Shown: positions 1 through 64,000, numbered from the stretch's first letter. The stretch is 64,000 nucleotides of DNA from Flavobacteriales bacterium (GCA_049616325.1 JBMZHG010000006.1:3846-67845); one strand, 5' to 3'. The notes: a model not told the origin generated them from the sequence alone. Translations and numbers: made by a program.

Positions 1-651
1 CGGCATTTACGGAGGCTGCACAACATGTACGGGGATTGGTACTTCGCCTTGGCGGCGTATAACGCGGGACCGGGAAACGTGAACAAGGCCATTCGTCGGT
101 CCGGAGGAAAGACGAATTACTGGGAAGTTCGGCCGTTCCTGCCGAAGGAAACCCGGGACTACGTGCCGAATTTCATCGCGGTCGTGTACCTGATGGAACA
201 TCACGCCGAGCACGGCATTTTCCCGCAAAAGACCCTGTCCGGTGCGATGTCCGTGGACACGGTTGGCGTGGAAGGGCCGCTCAGGTTCGACCAAATGGCG
301 GCCGTGACGTCGTTAACAGAGGCGGAAATCGCGGTCCTGAACCCGATGTACCGCTTGAAGATTGTGCCTGGACCTGGGGAGAAGTTTCCCGTGAGGTGGC
401 CCGTGGCGAACGTCGCCGAGTTTTTAGCCCAAGAGGCGGCCATGCGCGCACACAAACCCGACTTGACGCCGGTCATCAAATACGAACCCGAGCCGGTGGT
501 GTACCGCGTGAAGAGCGGGGATGTGCTGGGAACCATTGCCGCCAAACACGGCGTAAAGGTGTCCCAAATCAAAGCGTGGAACGACCTGAATTCCTCGGTC
601 ATTCGCGTGGGCCAAAAACTCATCATCCATGCCAATCCGAGCAAAATTTGA
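1..651 (+). CDS. lytic transglycosylase (SLT/MltD-like) with C-terminal LysM domain; 5' end cut by the window edge
   Basis: Frame is open from nt 1. SLT-type motif 'AAYNAGPGNV'. C-terminal LysM-like 'YRVKSGDVLGTIAAKHGVKVSQIKAWNDL..VGQKLII'. Confidence 0.85.
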   Translation, partial: RHLRRLHNMYGDWYFALAAYNAGPGNVNKAIRRSGGKTNYWEVRPFLPKETRDYVPNFIAVVYLMEHHAEHGIFPQKTLSGAMSVDTVGVEGPLRFDQMAAVTSLTEAEIAVLNPMYRLKIVPGPGEKFPVRWPVANVAEFLAQEAAMRAHKPDLTPVIKYEPEPVVYRVKSGDVLGTIAAKHGVKVSQIKAWNDLNSSVIRVGQKLIIHANPSKI

Positions 652-1684
652 GCTCCAATGGCTTGCCCTTTTCGGGGCGTTGCTTTTAGGCGGAGCGCTG
701 ATTTCGTGCCAAGGAGACGGAGCAAGGGTGGCCCTTCCAGGAAAGGTGGGTGCAGCCGGCGAGCTGGTGGTGGTGGCGCCTCAGGACGTGTGGGAAAGCG
801 TGGCGGGAGACACCGTGCAAGCCATGTTGGGCCAGCCCTACCCGGTGTTGCCTCAATACGAGCCGTTGATGGACGTGGTGCATTTGGAACCGGAGTTGTT
901 TGACCGGTTTTGGAAGCCCCACCGAAACATCTTGGTCTTGGAAGTGGCTGACCGAGTGGACACGCAGGAGCCGTCGTTCGCGTTTTTCAGAAACAAGTAC
1001 AGCCGCGGCCAAATCTACTTGGTTGCCAAGGCTCGGAATGCGCAGGCCCTTGCAAACGTCTTGGGCTCTCGAGGCGGCGAAATGATCAGCCTGTTGCACG
1101 CCGAAGAGGCCTCGCGGTACGCCGACATCGTGGCGCTGTCACCCAACGAAGTGATTGCGCGAGAAGTTTTTGAGGAATGGAACGTGCAAGGGCTGTGGCC
1201 GAAGGACGCACGTTTGGCCAAACGAGAGGACGGCTTCTGGTGGATCGACCGGCAGCTCACGCGGCTCAAAGGCGGAGACAACCACGACATTCAACAGGGC
1301 TTTTTCATCCACAGCGAGCCTTACGTGAGTGCGGATCAACTCAGTTTGGAACACGTGCTGGACCGACGCGATGAGTTGACGAAACGGCACGTGCAGGGAC
1401 CCACCAAAGGCAGCTACATGGCCACGGAGCGGCGCTTCTTCCCGGCTTACGAGGAAATGGAGTTTGACGGTCACTTCGCACTTGAGGTTCGCGGCCTTTG
1501 GAAGATGGAAAATGACTTCATGGGCGGTCCGTTTTACAGCCTGACGCTGGTGGACGAGGATCGCGGGCGGTTGTTGACGTTGGAGGGTTACGCGTACGCG
1601 CCGTATTTCGACAAGCGCCCGTACATCCGAGAAGTCGAAGGAGTGGTGCAACGTGCAACGTTGGTCGACGCGCCCCAACCCTGA
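629..1684 (+). CDS. DUF4837-family lipoprotein
   Basis: 351-aa ORF. Lipobox 'LISC' after a hydrophobic N-terminus. Blocks typical of DUF4837 as I recall the family ('ELVVV..W....G', 'PHRNILVLEV', 'GSYMATE', 'FMGGPF', 'LEGYAYAP..KR'). The position just after a LysM transglycosylase is common in Flavobacteriia. Confidence 0.8.
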   Translation: MPIRAKFELQWLALFGALLLGGALISCQGDGARVALPGKVGAAGELVVVAPQDVWESVAGDTVQAMLGQPYPVLPQYEPLMDVVHLEPELFDRFWKPHRNILVLEVADRVDTQEPSFAFFRNKYSRGQIYLVAKARNAQALANVLGSRGGEMISLLHAEEASRYADIVALSPNEVIAREVFEEWNVQGLWPKDARLAKREDGFWWIDRQLTRLKGGDNHDIQQGFFIHSEPYVSADQLSLEHVLDRRDELTKRHVQGPTKGSYMATERRFFPAYEEMEFDGHFALEVRGLWKMENDFMGGPFYSLTLVDEDRGRLLTLEGYAYAPYFDKRPYIREVEGVVQRATLVDAPQP

Positions 1685-1702
1685 ACAGGTTTTTTGTCGC
1701 GA

Positions 1703-4225
1703 TCAGTGTCGCACAACGAGCGTGCGCGAGTGTCGCGACGTGCGCTCGGAATCGACCAACGTCAGTTGGTATGTGCCGGAAGGCCACGACGAGACATCCA
1801 AGCTCCGGTCTGAGGCAGGAACGGCCGCGACAAGGCTTCCCGTCGCGTCGTAAACTTCGAGCTGCGCCTCACGCCCTACCCTTTTTTCCCAGGCCCAAGT
1901 GACTACCTCCGTGGCAGGGTTGGGCGCCACCGCGAATGCCGCCTGCGGTTCATTGGCAATCGGCTCAAGACCGAGCGTTACGTCCCCCTTGGCAAACGCG
2001 TATTGGCCCTTGCGGAGGCGCGGGATTTTGAACAAGCCGCTGCCGTTTGAAAGCGACCCCGCCTGCCATTCGTAGTCGGGGTATTGCACCCAGGGATCAC
2101 CAGCTTGGGCGCGCCACGCTAGGAATCCACCCGCTTCAGTTTCGCCAAACAAGCCGAAATCCAAATCCGTTTCGTCGTTGCCGACGTAGTTCAGGCGGGC
2201 GTCGAGCAAAGGAGCGTTGGGGTCGTTGTCGTCCCACGTGCCGTCGACCACCCAAAAATGGGCGTCGCTCAGCATTTCGACGTACGGCGCTGCGGGTCCT
2301 GCGTCCGGCGCGGCCCAGTGGTGCTCCACCCGCACCAAAACGCTGTCGCCTTCCGCGATTTCGTCGCACCCCACGCGCATGTCCACCCAGTCGAGGTTGC
2401 TCAATCCCGTGGGTTCAGTGACGGCAAACGTGTGGTCCAGACGCCCTTGGTTGAGACGCCCGTCGGCGTTCACCCCCAGAAGCACAAAGGGCTCCTCGTG
2501 CCAAAACGTCACGGCATCGTACTCCCCGCCTACCCGAGCGTGAACCAAGGTGGTGTCCCAATTGGCGTTCCAAAGCGTCAGGTCGAGTGGCTCGTTTTCA
2601 TGGAAGTTGGCGCAGGCGCGGAGCTTTTGGTGAAGGTGAACCGTGGTGGTGTAGCACCCGTTTTCCGGACCCGTGGTCAGGCTGTCCACCACCCAGGTGC
2701 TGAACCCCGGTTGCAAGACCTGAGCCTCGAAGAAAGGCGTGAGATCTTCGCCCGTCGCGTCCTCCAACAACGCTTCGAAATCGGCGACGTCCATGTGGCT
2801 GTCAAAGCGTTCGGCGATGACGGTTTGGGCTGCTTCGCGGAAGAGGTCGTCTCCGAGGTAGGCGCGCAGGTTGTGCATGACGCTGGCCCCTTTGTAGTAA
2901 GTGTGTCGTCCGTAAATCTGCGCATCGGGCATGGGCGAAAGGGGGTGAAATCCCTCGTCTTGCACATGGCATTCCTCAAGCACGAATTGCTGGTTGTCCT
3001 TGACCAAATCGACAAACGCCTCGTGTCCGTCTTTCCATTCCACGAAAAGGTGGCTGCTGTATTCGGCCGGGCCTTCCTTGAGCCACATGTGGTTGTGGAT
3101 GGTGGGGGCAACCAAATCGCCCCACCAGTGGTGCCCGAGCTCGTGTGCGAAGAGGTCGCCGTTGGCGAAGTTGCTTTGCTCGACCATGAAACGCGGGTAG
3201 GCGATGTTGGTCGGAATTTCAAGCGCACCGTCGGTGGTCAAGACGTAACCGACACGCTCCCAAGCGTACGGCCCCCACCAGTGCTCCAGGGCATCGATGG
3301 CGTAGCCGAGGTCGGCAAACTTGTTTTGCATCGCGTTGCTGTCGGATGCCTTGCTCGTGAGCCGAACCGGGATGTCCCCGTAAGCTCCGGCGTGCACGTA
3401 ATCGTGGTCGACGTACGGCCCTACTGCGATGGCACTGAGGTGGGTCGGGATGGGGTGGTCGAGTTGCCACGTGCTGAACAGGGTGTCTCCGCCAAGTGCC
3501 ACCTCCTCGACGAGGTGGCCTTGGTTGTGGGCGCGGCGTCCACCTGCACTGCGGATGCGGTACGTGTAGGTGGCCCGCTCCACGAAATTGTCGAAGCACG
3601 GATACCAGACCCGGCCGAAGTTGGGCGGAATTGAAGTCAGCCCAATGCCGAGGTTGTAGACGAGGTCGCTGGCGTAGTACATCCCGCCCCAGTAGGGGTC
3701 GGCGTCGGGGTTTCCCCCGTACCAAACGTCGAGCGTGACGGTTTCGCCTTCCACCAGAGGGGCAGGCGATTGCACGTGAAGTTCCTGCCCCTCTTGGGTG
3801 AAGGCGACTTCCGTGCCGTTCCATTTCACGCTGTCCACGACGAGCCCCTTCAAGTCCCACCACATCGACGTGCCGCCGCCCAACAGCACCGAAAAGGTGA
3901 TGGAGGCGTGGGCGTCGAGGGACTGGGTGTTGTACCCTGTCACGTCGAGAAAGAGGTCGTAATGCGCCACATCGAAGCTGTCGCTCCGCGCGATGCTCGG
4001 CCCCATGTCGTAGTTGTCGATGGGCAAAAAACCCCGAGCTGCAGGCTCGTCGTGGGTGCAGCCGACGGCGTGGCATCCTTGAACGAGAAACGGGTTGCGT
4101 GCGCTGCGATCGAGGTTGTGAAGGCGCGGGAGGGTGGTTTGGGCTGTCAAAGAGGAGACGCAAATCAGCGTGAAAACAGCCCCCATTGCAAGGCCAAAAT
4201 TCTTGGGGGTGCGAAGCAGGAACAT
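1703..4225 (-). CDS. M1-family zinc metallopeptidase (aminopeptidase N-like) with T9SS type-A C-terminal sorting domain
   Basis: 'HELGHHWWGD' followed by 'WLKEGPAEY' (HEXXH-18-E). N-terminal signal peptide. C-terminal about 80 aa 'APNPATEVV...LEVYDATGSLV...GTYQLTL' resemble a T9SS CTD. Confidence 0.9.
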   Translation of the reverse strand: MFLLRTPKNFGLAMGAVFTLICVSSLTAQTTLPRLHNLDRSARNPFLVQGCHAVGCTHDEPAARGFLPIDNYDMGPSIARSDSFDVAHYDLFLDVTGYNTQSLDAHASITFSVLLGGGTSMWWDLKGLVVDSVKWNGTEVAFTQEGQELHVQSPAPLVEGETVTLDVWYGGNPDADPYWGGMYYASDLVYNLGIGLTSIPPNFGRVWYPCFDNFVERATYTYRIRSAGGRRAHNQGHLVEEVALGGDTLFSTWQLDHPIPTHLSAIAVGPYVDHDYVHAGAYGDIPVRLTSKASDSNAMQNKFADLGYAIDALEHWWGPYAWERVGYVLTTDGALEIPTNIAYPRFMVEQSNFANGDLFAHELGHHWWGDLVAPTIHNHMWLKEGPAEYSSHLFVEWKDGHEAFVDLVKDNQQFVLEECHVQDEGFHPLSPMPDAQIYGRHTYYKGASVMHNLRAYLGDDLFREAAQTVIAERFDSHMDVADFEALLEDATGEDLTPFFEAQVLQPGFSTWVVDSLTTGPENGCYTTTVHLHQKLRACANFHENEPLDLTLWNANWDTTLVHARVGGEYDAVTFWHEEPFVLLGVNADGRLNQGRLDHTFAVTEPTGLSNLDWVDMRVGCDEIAEGDSVLVRVEHHWAAPDAGPAAPYVEMLSDAHFWVVDGTWDDNDPNAPLLDARLNYVGNDETDLDFGLFGETEAGGFLAWRAQAGDPWVQYPDYEWQAGSLSNGSGLFKIPRLRKGQYAFAKGDVTLGLEPIANEPQAAFAVAPNPATEVVTWAWEKRVGREAQLEVYDATGSLVAAVPASDRSLDVSSWPSGTYQLTLVDSERTSRHSRTLVVRH

Positions 4226-4229
4226 GCCA

Positions 4230-4237
4230 CCAAGTTA
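4230..4237 (-). promoter_or_regulatory. -7-type promoter box TAACTTGG, 4 nt upstream of the M1 peptidase ATG
   Basis: Reverse complement of 4230-4237 is TAACTTGG. This resembles the Bacteroidota sigma-A -7 consensus TAnnTTTG. The spacer to the ATG at 4225 is 4 nt. Confidence 0.35.
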
Positions 4238-4241
4238 GGCG

Positions 4242-4249
4242 TACTTTCG
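4242..4249 (+). promoter_or_regulatory. -7-type promoter box TACTTTCG, 4 nt upstream of the slyD-like ATG
   Basis: 'GTACTTTCGCCGCATG'. A near-identical string 'GTACCTTCGCCGCATG' precedes thiL at 4751-4766. Confidence 0.35.
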
Positions 4250-4253
4250 CCGC

Positions 4254-4706
4254 ATGAAACACGTCGAAGTTGGCGCCCTCGTTGAAGTGGCATACACCTT
4301 GCGCGCCGGCGGCCCGGAAGGCGAAGAATTGGAAACGTGCACGGAGGAAGCTCCCTTTGTGTTCCGGGTGGGCGCCGAAGAGGCACTCGAATCCTTTGAG
4401 CAAGGCCTGATGGGCAAACGCGAAGGCGAGCCTTTCGAGATGCGCATTGCCTGCGACGACGCCTACGGCGACGAAACCGACGAGGCCGTTGTCGCCTTGC
4501 CCAAGTCGACCTTCATGGTGGACGGAAAGCTCGACGAGGAAGTGATGCAAGTGGGCGAAGTGGTGCCCATGGAAGACGACCAGGGCAACGAGCTCGTGGG
4601 TGTGGTTGTGGAGGTGGAGTCCGACGTCGTGTACGTGGATTTCAATCACCCTTTGGCGGGGTTGGACCTGCATTTCGAAGGCGTGGTAGTGGCCGTTGGA
4701 AGCTGA
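4254..4706 (+). CDS. slyD: FKBP-type peptidyl-prolyl cis-trans isomerase (SlyD-like)
   Basis: 150 aa. FKBP plus insert-in-flap layout: 'VEVAYTLR...FVFRVG....L..FE.GL.G...GE.F', 'VDFNHPLAG..L.F...V'. Confidence 0.8.
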   Translation: MKHVEVGALVEVAYTLRAGGPEGEELETCTEEAPFVFRVGAEEALESFEQGLMGKREGEPFEMRIACDDAYGDETDEAVVALPKSTFMVDGKLDEEVMQVGEVVPMEDDQGNELVGVVVEVESDVVYVDFNHPLAGLDLHFEGVVVAVGS

Positions 4707-4763
4707 GTCTTCCCGCAACGGGGTGGCGTCCAAACACGCGCGGCGGTGCAGTACCTTCGCCGC

Positions 4764-5816
4764 ATGGAACGCACGGAAATCAGCGCACTTGGGGAGTTTG
4801 GCTTGATTCGCCAACTGACCCAAAACCTCAGCCACCAGCAACCGTCGACGTTGCGCGGTGTGGGGGACGACGCCGCAGTGTTGGATCCACTGGGGAAGCG
4901 CGTGGTGGTCAGCACCGACATGCTTTGCGAAGGGGTCCACTTTGACCTCAGTTACGCTCCACTGAAGCACCTTGGTTACAAGGCGGTGGTGGTGAACCTC
5001 AGCGATATCTGCGCCATGAATGCCGTGCCGACGCAAGTGGTGGTGGGCTTGGGCTTGAGCAACCGCTTCTCTGTGGAGGCTGTCGAGGAACTTTATGCGG
5101 GCATCAAGCTGGCGTGCGACGTGTACAAGGTCGATTTGGTGGGCGGTGACACAACTTCTTCGCCTTCGGGCTTGACCCTTTCAGTGACGGCTTTGGGGTT
5201 GGTCGACGCGGAAGCCGTGGTGGGCCGAGACGGCGCGAGTGACGGCGATTTGCTCGTGGTGAGTGGGGACTTGGGGGCTGCGTACATGGGGCTCCAAATC
5301 TTGGAGCGCGAAAAGGAGGTCTTTCAGGCGGCGCCGACGGCGCAGCCGGAGCTCGAGGACTTTGCGTACCTCCTCGAGCGGCAGTTGAAGCCGGAGGCGC
5401 GCGTGGACGTGGTCCGGGAAATGGGGGATTTGGGATTGAAGCCAACCTCCATGATCGACATCAGCGACGGGCTGTCCAGCGAGATTTTTCATCTCGGGAC
5501 CTCCTCAGGCGTGGGCTTCAAAGTCTACGAAGACAAGCTCCCGATCGACCCAAAGGTGTACGAGACAGCGCGGGAGTTCAACCTCGACCCCACGATGTGC
5601 ATGTTGAGTGGCGGGGAGGACTACGAACTGCTGTTCACCGTCAAACAAGACGACTACGACAAAGTCCGGAACCACCCCAAATTGAGCGTCGTTGGCCACG
5701 CGGTGGCGGCGCCTGACGCCTTCACGCTGGTGACCAAAAACGGCCCGGAAGTGCCCCTGCAAGCCCAAGGGTGGGACGGCGTGAAAGGACCTGAGTCGTC
5801 CTCCGAGAATTCCTGA
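4764..5816 (+). CDS. thiL: thiamine-monophosphate kinase
   Basis: 'ISALGEFGLI', 'GVGDDAAVLD', 'VVSTDMLCEGVHF', 'LGYKAVVVNLSDICAMNA'. ATG 4764 preferred over the GTG at 4746 because of the upstream TACCTTCG box (4752-4759). Confidence 0.9.
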   Translation: MERTEISALGEFGLIRQLTQNLSHQQPSTLRGVGDDAAVLDPLGKRVVVSTDMLCEGVHFDLSYAPLKHLGYKAVVVNLSDICAMNAVPTQVVVGLGLSNRFSVEAVEELYAGIKLACDVYKVDLVGGDTTSSPSGLTLSVTALGLVDAEAVVGRDGASDGDLLVVSGDLGAAYMGLQILEREKEVFQAAPTAQPELEDFAYLLERQLKPEARVDVVREMGDLGLKPTSMIDISDGLSSEIFHLGTSSGVGFKVYEDKLPIDPKVYETAREFNLDPTMCMLSGGEDYELLFTVKQDDYDKVRNHPKLSVVGHAVAAPDAFTLVTKNGPEVPLQAQGWDGVKGPESSSENS

Positions 5817-5824
5817 TTGCAGCC

Positions 5825-7720
5825 ATGTGCGGAATCGCGGGAATTCACGGGCTGGAAGCCTTTGACGGCTCTGAGGCAGCAAAGCGCCAGGCTTCGGCCA
5901 TGGTCGCGGCGATGGCGCACCGCGGGCCAGATGCGGAGGGGGTTTGGAGCGACGGCGAACGGGTGGTTTTGGGCCACCGGCGGTTGAGCATTTTGGACAT
6001 CGGTTCGGGTGCGAACCAGCCGTTCTTTATGGGCGACCACACCTTGGTGTTCAACGGGGAGGTCTACAACTACTTGGAGCTCCGGCGTGAATTGGAGGCC
6101 GCGGGTGCGCATCGTTTTTCGACGCAGGGCGACACCGAGGTGGTGTTGGCCGCACTCCGTCACTGGGGCATTCAGGGTGCGCTGAACAGGTTCAACGGCA
6201 TGTTTGCCTTTGCGTGGTGGTCCGGCGCGGATTCCCGGCTGGTTCTTGCGCGGGACCGGATGGGCATCAAGCCGTTGTATTGGTACCAAACCCCGCGCGG
6301 AACGCTCCTTTTCGCGTCCGAAGTGAGGGCGATGCTCGCTTCGGGCGAGGTGCCCAGACGCATCAACCGCCTCGCGTTGGCCGACCAGGTCATGTACGGT
6401 ACGGTGCACGCCCCCGCCACCGTGGTGGACGGCGTGAGGATGCTCGAACCGGGATGCTTGCTCGTCGTTCAGGACGAAGAGGTTCGGGAGGCGACGTGGT
6501 GGGACCCGGCGGATGCGGCCTTGGGCGAACCCGACTTGGACCCCCCAGCACGTCGCCGCCGCATCCGCGATACGTTGACCGATTCGGTGGCGTTGCGAAT
6601 GCGTTCGGACGTGGCGTACGGGGCGTTTTTGTCTGGAGGAATCGACTCCAGTGCCGTGGTGGGGTTGATGTCCGAAGTTTCCGCGCAACCCGTCAGCACA
6701 TTCAGTGTGACGTTCGCGGAAAAGGAACTCGACGAGAGCCCTTGGTCGCGTGCGATTGCGAAGCGGTTTGGAACCGACCACCACGAAATTCGGCTGACGC
6801 CCGAGGACTTTCTCGCCCAGGTCCCGACGGGGCTTGAAGCCATGGATCACCCAAGCGCGGACGGCCTGAACACCTTTGTGGTCAGCGGCGCGACACGGGG
6901 AGCGGGGGTGAAAGTTGCCCTGAGTGGACTTGGAGGCGACGAGCTCTTTGCCGGCTACCCGGTCTTTGCCCGAAGCGCGCAGTTGGCTCGGTTGAACTGG
7001 CTCGCTTCGTGGCCGAGGGGCGGACGCCGTTTGGCCGGGCGCCTGTATGCAGCTCTCAAGCCCGGGATGACTTCGCGAAAACAAGCCGAGATTTTGGGCG
7101 GGAACTACTTTGATTTGGCCCACACGTACCCGTTGTCGCGGCAGATGTTCTTACGCGCGGATTTGCAGGAGCTGTTGGGCAAGGAGGTGCCGCTCGCCAA
7201 CCCGGTTTTTCAATGGCTGGTTCGCGAGTTGGCGCCGGGGAAGAAGGCGTTTGGCCTGCCGTTTTTGAGCCAAGTGAGCTTGGCGGAGATGCGAACCTAC
7301 ATGGGCCACACCTTGCTGCGCGACGCGGACCAGTTCAGCATGGCCCACGCGCTCGAGGTGCGGGTGCCGTTCCTGGATCACCGCCTCGTCGCTTGCGCAC
7401 TTTCCGCTCCCGACTCCCAAAAATTCCCCACTTCGCCCAAGCGTTTGCTCGTGGAATCCCTCGGGGACCTGCTGCCTTCGGACGTGGTGAATCGCCCCAA
7501 AATGGGGTTTGTGATGCCCTGGGAAACCTGGATGCGCGGGGAGCTCAGAACGACCTGCGAACGGGGGTTGCAAAGTTTGAAGGACCGGCCTTGGGTCCAG
7601 GCCGATGCCCTCAACCGCATGGAACGCGACTTCATGCAGGGCGGTTCGACGTGGTCGTGGAGCCGAGTTTGGTCGCTGGTCGTGCTTGGCGATTACCTTG
7701 AACGCCATGGCTTGGAGTGA
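5825..7720 (+). CDS. asnB: asparagine synthase (glutamine-hydrolysing) family amidotransferase
   Basis: N-terminal 'MCGIAG' Ntn nucleophile. 'SGGIDSS' PP-loop. 631 aa. Confidence 0.9.
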   Translation: MCGIAGIHGLEAFDGSEAAKRQASAMVAAMAHRGPDAEGVWSDGERVVLGHRRLSILDIGSGANQPFFMGDHTLVFNGEVYNYLELRRELEAAGAHRFSTQGDTEVVLAALRHWGIQGALNRFNGMFAFAWWSGADSRLVLARDRMGIKPLYWYQTPRGTLLFASEVRAMLASGEVPRRINRLALADQVMYGTVHAPATVVDGVRMLEPGCLLVVQDEEVREATWWDPADAALGEPDLDPPARRRRIRDTLTDSVALRMRSDVAYGAFLSGGIDSSAVVGLMSEVSAQPVSTFSVTFAEKELDESPWSRAIAKRFGTDHHEIRLTPEDFLAQVPTGLEAMDHPSADGLNTFVVSGATRGAGVKVALSGLGGDELFAGYPVFARSAQLARLNWLASWPRGGRRLAGRLYAALKPGMTSRKQAEILGGNYFDLAHTYPLSRQMFLRADLQELLGKEVPLANPVFQWLVRELAPGKKAFGLPFLSQVSLAEMRTYMGHTLLRDADQFSMAHALEVRVPFLDHRLVACALSAPDSQKFPTSPKRLLVESLGDLLPSDVVNRPKMGFVMPWETWMRGELRTTCERGLQSLKDRPWVQADALNRMERDFMQGGSTWSWSRVWSLVVLGDYLERHGLE

Positions 7721-8867
7721 CCTGCCCGGAAATCGGCCGCTGCGGATCATGGCGGTCGTGGAGTGGTACCCTCCTGCGTTTCGCGCGGGGGGCCCCATCC
7801 GAAGCGTGCACAACCTAATGCGGCTTCTCAAAGCCCAAACCCCCCACCACCTCCACGTCGTTTGCGGCCCGCGAGACCTCGGGTCTCCGGAACTCCTTCC
7901 AGGCGTGACCGTGGACAAGCCGGTCGACCGAGACGGCGTGAAAGTGATCTACGTGTCGGACACGTCATTGTCGGCATGGAAGGCTCGCTTGAAGGGCACT
8001 CCCGAGGCTCCCTCTCCCGACGTCCTTTACCTCAACAGCCTGTTCAGCGTTCCCTTTGCGCTTCGCCCTTTGTGGGTGGCGCGGAGGCAGGGCATTCGCG
8101 TCGTGCTCGCACCGCGGGGCATGCTCGGGGCGGGAGCGCTGGCCATCAAACCCTTGAAAAAGAAGGTGTTCCTGACGGCGGCGCGCGTGTTGGGGTGGTT
8201 TCGGGACGTCCGCTGGCACGCGAGCACCGAGGTAGAGGCTACGGAGGTCCGAGCCCACTTTCCCAAGGCGGAATTGGCTGAGGCGTTGAATGTGCCTTTG
8301 GCACCCGTGGAGTGTCAGAATCCGGAATGGGGAACGGAAGTGGTTTGGGTTGCCGTTGGCAGAATCCAAAGCAAAAAGAACCTGCACTTTGCGCTGGAGG
8401 CATTGCAAGAGGTGCGGCTGGAGGAAAAAACCCTGACGGTGGAGTTGGTGGGGCCTGCGGAGGACGAAGCGTACTTGAAACGCCTGTTGGGCATGGCGCG
8501 ACCGGGGTTGAAGGTCGTGCATCGCGGGCCCGTGCCGCCTGAAGAGCTCGGGGAGGTTTGGGGCCGGGCGCACGCGCTGTTGATGCCGACGACGCACGAG
8601 AATTTTGGGCACGCTGTGGTGGAGGCTTGGGCCCACGGGCGGCCCGTCCTGCTGAGTGACCAAACCCCGTGGCGCGGCCTGGCTGCTGCGGGGTTGGGTT
8701 GGGATTTGCCTTTGGACCACTCGGTTTGGGTCAAGGAGATGGAGGAGGCGCTGGAATGGGACTCGGCTGTGTGGAAGGAGATGTCGGAAGCGTGCAGGGC
8801 TCGGCACCTCAGTTTGGTGCAAGATCCGGAGCTTGTGCAGGCGAACCGTGCGGTTTTTGAAGGCTGA
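7707..8867 (+). CDS. glycosyltransferase, GT4/GT1-fold
   Basis: C-terminal 'ENFGHAVVEAWAHGRPVL' (E-x7-E-like GT4 motif). ATG 7707 overlaps the asnB stop by 14 nt. Confidence 0.8.
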   Translation: MAWSDLPGNRPLRIMAVVEWYPPAFRAGGPIRSVHNLMRLLKAQTPHHLHVVCGPRDLGSPELLPGVTVDKPVDRDGVKVIYVSDTSLSAWKARLKGTPEAPSPDVLYLNSLFSVPFALRPLWVARRQGIRVVLAPRGMLGAGALAIKPLKKKVFLTAARVLGWFRDVRWHASTEVEATEVRAHFPKAELAEALNVPLAPVECQNPEWGTEVVWVAVGRIQSKKNLHFALEALQEVRLEEKTLTVELVGPAEDEAYLKRLLGMARPGLKVVHRGPVPPEELGEVWGRAHALLMPTTHENFGHAVVEAWAHGRPVLLSDQTPWRGLAAAGLGWDLPLDHSVWVKEMEEALEWDSAVWKEMSEACRARHLSLVQDPELVQANRAVFEG

Positions 8868-8912
8868 TCCTCCGGGGTTGGAAGGGCGCGACGTCCGACC
8901 GAACTTGGCGTC

Positions 8913-9875
8913 ATGAACACGAGCAACCGGGTGTGCGCCCTGCTGGGCATCGAGTTTCCCATCATCCAGGCCGGGATGGTGTGGTGCAGCGGGTGGGAAC
9001 TTGCGAGTGCCGTGAGCAACGCGGGGGGGCTTGGGATTTTGGGCGCAGGAAGCATGTACCCCGAAGTTCTTCGAGACCAAATCACCAAGGTTCAAGAGGC
9101 GGCTCCCGGCAAGCCGTTTGCGGTGAACGTGCCGCTTCTTTATCCGGCAGTGGAAGAGCACATGGCGAGCATTGTCGAGTTGGGCGTGCCGATTGTGTTT
9201 ACCAGCGCGGGAAACCCCAAGACGTGGACGGCGCACCTGCACGAGCACGGCATCAAAGTCATCCACGTGGTGAGCAGCGTGAAGTTTGCGTTGAAGGCGC
9301 AAGCCGCGGGAGTGGATGCGGTGGTGGCCGAGGGGTTTGAGGCCGGGGGCCACAACGGGCGCGAGGAGACGACGACGATGTGTTTGGTTCCGGCGGTGGC
9401 GGACGCGTGCGACGTGCCGGTCATCGCGGCGGGAGGCCTCCACGACGGCCGCTCGATCCTCGCAGCCATGATGCTCGGCGCGGAGGCGGCGCAGCTCGGC
9501 TCGCGGTTTGTGGCGACGCCGGAGAGTTCGGCGCACGTCGCGTTCAAGGAGGCGGTACTTGCGGCTGGCGAGGGCGCCACGAGCCTCGAATTGAAGGACG
9601 TCACGCCCGTGCGGTTGTTGCACAACGACTTCGCTCGGCAGGTCATCCAAGCGCAGCAGGAGGGGGCCACGGCCGAAGAGCTGCGCGAACTTCTCGGCCG
9701 CGGCCGCGCCAAGCGCGGCATGTTCGAAGGCGACATGAACGAAGGGGAGCTCGAGATCGGCCAAATCGCCGCCATGCTCACCTCCCTCGAGCCGGCAGGC
9801 GACTTGGTGCGTCGTCTCGCGGCGGAGTGCCGTGCCCTCGGGGGGGCAGCGCTGGGGGGTCGGTTCGACTTTTGA
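8913..9875 (+). CDS. nitronate monooxygenase / FabK-like NAD(P)H-dependent flavin oxidoreductase
   Basis: 'LGIEFPIIQAGMVW', 'AVSNAGGLGILG', 'VVAEGFEAGGH', 'PVIAAGG' are hallmarks of the NPD/NMO family. Confidence 0.85.
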   Translation: MNTSNRVCALLGIEFPIIQAGMVWCSGWELASAVSNAGGLGILGAGSMYPEVLRDQITKVQEAAPGKPFAVNVPLLYPAVEEHMASIVELGVPIVFTSAGNPKTWTAHLHEHGIKVIHVVSSVKFALKAQAAGVDAVVAEGFEAGGHNGREETTTMCLVPAVADACDVPVIAAGGLHDGRSILAAMMLGAEAAQLGSRFVATPESSAHVAFKEAVLAAGEGATSLELKDVTPVRLLHNDFARQVIQAQQEGATAEELRELLGRGRAKRGMFEGDMNEGELEIGQIAAMLTSLEPAGDLVRRLAAECRALGGAALGGRFDF

Positions 9876-9882
9876 ATTCCGT

Positions 9883-11682
9883 TCAGGCCTTGGCGCCGTG
9901 AAAATGCACTCGGATCGCGTGTGCGACCTTGAGGTTCACGACCCCGAGCAGGTCTTTTTCTGACGCCTTGGAGATGGCTTGAACGTCGCCAAACGCGGAC
10001 ATCAGGGCGTCTCGGGTCTTGGGGCCCACGCCGGGGATGTCGTCCAGTTCCGAATGAAGGAAGGCCTTGCTTCGGCGCGTCCGGTGGTGCGCCAGCGAGA
10101 AGCGGTGCGCCTCGTTTCGCATGTGCTGAATCACGCGCAGGCTCGGGGAGCGCTTGTCCAAATAGATCGGCGCGCTGTCTCCCGGGAAGTACAATTCTTC
10201 GAGGCGCTTGGCGATGCCGACCACGGCGATTTTGCCGCGCAGGCCCAGTTCATCTATGGCCTCCAGGGCATGTGAAAGTTGGCCCTTCCCGCCGTCGATG
10301 ACCACCAATTGCGGCAAGGACTCGCCTTCGTCGCGCAGGCGCTTGTACCGGCGGTACACCGCCTCCTTCATGCTGGCAAAATCGTCCGGGCCTTCCACCG
10401 TGCGGATGTTGAACTTCCGGTAGTCCCGCTTCGCGGGTTTGCCGTTGCGGAAGACGACGCAGGCCGAGGCCGGATTCGTTCCCTGAATGTTCGAGTTGTC
10501 GAAGCACTCCATGTGCACGGGATGTTCCTTGAGGCGCAGGTCGTGCATCAGGGTCTCCATGAGCCGGTCCTTGGCCGCGTCGGGGTCGACCTGTTCGAGC
10601 TGGGCGTGGCGGTCGCGCATGGCGAACTGGGCGTTGCGCAGGCTCATGTCCAGGAGCTTTTTCTTGTCCCCGCGCTGGGGCACGAGGCATTCCGCGCCAA
10701 GCACCTCGACCTCCGATTGCGTGAGGACGGTTCGGCTCGCGACGTCAAAGCGGTCCCGTATCTGGGGGATTGCGGCCTCGAGCAACTCTTCGTCAGATTC
10801 GTCGAGGCGGCGGCGGAATTCGAGGGTTTGGCCTTGGACGACGGCCCCGTTGTGGATCCGCATGAAATTCACGAACGCCGACTTGGCGTCGCTCACCAGC
10901 CCGTACACCTCCACGTCCGAGACGGTCGGATGGACGACGGTGCTCTTGGCCTGGAACTTGTCGACGGCTTGGAGCTTCAATTTCAGGCGCTCGGCTTCCT
11001 CAAAGCGCAGGTCGGCCGCGGCTTCGTTCATGGCGTCTTTCAGGGCGGCCTTCACCTCTCCGAGGTTGCCTTTCAACACGTGTCGGATGGCGGCAATACT
11101 TTCCAGGTACTCGCGCTCGGTTTGCTTGCCGACGCACGGCCCCATGCAGTTCCCGATGTGGTATTCGAGGCACACGCGAAACTTCCCGCCTGCGATGTTT
11201 TCCTCGGTCAGCGCGAGGCTGCACGTCCGAATGGGGTACAGCTTCTTGCACAGGTCGAGGACCGCGTGCATTGCTTTGACGTTGGAAAAGGGCCCAAAGT
11301 ATTCGCTTCCGTCCTTGCGCACCTGCCGTGTGGGAAAGATGCGCGGGAAGCGCTCCTTCTTCAGCACGATGAACGGGTAGGTCTTGTCGTCCTTGAGTTG
11401 GATGTTGTAGATCGGCTGGTGCTCCTTGATCATGTTGTTCTCGAGGAGCAACGCGTCAGATTCGGTGGCGGTGACGATCCATTTGACGTCCCGAATCTTC
11501 TTCACCAGCAACCGCGTTTTGCCGTTGTGGTCTTGCTTGGTGAAGTAGCTGGCGACGCGCTTTTTCAGGTTTTTGGCCTTGCCGATGTAAAGCAATTTTC
11601 CGTCGGCATCGAAGTGCTGGTAGACCCCCGGTTCGTGGGGCATTCGCTCCAGGAGCGCTTGGATGTGATCGGTGGCGGCCAT
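9883..11682 (-). CDS. uvrC: excinuclease ABC subunit C
   Basis: GIY-YIG 'GVYQHFDADGKLLYIGKAKNLKKRVASY'. UVR domain. C-terminal (HhH)2. 599 aa. Confidence 0.95.
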   Translation of the reverse strand: MAATDHIQALLERMPHEPGVYQHFDADGKLLYIGKAKNLKKRVASYFTKQDHNGKTRLLVKKIRDVKWIVTATESDALLLENNMIKEHQPIYNIQLKDDKTYPFIVLKKERFPRIFPTRQVRKDGSEYFGPFSNVKAMHAVLDLCKKLYPIRTCSLALTEENIAGGKFRVCLEYHIGNCMGPCVGKQTEREYLESIAAIRHVLKGNLGEVKAALKDAMNEAAADLRFEEAERLKLKLQAVDKFQAKSTVVHPTVSDVEVYGLVSDAKSAFVNFMRIHNGAVVQGQTLEFRRRLDESDEELLEAAIPQIRDRFDVASRTVLTQSEVEVLGAECLVPQRGDKKKLLDMSLRNAQFAMRDRHAQLEQVDPDAAKDRLMETLMHDLRLKEHPVHMECFDNSNIQGTNPASACVVFRNGKPAKRDYRKFNIRTVEGPDDFASMKEAVYRRYKRLRDEGESLPQLVVIDGGKGQLSHALEAIDELGLRGKIAVVGIAKRLEELYFPGDSAPIYLDKRSPSLRVIQHMRNEAHRFSLAHHRTRRSKAFLHSELDDIPGVGPKTRDALMSAFGDVQAISKASEKDLLGVVNLKVAHAIRVHFHGAKA

Positions 11683-11718
11683 CGTTGAACGAAGGTAGGT
11701 CGCGCAGTACTTTGCAGC

Positions 11719-12741
11719 ATGGATTTGGTCACGGGTGCAACGGGAATTGTGGGGATGCCATTGGTGGTGAAGCTCCTGTCAAAAGGCCAAACCGTCCGCG
11801 CCCTCCACCGACCTTCGTCCAACCGCGATCGCGTTGAGCAGGCGGTGCGCGATTCTGTTCCTGACGGCCTGTCCCGACTTCACTGGGCCGAGGGCGACAT
11901 CACGGACCCGGACTCCCTGGAAGCGGCTCTCGAAGGCGTGGAGCGGGTGTTTCATTGCGCGGCCCTGGTCTCGTTTCACAAGGCGGACCACGCTGCCATG
12001 CGCGCCATCAACGCCGAGGGAACGGCGAACCTCGTCAACGCCATGCTCCACCTCGGGACGCCCCGCCTCGTTCATGTGAGCAGCGTGGCCGCCCTGGGCC
12101 GAAAGGCCGGCCAACCAACGGACGAATCGACGCTCTTCGAAGAGCAGCCCGGCACCTCTGGGTACGCCCGCTCCAAACACCGTGCGGAGATGGAGGCCTG
12201 GCGCGGCGCCGCAGAAGGGCTTCCGGGAGGCCTTGTGGTCGTCAACCCGACCGTGATTCTCGGTCCGGGCGACTTCCGCCGCAGCTCGGCAGCCCTGTTC
12301 CGTCACATCGACCAAGGCCTCGCTTGGTACCCGTCCGGGAGCGGAGGGTACGTCGGTTCCGTGGACGTGGCGGAGGTGTGCGTTCGGCTCGGCGACAGCG
12401 ACGTCCGGGACGAGCGCTTCGTCCTGTGCGCGGACCACGTGCCGCATCGTGAATTGATGAACCGCGTCGCCAAAGCCCTGGGCCGCCCTGGCCCATCGCG
12501 CCGCGTCCGCCCTTGGATGGCCGCCCTCGCGTGGCGCCTTTTCGCCCTCGCCGAACGCCTCACGGGGCGCCGCTCCATGGCCACCCGCGAGAGCCTTGCC
12601 AGCGCCAGCGAAGACCACCTGTACGACGGGACCAAAATCCTGCGCACCTTCGCCGACCTCGGCCAGCCCTGGAGCTACACGCCCCTTGACGACGTCATTT
12701 CGACGACGGCGCAGGCGTACCGCCGGGAGTTCGGTTCTTGA
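11719..12741 (+). CDS. NAD-dependent epimerase/dehydratase (extended SDR) family protein
   Basis: Rossmann motif 'VTGATGIVG'. 'YARSK' (YxxxK). 340 aa. Confidence 0.85.
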   Translation: MDLVTGATGIVGMPLVVKLLSKGQTVRALHRPSSNRDRVEQAVRDSVPDGLSRLHWAEGDITDPDSLEAALEGVERVFHCAALVSFHKADHAAMRAINAEGTANLVNAMLHLGTPRLVHVSSVAALGRKAGQPTDESTLFEEQPGTSGYARSKHRAEMEAWRGAAEGLPGGLVVVNPTVILGPGDFRRSSAALFRHIDQGLAWYPSGSGGYVGSVDVAEVCVRLGDSDVRDERFVLCADHVPHRELMNRVAKALGRPGPSRRVRPWMAALAWRLFALAERLTGRRSMATRESLASASEDHLYDGTKILRTFADLGQPWSYTPLDDVISTTAQAYRREFGS

Positions 12742-13186
12742 GGTCGCCCACCGAGCTGGCGTCGTCCGGTGCTTTGCCGTCGGCGCGGTTGCTCGCCACC
12801 TCCATGTCTTTCAGCACGTCGACCACGTCCCGAAGCACCCCTTTCATCGCCTCCGGGTGAGCCCACCACCACGCGTGACTCGCCTCAAACGCTTCGGCGC
12901 TCACGCCAGTCCGGTGCCACACGTCGTTGTACGCTTCGGCCAGTTTCACACGCTCGTTGTCGTTGCGGAAGTAGCGCTGGTTGGAGGCGGCCTCCACCAC
13001 CTGAACCTCGGCCAGAACCGCCACAAATTCCGCCCGCGACAAAATGCCTTCGGGCGGTGAGACACGGGCGTCAAGCCCCACCGGTTCGGGAGCACAACCC
13101 GTGGCGAGGACCACCAAGAGTGCGGTCGCCGAGACCCACGAGGAATCAGCGGCTGAATGCCAAACGTTGGCCAACATGGTTTCCAT
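12695..13186 (-). CDS. DUF4296-family lipoprotein
   Basis: Lipobox 'LATGC'. 'ILSRAEFVAVLAEVQVVEAA', 'FEASHAWWWAHPE' match my recollection of DUF4296. Sits downstream of the dihydroorotase-like gene, as in many Flavobacteriia. The exact start (13186 or 13177) is uncertain. Confidence 0.7.
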   Translation of the reverse strand: METMLANVWHSAADSSWVSATALLVVLATGCAPEPVGLDARVSPPEGILSRAEFVAVLAEVQVVEAASNQRYFRNDNERVKLAEAYNDVWHRTGVSAEAFEASHAWWWAHPEAMKGVLRDVVDVLKDMEVASNRADGKAPDDASSVGDLKNRTPGGTPAPSSK

Positions 13187-14525
13187 GTGAAGTGGTGATG
13201 CGGCGGCCGTCCCAAACCTTTGTTCCGTTCACCCACGTTTCGTGAACGCGGCTCTTGAAGGTGTGGCCTTGGAAGGGGGACCACCCGCATTTGGACATGA
13301 CGTTGTCTTCGCGCACCGTCCAAGGATCGTTCGGTTGGACGAGCACGAGGTCGGCCTTCATGCCCGGGCGAATGAATCCGCGATCCGTCATGCGGAAAAG
13401 GCGCGCCACACGGTGAGCCATGAGGTCGGCGACTTTGTCCACCGTCATCAATCCGTCGTGAACAAGGTCGAGCATTGCCACCAGCGCGTGCTGCACGAGC
13501 GGTCCACCGGAGGGCGCTTCGAAGTAACTCCGGGTTTTTTCCTCCTTCGTGTGGGGAGCGTGATCTGTGGCGACGACGTCGATGCGCCCATCCAGAATGG
13601 CCGCCCGAATCTGTTCGCGGTCGGCCGCCGTTTTTACCGCCGGATTCCACTTGATGTGCGTGCCCTTCGCCTCGTAATCGGCGTCGGAAAACCACAGGTG
13701 GTGGATGCAGGCTTCAGCCGTAATGCGCTTGTCTTCGAGCTCTTTGGTGTTGTCAAACAGGTCGAGTTCACGCGCCGTGCTGATGTGCAGGATGTGCAGT
13801 TGTGTGTTGAGCTTCGTGGCCAGTTCCACAGCCTTGGACGAGCTGCGGTAGCAAGCTTCAGCACTGCGGATGATGGGGTGTTGGGCGATGGGAACGTGGG
13901 CCCCATACCGCGCCCTTGCCGCCTTTGCATTGGCGCGCACCGTGGCTTCGTCTTCGCAGTGGGTGGCCACCAGGGTTGGGGCTTCCTTGAAGATGCCCTC
14001 GAGGACCGCCGATTCGTCCACCAACATGTCTCCCGTCGAGGATCCCATGAAGACCTTGATCCCGCACACCCGCGTCGGATCCGTTTTGAGCACTTCGTCC
14101 AAATTGTGGTTGCTCGCCCCCATGAAGAAGCTGTAGTTCACGGGACTTACCTCCGCGGCGCGGTCGTACTTGTCTTGCAACAGCTGTTGCGTCAGGGCTT
14201 GAGGCACCGTGTTGGGCATCTCCATGAACGACGTGATGCCTCCAGCTGCTGCCGCGGCACTCTCCGTGGCGATTTCAGCTTTGTGGGTCAGGCCCGGCTC
14301 TCGAAAGTGCACCTGGTCGTCAATGCACCCCGGCATCAGCCAAAACCCCGTGCAATCCTTCACCTCAGCGGCCTGGACTTGGGCCTGGACTTCCGCGTCG
14401 GCGCTTTGCTCCGCCAACCTCGCGCCGACCGCCACAATGTTCTCACCTTCAATCAAGACGTCTTGCACCTTCACGGCGCCGTCGTTCACCACGTGGGCGT
14501 TTTGGAACAGAATGGCTTGGGGCAT
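13146..14525 (-). CDS. pyrC: dihydroorotase-like cyclic amidohydrolase
   Basis: 459 aa. 'IDDQVHFREPGLTHK', 'MEMPNT', 'HCED', 'HILHIST', 'ATDHAPH'. Note 'QVH' where 'HxH' is expected (see findings). Confidence 0.85.
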   Translation of the reverse strand: MPQAILFQNAHVVNDGAVKVQDVLIEGENIVAVGARLAEQSADAEVQAQVQAAEVKDCTGFWLMPGCIDDQVHFREPGLTHKAEIATESAAAAAGGITSFMEMPNTVPQALTQQLLQDKYDRAAEVSPVNYSFFMGASNHNLDEVLKTDPTRVCGIKVFMGSSTGDMLVDESAVLEGIFKEAPTLVATHCEDEATVRANAKAARARYGAHVPIAQHPIIRSAEACYRSSSKAVELATKLNTQLHILHISTARELDLFDNTKELEDKRITAEACIHHLWFSDADYEAKGTHIKWNPAVKTAADREQIRAAILDGRIDVVATDHAPHTKEEKTRSYFEAPSGGPLVQHALVAMLDLVHDGLMTVDKVADLMAHRVARLFRMTDRGFIRPGMKADLVLVQPNDPWTVREDNVMSKCGWSPFQGHTFKSRVHETWVNGTKVWDGRRITTSHGNHVGQRLAFSR

Positions 14526-14547
14526 TGGGGAGACTGGGGGTTGGGGG

Positions 14548-15279
14548 TTAGGATTTGGGGGGGAAGAAGATGCGTTGGGTGCGCATTTGAAGGACGCCGA
14601 GCAGGGCCTCCCGAAAGATGTTCATGCTCATTTTCGACGTGCCCAATTCGCGGTCCACGAAGGTGATGGGCACCTCCTTGACTTGGTAGCCGTTGCGCTT
14701 GGCGCGGAGTTTCATTTCGATTTGGAAGGCGTAGCCGACAAACTGCACTGCGTCAAGTTGGATCTTTTCGAGCACCTCGCGACGGTAGCACACAAACCCT
14801 GCCGTTGCGTCACGGACGCCCAACCCCAGCATGAGGTTGACGTACAGCGAGGCGCCGTAGCTCAAGATGAGCCGGTTGAGGGGCCAATTGGCGACTCCTC
14901 CCCCTTTAATGTAGCGCGAACCGACTGACATGCCGGCCCCGCCTTCGGCGCAGGGAACGCGCAAACGCACCAAGTCTTCGGGGTCGTGCGAAAAATCGCA
15001 GTCCATCTCGAAGACGTAGTCGTAGCCTTGGGCGAGGGCCCACTTAAACCCTGCGATGTAGGCCGTTCCCAGCCCGAGTTTTCCCTCGCGTTCGAGCAGG
15101 TGGATGCGCTCGGGGTGGGAGGTTGCGGTTTCTTTGACCAAACCCGCGGTGCCGTCCGGGGAACCGTCGTCCACGACCAACACGTCGAACGGAAACGGCA
15201 GGGCCATCACCGTCTCCAGCATCCGAACGACGTTCTCGCGCTCGTTGTAGGTGGGAATGATGACCAAATTGTCGTTCAT
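14548..15279 (-). CDS. GT2 polyprenol-phosphate mannosyl/glycosyltransferase (Dpm1-like)
   Basis: 'IIPTYNERENV', 'VVDDGSPDGT', 'EMDCDFSHDP'. 243 aa. Confidence 0.9.
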   Translation of the reverse strand: MNDNLVIIPTYNERENVVRMLETVMALPFPFDVLVVDDGSPDGTAGLVKETATSHPERIHLLEREGKLGLGTAYIAGFKWALAQGYDYVFEMDCDFSHDPEDLVRLRVPCAEGGAGMSVGSRYIKGGGVANWPLNRLILSYGASLYVNLMLGLGVRDATAGFVCYRREVLEKIQLDAVQFVGYAFQIEMKLRAKRNGYQVKEVPITFVDRELGTSKMSMNIFREALLGVLQMRTQRIFFPPKS

Positions 15280-15298
15280 GACTCCAAGGTACGGCGGT

Positions 15299-16288
15299 TC
15301 ACGTGGTCATGCGGAGCATGTTCAACTCGTCCTGAGTCAGGTGGCGCCAATGCCCTCGAGGCAAGTCCTTTTTGGTCAATGGGCCGTAAACCACACGGTC
15401 GACCTTGACCACCTTGTGACCGAGGTGTTCCCACATTCGGCGTGCAATGCGGCTGCGGTTGCTGTGGATTTCCATGCCGATTTCGTGCGGGTCGTTTTTT
15501 ACAAACGCCACCTCTTTGGCTTTCACGTAGCCTTGGTCCAACACGAAGCCGTCCCGGAGCTTTTCCAAGTCTTCGGGAGAGGCCTTCTTGGCCAAGGTGA
15601 TGTGATACAATTCCCGAAGCGCCACCTTGGGATGGTTCAGGCGTTTGGTGAGTTCACCGTCGTTGGTGAACAGGATCAACCCCGTGCTTTCCTTCTCGAT
15701 GCGGTCGACGGGAAACACACGCTCTTTGCACGCGTGCTTAATGAGGTCGCCCACCGTCCTTCGCCCACTTGCATCGTGTTCAACGCCCAGGAAGTTCTTG
15801 GGCTTGTTCACGAGCACGTAGCGCATGGTTTCTGGTCGAATCGTGTCGCCCTCCACCCGCACCAAATCTGTCGTGGGGTCCACTTTGAATCCGAGTTCGG
15901 TAACCACCTTGTTGTTCACGGTGACGGCGCCTGCGCCAATCATGACGTCGGCCTCGCGGCGAGAACAAATCCCGGCTTGCGCGATGTAGCGGTTGAGCCG
16001 CATCGTGGCCGTGGAGTCCGGCACAGGAGCAAACTTCAGCTTGGGCTTTTCGGCACCGAATCGGCTTCCGGAACGTCCTCCGGGACGGTTGCTCGGCCCG
16101 GCTTGCGGACGGCCGGTGGGCTTGGAATCGGATTTGAAGTTCGGCTTGGCGCCGGGCTTGGAAGGGGACTTGGAGGCGGGGCGTCCTGCGCCGCGTCCGG
16201 GTGAAGGTTTCGCGCTGCTGCCTCCGCGGCGTCCAGCACTTCCCTTGCGGGCGCCTCCTCGGCGGCCTTGGTCAGGGTTGTTTTTCAT
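15299..16288 (-). CDS. rluB: RsuA/RluB-family pseudouridine synthase with S4 domain and a basic low-complexity N-terminal extension
   Basis: S4 'RLNRYIAQAGICSRREAD'. Core 'TGLILFTNDGEL..RL.HP'. ATG 16288 chosen because it gives an ATGA overlap with the yraN stop and has a TACCTTTG box 7 nt upstream. The catalytic motif reads 'DRIE', not 'GRLD'. Confidence 0.85.
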   Translation of the reverse strand: MKNNPDQGRRGGARKGSAGRRGGSSAKPSPGRGAGRPASKSPSKPGAKPNFKSDSKPTGRPQAGPSNRPGGRSGSRFGAEKPKLKFAPVPDSTATMRLNRYIAQAGICSRREADVMIGAGAVTVNNKVVTELGFKVDPTTDLVRVEGDTIRPETMRYVLVNKPKNFLGVEHDASGRRTVGDLIKHACKERVFPVDRIEKESTGLILFTNDGELTKRLNHPKVALRELYHITLAKKASPEDLEKLRDGFVLDQGYVKAKEVAFVKNDPHEIGMEIHSNRSRIARRMWEHLGHKVVKVDRVVYGPLTKKDLPRGHWRHLTQDELNMLRMTT

Positions 16289-16725
16289 GGTGGCGCAAAG
16301 GTACGACGGAGGTTTCTGGTTCGCGCACCGGGTCGAGGCGGGTGCGGGAGGCACGCGTCGAAGGCGCCTTCGACGTGCCGAATCACCGTCACAGGGGTCA
16401 CGTCCGGACGGACCAGAACGACGTCAAAACGGCACGCTGCAGTGACGGAACCGCACCCCCGGAGGTAGGCATGTGCGGCGCGAACGATCCGGCGCTGCTG
16501 CGCTTGGGACGGCATCCAATGCCGCGAATCGAGGTCAGTACCGCACCCGGACCGGGCCTTCACCTCGAGGAACACGACGGTGTCTCCGAACCGTGAAATC
16601 ACGTCGATTTCTGCCCGGCGCCATCGCCAGTTCCGCGCCAAAATCCGGTGCCCCAAGGACTTCAAAAATTTCACAGCGCAGTCTTCCGCTCGGCGGCCAG
16701 TCCAGGTGCGGCTTTCCAAAACCAT
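16285..16725 (-). CDS. yraN: YraN-family (UPF0102) endonuclease-like protein
   Basis: 'GRRAEDCAVKFLKSLGHRILARNWR..RAEIDVI......VVFLEVKAR' is the typical YraN core. Start taken at ATG 16725. Confidence 0.85.
   Translation of the reverse strand: MVLESRTWTGRRAEDCAVKFLKSLGHRILARNWRWRRAEIDVISRFGDTVVFLEVKARSGCGTDLDSRHWMPSQAQQRRIVRAAHAYLRGCGSVTAACRFDVVLVRPDVTPVTVIRHVEGAFDACLPHPPRPGARTRNLRRTFAPP
16296..16303 (-). promoter_or_regulatory. perfect TAnnTTTG box (TACCTTTG), 7 nt upstream of the rluB ATG, inside the yraN 3' coding end
   Basis: Reverse complement of 16296-16303 is TACCTTTG. The same 8-mer sits just upstream of the rseP and gltX start codons. Confidence 0.4.
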
Positions 16726-16792
16726 GCCGCAACGATCGGGCCGTTCATTCGCCGCTTTCCATGAAACTTCACGGCCGTTGGCCGCGTGTTGA

Positions 16793-17659
16793 TCAGCGCA
16801 GCACCAAGTCGGTCGTGCCAATCACAGTCGGGCCTTCCAGCACCTCGACAAGGTATGTGCCGGCACGCAACGCCTCCGCTCCATCAGGGCTGGCATAGAA
16901 AATGCAGGCGTCGAGCCGCTCCCGGGCGTAGTCCACGGTGCGAGACGCGCTGAACTCCGTGCCTCCTTCGTCGTCCGGCAAGACGTTCCCGGCGTCGTCC
17001 GTGATTCGCAAGCGCAGGACCTTGTCCCCGACCGGGGCGATGCGGTTTTCCAGAAGGATGAAGCACACCCGGAGCATGTCGCTCCGGTCGGCCCGATCCG
17101 TGTCGCGCTGACGGCCCGACGAAAGAACACGCACGCCCGTGGGAAGAAGTTCGGCGACTTGGAGGGTTTGGCCTGCCTCCAGCATTTCTTCCATGTTTTC
17201 CTGGCGCTCCACAAGCTCCGCGTTTTCTTGCGACACCGCCTCCATTTCCTCTTTCATCGCGAGGTTTTCGTCGAGCAAGGCCAAATTCATCTGGTTCAGC
17301 GAATCAATCGTGGCGATGTACCCCTTCATGATGCTTCGAAGGGTCTCGGCTTCTTTCTTGAGGCGCGCCACCTCCCAGTAGCCGTTCTTGACCTTGGTGA
17401 GAAGCCCGTCGATGCGCTCCTGCTGCGCGGCGAGTTCCGCGAGCATCATCGTGTTTTCCGTTTCGAGCGTGTCGTAGGAGAAGCGCATTTTCTCCAAATC
17501 AAGAATCAGCTGATCTTTCTCCAGCGTCAACTCGGCGTTGTCTCCCGTCAGCATGCGCACGGCGCCGTTGCGGTCGGAAAGCTGATAGCCGAGATAGGCT
17601 ACGGCGAGAAGGAGGGTGGCGACGACAAGGAGCCACGTTTTTTGGGACATTTCAGGCAT
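16793..17659 (-). CDS. membrane-anchored coiled-coil protein, function unknown
   Basis: N-terminal TM 'TWLLVVATLLLAVAYLGY'. About 150 aa are heptad-like and rich in E, L and M. The C-terminal about 110 aa look beta-rich. Confidence 0.7.
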   Translation of the reverse strand: MPEMSQKTWLLVVATLLLAVAYLGYQLSDRNGAVRMLTGDNAELTLEKDQLILDLEKMRFSYDTLETENTMMLAELAAQQERIDGLLTKVKNGYWEVARLKKEAETLRSIMKGYIATIDSLNQMNLALLDENLAMKEEMEAVSQENAELVERQENMEEMLEAGQTLQVAELLPTGVRVLSSGRQRDTDRADRSDMLRVCFILLENRIAPVGDKVLRLRITDDAGNVLPDDEGGTEFSASRTVDYARERLDACIFYASPDGAEALRAGTYLVEVLEGPTVIGTTDLVLR

Positions 17660-17913
17660 GGGACGCAGAATGGAAAAAAGTCAAACCAATTTGAAAACAG
17701 CACGCGTTGACACATGCGAAATCCATGCCAAAGATGGCGTCTATCAACACGTCGATACGGGGTTTGGGGTGAAGTTCACCACCCCTGCGTTGTTGGAAAC
17801 TCCCTAGAGAGCGCGAATCTCCGCCTTGCTTCACGTATCTTTTGAATCGGATGCAACGAACGAGGCGCATTCGACGACCTGAACCTGATTGTTCTGCAAC
17901 CAAATCTGACCGC

Positions 17914-20253
17914 ATGACCAAAAACTCGATACTCCTTCCTGCCTTGGGCGCTCTGGCGCTGATGTTGGGCCTGCAACTCACCGCCGTGGCCCAGTGTGCG
18001 GACGGCGAAACCGAAGTGGTGGTGGAAATCCTCACGGACAACTACCCCGGTGAAATCACCTGGACGCTTTCGGACGCCAACGGCGTGCTTTTGTCGGGAG
18101 GCCCTTACAGTTCGAACGGCACAACGTACACCGACGCGGTGTGCATCGACAGCGCGGTGGAGTTTCCGTGCCTGCAATTCGTCATCAACGACTCCTACGG
18201 CGACGGCATTTGTTGCGGATACGGCCAAGGTGCGTACACGCTGTACCTCGGCGGCGTAGCCGTGGCCACAGGCGGAAACTACGGGCAGCAAGACATCGTG
18301 CAGTTCGATTGCGCTCCTGGCGCGACGTGCAACGACGCGTTGGCGTTGACCGAGGCCGATTACGGGACGGTGACGCAGTCGTCCGACAACTTTTGGTACA
18401 CGTTTACCCCTCCTGCCAACGGCATGTACACGTTCAGCTCTTGCGGTGCGGCCTGCAACACGACGTTGTACGTCTACGATTACTGCAACATGGGCAACTT
18501 CGACGACACCAACGAGGGATCGATCTACTACGACGACAACCAAGGGGGATGCGGTGAAGAGGCGACGTTGACCATGCTTCTGGAGGGCAACACGCAGTAT
18601 TGGATCCGCTTGGCGTCCAACGACGGAAGCTGTGGAGGATTCGATTGGGTGTTTGATTACGCCGGACCTCCCACGGGATGCACCGATTCCTCGGCGTGCA
18701 ACTACAACCCTTATGCGGAAGTGGACGACGAGTCGTGCGTGTACGAGGGAGACCCTTTGTGCACGGGGCCAGATTTGGTGGTGCTCGCAAGCGCCATCAC
18801 CAGCAGCCTTCAAACGGCCACAATGAACGTCAGCGAAACCGACTGCTACATCGAGGAGGGCTGCCTTAACGGGTTTGGGTCACGGCAGCTCATTCGCTTT
18901 ACGACGCACATCAAGAACATCGGTGAGCTCGACTACTACATTGGCACCACGAGCCAAAACAACACCACCCAGCAATTTGAATGGGGAGCCTGCCACAACC
19001 ACTGGCACTACAAGGGGTATGCGAAGTACGACCTCTTTACCATGGACGGCGGCCTCATCCCGATTGGGTTCAAAAACGGCTTTTGCGTGATGGACTTGGA
19101 ATGCAGCGGAGGCGGCTCTTTCACCTACGGGTGCGGCAACATGGGCATCTCAGCCGGGTGCGGCGACATTTATTCCAGTGGCCTTAGTTGCCAGTGGATT
19201 GACGTTACCGACGTGGAGGACGGGCAGTACCGCTTGGTGGTGCGCGTTAACTGGGATTACGATCCGGACGCGTTGGGCCGGTACGAGACCAACACGGAAA
19301 ACAACTGGGCCGTGGTGTGCATCGAGATTGACCGCAGCAACGGTTTCGCGGTGAACATCATCACGGATTGCCCGACGTTCACGGATTGCAGCGGCACGCC
19401 CTTCGGAACGGCCTTGATTGATTGCAACGGCGAATGCGGCGGGGTGGCCATGGTGGGCGACCTCAACGACGATTTGTTGCAGGACCTCAACGATGCCCAG
19501 GCGTACGTAGAAGGCGTGCTTGGCGGCGACCTCACGCCTGCCCCGTGCAACGACATCAACGGCGACGGAAGCATCTCGCTCGCGGACGCCGCATTCATGG
19601 CGGACTGCCAGTTTTGGAACGAGGCGCACACGCACCCAGACAGCTCGGGCGTTCACAGCCACTGCGAGTTCCCAGTGAACGACATCACCAACCCGTTTGA
19701 CACCACGCACTTCACGATTGCAAGCGTCGACTGGGACAACCAGTACTTTGACGTGCACGTGAAAAACCCAGATGCCCGCATCTACGGTTACCAGTTGCAG
19801 TTTGACGGAGTTGCAATCAGCCAAACCGAAAGCCTCCTCGACCCCGCGGAGGGCTACACAGGCACGCCGTCCCACGCACCGGGAGGCAACCAGGTGGTGA
19901 CGCTCGGTTACGACGGCATGACCGTGCCGAAGCACACGGAGTACGTGCCGCTGCTGCGCGTTCACTGGATCGGCAACGCCAACGGCATGGTTTGCATTTC
20001 AGGGGACCACGAAGTGATGAACGACTACCTCCAAAAGACGCTTCTCAACCTCGACAACCCCTGCCAAGAACAGACCACCCAGGCCTGCCCAGGCGACATG
20101 GACGGCGACGGCGTGGTGACGGTGTCGGACATCCTTGACGTGTTGAGCGAATTCGGCTGCGTCGAAGGCTGTGCAATGGACATCAACGGCGACGGGTCTG
20201 TCAACGTGACGGACGTGCTGGCGGTTCTCTCCGCGTTCGGCACGGCCTGCTGA
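17914..20253 (+). CDS. secreted multi-module protein: Cys-rich modules + lysyl-oxidase-like catalytic domain + cohesin-like module + dockerin-like repeats
   Basis: Signal peptide 'MTKNSILLPALGALALMLGLQLTAVAQ'. LOX motifs are listed in the sub-feature and findings. C-terminal 'DMDGDGVVTVSDILDVLSEFG' and 'DINGDGSVNVTDVLAVLSAFG'. An alternative start at ATG 17851 lies 7 nt after the box TATCTTTT (17836-17843). Confidence 0.85.
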   Translation: MTKNSILLPALGALALMLGLQLTAVAQCADGETEVVVEILTDNYPGEITWTLSDANGVLLSGGPYSSNGTTYTDAVCIDSAVEFPCLQFVINDSYGDGICCGYGQGAYTLYLGGVAVATGGNYGQQDIVQFDCAPGATCNDALALTEADYGTVTQSSDNFWYTFTPPANGMYTFSSCGAACNTTLYVYDYCNMGNFDDTNEGSIYYDDNQGGCGEEATLTMLLEGNTQYWIRLASNDGSCGGFDWVFDYAGPPTGCTDSSACNYNPYAEVDDESCVYEGDPLCTGPDLVVLASAITSSLQTATMNVSETDCYIEEGCLNGFGSRQLIRFTTHIKNIGELDYYIGTTSQNNTTQQFEWGACHNHWHYKGYAKYDLFTMDGGLIPIGFKNGFCVMDLECSGGGSFTYGCGNMGISAGCGDIYSSGLSCQWIDVTDVEDGQYRLVVRVNWDYDPDALGRYETNTENNWAVVCIEIDRSNGFAVNIITDCPTFTDCSGTPFGTALIDCNGECGGVAMVGDLNDDLLQDLNDAQAYVEGVLGGDLTPAPCNDINGDGSISLADAAFMADCQFWNEAHTHPDSSGVHSHCEFPVNDITNPFDTTHFTIASVDWDNQYFDVHVKNPDARIYGYQLQFDGVAISQTESLLDPAEGYTGTPSHAPGGNQVVTLGYDGMTVPKHTEYVPLLRVHWIGNANGMVCISGDHEVMNDYLQKTLLNLDNPCQEQTTQACPGDMDGDGVVTVSDILDVLSEFGCVEGCAMDINGDGSVNVTDVLAVLSAFGTAC
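18766..19341 (+). other. lysyl oxidase (LOX, PF01186-like) catalytic domain
   Basis: 'PDLV', 'RQLIRFTTHIKNIGELDY', 'WGACHNHWHYKGY', 'GFKNGFCVMDLEC', 'GCGDIYSSGLSCQWIDVTDVEDGQYRLVVRVN' match human LOX as recalled from memory: 'PDLV', 'RVLLRFPQRVKNQGTSDF', 'WHSCHQHYH', 'GHKASFCLEDTSC', '[32 protein letters not shown]'. Confidence 0.75.
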
Positions 20254-20296
20254 GCGCCTGACGAGCCTCTGAATTTGGTCCTTCCGGGCTCAAACA

Positions 20297-20335
20297 AAAG
20301 CCTCCCGCTCCTGAGTCAGGAACGAGGGGCTTTTT
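20297..20335. terminator. putative bidirectional intrinsic terminator between convergent genes
   Basis: 'AAAAGCCTCCCGCTCC-TGAGTCA-GGAACGAGGGGCTTTTT': an imperfect GC-rich hairpin flanked by an A4 run and a T5 run. Confidence 0.45.
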
Positions 20336-20376
20336 CTTGAGCCGTCGCGTTGAGGGCGGGCCGGCCTTGGGGTGCG

Positions 20377-20775
20377 TCAGGCTTTCAGGAGTCCTCGGTA
20401 GTGCGGCATGTTGGCGTACACAAGCGCGGCGTTGAGGGCGAAGATGACACTCATGATGACGAGGTGGCTCGGCACCATGAAGATGCCCCACATGAGCATG
20501 CCGACGGCGTAGGGAAAGGCCATGAGGACCCCGAGTTGTTCGCGCCCGGGCAGGACCATCACGATGCCGGCGATGAGCTTGGCGGTGCAGATGAACGGCA
20601 ACAGGAATTTGGTTTCCAGCACCGCAAACACAAAGGCCTGCGCCTCGGGTTCGGGGTAGCCGGTGGCCATGATTGAGGCGTCGCCCCAGTAGATGTTGTA
20701 CAGGTGTTTGGCCCCGGAGCCCAAAAGAACAAGGGCGTAGAGGTACCGAAGGGCAGTGTGCAGTCGCGCGTTCAT
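20377..20775 (-). CDS. small integral membrane protein (DoxX-like, about 4 TM)
   Basis: 132 aa from ATG 20775. Four hydrophobic segments. The family assignment rests only on general resemblance. Confidence 0.55.
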   Translation of the reverse strand: MNARLHTALRYLYALVLLGSGAKHLYNIYWGDASIMATGYPEPEAQAFVFAVLETKFLLPFICTAKLIAGIVMVLPGREQLGVLMAFPYAVGMLMWGIFMVPSHLVIMSVIFALNAALVYANMPHYRGLLKA

Positions 20776-20874
20776 GAGGCACAAGTTCTGCAAATCAAGC
20801 CTCCGTCGAAAGGCCAAAGCAGAAATTTTGCATTCAACGGCGGATGCCACCACCTTTGAAGGCAAGACGTGCTC

Positions 20875-22056
20875 ATGAAAATTTTGTTGATGTCCATTGG
20901 CAGCCGTGGCGACATGGAACCCTTCTTGTCACGTGGCCAACACCTCGCGTCCGAAGGCCATGAGGTTGCGTTTTGTTTTCCGGAGCAGTTTGAAGGTTTG
21001 GCCCACGAAGAGTCCCCCCGTTTTTATCCTCAAGACAAAGCCTTGCTCGACCTCATTCAAGGGCCTGAGATTCGCAAGGTCATGGGTCAGGTGGGCAGTG
21101 GGTTGTCGCGCCTGTTGGCAGTGGTTCGCCTCCTCCGAGGAGTCAAAGCCATTCAGCAACGGTTGATTGAGGATCAAGCGCGTGCGGTGCAGGCCTTTCA
21201 ACCCGACCAGGTGATTTTTCACATCAAGTGCATTTATCCTGTTTTGTGGGCGCTTCGGGAAAATGGACAGGTCAAGATGCTCAGTCCCATGCCTTGTTTG
21301 GTCCACCCTGTGGACAGGCATCCGCACATCGCGTTTGGCAAACCGCGAGGAACACGTTGGAACCGGTTCACATACGTCCTGGCAGAGTTGGCGCTCGTGC
21401 AGCAGAGCATCTTGGGCTACGGAAAAGCCTTCATCCGAGGACGGGGTTGGCACGTCAAGGCGTCGGAAGTCCGTCGGTTTTTCCGGGATGAATTGGCGGT
21501 GGACTACGCCTACGAGCCGGCTCTGTTTGAGCGGCCGGACTCGTGGCCGGACCGCGCATGTGTAACGGGGTTTCGCGAGCGCACCAAACCGAAGGATCAT
21601 CTGGGTTCCTCGGAATTGGCGGCTTTTTTGAAGGCCCACCAACGGGTCCTGTACGTTGGCTTTGGAAGCATGGTCAACGACAAGCCTCATACGGTTGCAG
21701 AAGACGTGATTGCCGTGTGTGGAGAACGGGGATTCGCGGTGGTGATGAACCGTTCGTGGGGTGGGTTGGAGCCTCCAGACACGGTTCCGAATCATGTGTT
21801 CGTGGTCGACAACGTGCCCTTCGAATGGCTCTTTCCGAAGGTGTCGGCGGCGGTGCATCACGGGGGGGCGGGAACGACGCACAGCGCTTTTCGCTGCGGC
21901 GTGCCACAGGCCATTGTGCCCCACATTGCGGACCAGTTTTTTTGGTCGCGGCAAGCAGTCAACAAAGGCGCAGGCGTGGAGGGGTTCCCCATCAAAAAGT
22001 GGTCACGACAGCGTTTCGCGGAAGTCGTAGCCGCCCTTGAAAGCCGCATATGCTGA
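20875..22056 (+). CDS. GT1-family UDP-glycosyltransferase (MGT / sterol-glucosyltransferase-like)
   Basis: 'ILLMSIGSRGDMEPFLSRGQHLASEGHEV' (GT28-type N-terminus). 'HHGGAGTTHSAFRCGVPQAIVPHIADQFFW' (UDPGT signature region). Confidence 0.85.
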   Translation: MKILLMSIGSRGDMEPFLSRGQHLASEGHEVAFCFPEQFEGLAHEESPRFYPQDKALLDLIQGPEIRKVMGQVGSGLSRLLAVVRLLRGVKAIQQRLIEDQARAVQAFQPDQVIFHIKCIYPVLWALRENGQVKMLSPMPCLVHPVDRHPHIAFGKPRGTRWNRFTYVLAELALVQQSILGYGKAFIRGRGWHVKASEVRRFFRDELAVDYAYEPALFERPDSWPDRACVTGFRERTKPKDHLGSSELAAFLKAHQRVLYVGFGSMVNDKPHTVAEDVIAVCGERGFAVVMNRSWGGLEPPDTVPNHVFVVDNVPFEWLFPKVSAAVHHGGAGTTHSAFRCGVPQAIVPHIADQFFWSRQAVNKGAGVEGFPIKKWSRQRFAEVVAALESRIC

Positions 22057-22088
22057 TTGGGCAAGGCTCGGCAGGCGCGACGGAAGAA

Positions 22089-22280
22089 TCAGTCGCAAGC
22101 CTCACCGAACACGGAAAGCAGCATGAGCAAGTCGGAGGTTTCCACCAACCCTGACTCGTTCAAGTCGCCGAGGCACATGTCTCCTCCAAGGCTGTTGCCA
22201 TCGCAATCCATCCCGAGAGCGGGGAACAAGCACGATCCGTCGTCGTCCTCTGCCCACGTTTCAAGGGCGCCAAACCGCGG
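22089..22280 (-). pseudogene. out-of-frame dockerin-like coding remnant just downstream of the BNR gene; a possible frameshifted C-terminus
   Basis: My own translation of the minus strand: 'PRFGALETWAEDDDGSCLFPALGMDCDGNSLGGDMCLGDLNESGLVETSDLLMLLSVFGEACD*' (stop at 22089-22091). The frame opens at 22280, overlapping the last codons of the BNR ORF in another frame. Confidence 0.4.
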
Positions 22281-23487
22281 TCATGACATGGGGAGACGGC
22301 CGAGGGTTGGTCCATGCCAACAGGACACCCTCATCCAAGCCCGTGAGGGCCGGAAAGCCCCCGGCCCGCTGTTCGCTTGCGGCCACGAGAATCTCAGGGC
22401 CCATTCGCACCGGATTTCCGAAGTTGTCCCAGTGCATGCCCACCCAATCGACCCCTCCGGTGGAATTGGCTTGAAGCCAGACGCTGTAGAAATGCCCGCG
22501 GCCGTCCACCGCGACATCCACACGGCCGAGTGGGTCAAAGGTGTGCTGTGTCGTGGGTTCATCGAACGAAGCCGCCCCGGCCTCCCGCCACGCTGCCAGG
22601 ATTCGTGGCTCGTTGTTCGCAGCGGTGTACCACGAGGCTAAAAATCGTTGCCCGTTGCCCACCAAAGCCGCGCCGTTGACGGGGCAACCGGCAATTTCCC
22701 AACCGTCGCGGTGCAGGGTTCCCAACGACGCCCAAGTCCCGGCAGAGGCGTCGATGTTCATCCGGCTGAAATCACGGATTTCCCCGGGCTCCCGGTCCCG
22801 GTAGATCAGCTCGTACTCGGTGTCCGAGGTCGGGGCGACGGTCACGGGACAACACGTGCAAGCCGAGGAATCGAGAACCACCTCTGTTTGCCACGAATCG
22901 CCTTGAGGCCAACAGTTCATGCGAACCTCCATGCGCGCCTGCGAGGGGTCGGGGTGCCCATCGAAGTCGCGGCCATCGAGCCAAACCAAGCAGGCACCCT
23001 GTTCCGTCGGAAGCCACTTGGCGAATCCATGTTCAGCCACAGCAGTGTCGTTGTGAGGCCGTGTTGGATTGGACCAGGTTCGTCCGCCATCCTCGCTGCG
23101 GACCGTGGAGATGGAATACACAAAGTCACCCCGGTCGTCCAGGGTAAGCCAGTGGCCGAAGGCCTGGCCGTCCCGTCCAAAAGCAAGTTGCGGTCGGTCC
23201 GCCCAGTTGACGAGCATGGACGTGTCGGTGCCGACCGTGGCCAAATTCTCCCAACCGTTGCCGGACCACGTCATGCATTGAAAGGCGTGGGTGCGCCCCC
23301 CTGATTCGTCGATTTGGACGAACGCGAGGACGGGTTGGCTGTCAGGACCCGCCAACAATTGGGGCACCTGGGTTCCCGCAGGGAGGGTGCAAAGTTGTGT
23401 GAGCGGAGTGTCGGCCTCCCGGCATCCGCACAAAACCGCAACCCAAACAACCAGACAGGTTCGCCTCGTCATGGTGGAGCATGTCAT
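22261..23487 (-). CDS. BNR/Asp-box repeat (sialidase-fold) lipoprotein
   Basis: Asp-box 'SEDGGRTWS'. Lipobox 'VLCGC'. ATG 23487 has the box TACCTTGC 6 nt upstream. ATG 23472 is an alternative start. Confidence 0.75.
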   Translation of the reverse strand: MTCSTMTRRTCLVVWVAVLCGCREADTPLTQLCTLPAGTQVPQLLAGPDSQPVLAFVQIDESGGRTHAFQCMTWSGNGWENLATVGTDTSMLVNWADRPQLAFGRDGQAFGHWLTLDDRGDFVYSISTVRSEDGGRTWSNPTRPHNDTAVAEHGFAKWLPTEQGACLVWLDGRDFDGHPDPSQARMEVRMNCWPQGDSWQTEVVLDSSACTCCPVTVAPTSDTEYELIYRDREPGEIRDFSRMNIDASAGTWASLGTLHRDGWEIAGCPVNGAALVGNGQRFLASWYTAANNEPRILAAWREAGAASFDEPTTQHTFDPLGRVDVAVDGRGHFYSVWLQANSTGGVDWVGMHWDNFGNPVRMGPEILVAASEQRAGGFPALTGLDEGVLLAWTNPRPSPHVMTAVWRP

Positions 23488-23585
23488 CGCCAAGCAAGGT
23501 AGGCCTTGGCAGGGGATGGACGACCGGGCTCAATGAAGGCCTCCATCGAATGGGTTGTGCCCAGTGGATCGGTTCGAGAGAGGCA

Positions 23586-23822
23586 CTAGCGAATGACCCC
23601 GGCCAAAAACATCAGTCCGAGGTCGATCAGCGACCCGAACACGGTGAGACGATTGCGCTTGGAATTGTCGCTGAAGTCCAAATTGTGGCTGTGCCAGCAC
23701 GTCACGGAATCGCCCTCAAATTCGATGACCAAACCGCCCCGGACGTCGAATTCGTCGCTTTGCAAGTCTTCAATCGTGGGGGGGTCGTAGGTTGGGTCTC
23801 CTCCAGGACACAGGCATTTCAA
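23586..23822 (-). CDS. hypothetical small protein with hydrophobic C-terminus; possibly the 3' part of a frameshifted about 110-aa gene starting at ATG 23922
   Basis: 78-aa TTG-initiated ORF ending 'RLTVFGSLIDLGLMFLAGVIR'. An ATG ORF (23922 downwards, 'MPDTVREFQAEDDVFATWAYAAPPNGNYIGAVPF..') runs into it in a different frame. Confidence 0.25.
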   Translation of the reverse strand: MKCLCPGGDPTYDPPTIEDLQSDEFDVRGGLVIEFEGDSVTCWHSHNLDFSDNSKRNRLTVFGSLIDLGLMFLAGVIR

Positions 23823-24145
23823 AGGGGACGGCTCCGATGTAATTGCCGTTGGGGGGAGCAGCGTAAGCCCACGTTGCGAACACGTCGTCTTCGGCTTGAA
23901 ATTCTCGAACGGTGTCTGGCATTTGAAATGTCGATGATTTTGTCGTCAAGCGTAAGCGCCCAAGGGCAATCCGTGTGACAAAGAGGAGCCTTGCACCTCG
24001 TCAGAACGCCAAATCTTGGGGTTGTCTCCTGACGCGCAACTTGCGTGAAGATGCGTTTGAGGAGGGTGAAAACCTGCTAACGCAGCCCTCCCCAACGACG
24101 ACAGTTGCGAAGGCGACGCTATCTTTCCTTCCAAACCCAACTCCC

Positions 24146-27100
24146 ATGGCCTTACCCAAACCTCACGCTCTCGCGGCATCGATCTTGATGTTGCTGCTTT
24201 CAACTGTGACTACCTGGTCCCAATCTTCGCCGTGTGCCCCTCCCAATTCAAGGGCGTACACGTCGTTCAACAACGTCCGGGCGCTGATTGAAAATCGGGG
24301 CTCGATGTGGCAAGACCGAAAAACGAGCACGGCTAGTTATGAAGTGCCGGCGGGAGAGGGGGTGTCGACGTTTTACGCAGGCTCCTTGTGGCTGGGCGGG
24401 GTTTCCCAGTCAGGGCAATTGGCCGTTGCCGCCAACACGTTTTCGCAGGGCACAGATTTCTATCCGGGCCCCCTGGAGCAGGATGTTTTGCAGGCTGACG
24501 CGCAGCGCTGCCTGGCGTACGACGAAATTTTTCGCATCCGTCGTGCAGACGTGTCGCGCCACATCGCGTACCACGAGGCGGTGGCGGCAGGTACGGCAGA
24601 GGTGGATTTTCCCAACGGCTATGTCACTCCGGAGTCCATTTTGCGGTGGCCCGCACAAGGAAACATGGTTGGCGTGATGGGCCAGCCGTTGGCGCCGTTT
24701 CTGGATGCCAATGGAGACGGCGTTTACACTCCTGAGGAAGGGGACAGCCCTGCCTTTGGAGACGACGGGTGCGACGTCGCTTTTGCGGACGCATTGCACG
24801 GGGACGAGGTGTTGTTTTGGGTGATCAACGACGAAGGGGTTCATCAAGAGTCGCAAGGGGAACCGCTTGGGGTGGAGATTCATTGCCAAGCGTGGGGCTG
24901 GGAAGAGGCGTCGGAGAACCTCAGCAACACAACGTTTTACACGCACAAGGTGATCAACCGGAGCAGCAACACGTACTCGGATTTCTACGCGGGTTGGTGG
25001 GCCGATGCAGATGTAGGAACCGCAACGGATGACTACGTGGGCTGCGACGTGTCCCGAGGCATGGGGTACGCCTTCAACGGGGATGTGATTGACGAAGCCT
25101 CGAGCAGTTCTCTGGGTTACGGCGAGTTTCCTCCCGCCGCCGGACTTGATTTCGTGCTTGGGATGCAAGAAGATCCAGACAATTCAGACAACCCGTTGAC
25201 CGAGGACTACGACGAAGCCTTTTTGAACCAGGGTTTGATGTACGCCGGCGCGGGAACGGGTTTTGGGGACGGCGTGGTGGACAACGAACGCCGCGGGATG
25301 TCGCATTTCGTCTACTACAACAATTCAGGCAACCCCATCAACGGAGAGCCATCCACGGCCGTGCATTTCTACAACTACTTGCAAGCGGTGTGGAAGAACG
25401 GCGCGCCCATGTTGTTCGGAGGAGACGGCGTCAACACTGCACTTGGCGCGTTGGAGGATGTTCTCGCCAATTCAATGTTCGCGGGAGAGTCCGACCCGTT
25501 GTTTTGGTCCACGGGCGGCGTTGACCCCGGCGTTGACCCTTGGACCGAGGTCAGTTCGGGCAACCCGCCAGCCGACCGTCGGTTCGTGATGTCCATGGGC
25601 CCAGCAACGCTGGAGTCTGGAGGGAGCAAGGATTTCACCATGGCGACGCTTTGGGCCAGGGACACTACGGAAGTCGATGCAAGCGTGGCGGCGCTCGAAG
25701 CAGTCTCGGACGAAGTCCAGCAACTGTTTGACAGTTGCTTTGAGGGCATGGGGTGCATGGACCCGACGGCGACCAACTACGATCCTGACGCGGTGCTGAG
25801 CACACCTGGCGCGTGCGTCCCCTACGAGTACGGATGTGGAACGATGGAAGCGGCCATGTGGGAGGCCCAAGGCTGGGACATTCAGTTCGCGGAAGCGCTG
25901 GTGGAGCTGGAATTTGGCAATGCGCCCGAGGAGTTCCACTTGGTGGTTTCCTCGGAGTCGCAGGGCTTTGCGGTGAATCACATCCAATTGACAGACGCTC
26001 AGGGCCTTCCCAACGGGCTGTCCTACGCTTCAGCCGACGTGTATGAATCGGGCGTGATTCATTGCGTCCTGCTCGAGGGCGCGCCTCTGGAAACGGGCGT
26101 GTATGAAACCACGTGGGAGGCTTTGGTGTCGGGCAACGAAGGGGAGGAGGCCACGGTTGAGTTGGGGCTGACTTTGGTTGTTGCCGCCAAACCACATGGT
26201 GGAGCGCTGGATGGGTTGGCGAGTTACCCGGTGACCAAGAGAGAGGGTCGGGGTTCCGGGTTGCGCAGGCTTCAATTGACGGAAGAATCGGAGCAGGTTC
26301 TGTTGAACAGTCCCAACGGCCGTGCGGATGAGGTGACCTACCGGCCTGGGTTGGGGCCGATTGACGTGTATGCGCTCCCCGGGTTTTACGATTCAGCGGA
26401 CTACACGGTGGCGTTCACGTCGCTCGACGATTTGCTGGCGTTGCCTTACACGATCACCAACGAAACCACGGGAGAATCGCTGAACAACGTCTTTACCGTG
26501 GAATCGGACATGCATCTCTATGCGCAGTGGGGAATTGCATTGGGCATGGACGTGTTGGAGTACCCTTCGTCGGCCGACGCGCCCCTGTACATCCATTCGA
26601 GGGTGGTGCATCCGGATTCGGCTCAATGGTATTCTGGGCACCCCGACACCGAGGGATTTTCAGACAACAACTGGATTCGCTCGGGCATCCGGGACAGCGG
26701 GCAAGAATTTGAGTATCTCTTCAATGACCTCACGGACTGCGAGGAGGTCTACGAAACAGCGCTGGGCGGCACGTGGGCGCCTTATGCCGTCGCCGCGTAC
26801 ACGGACGACAATGTCTTCTATCCATTTACGGGAGAGACCCTTGGACAATGGCCTCTTGTCGCGCCGACCAAAGCGAGTTTGCGGATGCTGCCCGGGTTCA
26901 ACAAACCCACTGCAACCACCAGCGTGTCGGTTGTGTTCACGTCGGACAAAACCAAATGGACGCGCTCTCCTGTGCTGGAAATGCAACCTTATCCGGAGTT
27001 GGCTGAAAACGATTTGGGCTTGGAAATGGAAAAGATGTTTCTTCGCAGCCACGCGTCGGTGGACAAGAATGGACTGACTCAGTCTGAGGGGGGGAATGCA

Positions 27101-27907
27101 TCGGAGTGCACGCTTGTGAGTGGAACGGGGATGGGGTGGTTTCCGGGGTACGCGATTGACACCCAAACCGGCGAGCGGTTGAACATTGCGTTTGGCGAGG
27201 ATTCGTGGTTGGTTACTGAGAATGGCGACGACATGCGGTTCAACCCTGGCTCATCGAGTTACAGTCCGGGTCCGGTTGGTGTCTTTCATGCTGGAGGACA
27301 GCATTGGATTTACGTGTTTAAAAACGGCCGACATTACACAGGGGCGTCAAACAGAATGCCGTCCTACGACCAAGGCGAATTCATTGTCGACCAACTTTTG
27401 AACCCTTCTATTTCAAACCAGAGAAGGGTGTTCAGGGACTGCGCTTGGGTAGGCTCGACCAAGACAGTCGAGAATTTTGATTGGTCTGCGGAGTTTGGGA
27501 CCACACGCATTCAGTTGGATGCACCGCTGCCGATGATGGCCTACTCGCCCTCTGTCATAGATGTTGAGGACACGGGCTTCTCTGAGAACGACTGGCAGCC
27601 GTTGTATGCCTTTTCGACGTTTGACGAAGCGTCCCAAGTGGAGGACGTGGCTTCCTCAGCTGAGTTGGGCATGAAGGTGTTTCCCAACCCGGTTAGCAAT
27701 CGGCTGACGTTGGAGATTCCGATGAACGCGTGCGCAGAACGCGCGCGGCTGTTCAGCATTCACGGTCAAGTCGTGCATGAGGTTGAGTTTTCTGAGGAAC
27801 AGGGTTGGAAGCAGGTCGACGTGTCTGGCGTTCCAAACGGGACCTACGTGTTGGTGGTGGAATTCACTGACCACATGCGTGCCGCGCACGTGGTGGTCCA
27901 GCGCTGA
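24146..27907 (+). CDS. large secreted protein of unknown function with T9SS type-A C-terminal sorting domain
   Basis: Signal peptide 'MALPKPHALAASILMLLLSTVTTWSQ'. 1253 aa. C-terminus 'KVFPNPVSNRLTLEI....ARLFSIHGQVVHEV.......VDVSGVPNGTYVLVVEF'. I recognise no catalytic motif. Confidence 0.85.
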   Translation: MALPKPHALAASILMLLLSTVTTWSQSSPCAPPNSRAYTSFNNVRALIENRGSMWQDRKTSTASYEVPAGEGVSTFYAGSLWLGGVSQSGQLAVAANTFSQGTDFYPGPLEQDVLQADAQRCLAYDEIFRIRRADVSRHIAYHEAVAAGTAEVDFPNGYVTPESILRWPAQGNMVGVMGQPLAPFLDANGDGVYTPEEGDSPAFGDDGCDVAFADALHGDEVLFWVINDEGVHQESQGEPLGVEIHCQAWGWEEASENLSNTTFYTHKVINRSSNTYSDFYAGWWADADVGTATDDYVGCDVSRGMGYAFNGDVIDEASSSSLGYGEFPPAAGLDFVLGMQEDPDNSDNPLTEDYDEAFLNQGLMYAGAGTGFGDGVVDNERRGMSHFVYYNNSGNPINGEPSTAVHFYNYLQAVWKNGAPMLFGGDGVNTALGALEDVLANSMFAGESDPLFWSTGGVDPGVDPWTEVSSGNPPADRRFVMSMGPATLESGGSKDFTMATLWARDTTEVDASVAALEAVSDEVQQLFDSCFEGMGCMDPTATNYDPDAVLSTPGACVPYEYGCGTMEAAMWEAQGWDIQFAEALVELEFGNAPEEFHLVVSSESQGFAVNHIQLTDAQGLPNGLSYASADVYESGVIHCVLLEGAPLETGVYETTWEALVSGNEGEEATVELGLTLVVAAKPHGGALDGLASYPVTKREGRGSGLRRLQLTEESEQVLLNSPNGRADEVTYRPGLGPIDVYALPGFYDSADYTVAFTSLDDLLALPYTITNETTGESLNNVFTVESDMHLYAQWGIALGMDVLEYPSSADAPLYIHSRVVHPDSAQWYSGHPDTEGFSDNNWIRSGIRDSGQEFEYLFNDLTDCEEVYETALGGTWAPYAVAAYTDDNVFYPFTGETLGQWPLVAPTKASLRMLPGFNKPTATTSVSVVFTSDKTKWTRSPVLEMQPYPELAENDLGLEMEKMFLRSHASVDKNGLTQSEGGNASECTLVSGTGMGWFPGYAIDTQTGERLNIAFGEDSWLVTENGDDMRFNPGSSSYSPGPVGVFHAGGQHWIYVFKNGRHYTGASNRMPSYDQGEFIVDQLLNPSISNQRRVFRDCAWVGSTKTVENFDWSAEFGTTRIQLDAPLPMMAYSPSVIDVEDTGFSENDWQPLYAFSTFDEASQVEDVASSAELGMKVFPNPVSNRLTLEIPMNACAERARLFSIHGQVVHEVEFSEEQGWKQVDVSGVPNGTYVLVVEFTDHMRAAHVVVQR

Positions 27908-28004
27908 CGCTGTTCATGAGTTGAGGTGGGGTTGTGGATTCTTGGGGCGCTGCATATGAATTCAAACAGGTTGGCCGTATCTTATGTGTTCCAAACTCAT
28001 TTTG

Positions 28005-30284
28005 ATGAACCGCTTCTTCACACTTCTCTTTGCTGCTTCTTGCTTGGCTGCTGTTGGGCAGGTGACGTACCCGTACAATCCTGACGGCAATGCCGACGGT
28101 GACATCGCTGTTGGTGACTTGCAAGAATTCCTTGGGGCGTATGGAAATCCGTTCTCCCCGTCAGAGATCATGGTGGGGGATAGTTCGTTGACGAACTGGG
28201 TAGAACAGCTTTCTCAAACGATTCTAGACTTACAAAATCAGATTGCTGAACTTACCTCGAACACTGGTGCAATGCGCTGGGGTTGCACAGATGGCCTCGC
28301 TACAAATTTTGATCCAAATGCGGTAATTGATGTTGGCTCGTGCGATTACCTGGAAATTGGTGATTTCCACGAAGGTGGTATCATCTTTTATTTGGACGGC
28401 AACGGTGGCGGGCTAGTGGCTGCGACACAAGATGAAAGCACTCCCATTTCGCCATATGGTTGGACGTGGGGTTGTATTTACGACGATGTGCCAGGGGCGG
28501 ACGGAACAGCCATCGGTACAGGCTATCAAAACACAATGGACATTGTAAATGCGGGTTGTGAAAACGGCGCTGCGAATTATTGCGCGGATCTAGTTTTGAA
28601 TGGATATGACGACTGGTATCTTCCGTCATCAGGGGAGCTGACTCAGATGTACCTCAACATTGGGGGAGCTAACTCCTATGGCCTTGGGAATATTGGCTTT
28701 TTTCAGACCTATTCTATGTGGACGAGTGATTTTTCGGAGTACTGGAGTTCAACGGAGTCGTCAGAAGACCAAGATTTTGCATACTACGTTGACGTTATTC
28801 AAAACTTGACAGGTGGAGCTAGCCATGGCCAAAAGTCAGCCACGAAGAATGCACGTGCCATTCGGTCTTTTGTATTAACAGGGTGCTCTGATGACACTGC
28901 GTGCAACTACAATCCCGCAGCAATTGAAGATGGCCCTTGTTCCTACACAGGGGATAGTTGCGATGATGGCAACAGTGGAACAGCAGACGATTCTTGGAGT
29001 AGCGCCTGCGTTTGTGAAGGGGTTGAGGCAGTCTACGGTTGTCTCGATGACACGGCATGCAACTACAGCACAATCGCAAACACTGACGATGGCTCATGCA
29101 ACTTTGATTGCTATGGGTGCTTAGATTCCACGGCGTGCAACTACGACTCAACGGCTACTGAAGAAAATGGTTCTTGTGAATTCACTTCGTGTGCTGGTTG
29201 TACAGACGATGCGGCGTGCAACTACGATGCGAATGTTACAATCGACGATGGCTCATGCTCTTTTGGCGGAGATGGTTGTGACGATGGCAACAGTGAAACT
29301 GTAAACGATTCTTGGAATAGCGCCTGTGTTTGTGAAGGGGTTGAAGTACCTGGCTGTGCTGATGAGACAGCATGCAACTATGACGAGACAGCGTCAGTTG
29401 ACGATGGTTCTTGCCAGTACGCCGAGGAATTTTATGATTGCAATGGAGACTGCCTCAATGACGCTGACGGAGACAGCGTATGCGATGAACTTGAGGTGCC
29501 CGGTTGTACCGATGAGACGGCGTGCAACTACGATGAGACAGCGACAGATGACGATGGCTCATGCTATTTTGGCGGAGATAGTTGTGATGACAACAATTAT
29601 TCTACGACAAACGACACCTGGAGCAACGCTTGTGTTTGTGAAGGAACCAGCCTGACCGGATGTTCCAGTTCTGATTTTGTTGAATACAGTGGCCATAGCT
29701 ATGCCGTCATTACAATAGGGAATCAGTGTTGGTTTGCTGAGAACTGTCGCTATTTGCCCGAAGTTTCCCCTCCAAGTGAAGGCGGTGATTCCAGCCCCCA
29801 CTACTATGTCTACGACTACGAAGGCTCTGATTTAGGAGAAGCCAAATCAACCTCAAACTATGAGACGTACGGCGTTCTATACAACTGGCCGGCAGTGATG
29901 ACTGACAGCATTTGTCCAAGCGGTTGGCACGTCCCGTCAGATGATGAGTTCACGCAATTAACGGATTACTTGGGAGGCGAAAATGGAGCGGGAGGCAAGA
30001 TGAAAGAAGCTGGCTTTGATCATTGGAACTCGCCAAACACAGGCGCGACCAACTCAAGTGGCTGGACGGGTTTGCCCGGCGGCTCCCGGTTCGATGGCGG
30101 TGGAGGCTTCTTCTGGACCGCGGGAGACGAGGGGTTGTGGTGGAGTTCCTCGGCCGATCCATGGGAAACATCCACCGCACATGCCCGGAGACTGCTCAAT
30201 AACAGCGAGGATATCACCGACCCAACGGACACTTACGCCAAAAACAAAGGCTTTTCTGTTCGTTGTGTCCGGGATGCCGAGTGA
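28005..30284 (+). CDS. secreted DUF1566 (Lcl-like) + Cys-rich 'ACNY' repeat + FISUMP (Fibrobacter succinogenes major paralogous) domain protein
   Basis: Signal 'MNRFFTLLFAASCLAAVGQ'. DUF1566-like 'GGIIFYLD....GLVAA..D......W', 'GYDDWYLPSSGELTQMY', 'YWSSTE'. FISUMP-like 'IGNQCWFAENCRY', 'YGVLYNW.A', 'CPSGWHVPSDDEF..L', 'GFSVRCVRD'. Confidence 0.85.
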   Translation: MNRFFTLLFAASCLAAVGQVTYPYNPDGNADGDIAVGDLQEFLGAYGNPFSPSEIMVGDSSLTNWVEQLSQTILDLQNQIAELTSNTGAMRWGCTDGLATNFDPNAVIDVGSCDYLEIGDFHEGGIIFYLDGNGGGLVAATQDESTPISPYGWTWGCIYDDVPGADGTAIGTGYQNTMDIVNAGCENGAANYCADLVLNGYDDWYLPSSGELTQMYLNIGGANSYGLGNIGFFQTYSMWTSDFSEYWSSTESSEDQDFAYYVDVIQNLTGGASHGQKSATKNARAIRSFVLTGCSDDTACNYNPAAIEDGPCSYTGDSCDDGNSGTADDSWSSACVCEGVEAVYGCLDDTACNYSTIANTDDGSCNFDCYGCLDSTACNYDSTATEENGSCEFTSCAGCTDDAACNYDANVTIDDGSCSFGGDGCDDGNSETVNDSWNSACVCEGVEVPGCADETACNYDETASVDDGSCQYAEEFYDCNGDCLNDADGDSVCDELEVPGCTDETACNYDETATDDDGSCYFGGDSCDDNNYSTTNDTWSNACVCEGTSLTGCSSSDFVEYSGHSYAVITIGNQCWFAENCRYLPEVSPPSEGGDSSPHYYVYDYEGSDLGEAKSTSNYETYGVLYNWPAVMTDSICPSGWHVPSDDEFTQLTDYLGGENGAGGKMKEAGFDHWNSPNTGATNSSGWTGLPGGSRFDGGGGFFWTAGDEGLWWSSSADPWETSTAHARRLLNNSEDITDPTDTYAKNKGFSVRCVRDAE
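28881..29663 (+). repeat. intragenic tandem array of Cys-rich modules (about 7 'C.D..ACNY....A..DDGSC.F' units and 3 'GD.CDDGNS.T.(D/N)DSW(S/N)SACVCEG' units)
   Basis: The repeats are visible at DNA level. 'gacgatggctcatgc' occurs three times (about 29088, 29241, 29549). 28963-29030 and 29281-29347 are clearly similar, as are 29357-29394 and 29508-29545. Confidence 0.8.
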
Positions 30285-30477
30285 GCGCAGCGAGCGAGAG
30301 TCAATCTCTTAAATCTTGGTCTTGCGAAGCAAGGCTCGAGGGGAAGAGCCAGAGCAACATGAACCCTTGGCGGCGCGAGCCGCCTCTTGCGCAGGCTTCG
30401 CGTCAGCTGAGGCCGCGCAGGGTGATTGACCTCCATGCAAAGCGTAAGCATTGTCGTAAGCACTACCAAAAGAAGAA

Positions 30478-30513
30478 GCCCCGCTGTCGCAGTGACAACG
30501 GGGCTTTCTGTTT
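30478..30513 (+). terminator. intrinsic terminator about 195 nt downstream of the FISUMP gene
   Basis: 'GCCCCGCTGTC-GCAGT-GACAACGGGGC' (10 of 11 bp paired) followed by 'TTTCTGTTT'. Confidence 0.6.
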
Positions 30514-30592
30514 GAATTAACGTGACGGAGGGATTGCCGCCCTGCGGGCGACGATGCCGGGACAGGGGCTGCTCTCAAGCCCAGAAAGCTCA

Positions 30593-30622
30593 AGCGCGCC
30601 GCGAGGCGCGCTTGCTGTTTTT
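30593..30622 (+). terminator. GC-rich GNRA-loop hairpin plus U-rich tail (terminator-like; the transcript it serves is unknown)
   Basis: 'AGCGCGCC-GCGA-GGCGCGCT' followed by 'TGCTGTTTTT'. Confidence 0.35.
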
Positions 30623-30671
30623 GCGCCCTTCGCCTCCGACTCAAGCAAGCTTGGTCGCAGGTTTTGGGCAC

Positions 30672-30698
30672 AAAAAAACCCCAAGCTTTTGCTTGGGG
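30672..30698 (-). terminator. intrinsic terminator of tRNA-Cys
   Basis: Minus strand reads 'CCCCAAGC-AAAA-GCTTGGGG' followed by T7, starting 12 nt after the tRNA 3' end. Confidence 0.75.
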
Positions 30699-30709
30699 CT
30701 TTCTGGGGT

Positions 30710-30783
30710 TGGAGGTCCGAAGCGGATTCGAACCGCTGTAGCAGCTTTTGCAGAGCTGAGCCTAGCCACTCGGCCATCGGACC
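30710..30783 (-). tRNA. tRNA-Cys (anticodon GCA), CCA-encoded
   Basis: Folded by hand. Acceptor GGTCCGA/TCGGACC. Anticodon arm CAGCT-CTGCAAA-AGCTG. T arm AGCGG-TTCGAAT-CCGCT. Discriminator U followed by CCA. 74 nt. Confidence 0.92.
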
Positions 30784-30913
30784 CTTTTCCAGGTGAAGGA
30801 ATCACCGTGGGCTTGCGAATATACGAAAGTGGGTTGGTTTGGGTTTCGTTTTGCGGGGATAAATTCAGGAAAGACGCGTATAACACCGCGGTGGAGAGGG
30901 GGTGTGGATGGGT

Positions 30914-30921
30914 TAGATTTG
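30914..30921 (+). promoter_or_regulatory. perfect TAnnTTTG box (TAGATTTG), 4 nt upstream of the pssA ATG
   Basis: 'TTAGATTTGCGGCATG'. Compare gpsA 'TTACATTTGCGGCCATG'. Confidence 0.4.
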
Positions 30922-30925
30922 CGGC

Positions 30926-31744
30926 ATGAACACGTGGAAATGGGTGCCCAACGCATTGACCCTTGGCAACTTGCTGGGAGGGGTCGTGGTGTGCTGGGCG
31001 GCGGCGTCGGGATCGTTTTTGGGGGAGGCCCTGGTGGCCGACTGGACAGGCCAAATGGTGTTGTGGATGCAGGAACCCTGGCCCACAGGCGCCGAAGCGC
31101 GCGGCGTTCAGATGGTGGCGGCGGTTTGGGCGCTCGCGATGTTCTGCGACGTGCTGGACGGATGGGCGGCCCGGAAGTTGGGCGTGGCCGGACCGATGGG
31201 GGTTCAGCTGGACAGCTTGGCGGACGTGGTGACGGGGGGTGTGGCGCCGGCGATGGTGGCCATGCGCTTGTTTCAGGACGACGGAGGAGCGGGGTTGACG
31301 TGGGAGATGCTGGCGTGCTTGGGCGTGGCAGCGGCGGCGGCGTACCGCTTGGCGCGGTTCAATGTCGCTGCAGAGAGCGGAGAGGGCGGGACGCACTTTG
31401 AGGGGCTGCCGGCGCCGGCGGCGGGGGTGTTTTGGATGGGCGTGATGCTCGCGTGGGGTGAATTGCACGGCAGCTTGGACGCGCTTGTGGTGGTCGGGTT
31501 GGCCTGGATTGGGTTGGCAGTGGTGCCGATCGCGATGGTGAGCCGCAGGAAGATGTGGGGACTTAAGGGGTGGGGCAAAGAGCCCGGGGTGGACCTTTGG
31601 CGGTTCGTGTTGGTGGGGGCGATTCCGGTTGTGGGTGCGGGGACGTGGTTTGGGTGGGGAAGCGTGTTTCTTGCTGTGCCGCTGTGTTTACTTTTGTACC
31701 TCGGTTTGGCCTTGGCAACGACGCCGCAGAGCCAGACGGATTGA
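30926..31744 (+). CDS. pssA: CDP-alcohol phosphatidyltransferase (phosphatidylserine synthase-like)
   Basis: 'DVLDGWAARKLGVAGPMGVQLDSLAD' matches D-G-x2-A-R-x8-G-x3-D-x3-D. Multiple TM segments. Confidence 0.85.
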   Translation: MNTWKWVPNALTLGNLLGGVVVCWAAASGSFLGEALVADWTGQMVLWMQEPWPTGAEARGVQMVAAVWALAMFCDVLDGWAARKLGVAGPMGVQLDSLADVVTGGVAPAMVAMRLFQDDGGAGLTWEMLACLGVAAAAAYRLARFNVAAESGEGGTHFEGLPAPAAGVFWMGVMLAWGELHGSLDALVVVGLAWIGLAVVPIAMVSRRKMWGLKGWGKEPGVDLWRFVLVGAIPVVGAGTWFGWGSVFLAVPLCLLLYLGLALATTPQSQTD

Positions 31745-31771
31745 GATTCACCTTTTACGCATTCACTGCAC

Positions 31772-32026
31772 ATGAAATTCCGCGCTGCCATCGACATCAT
31801 GCCTCTTCCAGCTTTGTTGGACCCCCAGGGAAAGGCCGTCAGCAACAACATGCCCAACATTGGGTTGCCGGACATCAGCAACGTTCGGATTGGCAAGCAC
31901 GTGACCTTGGAGGTGGACGCGGACAGCCGTGAGTCGGCGGAAGGGCAGGTGAACGACGCGTGCACCAAGCTTCTCGTCAACGAGATCATGGAAGGCTTCA
32001 CCTTCCGCCTCGAGGAGGTCAAGTAA
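31772..32026 (+). CDS. purS: phosphoribosylformylglycinamidine synthase subunit PurS
   Basis: 84 aa. 'LLDPQGKAV......G......VR.GK...L.V' is the typical PurS pattern. Confidence 0.85.
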   Translation: MKFRAAIDIMPLPALLDPQGKAVSNNMPNIGLPDISNVRIGKHVTLEVDADSRESAEGQVNDACTKLLVNEIMEGFTFRLEEVK

Positions 32027-32081
32027 GGTTTTTTTAATCGGAAAAGGGTCGGGGCTTCTGAGCCTCGTGTGGGCCTGTGCG

Positions 32082-33107
32082 TCAGTTGCAGGCTTGGTCG
32101 TACTCCATGAAGTCCAAGTTGAACAGGGTCGGGTCGACGTTGCCAACGCTGGCCGGGCTGATGTCAATCAGGACGCCGTCGGAGGGGTCGAGGTGCTCCG
32201 ACCAGCGCAGCACCATGCCGTGGCCCCAGACGTAGGGGTCGTCGATGCCTTGGGCGTTGTTCAGGTCGATGAGCGGGGGCTCGCCTTGGTCCACCCAAAC
32301 CGGATACGGCCATCCGTCGGGCGCGAAATGCAGCGACTTGACGCTGTCCGGCAACCCAAAGGGCACTACGCTTCCCCACTCAGGACTCAGAAAAGGCGGC
32401 GTCTCCGACTCGGGGATGCCACTCTGCCCCACAAACGTGCTCAGGCTGATGCTTTGCCAGTGGTTGGGCTGCACGAGCATGGGGTTGCCCGGCACCGATT
32501 CGATGAACAGGTCCGGGTTGAGCGGCGTGTAATGTTGGTTGGCGTAGTCGTTGGCCTCGTTGCTTCCGTCCACCGCGCCTTGGGCCAAAACCTGTTGCGC
32601 GATGTAATTCCCCAACGCCGCGGGCCCGTCGTTGACGTAGTCGGTGCTTTGAAAGCTGTTCACGCCTCCGTTCAGGGCGAATTGTTGGTACAGGCTCATC
32701 AACGTGGCTGTTCCGCCCGGCGAATTCAAGAACCGGTTCCACAGGATGCGGTAGGAGGCATAATTGATGGCTTCTTCCTGGGCCCAGCGCCGCTCGACGG
32801 GGTCCTCGATGGCCGCAACGTTGACGTCGACCCAAAACGGCTCGGCAAGTGTGTCGTACGCCGCCCAGGCGTCGTAGCAGGCGGCGGACCAATGGTGGAG
32901 GTTGCGGGCGTGCACCGTGGGCCTCGCCAAATCGCTTCGGATGGCGTCCAACATCACCTCGTTCCACTCGCGCACCAGGCTCTGTTGTGCCCAGGAAGCC
33001 GATCCTGAAACCAACCCCGCAACCAACACAAGCAGCAGCCCAACAACGGCCCGGGCGGGCAGAAGCTTCGGGGTCGGATGGACGAGAGTGTCGGCGAGTG
33101 AGCTCAT
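32082..33107 (-). CDS. secreted protein resembling the N-terminal (DUF6851-like) part of vanadium-haloperoxidase/PAP2-family proteins; no PAP2 domain present
   Basis: 'REWNEVMLDAIR....PTVHARNL...SAACYDAWAAYD' resembles the N-terminal region of bacterial haloperoxidase-like proteins as I recall them. The ORF stops 55 nt from the purS 3' end. Confidence 0.55.
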   Translation of the reverse strand: MSSLADTLVHPTPKLLPARAVVGLLLVLVAGLVSGSASWAQQSLVREWNEVMLDAIRSDLARPTVHARNLHHWSAACYDAWAAYDTLAEPFWVDVNVAAIEDPVERRWAQEEAINYASYRILWNRFLNSPGGTATLMSLYQQFALNGGVNSFQSTDYVNDGPAALGNYIAQQVLAQGAVDGSNEANDYANQHYTPLNPDLFIESVPGNPMLVQPNHWQSISLSTFVGQSGIPESETPPFLSPEWGSVVPFGLPDSVKSLHFAPDGWPYPVWVDQGEPPLIDLNNAQGIDDPYVWGHGMVLRWSEHLDPSDGVLIDISPASVGNVDPTLFNLDFMEYDQACN

Positions 33108-33222
33108 GGGTTTGGCGGCGTGGCGTGCGTTCGCAAGAGAGCAGACATGAATTTACATAATAACCCAGGAACGTGCACGTCGCGTCTCGGTGCGTTGTGC
33201 TGAATGACTTGCTATGCTCCGT

Positions 33223-33762
33223 TCAGAGCAGTCCTGCGGCGCTCAGGACGGCGAAAACGTCGCCGGCTTCGAGGGGGCCTTCGAGGACGCCGATGCGGTC
33301 GCTCCAAGAACGGCTGTCTTCGCGGTACAGTCCCCAAAGCGGCACGTCCCCAGATCCCGCGAAACGGGGGGGTTCTTCGCGCAAGGTGTAGGCGACGTCG
33401 AGCGGGAAGGTGGAGTCGCCGACGAAGATTTGGCCTTCGCTGAACGTGTACAAAATGGCGTCCGAAAACGAACTGTCGCCCAAGTAGAGTTGGTTGTCGC
33501 GCACGGTGAAGGCAACGTCAAGGGTGCTGGTGGAAAAGCCTCGGAAGACCCGCACCTCGTTCCACATGTTGTCGCGGTTGACGGTGTAGATCACTTCGCC
33601 TCGCCACGAATTGCCCATGCGAACCAAGCCTGCGTCGAGGTGGGCCACCATGTCGTGCCAAACCAAGTTGTCGTCGGGATACAAGTTGAGCCTCCCTTGA
33701 CCCCAGGCGGTCAGGGAAGCGCACGAGGCGCAAATCGCAAGAAGAACGGTCAGCCGCTTCAC
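33223..33762 (-). CDS. hypothetical secreted protein/lipoprotein with short internal repeats
   Basis: GTG 33762 overlaps the upstream stop (GTGA). Signal 'VKRLTVLLAICASCASLTAWGQ'. Repeated 'D(V/A)(A/I)(F/Y/L)T..(R/S)(D/E)(N/G)Q(L/I)(Y/F)(L/V)GDS(S/T)F' units. Confidence 0.6.
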   Translation of the reverse strand: MKRLTVLLAICASCASLTAWGQGRLNLYPDDNLVWHDMVAHLDAGLVRMGNSWRGEVIYTVNRDNMWNEVRVFRGFSTSTLDVAFTVRDNQLYLGDSSFSDAILYTFSEGQIFVGDSTFPLDVAYTLREEPPRFAGSGDVPLWGLYREDSRSWSDRIGVLEGPLEAGDVFAVLSAAGLL

Positions 33763-35015
33763 GCGGTCAAGTTCGCCACTTGAGCAGCGACTTTCCAAGC
33801 TTGGGTGACGTCTTGAATCAAATCTTCGGGATGCTCCAAGCCGACCGACAAACGGACGAAGCCTTCGGTGATGCCGGTTCGGGCCTTCACCTCGGACGGC
33901 ACGCCTGCGTGCGTCATGCTGGCAGGATGTTCCGCGAGGCTTTCAGTGGAGCCGAGGCTGACGGCAAGTTTGAAGACTTGCAGCGCGTCGAGGAAGGCAA
34001 ACGCCCCGTCGCGGCCTCCCGGAACCTCCAAACCCATCATGGCGCCCCCTCCGAGCTGTTGCGCTTCAGCGGTGGCGACGTCTTGTCCCATTTGGGCCAA
34101 ATCCGCCAGCCACGCCGACTTCACGGCAGCGGCCCCGCACATCTCACGCAGGTGCGCCAGCAGGATCCCGGCAGAGCGCTGTTGGCGTTCCATCCGCACG
34201 TGGAGCGTTTCCATGGAGCGCGCGAGCATCCAGGCCGTCCAAGGATCAATCGTTCCGCCTAAAAAGGTGCGGAACTCTTTCACCTTGGCCACGACGTCGG
34301 CGGCTCCGGAGGCGCCCCCGGCAATCAAATCGCTGTGGCCTCCCAGGTACTTCGTGGCCGAGTACAGCACCAAGTCAGCGCCGTGCTCCAGCGGGCGTTG
34401 CAGCACCGGTCCCAGGTAGGTGTTGTCGACCATCACCACGATGCGGTGATCGTCCGTGCTGTGCTTCGCCGCCCATTCCGAAGCCGTTCGGATGCGCTGG
34501 ATTTGCATCGTCGGGTTGGCCGGCGTCTCGAGGTAAACGATGCCTGGGCGGTTGCCGCCCTGAGTTTCCAAGGCGGAATCCAGCTGATCCAGGTGGTCAA
34601 TTTCGTGAACCTCGCGGCCCATGGAGGGGAGGACTTCTTCGAGAAAGTGGTGGGTGCCGCCGTAGAGCGGACCGACAAACCACACCGGGCGGTGGGCGTC
34701 CGACCACGCCAAAAGCGACGTCGTGATGGCGGCCATGCCACTGCCAAACAACGCCGCTTCTTCGCTGTCGTCCCAGGCGGCCAAGCGCGCTTCCGCCATG
34801 CTCACAGTGGGGTTGCCGAGGCGGCTGTAGATGAACCCTTCCGGAGGCGTAGCTGCGCCTTCCACGCCGTACGCCGTTTCCATGTGAGCGGCGCCGGTGC
34901 GCGCGTCCGGGAAAACAAACGTCGAGGCGGGGTGCATCGGAGGCTTCACCGCCATGTTGGCGTCGGAGGGACGGTATCCCGCGAACATTGCGCGGGTCTC
35001 AAGGTGGTTGTTCAT
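33759..35015 (-). CDS. Cys/Met-metabolism PLP-dependent enzyme (methionine gamma-lyase / cystathionine gamma-synthase family)
   Basis: 'SATKYLGGHSDLIAGG' (PLP-lysine motif). 418 aa from ATG 35015. The longer track ORF (to 35411) runs antisense through the lrp gene and was trimmed. Confidence 0.9.
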   Translation of the reverse strand: MNNHLETRAMFAGYRPSDANMAVKPPMHPASTFVFPDARTGAAHMETAYGVEGAATPPEGFIYSRLGNPTVSMAEARLAAWDDSEEAALFGSGMAAITTSLLAWSDAHRPVWFVGPLYGGTHHFLEEVLPSMGREVHEIDHLDQLDSALETQGGNRPGIVYLETPANPTMQIQRIRTASEWAAKHSTDDHRIVVMVDNTYLGPVLQRPLEHGADLVLYSATKYLGGHSDLIAGGASGAADVVAKVKEFRTFLGGTIDPWTAWMLARSMETLHVRMERQQRSAGILLAHLREMCGAAAVKSAWLADLAQMGQDVATAEAQQLGGGAMMGLEVPGGRDGAFAFLDALQVFKLAVSLGSTESLAEHPASMTHAGVPSEVKARTGITEGFVRLSVGLEHPEDLIQDVTQAWKVAAQVANLTA

Positions 35016-35048
35016 GGCTCTAATTTTAAAAGAATGTCCATGAAATGA

Positions 35049-35084
35049 TTTTACAAACAGAACAAATGCATTAAAATTGTAAAA
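35049..35084. promoter_or_regulatory. inverted repeat TTTTACAA-N20-TTGTAAAA in an AT-rich divergent control region (candidate Lrp/AsnC operator)
   Basis: The 129-nt intergenic region 35016-35144 is far more AT-rich than its surroundings. The inverted-repeat arms lie at 35049-35056 and 35077-35084. Confidence 0.35.
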
Positions 35085-35144
35085 AAAGAAGGCAAATGTT
35101 TTGACAAGCCTTGATTCCAGGCGAACAAAACAGAACAAACCCAC

Positions 35145-35582
35145 ATGGACGCTCTCGACAAGGCCATCCTCGACCACCTCGAATTCGACGGACGCAGCAG
35201 CATGCAGGACCTCAGTGAACTCACTGGACTGAGTCGGAGCGCGGTGTTTGCCCGGGTCAAACGGATGGAGGACAGCGGGGTGATTGGCGGCTACACGGTT
35301 CGTGTCAACCGCAAAAAGCTTGGAATGGAGATTCGGGCGTACTGCAACATCACGCTGAAGCTGCACGAACGCGAATTGCTCGAGGAATTTGAGGGCAGCA
35401 TCGGTCGCCACCGCGAAGTGCGTTCATGCTTTCATTTGGCGGGGTCGTTCGACTACCTCGTCGAAGTGGAGGTGCCCAACATGGAGGCGTACCACAGGTT
35501 CATCACCCAGCGTTTGGCGGCGATGCCCAACATCGCCACGGTCCAAAGCATGTTCGTCATGAAAGACATCCTCACGTCGTGA
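35145..35582 (+). CDS. Lrp/AsnC-family transcriptional regulator
   Basis: HTH 'LDKAILDHLEFDGRSSMQDLSELTGLSRSAVFARVKRMEDSGVI' plus a RAM/AsnC_trans_reg C-terminal domain. 145 aa. Confidence 0.9.
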   Translation: MDALDKAILDHLEFDGRSSMQDLSELTGLSRSAVFARVKRMEDSGVIGGYTVRVNRKKLGMEIRAYCNITLKLHERELLEEFEGSIGRHREVRSCFHLAGSFDYLVEVEVPNMEAYHRFITQRLAAMPNIATVQSMFVMKDILTS

Positions 35583-35594
35583 GGAACGAGCAGG

Positions 35595-36782
35595 TCAGGC
35601 TTCGATGGCGGCAATGCCGGGAAGGACTTTGCCTTCCAAAACCTCAAGCATGGCGCCGCCGCCGGTGCTGACGTAACTGACTTGGTCGGCGAGCCCAGCC
35701 TTGTTGATGGCCGCCACCGAGTCGCCGCCACCGATCAACGTGAAGGCACCGTGGTCGGCCGTGACTTGGGCAAGTGCCGCTGCAACGTCGTTGGTGCCGC
35801 CCGCGAAGGCGTCCATCTCGAACACACCCATCGGGCCGTTCCAAAGAACCGTGCGGCTTTCCAGCACGGCCTTCACGAACCGCGCACGTGTGTCCGGCCC
35901 AATGTCCAGACCCATCCAATCGGACGGGATGGCGGAAGTCGGGTGGATTGCCGTGTTGGCGTCGGGGGCAAAATCGTCGGCGCACAACGTGTCTGAAGGC
36001 AACAGGAATTCCGTTCCCGCGGCCTCGGCCTTGGCCAAGATCGCGCGAGCCTTGTCGAGCATGTCGTCCTCGACGAGGCTTTGGCCTACCTCCCCGCCTT
36101 GCGCCTTGACAAACGTGTACGCCATCCCGCCGCCCACGATGAGTTTGTCCACCCGGTCCACGAGGTTCTCGAGGATGCTCAGCTTGCTGCTCACCTTGGC
36201 GCCGCCAATGATGGCAAGCAAGGGTTGGGCGGGGGTGGTCAAAACCTTGTTGAGGGCTTCCACTTCGCCTTGCATCAACAACCCAAACGCCTTGTCCTCC
36301 GGAAAAAACTTCGCAATGACCGCGGTGCTCGCGTGGGCGCGGTGGGCTGTTCCGAACGCGTCGTTCACGTACACGTCTCCGCTCTCGGCGAGTTGTCCGG
36401 CAAAGAACTCGTCGCCGGCTTTCTCTTCGCCGTGAAAGCGCAAGTTTTCGAGCAGGGCTACCTCGCCCGGCTTCAACGTTTGAGTGACGTCCAAGGCTTT
36501 GTCGCCCACGCAGTCCTCTGCAAATTGAACAGAACGGCCGAGCAGGTTGGACAACGTCGGCACCACGTGCTTCAACGACAGGTCTGGGCTCGGTCCCTTG
36601 GGCCTGCCGAGGTGACTCATGAGCACCACCGAGGCACCGCCGTTGAGGAGCGCCTGAATGGTGGGGACAGCACGGCGAATGCGCGTGTCGTCGGTCACGT
36701 TTTGGGCGTCGTCAAGGGGCACGTTGAAGTCGACGCGCACGAGCGCGCGCTTGCCTTGGAGGTCGAGGTCGTTCAAAGTCAT
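35595..36782 (-). CDS. pgk: phosphoglycerate kinase
   Basis: 'KRALVRVDFNVPL', 'MSHLGRPKG', 'GGGDS'. 395 aa. Confidence 0.95.
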   Translation of the reverse strand: MTLNDLDLQGKRALVRVDFNVPLDDAQNVTDDTRIRRAVPTIQALLNGGASVVLMSHLGRPKGPSPDLSLKHVVPTLSNLLGRSVQFAEDCVGDKALDVTQTLKPGEVALLENLRFHGEEKAGDEFFAGQLAESGDVYVNDAFGTAHRAHASTAVIAKFFPEDKAFGLLMQGEVEALNKVLTTPAQPLLAIIGGAKVSSKLSILENLVDRVDKLIVGGGMAYTFVKAQGGEVGQSLVEDDMLDKARAILAKAEAAGTEFLLPSDTLCADDFAPDANTAIHPTSAIPSDWMGLDIGPDTRARFVKAVLESRTVLWNGPMGVFEMDAFAGGTNDVAAALAQVTADHGAFTLIGGGDSVAAINKAGLADQVSYVSTGGGAMLEVLEGKVLPGIAAIEA

Positions 36783-36813
36783 GGGGTCGGGTCAGGTCGG
36801 AGATTCAGGAAAT

Positions 36814-38346
36814 TCAAGCGGAAAACAGGCTGGCCATGCTGACGAGGCCGTCCACGTAGGCGTTCAGTTCGGCAATGGCAATGCGCTCTTGCTGCATGGT
36901 GTCGCGGTTGCGTACCGTGACAGCGTGGTCGTTGAGCGTGTCGTGGTCCACGGTGATGCAGAGTGGCGTCCCGATGGCGTCTTGACGACGGTACCGGCGT
37001 CCGATGGCGTCCTTCTCGTCGTACTGCACGTTGTGGTGCAGTTGCAGCTGGGCGAGCACCTCGCGGGCCTTTTCGGGGAGGCCGTCTTTCTTGATCAGCG
37101 GCAGCACCGCGGCCTTCACGGGCGCCAAGGCAAACGGGATGGCCATCACGGTGCGCTCGCTGCCGTCTTCGAGCGTCTCCTCGCGGAGCGCGCTGCTGAG
37201 CACGGCGAGGAACATGCGGTCGAGGCCGATCGAGGTTTCGAGCACGTAGGGCACGTAGCTCTCTTGCGTCTCGGGGTCGAAGTAGCGCAGCTTCTTGTTG
37301 CTGTACTCCTCGTGTTGCTTGAGGTCGAAGTCCGTGCGCGAGTGGATGCCCTCGAGTTCTTTGAAGCCCATCGGGAAGTTGAATTCGATGTCGCACGCAG
37401 CGTCCGCGTAGTGGGCCAGCTTTACGTGGTCGTGGAACCGGTAGTTCTCCTCGCCGAGGCCAAGGGCTTTGTGCCACTTGATGCGAGAGTCCTTCCAGTG
37501 GTTGTACCACTCCTCTTGCGTGCCTGGCTTGATGAAGAATTGCATCTCCATCTGCTCGAATTCACGCATGCGGAAGATGAACTGGCGTGCGATGATCTCG
37601 TTGCGGAAGGCCTTGCCAATCTGCGCAATGCCAAACGGCAACTTCATCCGCCCGCTCTTCTGCACGTTCAGGTAATTCACGAAGATGCCTTGCGCCGTTT
37701 CTGGCCGGAGGTAGACCACGCCGGAGTCGCCGCTGACGGCGCCGAGCTCGGTCTTGAACATCAGGTTGAACTGACGCACGTCGGTCCAGTTCTTCGACCC
37801 GCTGACCGGACAGGTGATGCCGAGGTCTTCGATGAGGGTCTTCACGGCCGCGAGGTCCTCGGCGTCCATCGCCGCTTTGAAGCGGGCGTTGATGGAGTCG
37901 ATGTCGCCTTGGCGGCGCAGGACTTGGGGGTTGGTGCTGCGGAACTGAGCCTCGTCGAAGTCGTCGCCAAACCGCTTCTTGGCCTTGGTGACGTCCTTGT
38001 TGATTTTGGCCTCAATCTTGGCAATGTGCTCCTCGATCAGCACGTCTGCACGGTAGCGCTTCTTGCTGTCCTTGTTGTCGATGAGCGGATCGTTGAAGGC
38101 GTCGACGTGGCCGGAGGCCTTCCACGTGGTGGGGTGCATGAAGATGGCGGCGTCAATCCCGACGATGTTCTCGTTCATGCGGACCATGGCCGTCCACCAG
38201 TACTGCTTGATGTTGTTCTTCAGCTCGCTGCCGAGTTGGCCGTAATCGTACGCCGCGCTGAGGCCGTCGTAGATCTCGCTGCTCGGAAACACAAAGCCGT
38301 ACTCTTTGGCGTGGCTGATGATTTTCTTCAATCCGTCGTCGCTCAT
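36814..38346 (-). CDS. glyQS: glycine--tRNA ligase (class II, homodimeric type)
   Basis: 'AKEYGFVFPSSEIYDGLSAAYDYG..G', 'YLRPETAQG', 'GKAFRNEI'. ATG 38346 gives 510 aa. Confidence 0.93.
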   Translation of the reverse strand: MSDDGLKKIISHAKEYGFVFPSSEIYDGLSAAYDYGQLGSELKNNIKQYWWTAMVRMNENIVGIDAAIFMHPTTWKASGHVDAFNDPLIDNKDSKKRYRADVLIEEHIAKIEAKINKDVTKAKKRFGDDFDEAQFRSTNPQVLRRQGDIDSINARFKAAMDAEDLAAVKTLIEDLGITCPVSGSKNWTDVRQFNLMFKTELGAVSGDSGVVYLRPETAQGIFVNYLNVQKSGRMKLPFGIAQIGKAFRNEIIARQFIFRMREFEQMEMQFFIKPGTQEEWYNHWKDSRIKWHKALGLGEENYRFHDHVKLAHYADAACDIEFNFPMGFKELEGIHSRTDFDLKQHEEYSNKKLRYFDPETQESYVPYVLETSIGLDRMFLAVLSSALREETLEDGSERTVMAIPFALAPVKAAVLPLIKKDGLPEKAREVLAQLQLHHNVQYDEKDAIGRRYRRQDAIGTPLCITVDHDTLNDHAVTVRNRDTMQQERIAIAELNAYVDGLVSMASLFSA

Positions 38347-38443
38347 GTCTTCGTGTGTTTTGGGGAGGGGCCAACCCTTGAGGCCTGCGCGCTCCGCGCG
38401 CGAAGGTACGCCGCGGGTCGGACACCCCAAGATTTGTTCCTGT

Positions 38444-38451
38444 TACATTTG
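38444..38451 (+). promoter_or_regulatory. perfect TAnnTTTG box (TACATTTG), 5 nt upstream of the gpsA ATG
   Basis: 'TTACATTTGCGGCCATG'. Confidence 0.4.
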
Positions 38452-38456
38452 CGGCC

Positions 38457-39443
38457 ATGAACGTCGGCATCCTTGGAAGCGGGAGTTGGGCCACAGCCAT
38501 TGCCAAAATGCTGTGCAACAACGTGGACACCCTCCATTGGTGGGTGCGCAGCCAGGACACCGTCGACGAGTTGATGACCTACGGCCACAACCCGCGCTAC
38601 ATCCAAAGCATCAGCTTTCCCAGGGAAAAATTGCGGGTGACCACCGACATGCAAGCGGTGGTGGACGCGTGCGACGTGTTGTTGGTGGTGATTCCCAGTT
38701 TGCATTTGGACAGCGTGTTCCGTGAGCGCGAGCTGAAAGGCATGGAGGGCAAAATCTTGTTCTCGGCAATCAAGGGCATGGTGGCGGAATACGACAGCAT
38801 TCCGGCGCGCTACCTGCACAAGCGGTTTGGGACCCCGTACGAGAACATCGGCATTGTGTGCGGTCCGTGTCACGCGGAAGAGGTGGCGCGCGAGAAGCTG
38901 AGCTACCTGACCGCGGCGTGCCCCACAGAATCCCACGCGGAGTGGTTGGCTGAGCGGCTTGAAACCCGGTTCATTCGAGTCCAAACCAGCGACGACGTCT
39001 TCGGCGCGGAGCTTGCAGCCGTGTTGAAAAACGTGTACGCGATCGCGGCGGGCATCGCGCACGGCCTTGGGTACGGCGACAACTTCATTAGCGTCCTGGT
39101 CAGCAACGCAAGCCAGGAGATGAAGCGGTTCCTCGCGGCGGTTCACCAAATCGACCGCGACGTCAAGGGCAGCCCCTACCTCGGTGATTTGCTTGTCACG
39201 GCGTACAGCCCGCACAGCCGAAACCGCACGCTCGGAACCATGATTGGAAAGGGCTACACCGTCAAGTCCGCGATCCTCGAAATGGACATGGTTGCCGAGG
39301 GTTTCACGGGCTCTCAGGGCATCCACGCGCTGAACCAGAAGTACGACGTGGACATCCCCATCGCGGAATCGGTGTACCGCATCCTCCACGAGAAAATGGC
39401 GCCCTCCATCGAGATGCGTTTGCTGAGCGACGAGCTTTCTTGA
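38457..39443 (+). CDS. gpsA: NAD(P)H-dependent glycerol-3-phosphate dehydrogenase
   Basis: 'VGILGSGSWATAIA', 'GPCHAEEVA', 'KNVYAIAAG', 'SPHSRN..LG'. Confidence 0.93.
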   Translation: MNVGILGSGSWATAIAKMLCNNVDTLHWWVRSQDTVDELMTYGHNPRYIQSISFPREKLRVTTDMQAVVDACDVLLVVIPSLHLDSVFRERELKGMEGKILFSAIKGMVAEYDSIPARYLHKRFGTPYENIGIVCGPCHAEEVAREKLSYLTAACPTESHAEWLAERLETRFIRVQTSDDVFGAELAAVLKNVYAIAAGIAHGLGYGDNFISVLVSNASQEMKRFLAAVHQIDRDVKGSPYLGDLLVTAYSPHSRNRTLGTMIGKGYTVKSAILEMDMVAEGFTGSQGIHALNQKYDVDIPIAESVYRILHEKMAPSIEMRLLSDELS

Positions 39444-39523
39444 CCTCTTTTGGCGGCTCGCTTGGGCAACCTGAGTCGCGCGCGCGGTGTTTTCACGTTG
39501 AGCCTGTCCGTATTTTCGTCTCA

Positions 39524-42500
39524 ATGCCCCACCCTGTTTCACGTGTTTTGGTCCTTCGATGGGCGGTTTGGGTTTGCGCCCTGAGCGCCTCTTGGGGGAT
39601 TTCAGCCCAAACCTCCGGCGGCCTCCACTGGCTCCCCAACGACGGGCAATGGGAGATGCCGGTGCGCATGCGCGCCGACTGGGCGGGCGGGGTGACCTGG
39701 CTTGAAGCGGACGGGATGAACATGTGGGTGGCAGGCGAAGGTTACGCAGAGCTTTGGGACCACCACTTTGAAGGCGCCACGGCGCCGGCGGGCGACTTGG
39801 TCAGCCACGGATGGCGCGTGACGTGGGAAGGTTCCAGCCTGGACGCACCGCACGAGACCTTGGCCGAAGCCGGCCACCGCGTGAACATTTACAAAGGGCA
39901 GGACCCTTCCCGGTGGGCGGAAGGGTTGGTGCCGGAGACGCGTTTCAAGTTGCACGACGTGTGGCCTGGAATCGATTTGCGGGTCGGTCCCCGTTCGCCG
40001 GGAGACCGCGAAGCGCTGCCTGGGCCGGGGTGGAAGGAGGACTGGATTTTGCAACCGGGAGCCGACCCCGACCATCTCGCGGTGCGCCACGACGGCGTGG
40101 ACCTTTCCCTGCAGCCGGACGGCAGCCTGTACATCCAACTCGGCGCCACGGCCGAGGCGAGGTGGGGCGTCCCGTACGCTTACCAAACTCAGGCGGGGCA
40201 CATCTCGGAAGTCGAGGTGGCCTACGTGTTGGACGGCACGACCGTGCGCTTCGAGCTTGGCCCGTACGACGCCGCCCTGCCCCTTGTGATTGACCCCGAC
40301 ATCGTCTTCGCCACGTACATCGGGGCCACGCAGCCCAACTGGGGCTTCACGGCGGCGTACGACGAAGACGGCCGGGCCATTGGCGGCACGGCCCTTTGGG
40401 ACGGAGACTTCGGCACCTACCCCACGACGGCAGGCGCGATCAGCACGGGAATGACCTTCGACACGGCCCCGTACGACTGCGGGCTGTCGGTGTTCAGTCC
40501 GGACGGCACGACCCTCGAATACAGCACGGTCTTCGGCGGGCAGCGCTTGGACGTCCCGTCGAGCATCGTGACGGACAGCCAGGGCGCGATTTTCGTGCTC
40601 GGCACCACCGGCTCGTCCGACTTCCCCGTCACGGCCGGGGTGTACGACGGGACCTTTTGCACCAACACGTCCGTCAACCTCAGCGCTTGCTGCAACTACC
40701 CCGGCGACGGCGACGCCCTGCCGCAGGGTTCGAGCCTGTTCGTGATGAAATTCAACCCCGTGGCGGGCGGGAGTTCCCTGGACGCCTCCACCTTTGTGGG
40801 GGGATGCAACGGGCCTTCGGGCGTGAACCGCGGGCAGGTCCTCGCGTACAACTACGGCGACGTCTTTCGTGGCGAAATCAACGTCGACTCACAGGACCGG
40901 CCTTGGGTGGCCAGCGTGACCGGCGCCTCGGACTTCCCGGTTGTCAACGCGCCGTTTCCGGCCTACGGAGGAGGTTCGACGGATGCGGTGGTGTTTCGGT
41001 TGTCGTCCGACCTCAGCGCCTTGGAGTGGTCGACGTTTCTGGGCGGCTCGCAAGACGACGCGGGCTACGGCATCCAGTTCACCCCGGGCGGAGAACCGGT
41101 GGTGTGCGGCGGCACGACCTCCGGCAACTTCCCGGTGCAGCCGGACGGCCACGACACGACCTACGGCGGCGTGAGCGACGGGTTTGTCGTGCGCATTGCG
41201 GCCGGAGGCGGGGCGGTGACGGGCGGGACGCTGTTTGGCACCAACAACTACGACCAAGCGTACTTCGTGCAGATCGACGCGGTCAGCCAGATCTACCTCT
41301 ACGGCCAAAGCATCGGCAACAAACCGATTACGGCGGGCACGTACAGCGACAGCCCGCAGGCCGGTCAGTTCGTGGCGTGCTATTCACCCGCGTTGGACAA
41401 CTTGGAATGGCACACGCGGGTAGGTGATCCCGGGAATGTGGGCAGCGTGGACATCAGTCCTACCGCGTTTTTGGTCAGCGATTGCGGGGAGATTTACCTT
41501 AGCGGGTGGGGGGGATCGACCAACAACACCAGCCCTTACATCTTCTCGTCGGGCACCAACGGCATGCCGGTCACCTCGGACGCGTTCCAAACGAATACGA
41601 ACGACGGCGATTTTTGGCTTGGGGTGATGAGTCCGGGTGGCACGGAGTTGAGTTATGCGACGTTCTTCGGCGGCGGTCAATCGGCCGAGCACGTGGACGG
41701 CGGCACGTCGCGTTTCGACAAGGACGGCACGGTGTACCAAGCCATGTGCGCGGGCTGCGGCGGGAACAGCGATTTGCCCACGACGCCGGGCGCCTGGAGT
41801 TCCACCAACGACAGCTTCAATTGCAACCTTGGGTTGTTCAAATTCGAGCTCGGCGAACTGAACGTGGGCATTGACGTGGCCACGCCTGGCGTTCTGTGCG
41901 ACGGCCTCGACGTGGAATTTGAGAACACGTCGACGCCAGGCTACGAGTACATCTGGACCTTCGACGACGGCACGACAAGCAGCGAGTACGAACCCACCCA
42001 CACCTTTCCCAACCCAGGGTCGTACACGGTCATCTTGACGGTCATTGATCCGGCCGGGTGCCTCGATCCGGTCGACACGGAGATTGACGTCAACATCCAG
42101 GCCCCGCCCTCGCCGAGCATCATGCCGGTGGACCCGGTGTGCGAAGGGGAGACGGTGGAACTCATTGCCAACGGTTCTCCGGACTTGGTTTGGACGGCCA
42201 ACCCTTACTTGGGAGACCTCACGGTGGCCGTGCAACAGGTGACGCCACCTCCGGGAGTGACCACATTCAGCGTCACCGACGTCAACACCTGCGGTGAAGG
42301 CTCTGCTTCGATTGACGTGGTGGTGCAGGCGGTGGCCGCGGAAGTGACCCCGTCGAGCACGGCGATTTGCTTGGGCGAAAGCGTCACGTTGATCGCCGAA
42401 GGCGCGACCAGTGCCACGTGGTTTCCCACCGCAGGGCTCGACAACCCCAACGCGACCACGGTGCAGGCCTCCCCGTCGGAGACAGTGACGTACACCGTGG

Positions 42501-43525
42501 TGCTGACGGACAACCTGGGCTGCACAGGGGAAACCGAGGCGACGGTTTCGGTGGTCCCGGGTCCGCCGGGGGATCAGGTGTACCCGACCGTGACGATCTG
42601 CGAGGGTTTTGGCATTCAGTTGCCCGGTGCCGAAGGCGACCAATGGTTGTGGAGCCCGGCCGAATTCGTCAGCAACCCCAACGTGCAGTTCCCGTACGCC
42701 ACGCCCGACGCGACGACGACGTTTACGGTGTCCATCGTCAACCTCTGCGGCATCGGGTCGGACGAAGTGACGGTCGAGGTTCGTGTGCCGGAGGCGTACG
42801 CAAGCGAAGGCGGAGGCATGTGCCGCGGAGACGTGTTTGAGCTGTCGGCCGAGGGCAACGACCCCAACTCGACGTTCACGTGGGCGCCGGCTGATTTGGC
42901 CACCTCGCCCAACAGCGCGACTACCTCAGTCTTCCCGATTGTCAACCAAACCTTCACGGTTTACGTCACCGACAGCGAGGGGTGCACGGCCAGCGATCAA
43001 GTGACGGTGTACGTGACGCAGCCACCGGGCCTCACGGCCGGGCCGGACCGCGAGGTGGCGTGGCTCGACACGGTGCAATTGCTTGGACAGGCGCCGGATT
43101 TGGACGTCTATTGGACGCCGGCCGAAAACTTGGATTGCAGCACGTGCTTGGAGCCGATTTTGACGGTTGTGGAGCCGGGCTGGTACGTGCTGAACGCCGT
43201 CGACACGACGGGGTGCGTGGGCCGGGATTCCACCTACGTGGACGTGTATTACCCGGTGTATTTGCCGACCAGTTTCACGCCCAACAACGACGGGATCAAC
43301 GACGTGTTCGCGGCGGTCGGGGAAGATTTGCGTGGGTACTGGATGCGGGTCTTCAACCGGTGGGGCGAGCTGGTTTTTGAGTCGGACGACCCCGAGGAGC
43401 CCTGGCAAGGCAACGTGCTCGGAGGGGACCACTACGCACCCGACGGCGTGTATTTGTGGCAAGTGCGCATCGAGCGGTTGGACGGGCCTGTTCTGCTTCA
43501 AGGCCACGTGCATTTGTTGAGGTAG
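39524..43525 (+). CDS. large secreted protein with beta-propeller-like repeats, a PKD domain and a T9SS type-B (gliding-motility-associated) C-terminal domain
   Basis: Signal 'MPHPVSRVLVLRWAVWVCALSASWGISAQ'. PKD-like 'VEFENTS..GYEYIWTFDDGTTS....PTHTFPNPGSYTVILTV'. C-terminus 'LPTSFTPNNDGINDVF......L....M.VFNRWGELVFES'. The box TATTTTCG lies 5 nt upstream of the ATG. Confidence 0.88.
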   Translation: MPHPVSRVLVLRWAVWVCALSASWGISAQTSGGLHWLPNDGQWEMPVRMRADWAGGVTWLEADGMNMWVAGEGYAELWDHHFEGATAPAGDLVSHGWRVTWEGSSLDAPHETLAEAGHRVNIYKGQDPSRWAEGLVPETRFKLHDVWPGIDLRVGPRSPGDREALPGPGWKEDWILQPGADPDHLAVRHDGVDLSLQPDGSLYIQLGATAEARWGVPYAYQTQAGHISEVEVAYVLDGTTVRFELGPYDAALPLVIDPDIVFATYIGATQPNWGFTAAYDEDGRAIGGTALWDGDFGTYPTTAGAISTGMTFDTAPYDCGLSVFSPDGTTLEYSTVFGGQRLDVPSSIVTDSQGAIFVLGTTGSSDFPVTAGVYDGTFCTNTSVNLSACCNYPGDGDALPQGSSLFVMKFNPVAGGSSLDASTFVGGCNGPSGVNRGQVLAYNYGDVFRGEINVDSQDRPWVASVTGASDFPVVNAPFPAYGGGSTDAVVFRLSSDLSALEWSTFLGGSQDDAGYGIQFTPGGEPVVCGGTTSGNFPVQPDGHDTTYGGVSDGFVVRIAAGGGAVTGGTLFGTNNYDQAYFVQIDAVSQIYLYGQSIGNKPITAGTYSDSPQAGQFVACYSPALDNLEWHTRVGDPGNVGSVDISPTAFLVSDCGEIYLSGWGGSTNNTSPYIFSSGTNGMPVTSDAFQTNTNDGDFWLGVMSPGGTELSYATFFGGGQSAEHVDGGTSRFDKDGTVYQAMCAGCGGNSDLPTTPGAWSSTNDSFNCNLGLFKFELGELNVGIDVATPGVLCDGLDVEFENTSTPGYEYIWTFDDGTTSSEYEPTHTFPNPGSYTVILTVIDPAGCLDPVDTEIDVNIQAPPSPSIMPVDPVCEGETVELIANGSPDLVWTANPYLGDLTVAVQQVTPPPGVTTFSVTDVNTCGEGSASIDVVVQAVAAEVTPSSTAICLGESVTLIAEGATSATWFPTAGLDNPNATTVQASPSETVTYTVVLTDNLGCTGETEATVSVVPGPPGDQVYPTVTICEGFGIQLPGAEGDQWLWSPAEFVSNPNVQFPYATPDATTTFTVSIVNLCGIGSDEVTVEVRVPEAYASEGGGMCRGDVFELSAEGNDPNSTFTWAPADLATSPNSATTSVFPIVNQTFTVYVTDSEGCTASDQVTVYVTQPPGLTAGPDREVAWLDTVQLLGQAPDLDVYWTPAENLDCSTCLEPILTVVEPGWYVLNAVDTTGCVGRDSTYVDVYYPVYLPTSFTPNNDGINDVFAAVGEDLRGYWMRVFNRWGELVFESDDPEEPWQGNVLGGDHYAPDGVYLWQVRIERLDGPVLLQGHVHLLR

Positions 43526-43624
43526 CGTTTCGTTCTGTTGTCGACATCGTTGTCCACAATCCGTGGTGGGCGCCGCGGTTGAATGGGGTGTGGATTTTCC
43601 GACCTCGATTTCTACCTTTCTGCC

Positions 43625-44830
43625 ATGGATTCACTGCGCCATGCCTCCCCTTTGACCTCTGCGGACGTGTTGAACGTTTTGCCGGGCATGTTTTGGGACC
43701 ACGATTGCGTCATGCTTCCCGGCTTGGGGGGCTTCGTGTGCAATCCCCGCTCGGCATGGTACGACGAGGCCAAACGCCAAATCGTCCCCCCTTCCCGCGA
43801 CGTCTTGTTCAACTCGCGCTTGACCACCAACGACGGCCTGGTGGCCAACGAGCTTATGGCCAAGCATGGAATCACCTACCGCGAAGCGCTCAAGGCGGTC
43901 GAAGGGTTGGTCGCGGCAATCCAAGACGACCTCGAAAAGGGCGCCACGGTTGAACTTCCCGGATTGGGCAAGCTCTACGGGGAAGAGGACGGGCAGCTAC
44001 GTTTCATGGCGGACGTGGAATTCGAGCGCATGCTTCGGTCGTTTGGCCACGCGAGCATCCCGCTGGTGGCACGCTCCGTCGAGGCTGTTTCGCCAGTTCC
44101 CGTCGCCGCATCTGCCCCACCGGCAGAAACGTCAACGCCTCTGCAAACCACAGAAGCGGTTCCGGCTACGGCGCGCGAGCCGCGCGTCATTCCGCTTCGC
44201 GTCAAGTTGGGCCGCGCGGCCGCTGCGGTGGCCATCCCCCTGACCTTGGCCGGCGCGTACTTGTTGTCCGAGCCCGCCGGCACGGAGACCTTGCTTGGCA
44301 CCAACCCGCTCTGGAACGCGGTTCCCGTGACGGCGACTTACGCTCCCCTCGAACGCCCGTCCTTGGAGGCCTGGTCCGAGTCGGACGAGGTGATCGCGGG
44401 CGAGACGGTGCAGGAATTTGTGGACCGCACGGGTTGGGAAGGCCTGCTCGAATTCGACCTCGAGGCAGGACGCCCGGCCGCAGGAGGCCTTCGCATTGAC
44501 GTGCCTGTCACGCCAGATCCTGAACCGACGCTCGAACCTGCTCCGGACGTGAGCCCGACCCCCACGCCGACCCCCGTGGCAAAGCCTGTAGAGGCTCCCG
44601 CGCCGGTCAACTTCCTCATTGTGGGAGGAGCGTTTGGGGTGAAGGAGAATGCGGAAAAGCTGTCTGCCACCATGGAGGCAGAGGGGTTTGAGACTTCGCT
44701 GCACTTCCAGGCACACAACGGACTGACCGTGGTGGCCATGGGCGGCTACGCCACGGAGGATGAAGCGCGAAGGGCCCTCGAGGACGCCCGAGCCCGAGGC
44801 CACGAAAAGGCGTGGTTGAAGCGCTTGTGA
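43625..44830 (+). CDS. HU/CCDC81-like N-terminal domains + C-terminal SPOR (peptidoglycan-binding) domain protein
   Basis: 'LPGLGGFV', 'VELPGLGKLY' (HU-CCDC81-type repeats). Pro/Thr-rich linker. SPOR-like 'FLIVGGAFGVKENAEKL...........H....GLTVVAMGGYATEDEA'. Confidence 0.8.
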   Translation: MDSLRHASPLTSADVLNVLPGMFWDHDCVMLPGLGGFVCNPRSAWYDEAKRQIVPPSRDVLFNSRLTTNDGLVANELMAKHGITYREALKAVEGLVAAIQDDLEKGATVELPGLGKLYGEEDGQLRFMADVEFERMLRSFGHASIPLVARSVEAVSPVPVAASAPPAETSTPLQTTEAVPATAREPRVIPLRVKLGRAAAAVAIPLTLAGAYLLSEPAGTETLLGTNPLWNAVPVTATYAPLERPSLEAWSESDEVIAGETVQEFVDRTGWEGLLEFDLEAGRPAAGGLRIDVPVTPDPEPTLEPAPDVSPTPTPTPVAKPVEAPAPVNFLIVGGAFGVKENAEKLSATMEAEGFETSLHFQAHNGLTVVAMGGYATEDEARRALEDARARGHEKAWLKRL

Positions 44831-44840
44831 TGCGGCAGCC

Positions 44841-45506
44841 ATGCTGAACCAACCCGTGGAACTTGCGGCGCTGGACGGCGTCATCTTGGACTTTGGAGGC
44901 GTCCTTTACGACATTGATTACGACGCGCCTGTCAAGGCCTTTGCGGCCCTAGGCGACACCGAGTTTGCGTCTCTGTACCACCAAGCAGCCCAAACCCCCT
45001 GGTTCGACGACCTCGAAACCGGCAACCTGGACCGCGACACCTTTTACGGGCACCTCCAAGCTCGGTGCCGGCCGGGCACGACCCTTGACGAGGTGCACGC
45101 CGCCTGGTGCAGCATCTTGACTGGAATGCCTCCGCGTCGCGCAGAGCTGGTGCGGCACCTCGGCCAGCGGACACGGTTGTTTTTGTTGAGCAACACCAAC
45201 GCCATTCACGCCCGCGTGTTCGAAGACGACTTGCGGGCTACGCTGCCCGATGCCGGGGCGTTTTGGGGCGCGTTTGAAAAGGCGCATTACAGCCAAGACC
45301 TGGGCATGAAAAAACCCCATCCGGAAACGTTTTTGCACGTGTGCGAACGGCACGGTTTGGCCCCCGAGAGGACGCTGTTTCTTGACGACAGCCTTCAGCA
45401 CGTTCAAGGCGCCGACCGGGCGGGCCTGCATGCGCATCATTTGGACTTGGGCAAGGAAGATTTTGAAGGGTGGCTTCGGCGCATGGGCTGGCCGTTGCCC
45501 GCCTGA
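44841..45506 (+). CDS. HAD-superfamily hydrolase (subfamily IA-like)
   Basis: Motif I 'VILDFGGVL'. 'LLSNTN'. 'KKPHPETF'. Motif IV 'FLDDS'. Confidence 0.8.
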   Translation: MLNQPVELAALDGVILDFGGVLYDIDYDAPVKAFAALGDTEFASLYHQAAQTPWFDDLETGNLDRDTFYGHLQARCRPGTTLDEVHAAWCSILTGMPPRRAELVRHLGQRTRLFLLSNTNAIHARVFEDDLRATLPDAGAFWGAFEKAHYSQDLGMKKPHPETFLHVCERHGLAPERTLFLDDSLQHVQGADRAGLHAHHLDLGKEDFEGWLRRMGWPLPA

Positions 45507-45561
45507 GCACTTCAGGCTTCGGTCGTGGTCGGGCCCTTACGGAAAGGATGCCAGCGAAGAA

Positions 45562-45987
45562 TCACCCGAGGCTTTCGAACAAGCGGTCGAGTTCTTCGTG
45601 CTTTTCAGAGGGAACGGGCGTGGCGCCCTGTTCGAGGATCACGAAGACCTCTTGCCCACGGGCTTCCTCAGGAAAGGACTTGCTGCCGCGGTAACGCGTG
45701 CCCTCCGGGTCGATGCGCATCAGTTGCGCGTCCGATTCGCCAAATTTGAAGTACCACACGTCGCCCCCGTCGTGGCGCTCGAGGTAGGTCAAGCGCGACG
45801 TCGTGGTTTCCCAAAACACCGTGCTGAATTCCGCAATGAGTTCTTCGACCCGTCTCGGCTCCTCCGAGGAAATGCGCGCCCATTCCGTGGCGGGCAACCC
45901 TTGAGAGGCCAAGAAGCGCGCGAACTCCATTTCCAGTCCTTGGAGTTCGTCGCGCGTCAGGGCCCGAAATCGGCGGCTTTCGCTCAT
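45562..45987 (-). CDS. DUF6495-like conserved hypothetical protein
   Basis: 141 aa. 'FRALTRDELQGLEMEFARFL.......EW' resembles DUF6495 as I recall it. The start overlaps the ptrB stop (ATGA). Confidence 0.6.
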   Translation of the reverse strand: MSESRRFRALTRDELQGLEMEFARFLASQGLPATEWARISSEEPRRVEELIAEFSTVFWETTTSRLTYLERHDGGDVWYFKFGESDAQLMRIDPEGTRYRGSKSFPEEARGQEVFVILEQGATPVPSEKHEELDRLFESLG

Positions 45988-48182
45988 TCGTGAATGTCCT
46001 CAAGCATGAACATGAAGGCGTACTCGAGCGCCACTTCCTTGATGCGCTCGAAGCGCCCGGAAGCCCCGCCGTGGCCCGTCTCCATGTTGCAGTCCATGAT
46101 GAGCAAGTTGTCGTCGGTTTTGAAGTCGCGCAGTTTGGCAATCCATTTGGCGGGTTCCCAGTACTGCACTTGGCTGTCCCAGTATCCCGTCGTGATGAGC
46201 ACGTGGGGGTAGGCTTTCGCGGCGACGTTGTCGTACGGGCTGTACGTCATCATGTAATCGAAGTACTCCTTGTTCTTGGGGTTGCCCCACTCGTCAAACT
46301 CAAACGTGGTCAACGGAATGCTCTCGTCGAGCATGGTGTTGATCACGTCCACAAACGGCACGCCCGCAATCACTCCGTTGAACAGGCCCGGTTCGAGGTT
46401 CATCACGGCGCCCATCAACAGCCCGCCGGCACTGCCGCCCATCGCGTAGAGGTGGTCGGGGCTCGTGAAGCCCTCGGCGACCATGGCTTTGCCGCAGTCG
46501 ATGAAGTCGGTGAAGGTGTTCATTTTGTTGAACAACTTGCCGTCTTCGTACCAGTGGCGACCCATTTCGCTTCCACCCCGGATGTGGGCGATGGCGTACA
46601 CGAAGCCGCGGTCGAGCAAGCTCAACCGGGCCACCGAGAAGTACGCGTCCATGCTTGCTCCGTAGCTGCCGTAAGCGTAGAGCAGGAAGGGGTTGTCCCC
46701 TGTGCGCTCGACGCCTTTGCGGTACACGATGCTCACGGGAACCTTCACGCCGTCGCGCGCCTCCACCATCATGCGCTCGCTGACGTAGTTGGCGGGGTCA
46801 AACGTGCCGCCCAACACCTCTTGCTGCTTCAGCGTGGTGATCTCGCTGGTGTCGAAGTCGTATTCGAGCACGCTGTTGGGTGTGGTCAGGGACGTGTAAC
46901 TGTAACGAAGTCGACCCGCGTTGAAGTCAGGATTCGCTCCGACGTAGGCGGTGTAGGCCGGGTCGTTGAACGGGATGTATTCATCTGAGGTGCCGTCCCA
47001 GCGCTTGATGCGGATTCGGTTGAGGCCTTCTTGGCGTTCTTGAACGACGAGCCAATCGTTGAAAATCTCGATGCCTTCGAGCAAGACGTCGTCGCGGTGG
47101 GGAAGCACGTCCTCCCAATTGCCGTACGTCGTGGCGTTGACCGGGGTCTTGACGAGCTTGAAGTTCTTGGCGTTGCGGTTGGTGACGATGTAGAAATGGT
47201 CGCCGTAGTGGCTCACACTGTATTCGAGGTCGCGCTCGCGGGGCTGGATGACTTTCCACTCCCCGTCGGGGGTGTTGGCGTCCAAGTAATGCCACTCCGT
47301 GCTCACGGTGGTGCTGGTTCCGATGACGAGGAAGGCTTCGCTTTTGGTCTTGCCTACGCCGCACGAGAACGTCTCGTCCTTCTCCTCGAACACGAGCACG
47401 TCCTGGCTCACGTCGGTGCCGAGCACGTGCTTGTAGATCTGGAACGAACGCAAGGTCACGGGGTCCTTCTTGGTGTAGAACAGGGTCTTGTTGTCGTTGG
47501 CCCACGTGGCGCCTCCGGTGGTTTCAGGAATGCGGTCTTCAAAGATTTCCCCGCTGCGCAGGTCTTTGACGTAGAGGGTGTATTGGCGGCGGCTCACGGT
47601 GTCGACGCCGTAAACGAGCAGGTTGTTGTCGGGACTCACGCTGCGTCCGCCCACGGCGAAGTAGGTGTGGCCTTCCGCCATCGCGGGCTGGTCGAGCATG
47701 ACTTCTTCTTCGGCGTCCATGCTGCCTTTCTTGCGGCAGGAGTAGGGGTACTCCTTGCCTTCTTCGTAGCGGCTGTAGTACCAGTATCCTTTGTCCAGCA
47801 CAGGCACGCTCTCGTCGTCCTTCTTGATGCGGCCCACGATCTCGTCGTAAATCTTGGTTTGGAATTCCTCGGTGGGCGCCATCACCTCCTTTTTGTAGCT
47901 GTTTTCAGCTTCGAGGTAGGCGACGACTTCGGCGGTTTGGGCATCGGGCTCCTTGGCCTCCTTTTGCTCGTCGCTCAACCGCATCCAGAAGTAATCGTCG
48001 TGCAATTGCAAGCCGTGGATGTCGGTGATGTGCGGCTTTTTTGCCGCGTCGGGAGGCGTCGGAAGTTCCGAGGCCTTGGTCACGTAGTCAGGGGTCTTCA
48101 TGTCAGTGGAAGAGGGGTTGCTGCAGCCCGCGGTGAGGGCCCAAACGGCGGCCGCTGCCGCTCCAAAAGTTCGCATGTTCAT
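45984..48182 (-). CDS. ptrB: S9A-family serine peptidase (oligopeptidase B / prolyl oligopeptidase-like), lipoprotein
   Basis: 'GGSAGGLLMGAV' (GxSxGG). beta-propeller N-domain. Lipobox 'LTAGC'. The start is ATG 48182 or 48176. Confidence 0.9.
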   Translation of the reverse strand: MNMRTFGAAAAAVWALTAGCSNPSSTDMKTPDYVTKASELPTPPDAAKKPHITDIHGLQLHDDYFWMRLSDEQKEAKEPDAQTAEVVAYLEAENSYKKEVMAPTEEFQTKIYDEIVGRIKKDDESVPVLDKGYWYYSRYEEGKEYPYSCRKKGSMDAEEEVMLDQPAMAEGHTYFAVGGRSVSPDNNLLVYGVDTVSRRQYTLYVKDLRSGEIFEDRIPETTGGATWANDNKTLFYTKKDPVTLRSFQIYKHVLGTDVSQDVLVFEEKDETFSCGVGKTKSEAFLVIGTSTTVSTEWHYLDANTPDGEWKVIQPRERDLEYSVSHYGDHFYIVTNRNAKNFKLVKTPVNATTYGNWEDVLPHRDDVLLEGIEIFNDWLVVQERQEGLNRIRIKRWDGTSDEYIPFNDPAYTAYVGANPDFNAGRLRYSYTSLTTPNSVLEYDFDTSEITTLKQQEVLGGTFDPANYVSERMMVEARDGVKVPVSIVYRKGVERTGDNPFLLYAYGSYGASMDAYFSVARLSLLDRGFVYAIAHIRGGSEMGRHWYEDGKLFNKMNTFTDFIDCGKAMVAEGFTSPDHLYAMGGSAGGLLMGAVMNLEPGLFNGVIAGVPFVDVINTMLDESIPLTTFEFDEWGNPKNKEYFDYMMTYSPYDNVAAKAYPHVLITTGYWDSQVQYWEPAKWIAKLRDFKTDDNLLIMDCNMETGHGGASGRFERIKEVALEYAFMFMLEDIHE

Positions 48183-48247
48183 TTCAACGAATTTACTTCC
48201 GCACACTGCGTGCGGGGTTGCGAAGATACAGGTCAGGTCTGCGACCG

Positions 48248-48985
48248 CTACCCCAAGAGGTCGCCGTCGGCAATCTTGGCTTCGATGGCCAGCAAGTCTT
48301 CGGGCGTGTCGACGGCCGGAGTGAGGTGGGGGGTCGTCCCCACGTCAATGCGCCAGCCGTGGTCGAGCCACCGAAGTTGTTCGAGTCTTTCCCGTTGCTC
48401 GAGGGGGGTGGGGCTGAGTTGCACCAAGGCTTCCAGCGCCGTGCGGGTGAATCCGTAGAGCCCCACGTGTTGCAGCCAGGGGCCGTTGCCGTGCGGCAGG
48501 GGACTGCGGCTGAACATCAGGGCACGGCCCTTCATGTTGCGCACGACTTTGACGCGGTGCGGCGAATGAATCTCAGGGTCGGCCGACATGGACTTGGCGA
48601 GCGTGACGACCGCAGCGTCGGGCTTGCGCAACAGGTCGGCGAGCTGCCTGATTTGGTCGGGATGCACAAACGGCTCGTCGCCTTGGATGTTCAAGACTGC
48701 GTCAAAGGTGTGTCCCTGCGCTTCGAGGAGCTCGACGGCTTGGTGGCACCGCACGGTGCCGTTGGTGCAATCTTCGGATGTCATGATCACGTCGCCTCCA
48801 AAGTCCCGGACGACGGCCGCGATGCGTTCGTCGTCGGTGGCGACGACCACCTTGTTGCAGACGTCGGCCTCCTTCACGCGCGTGTACACGCGTTGAATCA
48901 TGGGCAAGCCGGCGATGGAAGCGAGGGGTTTGCCGGGAAAGCGCGTCGAGGCGTGACGCGCGGGAATGACCGCCAAAAAGTTCAT
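48248..48985 (-). CDS. kdsB: 3-deoxy-manno-octulosonate cytidylyltransferase
   Basis: 'AVIPARHASTRFPGKPL', 'NIQGDEP'. 245 aa. Confidence 0.93.
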   Translation of the reverse strand: MNFLAVIPARHASTRFPGKPLASIAGLPMIQRVYTRVKEADVCNKVVVATDDERIAAVVRDFGGDVIMTSEDCTNGTVRCHQAVELLEAQGHTFDAVLNIQGDEPFVHPDQIRQLADLLRKPDAAVVTLAKSMSADPEIHSPHRVKVVRNMKGRALMFSRSPLPHGNGPWLQHVGLYGFTRTALEALVQLSPTPLEQRERLEQLRWLDHGWRIDVGTTPHLTPAVDTPEDLLAIEAKIADGDLLG

Positions 48986-49012
48986 GTCAGATCGGTAGGT
49001 TGCCGTTGCGGG

Positions 49013-51433
49013 CTAGTGAATTTCGTACGTGTAGACCACATTCACAAGCCGCGGCGATTCAATGGCCAGAGGCCGGATGCTGTACTCCGCGTTGGTCATG
49101 TTGCTCACGACCAACGAAAGTTTGTGTGCGTCGGAAAGGGCGTAACCTGCTCGGAAATCCCAAATCCAAGGCAGCGTCGGGTGGTCTTCCAACCAACCTG
49201 ACAAGCCCCAGTCGACCACTCCGAGCGATTCGAACACGATCCACGCGGCGTCGATGTTTTGGAGGGCGCTTTGGTAGCGAGCGCTGGCGCCCACAAACCA
49301 GGGGCCTCGTCGCAATTCGGCGTCAAACCGGACGAGGTGCTGGGAACGGTATTTCAACACCAGGCCTGCGGTGTCGAGGCTCGTGTTGAGGTAGTTCGTC
49401 CCGCCAACCGTGTCCCCGGAAGCGTTGGTGACCACGGAGTAGAGGTAGTCCGGAGTCAGGCTGACCGGGTTGGTGTAGGTGTAACCGGCGAGCACGTCGA
49501 GGGTGGTTTCCCCCCAGCGGGCTCGTCCCATCAAGGACGTTTCCCAGCCGGTGACGCGGGAGCGACCCGTGTTCAGGCTTCGGAACCCGTTTCCGGCAAG
49601 CGGGTCGGCGAGCGTGCCCCATTGCCCAAACGTGAACTCGATGAAGTCTTCGTACTCCTGGAAAAACGCCGCGGCGTCCAAAAACCCTTGAAAGCCCCCG
49701 ATTTGAACGCCCTGCTTGACGCCGGCTTCGACGTTGACGGCGGTCTCCGGGCGCAAGGCGTTGTTGGGGTAGACTTGGAGGGGCCCCAGTCCGGTCCGGA
49801 TGAACTTCTCTGCGATGGTGGGGAAGCGGAACCCTTGGCCCAGGCTCGCGCGAAGCCACGTGGCCTCGGCCGGTTGAAAGTTGAGGCCGGCACGGAAGAC
49901 AGGCTTGGAGGCGGTGCTGTCGTTGATGCTGAAGTGCTCGTAGCGCGTCCCGGCCGAGAGGTTGAGGCGCTCGCCGAGTTTTTGGTCTGCTTGCACGTAC
50001 GCCGACATGTTGCGGGCGGTGTTCAGCCCGTCCGGGTTCCCGCCCGTGTAAAGCTGGGCGCGCCCGCGGGTGAGTTGGTGAACGGCCCCAGCGGTCAAGA
50101 CCAAGCCGTCCAGCCCCCACGATTCGCCGCGTTGTTGCACTTGGTACTCGGAGTAAAACACGTTGCTGGCGTTGCTTTGGTCGTTGTCGTTTTCGTTGTT
50201 GAGGTGCTGCCAGCGGTTGCGGAAACTGTGTTGTGTGCCGCTTGGCGAGAGGTATTCGACGTACGGATCGACCGTTCCGACAAGCTGCTTGGTGCGGGTG
50301 GCTGCCCCTTCCGAGCTGCCATAAAGGCCCTCGTAGGCCCGTTCCCAAATGAGCGTGTTGAGCGACTCGCCCTTCTGCCAGTTGGTGTTCAGCCCAAACT
50401 TCAACCCCTCAATCCCCGTTTGGCGCCTCCTCAAATTCACGTTGAAACGGGCTTGCGAGTTGGCGCCCCACCGGTCGACGGTCAGGGGGTTGTAGTTCAT
50501 CGCCGCCGTGTCAAGGGGAATGCCAAGGCTGTCAGAGTAGATTTCTGGGCCCTTGAAGCCGTCGTCGCCCAAGACGTTCCCGCCCACCACGATGTCCCAT
50601 CCGCCGAGTTGTTGGCTATGCAGAAAGCGCAGGTTGCTTTGCTGGAGCGTGCCGTCCCAGTACTTGCTTTGATCGGCGCTTTGGGGGTCGCTGTAGACGC
50701 CGTGCTGCAAGCTCACCCGCGTCAGCGGCCGTGCATCGGGGTAGCGCGTGCGGATGTTGATGACCCCGCTCAGGGCGGCGCTGCCGTAGAGAACCGAGCT
50801 CGCGCCTTTGATGACTTCGATTTGTTCGAGGTTCTCGAGGGGAAGGAATCCCCACGTGGGACGGCCCGCATCGCCGCTCAGGACGGGCAGGTCGTCGACG
50901 AGAACCATGACGCGTGATCCGGCGCCGTAGCTGAAACCGCTGCCGCTTCGGATTTGGGGTTCGCCGTCGACCAAACTCACTCCTGGCGTCTGTTCAATCG
51001 CCGTTTCCAGCGACGTGGTGGCCTTGTTTTCCACCAACGTCGGCTTGAGCACCTCAAGCGACACGGTCACTTCCGAGGCGTTTTGCTCAAACCGCCCGGC
51101 CGACACGACGACCAACCCAAGGGCCTCCGCGGCCGATTGCATGACGGGGTTCCAGGCGACGGTTTGGCCGGCCGCGAGTTCGACCTTGAATTCTTGCTTG
51201 GCCATGCCGATGAACGTGCACGTCACGGTGTGCATTCCGGGCTTGAGGGCGAGGGTGTAGGCCCCGTTGAGGTCGGTGGCGACGGTGGCGACGCCGTTGG
51301 TCAGGTACGCGCCAAGGACCGGTTGGCCGGCGCCGTCGAGGACGCGGCCTTGGACGGTTTGGCTCCACGCTTCAGAGGAGGCTCCCAAGAGCGCTCCGAG
51401 GGCGAGGAGTGTGGCGAGTTGGAGAAGTCGCAT
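49013..51433 (-). CDS. TonB-dependent receptor with N-terminal carboxypeptidase-regulatory-like domain
   Basis: Signal 'MRLLQLATLLALGALLGASSEAWSQ'. 'VQGRVLDGAGQPV'. Plug 'IEVIKGASSVLYGSAALSGVINI'. C-terminal 'VNVVYTYEIH' with an aromatic residue near the end. The track ORF extends to 52399, but that part is antisense to dprA. Confidence 0.88.
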   Translation of the reverse strand: MRLLQLATLLALGALLGASSEAWSQTVQGRVLDGAGQPVLGAYLTNGVATVATDLNGAYTLALKPGMHTVTCTFIGMAKQEFKVELAAGQTVAWNPVMQSAAEALGLVVVSAGRFEQNASEVTVSLEVLKPTLVENKATTSLETAIEQTPGVSLVDGEPQIRSGSGFSYGAGSRVMVLVDDLPVLSGDAGRPTWGFLPLENLEQIEVIKGASSVLYGSAALSGVINIRTRYPDARPLTRVSLQHGVYSDPQSADQSKYWDGTLQQSNLRFLHSQQLGGWDIVVGGNVLGDDGFKGPEIYSDSLGIPLDTAAMNYNPLTVDRWGANSQARFNVNLRRRQTGIEGLKFGLNTNWQKGESLNTLIWERAYEGLYGSSEGAATRTKQLVGTVDPYVEYLSPSGTQHSFRNRWQHLNNENDNDQSNASNVFYSEYQVQQRGESWGLDGLVLTAGAVHQLTRGRAQLYTGGNPDGLNTARNMSAYVQADQKLGERLNLSAGTRYEHFSINDSTASKPVFRAGLNFQPAEATWLRASLGQGFRFPTIAEKFIRTGLGPLQVYPNNALRPETAVNVEAGVKQGVQIGGFQGFLDAAAFFQEYEDFIEFTFGQWGTLADPLAGNGFRSLNTGRSRVTGWETSLMGRARWGETTLDVLAGYTYTNPVSLTPDYLYSVVTNASGDTVGGTNYLNTSLDTAGLVLKYRSQHLVRFDAELRRGPWFVGASARYQSALQNIDAAWIVFESLGVVDWGLSGWLEDHPTLPWIWDFRAGYALSDAHKLSLVVSNMTNAEYSIRPLAIESPRLVNVVYTYEIH

Positions 51434-51543
51434 AAGGCCAAATAACAACACAATCCCCCTTCTTCGGCGACGTGTGCAAAACATCCGCCCTCGGGTGTGA
51501 ATTGCCTTGCGTGAATGGCAGGGTTCGCAATCCCTTTGGCGGA

Positions 51544-52629
51544 ATGAATGAAGCGTTGGCGTGGATGGGGCTTGCGGCACGGACCGGGTGGGGGGCGGTG
51601 GCGGTGCGGCGCGAGGTGGAGCGCGTCGGAGACGTGCGCGAGGCGTGGTGCAGTTGGGCTCGGGAACATCCGGAAGCGGCGCGGGCTGCGCGTGACCGCG
51701 CGGAGGGGTGGCGGGTGCAAACCCTGCAGCTCGGCGCGCAGATCTTGACCCTCGGGGACCCGCGTTATCCCCCGCTCCTCGCCCAAATCCCGGACCCTCC
51801 TCCCGTCCTGTACGCGCTCGGGACCGTGCCGGAAGCGGGGTCGTGGGGTCGCGCCCTGGCGGTGGTGGGCACGCGTTCGTGCACGGCGCAAGGTGCGACG
51901 TGGGCGAAGCGCATCGGGAGAGAATGGACGGAGGCAGGGGGACGGCTTGTGAGCGGTCTGGCTCGGGGAATCGACGGGCGTGCCCACGCCGGCGCTCTCG
52001 AAGGCACGTGCCCCGGCGCGCAGGTGGCTGTCTTGCCGTGCAGCCTGGCGTCGATCCACCCTCGCATGCACGTGCTGCTGGCCGAACGCCTCCTCGACGC
52101 GGGCGGGCTTCTGGTCTCGGAACAACCGCCCGGCGCGCAGGTGGAGCGCTGGATGTTTGCTTCGCGGAACCGGATTTTGACGGGGCTGGCGCCGAGCACC
52201 GTGGTGGTGCAGAGCCCGGCCCGAGGCGGTTCCCTGATTTCTGCCCGGTGCGCCTTCGACCAGGACCGAGACGTGTTTGCGTTTTGGCGTGGCGACCGCG
52301 GTGCGGCTTGGGCAGGAAACCGCGCGTTGGTGGCGGACGACCTCGCCCGCCCCGTGCGGGATGTGGAGTCGCTGTGGCGTGCCGTGGCCGACGCGGCACA
52401 GGCCCGAGCCTGCGGCGCCTCGTTCCGCTCGCCCGCCCCCAACCCGGCAGGCGTTCCGGCGGGGTGCCGGGATGTTTGGCAAGCCCTCTCGGCCACGCGA
52501 CCTGTGTCGTGGCTAGAGTTGAATTCGCGCCTGGGGCTGACCGCTGCGATCCTCGACCGGCAACTCTTTACCCTTGAGGTTCAGGGCTGGATTCGTCGCC
52601 TGCCGGGCCGGGCGTACCTCCGCGCGTGA
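51544..52629 (+). CDS. dprA: DNA-processing protein DprA (Smf)
   Basis: 'LGDPRYPPLL', 'VVGTRSCT', 'SGLARGIDG.AH', 'FASRNRILTGL', 'VVQS...GGSLI'. Confidence 0.9.
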   Translation: MNEALAWMGLAARTGWGAVAVRREVERVGDVREAWCSWAREHPEAARAARDRAEGWRVQTLQLGAQILTLGDPRYPPLLAQIPDPPPVLYALGTVPEAGSWGRALAVVGTRSCTAQGATWAKRIGREWTEAGGRLVSGLARGIDGRAHAGALEGTCPGAQVAVLPCSLASIHPRMHVLLAERLLDAGGLLVSEQPPGAQVERWMFASRNRILTGLAPSTVVVQSPARGGSLISARCAFDQDRDVFAFWRGDRGAAWAGNRALVADDLARPVRDVESLWRAVADAAQARACGASFRSPAPNPAGVPAGCRDVWQALSATRPVSWLELNSRLGLTAAILDRQLFTLEVQGWIRRLPGRAYLRA

Positions 52630-54046
52630 CGTCCGCCGAGGCTTCGTCCCCACCTCGCACCGTCGCAGGGCCCGCCGCATTCGCCCCGTCGTCGTCTCCA
52701 CCGGAAAGGACGGGGACGGAAGGGCGCGGGGCGTTGGGAAGGGCGCCGATGTCGTGGTCGGCGACGGGCTGGATGCCGCTGCCGTGCTGGATGAGCGCCG
52801 CGGTCATCACCAAAGACGTGGCCAAGATGACCACCAAAAGCACGCCTTGGTCGAAGCCGGCGAAGACGAGCTCTGCGTGCTGGGATTCGATGGCGAAAAA
52901 CAGCAAGACCGTGATCAGGCCGCGCGGGGCGATGTAGAGCAGCGGGGAAAGGGGCGTTTGGCGCATGGCCCGAAGCAGGATCAAGCGCACCACGTACAAC
53001 AGGACGCTGATGACGAGGCCTTGGAACAGGACCTCCAAGTCGAGGAGCACGCCCAAACTCACCGTCATGCCGAAGAGAACGAAGAAGAACGTCCGGATGA
53101 CGAAAGCGCTCTCGAGGGTGAGGATGTGAAAGTCGTGGTGAAGGGCCTTCATCCGGTCGTCCTTGAGCAACTTGCCCGGCCAGCCGTTGGTGATGCCGAG
53201 CCAATCTGGGAAGAACAATTTGTGGTTGTTCAGCATCAACCCGAAGATCAGGATCAAGATGAGCGGGCTGAGGTGGAAGAGTTTTTGGACGGCGTAGATC
53301 AAAAGCAACACGGCAATGCTCAAGAAGAGTCGAACCCCGCTTTCGATTTTCTGCAAGACGTACACCATCAGGTAGGCCACCACCACCGAGATGGCGAGCG
53401 TGCTGAGGAGGTTGAAGGCGACGTTGGTCAGGACCTCTCCGCCCGAGGCAGCCTCTTGGTTTCCAAGCAACAGGTAGAAGGCCATGATGCCGAAGATGTC
53501 CGAGAACGTGCTTTCGTAGACCATGAATTCGCGCGAGGCCGGCGACAGCCCACCCACGCTCGGAATGATGATGGCGCTGCTCATGATGGAAAGCGGGATG
53601 CCGTACACCACGGCGTTGAGCGCAGGCATGTCCAGAAACAGGTGCAAAAAGCCGGCAATGGCGGCCGTGCTCAGTCCCAAAGCGACCAAGGCGAGCGTGG
53701 CGCTGCGCAAAATAAGGGTGAGCTTGTCCTTGCGAAGTTCCAGTTCGAGGGCGGCTTCGAGGACGATGAAAATCAACCCGACTGTACCGAGCAGTTCCAG
53801 CACGAGCCCTTCGAACGGAATCTGGTTGAGCCCCACCATGCTCAGCCCTTGACGAAGTCCGATGCCCATGGCGATGAGCACGAGCACGCTTGGGATGTTT
53901 GTGCGTTTGGCCAGCAAGTTGGCGAAGTAGGACAGGATCACCACGGCGCTGCCGCCAATCACCAAGCCGTAAGCGTTGATGTCGTCGGCGGAAAGCTCGA
54001 GGTCAAGCACAGAGAGCAAGGGGGACATGAAGGTCACGAGGGTCAT
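52568..54046 (-). CDS. cation:proton antiporter (CPA1/NhaP-like Na+/H+ exchanger)
   Basis: About 12 TM segments. 492 aa from ATG 54046. Disordered acidic/Gly-rich C-terminal tail. The 3' end overlaps the dprA 3' end by 62 nt. Confidence 0.85.
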   Translation of the reverse strand: MTLVTFMSPLLSVLDLELSADDINAYGLVIGGSAVVILSYFANLLAKRTNIPSVLVLIAMGIGLRQGLSMVGLNQIPFEGLVLELLGTVGLIFIVLEAALELELRKDKLTLILRSATLALVALGLSTAAIAGFLHLFLDMPALNAVVYGIPLSIMSSAIIIPSVGGLSPASREFMVYESTFSDIFGIMAFYLLLGNQEAASGGEVLTNVAFNLLSTLAISVVVAYLMVYVLQKIESGVRLFLSIAVLLLIYAVQKLFHLSPLILILIFGLMLNNHKLFFPDWLGITNGWPGKLLKDDRMKALHHDFHILTLESAFVIRTFFFVLFGMTVSLGVLLDLEVLFQGLVISVLLYVVRLILLRAMRQTPLSPLLYIAPRGLITVLLFFAIESQHAELVFAGFDQGVLLVVILATSLVMTAALIQHGSGIQPVADHDIGALPNAPRPSVPVLSGGDDDGANAAGPATVRGGDEASADVTRGGTPGPAGDESSPEPQG

Positions 54047-54056
54047 GCCCGCAAAA

Positions 54057-55385
54057 TCACCCAAATCCGCCAGTAAACAAACGCCAGAAGTCGTTTCCAA
54101 GGGCGAACACCATGAGGGACAAGAGGAGGACAATGCCGATCATTTGGGCCCGCTCGAGGAATTTCTCGGAGGCGGGACGCCCGGCAACCATTTCGTACAA
54201 CGTGAACATCACGTGCCCGCCGTCGAGGGCCGGAATCGGCAGCAGGTTCATGAACGCCAGGATGAGCGAGAAGAAGGCGGTGTTGCGCCAAAAAATCTCC
54301 CAGTCCCAGCCCGCGTCGAAGATGCTTCCGAACGTGACGAGGCTGCCCACTTGCGAGGCGCCGCTCTTGGTGAACAGGAAGCGCATCGAGCGCACGTAAT
54401 CCTGAAGCGTTTCCCAGGCCGTGGTGAACCCGGCGCCGAGGGAGGCGACGACGCCGTATTCGAGGTGCGTCGTGGGGAACATGTCCGCGTAATGCGAGGC
54501 GGGTTGCACGAAGAAGCCGAGGCTGCCTGCGCTGTCCGGGACCGCGTCGAGGGTGAGTTGCCGTCCGTCGCGCTCGACGTTCAGGCGCACGGGCGTCTCG
54601 GGGTGGGACTGAATCGCCTCCCGAACTGTTTCGAAGTAGGGCAACGTCATGTCGCCGACGGACAGGATGCGGTCGCCGACCTCCAATCCCGCCACGGCCG
54701 CTCGGCTGTCGGGCGCGACTTCGGCAATTTCGCACGGGTAGAGGAGGGAGAACGGGCGGCGAATGCCTTCGTCGATGAAGGTTTGGCCGAGTTCCTTTTC
54801 GAGTTCCAACGACACCATCTTTCCGTCGCGCAGCACGTCAACCTGCGTGACCCGGTTGTTGAAGCCCTCCATGCGCAAGTCGCTGTAATAGAGGAGCGTT
54901 TCGCCGTTGTAGCCCAAAACCCGGTCGCCGTCCTGAAAGCCCAGCGCTTCGAGGGCGGGGTCGACGTTGACGGGGTGTTCGTTGGCGAGTTTGGTTTCTC
55001 CCCAGAAGTACAGCACGCCGCTGTAAATCACGAATCCGAGCACCAAGTTCACGAGGATCCCTCCCAACATGATGATGAGACGCTGCCACGCCGGCTTGGA
55101 ACGGAACTCCCAAGGCTGGGGCGGTTGCGCCATTTGCTCCGTGTCCATGCTCTCGTCGATCATGCCGCTGATCTTGACGTAGCCGCCGAGCGGGAGCCAC
55201 CCGATGCCCCATTCCGTCTCGCCGATCTGCTTTTTGAACAGCGAAAAACCGGGGTTCATGAACAGGTAAAACTTCTCGACGCGCGTTTTGAAGGCGCGGG
55301 CGGCCCAGTAGTGGCCGAGTTCGTGAAGCACCACGAGGATGGACAAACTCAGCAAGAGCTGGGCGGCTTTGATCAGTGCAACCAT
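54057..55385 (-). CDS. rseP: RIP metalloprotease RseP (M50 site-2 protease)
   Basis: 'HELGHYWAARAF'. PDZ region. 'NLLPIPALDGGH'. ATG 55385 has the box TACCTTTG 4 nt upstream. Confidence 0.93.
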   Translation of the reverse strand: MVALIKAAQLLLSLSILVVLHELGHYWAARAFKTRVEKFYLFMNPGFSLFKKQIGETEWGIGWLPLGGYVKISGMIDESMDTEQMAQPPQPWEFRSKPAWQRLIIMLGGILVNLVLGFVIYSGVLYFWGETKLANEHPVNVDPALEALGFQDGDRVLGYNGETLLYYSDLRMEGFNNRVTQVDVLRDGKMVSLELEKELGQTFIDEGIRRPFSLLYPCEIAEVAPDSRAAVAGLEVGDRILSVGDMTLPYFETVREAIQSHPETPVRLNVERDGRQLTLDAVPDSAGSLGFFVQPASHYADMFPTTHLEYGVVASLGAGFTTAWETLQDYVRSMRFLFTKSGASQVGSLVTFGSIFDAGWDWEIFWRNTAFFSLILAFMNLLPIPALDGGHVMFTLYEMVAGRPASEKFLERAQMIGIVLLLSLMVFALGNDFWRLFTGGFG

Positions 55386-55389
55386 GGCG

Positions 55390-55397
55390 CAAAGGTA
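55390..55397 (-). promoter_or_regulatory. perfect TAnnTTTG box (TACCTTTG), 4 nt upstream of the rseP ATG
   Basis: Minus strand reads 'ACGTACCTTTGCGCCATG'. Confidence 0.4.
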
Positions 55398-55495
55398 CGT
55401 GTCCGGTCCCGCGCCCGAGAGCAATTCACGCGCCGGTGCTCACAACGAATTCAAAGGGGGCCTTTGCGAGGCCCGCGGCGTTGCATCTTGGACCC

Positions 55496-57919
55496 ATGAA
55501 GCGCATTCCTTGGAAATTGCTGTTGTGGTTGGTGGGACTCGGCCCGCTGCTGGGCTTGGGCGGGCTGGTGTTGCTCGCACGTCTCGGAGATCTGCCTGAA
55601 ACGGAGGCCTTGGCGAACCCGAAGACCGATTTGGCCACCCGCGTCTACTCCATGGACGGCAAAATCTTGGGCCGGTACTACACCGAGAACCGTTCGGACG
55701 CCCGGTACGAGGCGCTTCCACCCCATTTGGTGGACGCCTTGATCAGCACCGAAGACGCCCGCTTCTACCGCCACGCCGGCATTGACTTCATTGGCTTGGC
55801 GCGCGCCATAGCGTTCATGGGCAAGCGGGGCGGCGGGTCGACGGTGACCCAGCAACTCGCGAAGCTTCTCTTCACCGACCAGTATGAGACGACGAGTTTC
55901 TTCGAGCGAGCGGTGCTCCAAAAACCCAAGGAATGGATCATCGCCTCCCGACTTGAACGGCATTACACCAAGCAGGAAATCATCGCGCTTTACCTCAACC
56001 GCTACGACTTCATCAACCAGGCGGTGGGCATCGAGAGTGCGGCCAACGTGTACTTCAACAAGCCCGCCTCGGAGCTCAACGTGCAAGAGTCCGCGATGCT
56101 GGTGGGCATGCTGAAAAACAGTGCGCTGTTCAACCCGCTTCGCCGTCCGGAAATGGTGCAGGATCGACGCAATGTGGTGCTCAGTCAAATGGCCAAATAC
56201 GGTCACCTCGAAGATGCCGTTGCGGACTCGCTTCAAGCCCTGCCTCTGGGGTTGCAATTCCAGCGCGTCAGCCACGACGAAGGCGCCGCGCCCTACTTCC
56301 GCGAAACCCTCCGTGCCGAACTTAAGGAGATGCTGGCTGAAAAGGACGCCAACGGCAAGTACGTCCTCGCCAAGGCCGACGGCTCCCCGTACGACATCTA
56401 CCGCGACGGCCTGCGCATCGTCACCACGATCGACAGCCGCATGCAGGCCTACGCCGAGAACGCCGTGCACCGCCACCTTGCTGGCGAACTGCAAGCCAGC
56501 TTCGAACGCGACCTCCGGGACCGGCCCAAGGACGTGGCGCCGTTCTTCGAGGACATCGAACCGGAGGCGCGCCAGGCCATCCTGGACGTGGCGATGCGCG
56601 ACTCGGACCGGTACAAGAAAGGGATTGGGAAGCTCTGCCCGTCCTGCAACCGCCCCGGGTTTTACATCGTGTCGAAAGCGCGGTCCGACGGCTCTGCCGG
56701 GCACGAATGCAACGGCGAGAAGGGCGGGTGCGGTCACACCTGGCGCGCCCGCACCGACAAGGAGATGCGCCGCGTGTTTAACGAGCCTGTCGCCATGAAG
56801 GTGTTTTCGCACAGCGGCGCCGTGGACACCGTCCTGTCGCCCCTCGACAGCATCCTTCACCGCAAGGCGATTTTGCACGCGGGTTTGGTCTCCATGGAGC
56901 CCGCCACCGGCCACATCAAAGCGTGGGTGGGCGGCATCGACTACAAGCACTTCCAGTACGACAACGTGGGCCAAAGCCGCCGCCAAGTCGGCTCGACGTT
57001 CAAGCCGTTTGTGTACGCGACGGCGCTGCGCTTGGGCGCGGAGCCGTGCGACGAATTCCCCAACCAAAAAACCTGCATCGACCTCCCCCCTGGCAGCGAC
57101 CCCCCACGCTGGTGCCCGGACAACAGCGACGAAGAGTACGGGGAGATGGTGACGCTCGAATACGCGTTGGCCAACTCGATGAACACGGTCACGGCCAAGC
57201 TCATCAAGGACTACGGAACGCGCCGTGTGATTGACTTGGCGCACGCCCTGGGCATCGAAAGCAACATCCCCAACGTGCCGTCCATCGCGCTCGGCGTGGC
57301 GCAGCTGACGCTTCGCGAATTGGTCAGCGCGAACGCCTCGCTCGTGAATCAGGGCGTGTACGTCGAGCCCACCTTCATCGCGCGCATCGAAGACCGGTTT
57401 GGCAACCCCATCTACGAACCCGTCCAGGAAATCCGCCAAGGACTGGACGACCGGACGGCCTACCGCGTCGTGCAAATGATGAAGGGCGTCGTAGACGGCG
57501 CCTGGAACGAAGAAAAGGGCAAGAAAATGGGCACGGGAATTCGGATTCGGTACGACTCCGACAAGCGCGACTACGACGGCATTCGCGTACCGATGGCCGG
57601 CAAGACCGGCACCACCCAAAACAACACTGACGGCTGGTTCATGGGCCTGACCCCCGAACTCGTGACCGGCGTGTGGGTCGGCGCGCAAGACCCAACGGTG
57701 CGGTTCTCGACCACGCGTTTGGGCCAAGGCGCCAACACCGGCTTGCCCATCTACGGCTTCTTCATGAAAGACGTCTACGCGGACGAAAGCCTTGCCGTAA
57801 GCCAAGAGGATTTCACGCGGCCGGAAAGCATCGGCGGCGACACGCTCACGTGCAAAGAGATTGCGGAACTGCGCGGGCCTACCTTTGACCCGTTGGACGA
57901 CGACGACCTGTTCAACTGA
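55496..57919 (+). CDS. mrcA: penicillin-binding protein 1A (bifunctional glycosyltransferase/transpeptidase)
   Basis: GT51 'EDARFYRHAGID', 'GGSTVTQQLAK', 'RKQEIIALYLN'-like. TP motifs 'STFKP', 'SMN', 'KTGTT'. N-terminal TM. Confidence 0.93.
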   Translation: MKRIPWKLLLWLVGLGPLLGLGGLVLLARLGDLPETEALANPKTDLATRVYSMDGKILGRYYTENRSDARYEALPPHLVDALISTEDARFYRHAGIDFIGLARAIAFMGKRGGGSTVTQQLAKLLFTDQYETTSFFERAVLQKPKEWIIASRLERHYTKQEIIALYLNRYDFINQAVGIESAANVYFNKPASELNVQESAMLVGMLKNSALFNPLRRPEMVQDRRNVVLSQMAKYGHLEDAVADSLQALPLGLQFQRVSHDEGAAPYFRETLRAELKEMLAEKDANGKYVLAKADGSPYDIYRDGLRIVTTIDSRMQAYAENAVHRHLAGELQASFERDLRDRPKDVAPFFEDIEPEARQAILDVAMRDSDRYKKGIGKLCPSCNRPGFYIVSKARSDGSAGHECNGEKGGCGHTWRARTDKEMRRVFNEPVAMKVFSHSGAVDTVLSPLDSILHRKAILHAGLVSMEPATGHIKAWVGGIDYKHFQYDNVGQSRRQVGSTFKPFVYATALRLGAEPCDEFPNQKTCIDLPPGSDPPRWCPDNSDEEYGEMVTLEYALANSMNTVTAKLIKDYGTRRVIDLAHALGIESNIPNVPSIALGVAQLTLRELVSANASLVNQGVYVEPTFIARIEDRFGNPIYEPVQEIRQGLDDRTAYRVVQMMKGVVDGAWNEEKGKKMGTGIRIRYDSDKRDYDGIRVPMAGKTGTTQNNTDGWFMGLTPELVTGVWVGAQDPTVRFSTTRLGQGANTGLPIYGFFMKDVYADESLAVSQEDFTRPESIGGDTLTCKEIAELRGPTFDPLDDDDLFN

Positions 57920-57947
57920 TCAACTTCTGAATCAACGACATTCAGCC

Positions 57948-58661
57948 ATGGCGATTTCCAAAGTGGTCTCCGGACCCCAAACCGCCCTTGAAGGGGTGGC
58001 CGACGACATGACCTTGATGCTGGGCGGCTTTGGTCTGTGTGGCATTCCGGAACAGTGCATCGCGGAACTGGTGCGCCGCGGTGTGCGCGGTGTGACGTGC
58101 ATCTCCAACAACGCTGGAGTCGACGATTTTGGCCTCGGGCTGTTGCTGCATCAACGCCAAATCCGCAAAATGATCTCCTCTTACGTCGGCGAGAACGACG
58201 AGTTCGAACGCCAAATGCTGAGCGGCGAACTCGAGGTCGACCTCATTCCCCAAGGTTCGCTCGCAGAGCGATGCCGCGCAGGAGGTGCGGGCATCCCGGC
58301 TTTTTTCACGCCGGCAGGCTACGGCACGGAAGTGGCGGCAGGCAAGGAGGTTCGCGTCTTTGACGGCAAACCCCACGTCCTGGAGTCGGCCCTCACCGCC
58401 GACTTCGCCTTCGTCAAAGCCTGGAAGGGCGACGCTGCAGGCAACCTGATTTACAAGGCGACGGCGAAAAACTTCAACCCCATGATGGCCATGGCCGGCC
58501 GCATCACCGTGGCCGAAGTGGAGGAGTTGGTTCCGGTCGGCGAGCTCGACCCCAACGCCATTCACACCCCGGGCATTTTTGTCCAGCGCATTTTCCAAGG
58601 CGAAGGCTACGAGAAGCGCATTGAACAGCGCACGGTGCGCCCACAAACCCCATCAAACTGA
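57948..58661 (+). CDS. scoA: 3-oxoacid CoA-transferase subunit A
   Basis: 'LMLGGFGLCGIPE', 'ISNNAG', 'LIPQGSLAERCRAGGAGIPAFFT'. Confidence 0.92.
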   Translation: MAISKVVSGPQTALEGVADDMTLMLGGFGLCGIPEQCIAELVRRGVRGVTCISNNAGVDDFGLGLLLHQRQIRKMISSYVGENDEFERQMLSGELEVDLIPQGSLAERCRAGGAGIPAFFTPAGYGTEVAAGKEVRVFDGKPHVLESALTADFAFVKAWKGDAAGNLIYKATAKNFNPMMAMAGRITVAEVEELVPVGELDPNAIHTPGIFVQRIFQGEGYEKRIEQRTVRPQTPSN

Positions 58662-58667
58662 CGCGCC

Positions 58668-59321
58668 ATGTTGGACAAAAACGGCATTGCCAAGCGCATC
58701 GCGCAAGAAGTCAAGAACGGGTGGTACGTCAACCTGGGCATTGGAATTCCGACTCTGGTGGCCAACCACATTCCGGAGGGCATGGAGGTGGAATTCCAAA
58801 GTGAGAACGGCATCCTTGGCATGGGGCCTTTCCCGGTTGAGGGAGAGGAAGACGCCGATCTGATCAACGCCGGCAAGCAGACCATCACGGCCATGCCCGG
58901 CGCGGTCTACTTTGACAGCGCCACGTCGTTCGCCATGATCCGCGGCCGCCACGTGCAGCTCACGGTGCTTGGCGCGATGGAGGTTGCCTCCAACGGCGAC
59001 ATTGCCAATTGGAAAATCCCGGGCAAAATGGTGAAGGGCATGGGCGGTGCGATGGACCTCGTGGCCTCGGCCGAGAACATCATCGTCGCGATGCAGCACA
59101 CCAACCGCGCCGGCGAATCCAAACTCCTCGACGCGTGCTCCCTCCCTCTCACGGGGGTGGGTTGCGTCAAGCGTGTGGTCACGAACCTGGCTGTGCTCGA
59201 CATCCGCGACGGCGCGTTCCACCTTTTGGAGCGAGCCCCTGGGGTCAGCGTAGACGACATTGTGGCAGCCACTGCGGGCAAGCTCGTGGTCCCCGATCAC
59301 GTCCCGGAAATGTCCTTGTAA
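58668..59321 (+). CDS. scoB: 3-oxoacid CoA-transferase subunit B
   Basis: 'YVNLGIGIPT', 'QSENGILG' (catalytic Glu motif), 'KGMGGAMDLV'. Confidence 0.92.
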   Translation: MLDKNGIAKRIAQEVKNGWYVNLGIGIPTLVANHIPEGMEVEFQSENGILGMGPFPVEGEEDADLINAGKQTITAMPGAVYFDSATSFAMIRGRHVQLTVLGAMEVASNGDIANWKIPGKMVKGMGGAMDLVASAENIIVAMQHTNRAGESKLLDACSLPLTGVGCVKRVVTNLAVLDIRDGAFHLLERAPGVSVDDIVAATAGKLVVPDHVPEMSL

Positions 59322-59365
59322 GGCGGAGGTCTCGCCGGCCTCGAATCGCTCGTGCCGTCCCCGAC

Positions 59366-59725
59366 TTAGCCTTGCATCACCACCGCGATGCGATCGCAGT
59401 CGCCGCCGATGGGGGGTTGGAACTTCGTGAGCGTGACTTCGACGGCCTGCGCCAAAGGAAGCTCTTCGCGAAGGCCTTTCACGATGCGCCCGCACACCTG
59501 TTCCACCAACTTGCTGCGCACCTTCATCTCACGCTGGACGATGCGGTGAACGTCGCAGTAGTCGACGGTCAAGGTGAGGTCGTCCGTGGCTGCACTTGGC
59601 GCAAGGTCCACCCACAGCGTGACGTCCACCCGGTACTCCTGGCCGACGATGGCCTCTTCTTCCATGCACCCGTGATGCGCCCAAAAACGCAACCCTTTGA
59701 CGTGGATTTGGTTGGTCGTCGTCAT
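59366..59725 (-). CDS. folB: dihydroneopterin aldolase
   Basis: 119 aa. 'HVKGLRFWAHHGCMEEE...GQEY.VDV', 'DYCDV' follow the FolB pattern. The start overlaps the gltX stop. Confidence 0.85.
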   Translation of the reverse strand: MTTTNQIHVKGLRFWAHHGCMEEEAIVGQEYRVDVTLWVDLAPSAATDDLTLTVDYCDVHRIVQREMKVRSKLVEQVCGRIVKGLREELPLAQAVEVTLTKFQPPIGGDCDRIAVVMQG

Positions 59726-61251
59726 TCTCCTGCAGCTCGAATTCCCTCCACGGCCTCGATTCCTTGGGCCAACCGCGCCAAGGTCTCCTCCTTTCCGAGG
59801 AAGGCGGCAAAGTCAAACATCGAAGGACCGCCTCCTTCGCCCGTAAGCGCGATGCGGAACGGCAAGAGCACCTGCCCAAACCCCAATTCCCGCGCCTCCA
59901 AGAAGCCCTTGAATTCGGCTTCCACGTTCTCGCTCGTGAATTCCGACACCCCCTCGAGCACCTGCGCGAGGTCGTTCAAGTAGCCGCTGGTTTCGTCCTT
60001 CCATTTCTTGCGCACGAGCTTGGCGTTGAATTCGGTGGGCGCTCCCGTCAACCAAGCGGTGTCCAAAATCTCAGGCAAAAACGCCACGCGTTCGAGCATC
60101 ATGTCCAGCACGTCTTTGCACTGCGCCGCATCCCACGAGATGCCCTTCCCCTGAGCCAACGCCTCGAGCGCTTCCACGTGGGCTTCTGAGCCCGCGTTGC
60201 GCAGGTGCTGCTCTTGGAACCACTTGGCCTTGTCCGGGTTGAATCGCGCGCCGGACTTGACCACACGCTCAAGCGAAAACTCCTTGGCCGCTTCTGCCGC
60301 GGTGAACAGCTCGCGCTCGTCGCCGGGGTTCCACCCAAGCATAAGAAGCATGTTCACGAACGCTTCCGGCGCGTAACCCTGCTCGCGGTACCCGGGCCAC
60401 GTTTCTCCACTTTTCGGATCGGTCCAATTGGTTGGAAACACGGGGAATCCGCCGGAATCACCGTCACGCTTGCTCAGCTTTCCGTTGCCGGTGGGCTTCA
60501 AAATCAGAGGCAAGTGGGCGAACACCGGGTGCTCCCACCCAAACGCCCGATAAAGCAGCACGTGCAGCGGCGCGCTCGGCAACCACTCCTCGCCACGAAT
60601 CACGTGCGAGATGCGCATGTGGTGGTCGTCAACCACGTTGGCGAGGTGGTAGGTGGGCAAACCGTCTGCCTTCATCAGCACCTTGTCGTCCAGGACGCTC
60701 GATTGAAAGCCCACGCTGCCGCGAATCGCATCTTCAAACCGCACCTCCTCCGTCGCCTCTGGCGTTTTGAACCTCACCACGAAGGGCGCGCCCGATGCCT
60801 TTAAAGCCGCAACTTCATCCGCGCCTATCGTCAAGCTGTTTCGCAACTGCCCTCGAGTCGTCGCGTCGTATTGGAACACGTCGGGCTCGGCAGCTTTGCG
60901 CAGCGCGTCCAATTCTTCCGGCGTGTCAAACGCTTCGTAGGCCAACCCCTTGTTAAGCAATTCCTGCACGGCCTCGCGGTACATCGCGCTGCGCTCGCTT
61001 TGGCGGTACGGACCGCAATCGCCTCCGGGCTGCACCCCTTCGTCGGGCGCCAACCCGCACCAGGCGAGCGCCTCCTCGATATACGCCTCCGCGCCCTCCA
61101 CAAACCGGCCTTGGTCTGTGTCTTCGATTCTCAAAATGAACGTCCCGCCGTGGGCCCGCGCAAACAACCAATTGTACAACGCGGTCCGGACCCCGCCCAT
61201 GTGGAGCGGCCCGGTAGGGCTGGGAGCAAAGCGTACTCGAACGTCAGTCAT
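59722..61251 (-). CDS. gltX: glutamate--tRNA ligase
   Basis: 'RFAPSPTGPLHMGGVRTAL' (HIGH). 'LRIEDTD'. 'KLSKR' (KMSKS). ATG 61251 has the box TACCTTTG 6 nt upstream. Confidence 0.95.
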   Translation of the reverse strand: MTDVRVRFAPSPTGPLHMGGVRTALYNWLFARAHGGTFILRIEDTDQGRFVEGAEAYIEEALAWCGLAPDEGVQPGGDCGPYRQSERSAMYREAVQELLNKGLAYEAFDTPEELDALRKAAEPDVFQYDATTRGQLRNSLTIGADEVAALKASGAPFVVRFKTPEATEEVRFEDAIRGSVGFQSSVLDDKVLMKADGLPTYHLANVVDDHHMRISHVIRGEEWLPSAPLHVLLYRAFGWEHPVFAHLPLILKPTGNGKLSKRDGDSGGFPVFPTNWTDPKSGETWPGYREQGYAPEAFVNMLLMLGWNPGDERELFTAAEAAKEFSLERVVKSGARFNPDKAKWFQEQHLRNAGSEAHVEALEALAQGKGISWDAAQCKDVLDMMLERVAFLPEILDTAWLTGAPTEFNAKLVRKKWKDETSGYLNDLAQVLEGVSEFTSENVEAEFKGFLEARELGFGQVLLPFRIALTGEGGGPSMFDFAAFLGKEETLARLAQGIEAVEGIRAAGE

Positions 61252-61257
61252 GACCCG

Positions 61258-61265
61258 CAAAGGTA
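61258..61265 (-). promoter_or_regulatory. perfect TAnnTTTG box (TACCTTTG), 6 nt upstream of the gltX ATG
   Basis: Minus strand reads 'CGCTACCTTTGCGGGTCATG'. Confidence 0.4.
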
Positions 61266-61377
61266 GCGCGCGGCGAACTCACCTGCGACGCCCCTGAATC
61301 CCGGGCGTTCGGGGGTCAAATCCGCGGCCAAGGGGAGGGGTTGTTGCAGACGTTTGGGCTCGGAAAACATCACACAC

Positions 61378-61725
61378 ATGAATGCATTGCGCAACAAAGT
61401 CCAATTGATTGGACGACTCGGCAAGGACGCCGAGATGATCACCTTCGACGACGGCAAGGTGAAGGCTCGATTCCCGGTGGCGACCAACGAAACTTTCCGC
61501 AACGGTGAGGGAGAGAAAGTGGAGCGTACCCAGTGGCACGACGTGGTCGCGTGGGGCGGTCTGGCGGAAGTGGCCGGTCAATACCTCAAGAAGGGAGCTG
61601 AAGTCGCGGTCGAGGGGCGGTTGACCTACCGGACCTACGAGGACGGGGAAGGGCACACCCGGTACATCACGGAAGTGGTGGCGGGAGAGATGCTCATGCT
61701 GGAGAAGCGTCCGGAGACGGCATGA
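61378..61725 (+). CDS. ssb: single-stranded DNA-binding protein (short form, no acidic C-terminal tip)
   Basis: OB-fold 'NKVQLIGRLGKD.E........V.F.VATNE', 'TQWHDVVAWGGLAE', 'KKGAEVAVEGRL'. 115 aa ending '...MLEKRPETA'. Confidence 0.88.
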   Translation: MNALRNKVQLIGRLGKDAEMITFDDGKVKARFPVATNETFRNGEGEKVERTQWHDVVAWGGLAEVAGQYLKKGAEVAVEGRLTYRTYEDGEGHTRYITEVVAGEMLMLEKRPETA

Positions 61726-61731
61726 CCGCAG

Positions 61732-61762
61732 GGGGAGGGCTCATCACGGGCCTTCCCCTTTT
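61732..61762 (+). terminator. intrinsic terminator after ssb
   Basis: 'GGGGAGGGC-TCATCACGG-GCCTTCCCC' (9 bp including one G-U pair) followed by 'TTTT'. Confidence 0.6.
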
Positions 61763-61820
61763 CATTCCCTTGGCCCTTCACGTTAGAACCGTTCTGCTTG
61801 GTGGGCCGTCCGAGTCGGCG

Positions 61821-61828
61821 TAGCTTTG
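61821..61828 (+). promoter_or_regulatory. perfect TAnnTTTG box (TAGCTTTG), 13 nt upstream of the sdhC ATG
   Basis: 'GTAGCTTTGAACAACTCATTTAATG'. Confidence 0.4.
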
Positions 61829-61841
61829 AACAACTCATTTA

Positions 61842-62558
61842 ATGCGACGCATGAGCTCTTCTGGAATCCTGAAATCTTCGCTCGCGAAGAAGTACGCGAT
61901 GGCCCTGACAGGCCTTTTTCTTTGCCTGTTTCTCGTCGGCCACCTGCTTGGCAACGTGCAGCTTTTTCTGCCAGGAATTGAAGGCCAAACCGCCTTCAAC
62001 GAGTACGCCTTGTTCATGACCACGTTCCCCTTGGTGAAGGTGCTCAGCTACCTCACCTACGCAAGCGTCTTGTTTCACGTGGTGGACGGCGTGGTGCTTG
62101 TCCTGCAAAACCGACGGGCGCGCCCCTCGCGTTATGCGGTGGAAAAAGGGTCTGCCAACTCCGCCTGGAGCAGCCGCAACATGGCGGTGCTCGGCACAGT
62201 CGTGTTGGTGTTCCTCGTGACGCACATGCAGAACTTCTGGTGGAAGATGCATTTCGACGCAGAGATGCCCACTCAGCTCGTGAACGGGGAAGAATTGAAG
62301 GACCTCCACACGGTGGTGATGCAGTTCTTCAACCCGGAGGTGAACGGCCTGGCCTCAGCAGCTGTGGCGCTTTACGTGGCAGGCATGTGCGCGTTGGCGT
62401 TTCACCTATGGCATGGGTTTTCAAGTGCATTCCAGTCCATGGGATTGCGTCACGAGAGCTACACGCCGTGGATTGAGCGACTCGGAAAGGCCTTTGCCGT
62501 TCTGGTCCCTGCCGCCTTTGCGTCCATTCCCTTGTACCTGTTCCTGACCCAAGCCTAA
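61842..62558 (+). CDS. sdhC: succinate dehydrogenase/fumarate reductase cytochrome b subunit (b558 family)
   Basis: Five TM segments. '[27 protein letters not shown]', 'HMQNFW', 'FHLWHGF' (heme-ligand His residues). The start is ATG 61842 or 61851. Confidence 0.9.
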
Positions 62559-62562
62559 GACC

Positions 62563-64000
<1,438 letters not shown>

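Follow-up and report, generated by a model that had tools for sequence, protein, structure and literature searches.

What does a lysyl oxidase do in a bacterium? Nearly all that is known of this enzyme family concerns the cross-linking of the animal matrix. Their role in bacteria was raised as a question in 2015, and experiments have been reported for one archaeal enzyme only. The 64,000-nucleotide stretch of DNA that we analysed (the window) comes from an uncultured, aquatic member of the Flavobacteriales and contains a complete gene for a multi-module protein of the lysyl oxidase (LOX) family, the features of which are collected in Table 1. Our overall explanation, which we regard as likely, is that this gene encodes a Sec-exported, multi-module LOX-family enzyme that carries a dockerin tail in place of the C-terminal sorting domain (CTD) of type IX secretion (T9SS) and works as a surface-tethered amine oxidase.

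Table 1. Features of the LOX-family gene in the window.
Feature	Residues (aa)	Position (nt)	Strand	Basis
Complete gene, secreted multi-module lysyl-oxidase-family protein	779 + stop	17914..20253	+	ORF list, orthologues, synteny
Signal peptide, MTKNSILLPALGALALMLGLQLTAVA before QC...	1-26	17914..17991	+	Read from sequence
N1 beta-sandwich module, DNYPGEITW ... DSYGDGICCGYG	28-132	17995..18309	+	AF2 model
N2 beta-sandwich / jelly-roll module	133-255	18310..18678	+	AF2 beta strands
Short Cys module, GCTDSSACNYNPYAEVDDESCVYEGDPLC	256-283	18679..18762	+	Invariant Cys
Lysyl oxidase catalytic domain	284-475 (Pfam match 287-466)	18763..19338	+	PF01186, LOXL2
Copper-binding His triad (predicted)	H361-N-H363-W-H365	18994..19008	+	Aligns to LOXL2 H626/H628/H630
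LTQ precursor lysine (predicted)	K387	19072..19074	+	Aligns to LOXL2 K653; invariant
LTQ precursor tyrosine and precursor-state fourth metal ligand (predicted)	Y420	19171..19173	+	LOXL2 Y689; invariant
Internal dockerin-like segment, two D-x-N/D-x-D loops, each followed by a helix	500-575	19411..19638	+	Family profile
Cohesin-fold beta-sandwich module	585-722	19666..20079	+	AF2, Foldseek
C-terminal dockerin-fold tail, replaces the T9SS CTD of paralogues	725-779	20086..20250	+	Fold, near-threshold models

The gene and its catalytic domain

A mechanical ORF list gives an open frame of 17842..20253, within which the ATG at 17914 is the biological start and matches the N-termini of the orthologues. 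These are full-length and 62-93% identical to the window protein, a copy with 97% identity is present in a Flavobacteriales MAG, and synteny is kept across 20 orthologous loci. One relative (P0010, locus L020) goes under the names 'Euryarchaeota' and 'Methanobacteriota archaeon'; we reject an archaeal origin and regard the contig as mis-binned because it shares the Flavobacteriales synteny. Two minus-strand antisense ORFs (17776-18813 and 19150-19965) overlap the gene, and since homologues and domain matches are found in the plus-strand frame only, we rejected both as spurious frames of a kind typical at about 60% GC. The flanking genes in the window (amidohydrolase, GT2, RluB-like, UPF0102, coiled-coil protein, small membrane protein and GT1) are housekeeping genes that are encoded on the other strand or have no relation to the LOX gene, and therefore the context gives no pointer to a substrate. 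Searching the window by tblastn with each module (LOX, N1, N2, cohesin-like and tail) returned self-matches only, so that no second LOX gene was found there, and a scan for sigma-70 promoters gave no sites, a result that says little because Bacteroidota promoters differ.

Identification of the catalytic domain draws on both profile and fold. The Pfam family PF01186 (Lysyl_oxidase) matches at E=2.2e-31, scores 109.5 bits where the gathering score is 20.4, and covers profile positions 2-188 of 204. The best PDB match, by sequence as well as by fold, is human LOXL2 (5ZE3), with E=2.3e-23 by phmmer, E=1.8e-29 with the family profile, and 35.8% identity over 162 aligned positions. In the AlphaFold (AF2) model the LOX domain has a moderate pLDDT of about 60-90, and Foldseek matches the model to 5ZE3_A at E=1.2e-13 and probability 1.0 over 222 aligned columns. 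An earlier note, made from the sequence alone, had recognised the domain from seven short blocks resembling human LOX. All seven lie where it placed them, from GPDLVV (aa 285-290, 18766-18783) through NNWAVVCI (aa 463-470, 19300-19323), and it is at precisely these places that the corresponding blocks of LOXL2 align; the codons it gave for the copper-ligand histidines (HNHWH), the lysine and the tyrosine are exact to the nucleotide. Among the checks and refuting conditions that it proposed, a significant PF01186 match, a LOX fold by structure prediction, and conservation of the His triad and the Lys/Tyr pair came out as it had expected.

We compared individual residues across 67 relatives, down to 44% identity. 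The His triad is invariant (67/67), and the roles of its LOXL2 counterparts are described in PMC5899467; with the invariant lysine and tyrosine, the catalytic residues are therefore under purifying selection. The catalytic domain of LOXL2 contains the disulfides C573-C625, C579-C695, C657-C673, C663-C685 and C732-C746 (PMC5899467). Eight cysteines of four of these map to C311/C360, C317/C426, C391/C407 and C397/C416, all invariant in the 67 relatives, and C469 and C486, invariant as well but beyond the alignment, would be the equivalents of the fifth pair. The structural Ca site of LOXL2 is made up of D549, L550, E722, D724, N727 and N728. Here D287/L288 align to D549/L550 and are invariant, while E458, N463 and N464, also invariant, match the site through the E-x-x-x-x-N-N motif only, lying beyond the HMMER alignment.

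The window protein and human LOXL2/LOX (PF01186; 5ZE3) have in common the fold, the HxHxH motif, the LTQ Lys/Tyr pair, the four disulfides that could be mapped and those Ca-site residues that align. The differences lie around this core. The window protein has neither SRCR domains nor a propeptide, and its accessory modules are unrelated to those of the human proteins: two beta-sandwiches, a Cys module, a unit of dockerin-like segment plus cohesin-fold module, and a dockerin tail. Its bacterial host is without collagen or elastin, there is no N-glycan, and position 460, the equivalent of the LOXL2 Ca-site residue D724, varies between N, S and D among relatives.

Export signal and accessory modules

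The signal peptide starts with a positive n-region, continues with a hydrophobic h-region that the model shows as a helix (7-22), and has A-x-A before Q. Cleavage by signal peptidase I, which would leave an N-terminal Gln on the mature protein, is probable from this sequence. The context fits the Bacteroidetes Q-rule (PMC5837995), with Q27 in 43 of the 67 relatives and C28 in 64. The protein contains 38 cysteines, which implies an oxidising compartment. Both the signal peptide, apparently of Sec type with a Bacteroidota-style A|Q cleavage context, and the Cys-rich modules had been named in the earlier note, and both stand.

Between the signal peptide and the LOX domain lie three modules. N1 is all-beta in the AF2 model (pLDDT about 80-90) and is without matches in a Pfam scan; in related loci it is also found as a part of M43 metallopeptidase ORFs. 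N2 has sub-threshold matches only, to PF23759 GBD_T9SS_assoc (E=0.0063) and to NF041539. Foldseek gives matches to tandem beta-sandwiches, among them the collagen-binding domains of ColG (5IKU; probability 0.99, TM 0.29), which supports the predicted fold class of N2, not a ligand. We considered collagen binding by the N-terminal modules and rejected it, a TM of only 0.29 being a generic beta-sandwich likeness. In the short Cys module, C256, C262, C275 and C283 are all invariant.

Following the LOX domain is a segment that the family profile matches, with borderline E-values (0.013-0.014), to the CelS dockerin structures 1DAQ and 2MTE of C. thermocellum. Its residues D516, D527, D539, D547 and D558 are invariant, and its helices (525-535 and 556-571) are modelled with low pLDDT. 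The next module is modelled with higher confidence (pLDDT 85-94) and matches genuine cohesins in Foldseek (6KGF_A/C, 6KGE_A and 5NRM_A) at probability 1.0 and a TM on target of 0.52-0.60; with 2VO8 added, the matches span probability 0.99-1.0 and a TM on target of 0.44-0.60. This resemblance of the predicted structure to cohesins is at the level of fold only: the cohesin family (PF00963) is absent from the Pfam matches even at E<=1, and the family profile matched none of the PDB cohesins. Both the internal segment and the cohesin-fold module are confined to LOX ORFs in the 1.29 Mb of DNA sampled, and the dockerin-like segment, being next to the module, may already occupy it.

The tail falls just short of the dockerin sequence models. 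It scores 21.4 bits against PF00404, below the cut-off of 22.9, and 22.6 bits against NF041540 (dockerin_GC), below the cut-off of 29, in an end-to-end alignment (1-67 of 67); the tails of other proteins score 19.6-25.7. Because these models are narrowly missed, we speak of a dockerin-fold tail and not of a certified family member. It contains two D-x-D/N-G-D-G loops with a helix after either one, and conserved cysteines (FGC ... and a C-terminal C) that resemble NCBIfam's 'GC-type dockerin'. Modelled alone, its core reaches a pLDDT of about 90, and the top 26 Foldseek matches are all dockerins, the best being 2Y3N_B (TM 0.78/0.87, rmsd 1.6 A, probability 1.0). The cohesin/dockerin-like modules of the earlier note are thus backed by Foldseek, with both assignments resting on predicted folds. 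Compared with the cohesin-dockerin pairs of clostridial cellulosomes (PF00404/PF00963; 2Y3N, 6KGF), the predicted folds match (TM 0.78-0.87 for the dockerin and 0.52-0.60 for the cohesin), whereas the host is a Gram-negative member of the Bacteroidota, the enzyme is an oxidase and not a glycoside hydrolase, and the sequence models are sub-threshold or silent.

Tail classes, paralogues and spread

A T9SS sorting domain of type A (PF18962/TIGR04183) or type B (PF13585) finds no Pfam or NCBIfam match in the window protein at E<=1, whereas in a comparable search the paralogue P0020 scores 28.2 bits on TIGR04183 against a cut-off of 23. That the protein lacks a T9SS CTD had been remarked in the earlier note, and indeed none is detected, though most relatives carry one; those at 44-58% identity have PF18962/TIGR04183. 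The tails of the relatives fall cleanly into two classes. In a neighbour-joining tree (without bootstrap values), 19 dockerin-tailed proteins, which are syntenic orthologues, are monophyletic and nested among CTD forms, a pattern that suggests a single swap of an ancestral T9SS CTD for the dockerin-fold tail in the clade of the window gene. The binding modules stay intact after the swap.

The CTD form is retained alongside the dockerin form in at least one MAG (GCA_002746975.1), and in a second lineage (13 loci) a T9SS-type LOX lies about 9 kb from another dockerin-tailed LOX. T9SS-type paralogues named 'lysyl oxidase family protein' (P0020, P0023, P0061 and P0080, from Flavobacteriales/Bacteroidota MAGs) are 44-62% identical to the window protein and share its layout of N1, N2, Cys module, LOX, dockerin-like segment and cohesin-fold module; they differ in ending with PF18962/TIGR04183 where the window protein ends in the dockerin-fold tail, and in their neighbourhood. 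That of the T9SS-type paralogue is conserved (M43, FKBP, YaaD, S46, LOX), and in 11 loci a CotH/CHU_C surface protein is encoded 3 bp downstream of it.

Where else does the tail occur? Searched for by itself in a database of 5.8 billion proteins, it brought up nothing but short pieces of this gene from the ends of contigs. In 1.29 Mb of related loci, scanned locally with an HMM, it proves to be a modular C-terminal tag that also ends vanadium-haloperoxidase-like (VHPO-like) proteins, GSDH (a PQQ dehydrogenase), another LOX paralogue and other secreted-type proteins. In L020 and L021, VHPO-like proteins (PF22778 VCPO_2nd plus DUF6851) with this tail are encoded downstream of the orthologous LOX at a distance of 1.3-3.2 kb, and L077 too has one.

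The LOX domain itself is widespread, and here the earlier note, which had called prokaryotic homologues rare and patchy, overstated the case. A search with the domain gives 3,264 clusters at 50% identity, the multi-module layout is predominant among the nearest 150 relatives, NCBI names the relatives 'lysyl oxidase family protein', and LOX in Bacteroidetes was already reported in 2015. Bacterial LOX homologues are known and annotated, and the novelty is the architecture with a dockerin-fold tail in place of the CTD; the note's remark that it knew of no LOX so built agrees with the searchable literature, in which we found none described. Nothing relevant came from literature searches on LOX in flavobacteria, on 'GC-type dockerin' and on amine oxidases at the surface of aquatic cells. 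For just one prokaryotic LOX did the searchable literature give us a biochemical characterisation: HTU-LOX of Haloterrigena turkmenica, an active, Cu-dependent, BAPN-sensitive amine oxidase of relaxed specificity that includes small amines (PMC6452851). Like the window protein it is prokaryotic and combines a LOX domain with a signal peptide, but it is archaeal, essentially LOX-only and cryptic in its host, whereas the window gene, which keeps a conserved place on the chromosome in a bacterial lineage, encodes a multi-module protein of 779 aa.

Possible roles at the cell surface

Following the chemistry of the family, the LOX domain would load Cu and, by O2 oxidation and self-processing of the Lys/Tyr pair, form lysine tyrosylquinone (LTQ). 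The LTQ enzyme would then deaminate primary amines oxidatively to aldehydes, NH3 and H2O2, with peptidyl-lysine side chains, and possibly free amines and polyamines, as substrates. We infer that the dockerin tail would hold the enzyme at the cell surface by binding, non-covalently and in a Ca-dependent manner, to a partner of cohesin type. The most obvious candidate for this partner would be the cohesin-fold module that the T9SS-anchored LOX paralogue, retained in that genome, carries. Copper amine oxidases (CAOs, with TPQ) and LodA-type lysine-epsilon-oxidases (with CTQ) convert primary amine, O2 and H2O to aldehyde, NH3 and H2O2, and are precedents for nitrogen release and for H2O2-based antagonism. 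Their folds and cofactors are unrelated to those of the window protein, to which no sequence or fold similarity was found (Pfam, Foldseek); LOXL2 likewise has no overall similarity to CAOs (PMC5899467).

The role that we place ahead of the others considered, tentatively and at somewhat below an even chance, is cell-surface oxidation of lysine and amine groups of exogenous protein, for nitrogen and peptide acquisition. A link to protein substrates comes from the T9SS-type paralogue, which has S46 and M43 peptidases beside it in a conserved block, and from N1, which is common to the M43 peptidase; the synteny of paralogue and peptidases among related genomes is weak evidence of function.

Animal LOX cross-links collagen and elastin, and a bacterial counterpart might convert lysines of its own surface or matrix to allysine and so to covalent cross-links, hardening a surface layer, a holdfast or an aggregate matrix. 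The catalytic equipment, as aligned, appears identical to that of the cross-linking LOXL2, the enzyme would by its modelled protein-protein modules be tethered and not released, and two or three paralogues per genome with a CotH/CHU_C neighbour fit surface assembly. We nevertheless think a self-matrix cross-linker unlikely, since no gene for a lysine-rich or collagen-like substrate is linked to the window gene, the hosts are uncultured MAG lineages of the plankton for which no matrix is known, cross-linking of bacterial collagen-like proteins was considered unlikely by Grau-Bove et al., and the characterised prokaryotic enzyme, HTU-LOX, has a relaxed and not a matrix specificity (PMC6452851). 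The fact that each LOX turnover yields one H2O2, the product by which HTU-LOX was assayed (PMC6452851), raises instead the possibility of a peroxide generator, directed against competitors or algae or feeding a co-localised dockerin-tailed VHPO-like enzyme that would make hypohalous acid. For an antimicrobial amine oxidase that produces H2O2 there is a precedent in Marinomonas, its lysine-epsilon-oxidase LodA, and VHPO-like proteins share the tail in the three loci named above. Yet the VHPO-like neighbour occurs in those three loci only, the window's DUF6851 relative (32082-33107) is missing the catalytic half, and a common tail means shared localisation at most, not coupling; we judge this reading somewhat less probable still than a cross-linker.

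Location is a separate matter. Having neither a T9SS CTD nor a lipobox, the window protein could remain periplasmic, or be carried in vesicles, with the tail serving folding, Ca binding or periplasmic complexes rather than surface display: Pfam and NCBIfam detect no known outer-membrane export signal, and the cleavage context is of SPI type, with Q at +1 and not a canonical lipobox. But the ancestral and paralogous forms are T9SS cargo, that is, cell-surface or secreted, the large binding modules are intact after the swap, and the tail recurs at the extreme C-terminus of several secreted-type enzymes, which makes it look like a sorting or anchoring function; we see only a slim chance that the enzyme stays in the periplasm or leaves in vesicles. 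As for a catalytically dead binding module or a pseudogene, the intact reading frame and the invariance of catalytic, disulfide and mapped Ca-site residues in 67 relatives leave this highly improbable.

Returning to the surface-tethered amine oxidase, sequence comparison suggests that LOX in these common freshwater, estuarine and marine uncultured Flavobacteriales is a conserved, duplicated and elaborately targeted exoenzyme. It is not a stray, horizontally acquired domain, and its catalytic residues are intact. If active at the surface, it would represent an unrecognised route by which the lysine and amine groups of organic nitrogen, whether dissolved or particulate, are oxidised in aquatic systems, with ammonium, reactive aldehydes and H2O2 set free. 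The swap of T9SS CTD for dockerin tail offers a testable handle on non-T9SS surface display and cohesin-dockerin-type assembly in the Bacteroidota, and a soluble bacterial LOX would be useful for structures of the family's active, LTQ-containing state, which is still unsolved.

A more far-reaching idea, which we put forward as speculation with a low chance of being right, is a cellulosome-like docking system, in a Gram-negative host and serving oxidative enzymes, in which the T9SS-anchored LOX would show its cohesin-fold module on the cell surface and a dockerin-tailed second LOX (the window gene's product), VHPO-like protein, PQQ sugar dehydrogenase and M43 peptidase would dock onto it. Were it true, a producer of H2O2 and aldehydes would sit beside H2O2 consumers and peptidases, for organic-matter oxidation or antagonism, the dockerin tail would also mark a surface-display route without a T9SS CTD, and the candidate host would be an uncultured, widespread aquatic Flavobacteriales lineage. 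A 231-aa tail-bearing protein (L017/L013) was considered as a cohesin-like adaptor and rejected, its BLASTP comparison with the LOX cohesin-fold module giving a non-significant E=0.075 and the cohesin HMM giving no match to it. The motif of the short Cys module is also found beyond this gene: it is tandemly repeated in the window ORF 27984-30284, and in related loci both the GSDH and the third-LOX proteins contain it.

The lysyl-oxidase domain and its relatives

The product of the window ORF is a Sec-exported protein in which a complete lysyl-oxidase (LOX) catalytic domain is combined with binding-type modules, and in which a dockerin-fold tail replaces the T9SS C-terminal sorting domain (CTD). 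The gene is an intact plus-strand ORF (17842..20253 in the mechanical ORF list). With the ATG at 17914 as its start it encodes 779 aa, and the beginning of this protein agrees with the N-termini of the orthologues. The earlier note, made from the sequence alone, had matched a series of blocks to animal LOX and placed the catalytic residues within them; when we check these on the translated ORF, blocks and coordinates are all exact. The protein matches PF01186 (Lysyl_oxidase) with 109.5 bits against a cut-off of 20.4 (E=2.2e-31), and human LOXL2 (5ZE3) is its sole strong match in the PDB, at E=2.3e-23 when the single sequence is the query and E=1.8e-29 when the family profile is. Foldseek, run on an AlphaFold2 model for which 67 sequences were aligned, places the same structure first (E=1.2e-13, probability 1.0). 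Judged by sequence and predicted fold together, the similarity to LOX goes beyond chance resemblance; the initial observation is confirmed and the identification as LOX supported.

The features that define the enzyme are those described with the crystal structure of LOXL2 (PMC5899467); they are transferred onto the window protein through a HMMER alignment, in which the two domains are 35.8% identical over 162 aligned positions. LOXL2 H626/H628/H630 correspond to H361/H363/H365, the precursors of the lysine tyrosylquinone (LTQ) cofactor K653 and Y689 to K387 and Y420, and the Ca ligands D549 and L550 to D287 and L288. Eight cysteines of LOXL2 (573, 579, 625, 657, 663, 673, 685 and 695) map to C311, C317, C360, C391, C397, C407, C416 and C426, which accounts for four of the five catalytic-domain disulfides. 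The His triad, the LTQ Lys/Tyr pair, the mapped cysteines and D287/L288 are invariant in 67 family members, down to 44% identity. E458, N463, N464, C469 and C486 are invariant in the same alignment, and we infer that they are the equivalents of LOXL2 E722, N727, N728, C732 and C746. Because the catalytic and structural residues do not vary among these relatives, a decayed or binding-only LOX domain is, from the sequences, very unlikely.

How unusual is such a protein? The earlier note regarded prokaryotic LOX as rare, which overstates the case: among 1.84 billion representative sequences the LOX domain by itself matches 3,264 clusters at 50% identity (1,439 at E<=1e-10 and 294 at E<=1e-30), and Grau-Bove et al. 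2015 already listed Bacteroidetes among five bacterial clades with LOX. Several relatives carry the NCBI name 'lysyl oxidase family protein'. A copy with 97% protein identity is present in a MAG of Flavobacteriales sampled in San Francisco Bay, and relatives occur in 79 reference genomes from marine, estuarine and lake samples, nearly all of uncultured Flavobacteriales (some labelled Crocinitomicaceae), the other hosts being Saprospiraceae, Chitinophagales and Cytophagales. The domain is therefore known and annotated, and the window protein is neither rare nor a categorically new system; what is new is its architecture, as a variant of a known enzyme family. According to Grau-Bove et al. 2015, prokaryotic LOX are nearly all LOX-only proteins, and our literature search found no paper on flavobacterial LOX or on the present multi-module architecture. 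In that sense the architecture is undescribed, as had been supposed, although the layout (about 780-810 aa with LOX at about 270-470) makes up the majority of the nearest 150 clusters.

Two apparent extensions of this range were rejected. A contig labelled 'Methanobacteriota/Euryarchaeota archaeon' (L020 = PBNL01000011.1, protein P0010) and two labelled 'Comamonadaceae' (L006, L025) carry LOX within Flavobacteriales gene order; on this basis all three are almost certainly mis-binned, and we do not count them as archaeal or proteobacterial LOX.

Accessory modules and a probable exchange of the anchor

The modules described in the earlier note, namely a signal peptide, Cys-rich modules and cohesin/dockerin-like modules, are correctly called from sequence and models (see table). 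Gln occupies position +1 of the signal-peptide cleavage in 43 of 67 relatives; such a Gln in signal peptidase I substrates is the Bacteroidetes 'Q-rule' (PMC5837995). The two N-terminal modules have no Pfam family and only generic beta-sandwich structural matches. The internal dockerin-like segment has a weak dockerin likeness (CelS dockerins, E=0.013 in a profile search) and a model of low confidence. The cohesin-fold module matches genuine cohesins with Foldseek probability 1.0 and a TM on target of 0.52-0.60. The tail, the last 55 residues, falls slightly under the dockerin cut-offs (21.4 vs 22.9 in Pfam, 22.6 vs 29 in NCBIfam); modelled alone on a tail-specific alignment it gives a confident fold that superposes on dockerin 2Y3N_B with TM 0.78/0.87 and rmsd 1.6 A, and its top 26 Foldseek matches are all dockerins. 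The labels 'cohesin' and 'dockerin', as predicted here, describe folds and are not certified sequence-family membership.

Features of the LOX protein and of other ORFs in the window
Feature	Window (nt)	Strand	Residues (aa)	Remark
Signal peptide, typical Sec			1-26	Predicted from sequence; end A-V-A / Q-C
All-beta N-terminal module (N1)			28-132	AlphaFold2 model
All-beta N-terminal module			133-255	AlphaFold2 model
Short four-Cys module			256-283	Ahead of LOX domain
LOX-like stretch	18766-19341	+
HNHWH	18994-19008	+
K387 codon	19072-19074	+
Y420 codon	19171-19173	+
Internal dockerin-like segment			~500-575	Two Asp-rich loops plus helices, after LOX domain
Cohesin-fold module, beta-sandwich			585-722	pLDDT 85-94, confident model
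Dockerin-fold tail			725-779
Orphan half-tail	22092-22280	-		63-aa stop-to-stop segment ending CLGDLNESGLVETSDLLMLLSVFGEACD at the stop; tail HMM E=4e-5
BNR_2-like ORF	22261-23493	-		410 aa; weak BNR_2 match
CTD protein	23975-27907	+		1,310 aa; T9SS type A CTD the sole recognisable domain
Fib_succ_major + Lcl_C protein	27984-30284	+
DUF6851 ORF	32082-33107	-		341 aa

The protein carries no T9SS CTD detectable in Pfam and NCBIfam scans, as the earlier note had said. It also has no lipobox. The type A CTD on a 1,310-aa protein elsewhere in the window indicates that the genome uses T9SS despite its CTD-less LOX.

Of the 67 relatives in the alignment, the 18 nearest to the window protein (62-93% identity) carry the dockerin-fold tail at the C-terminus without exception, and almost all of the remainder (44-58% identity) have a T9SS type A CTD there. 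The two types sit at different places on the chromosome. Dockerin-tailed genes in related loci share their slot with the window gene (amidohydrolase, GT2, RluB-like, UPF0102, coiled-coil protein, LOX, small membrane protein), and CTD-type genes belong to another block, likewise conserved (M43 peptidase, FKBP, YaaD, hypothetical, S46 dipeptidyl-peptidase, LOX), followed directly in some loci by a CotH/CHU_C protein gene. At locus L080 this is a 1,018-aa LTD/CotH/CHU_C protein with a T9SS type B CTD (10412-13468, plus strand); there and in 10 other loci the gene starts 3 bp past the LOX stop, and its product may be a co-transcribed surface partner of the T9SS-type LOX. In a neighbour-joining tree without bootstrap (585 shared columns), the 19 dockerin-tailed proteins form one clade nested among CTD-bearing forms, and one assembly, GCA_002746975.1, holds both types. 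The simplest history suggested by these sequences is that the gene duplicated in a Flavobacteriales lineage and that the CTD was then exchanged, a single time, for a dockerin.

The tail on other proteins and a possible role

We scanned six-frame ORFs of the window and of 1.29 Mb of related loci with an HMM made from 19 tails. All sampled loci are centred on LOX genes, so that the sample is biased and module counts are not genome-wide. The tail recurs on other proteins, invariably at the extreme C-terminus: on vanadium-haloperoxidase-like proteins (PF22778 + DUF6851; L020, L021, L077), on a small 231-aa protein and, as a half-tail, on a PQQ glucose/sorbosone dehydrogenase (PF07995, ~230 bits) that also has Cys modules. 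In L003, L006, L008, L016, L018, L019 and L021 the gene of this dehydrogenase immediately precedes the orthologous LOX, about 1.5 kb upstream; with two further fragments at contig ends (L002, L007) it is seen at nine loci. The slot is variable: L004 and L012 have there an M43 peptidase that includes an N1-like module, and in the window it is empty. Within the same sample the N1 module is common to LOX proteins and the M43 peptidase, and the cohesin-fold module and internal dockerin-like segment are found in LOX proteins only. In a sister lineage, 13 loci (L030, L031, L034-L037, L039, L041, L043, L045, L046, L049, L051) encode a third LOX paralogue on the strand opposite to the CTD-type LOX and about 9 kb away from it; thus the pair of CTD-type and dockerin-type LOX recurs in a second lineage. 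This third paralogue has about 1,014 aa (PKD, LOX, cohesin-like module and dockerin tail; e.g. L035 18892-21933, minus strand) and shares 36.5% identity with the window protein.

By analogy with the chemistry of the LOX family, Y420 and K387 would self-process into LTQ in a Cu-dependent manner, and the enzyme would oxidatively deaminate primary amines (peptidyl lysine or smaller amines), giving aldehydes, NH3 and H2O2. The architecture suggests that the tail could act as a non-covalent, Ca-dependent tether to a cohesin-type partner, for which the CTD-anchored LOX paralogue is the sole candidate seen so far. What might the reaction serve? We rank highest that the enzyme oxidises, at the cell surface, proteinaceous or amine nitrogen of exogenous origin, for which there are three hints: the peptidase-rich neighbourhood of the CTD-type paralogue, the N1 module common to LOX and the M43 peptidase, and the relaxed substrate specificity of the archaeal LOX of Haloterrigena turkmenica, an active, Cu-dependent, BAPN-sensitive amine oxidase (PMC6452851). 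Second comes a role in cross-linking the surface or matrix of the cell itself, and third a supply of H2O2, either for antagonism or for the haloperoxidase-like enzyme that bears the tail. The family is a conserved, duplicated exoenzyme of abundant aquatic Flavobacteriales, and the CTD-to-dockerin swap, with a tail common to other secreted enzymes, offers a starting point for testing whether Bacteroidota build a cohesin-dockerin-type assembly at the surface.

Related segments elsewhere in the window

The orphan half-tail and the end of the BNR_2-like ORF are one reading frame apart, and from the sequence a frameshift (assembly error or pseudogene) probably splits a second dockerin-tailed secreted protein here. 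The DUF6851 ORF shares 55% identity with the tailed haloperoxidase-like proteins of L020, L021 and L077 over their N-terminal half; in the window, no VCPO_2nd catalytic half and no tail was found to go with it. The Cys module of the LOX protein (GCTDxxACNYNPxAxxDDGSCxY) recurs in at least 8 tandem copies (~28284-29579) in the Fib_succ_major + Lcl_C protein, and the GC content is 49% over 28001-30000 and about 60% elsewhere in the window.
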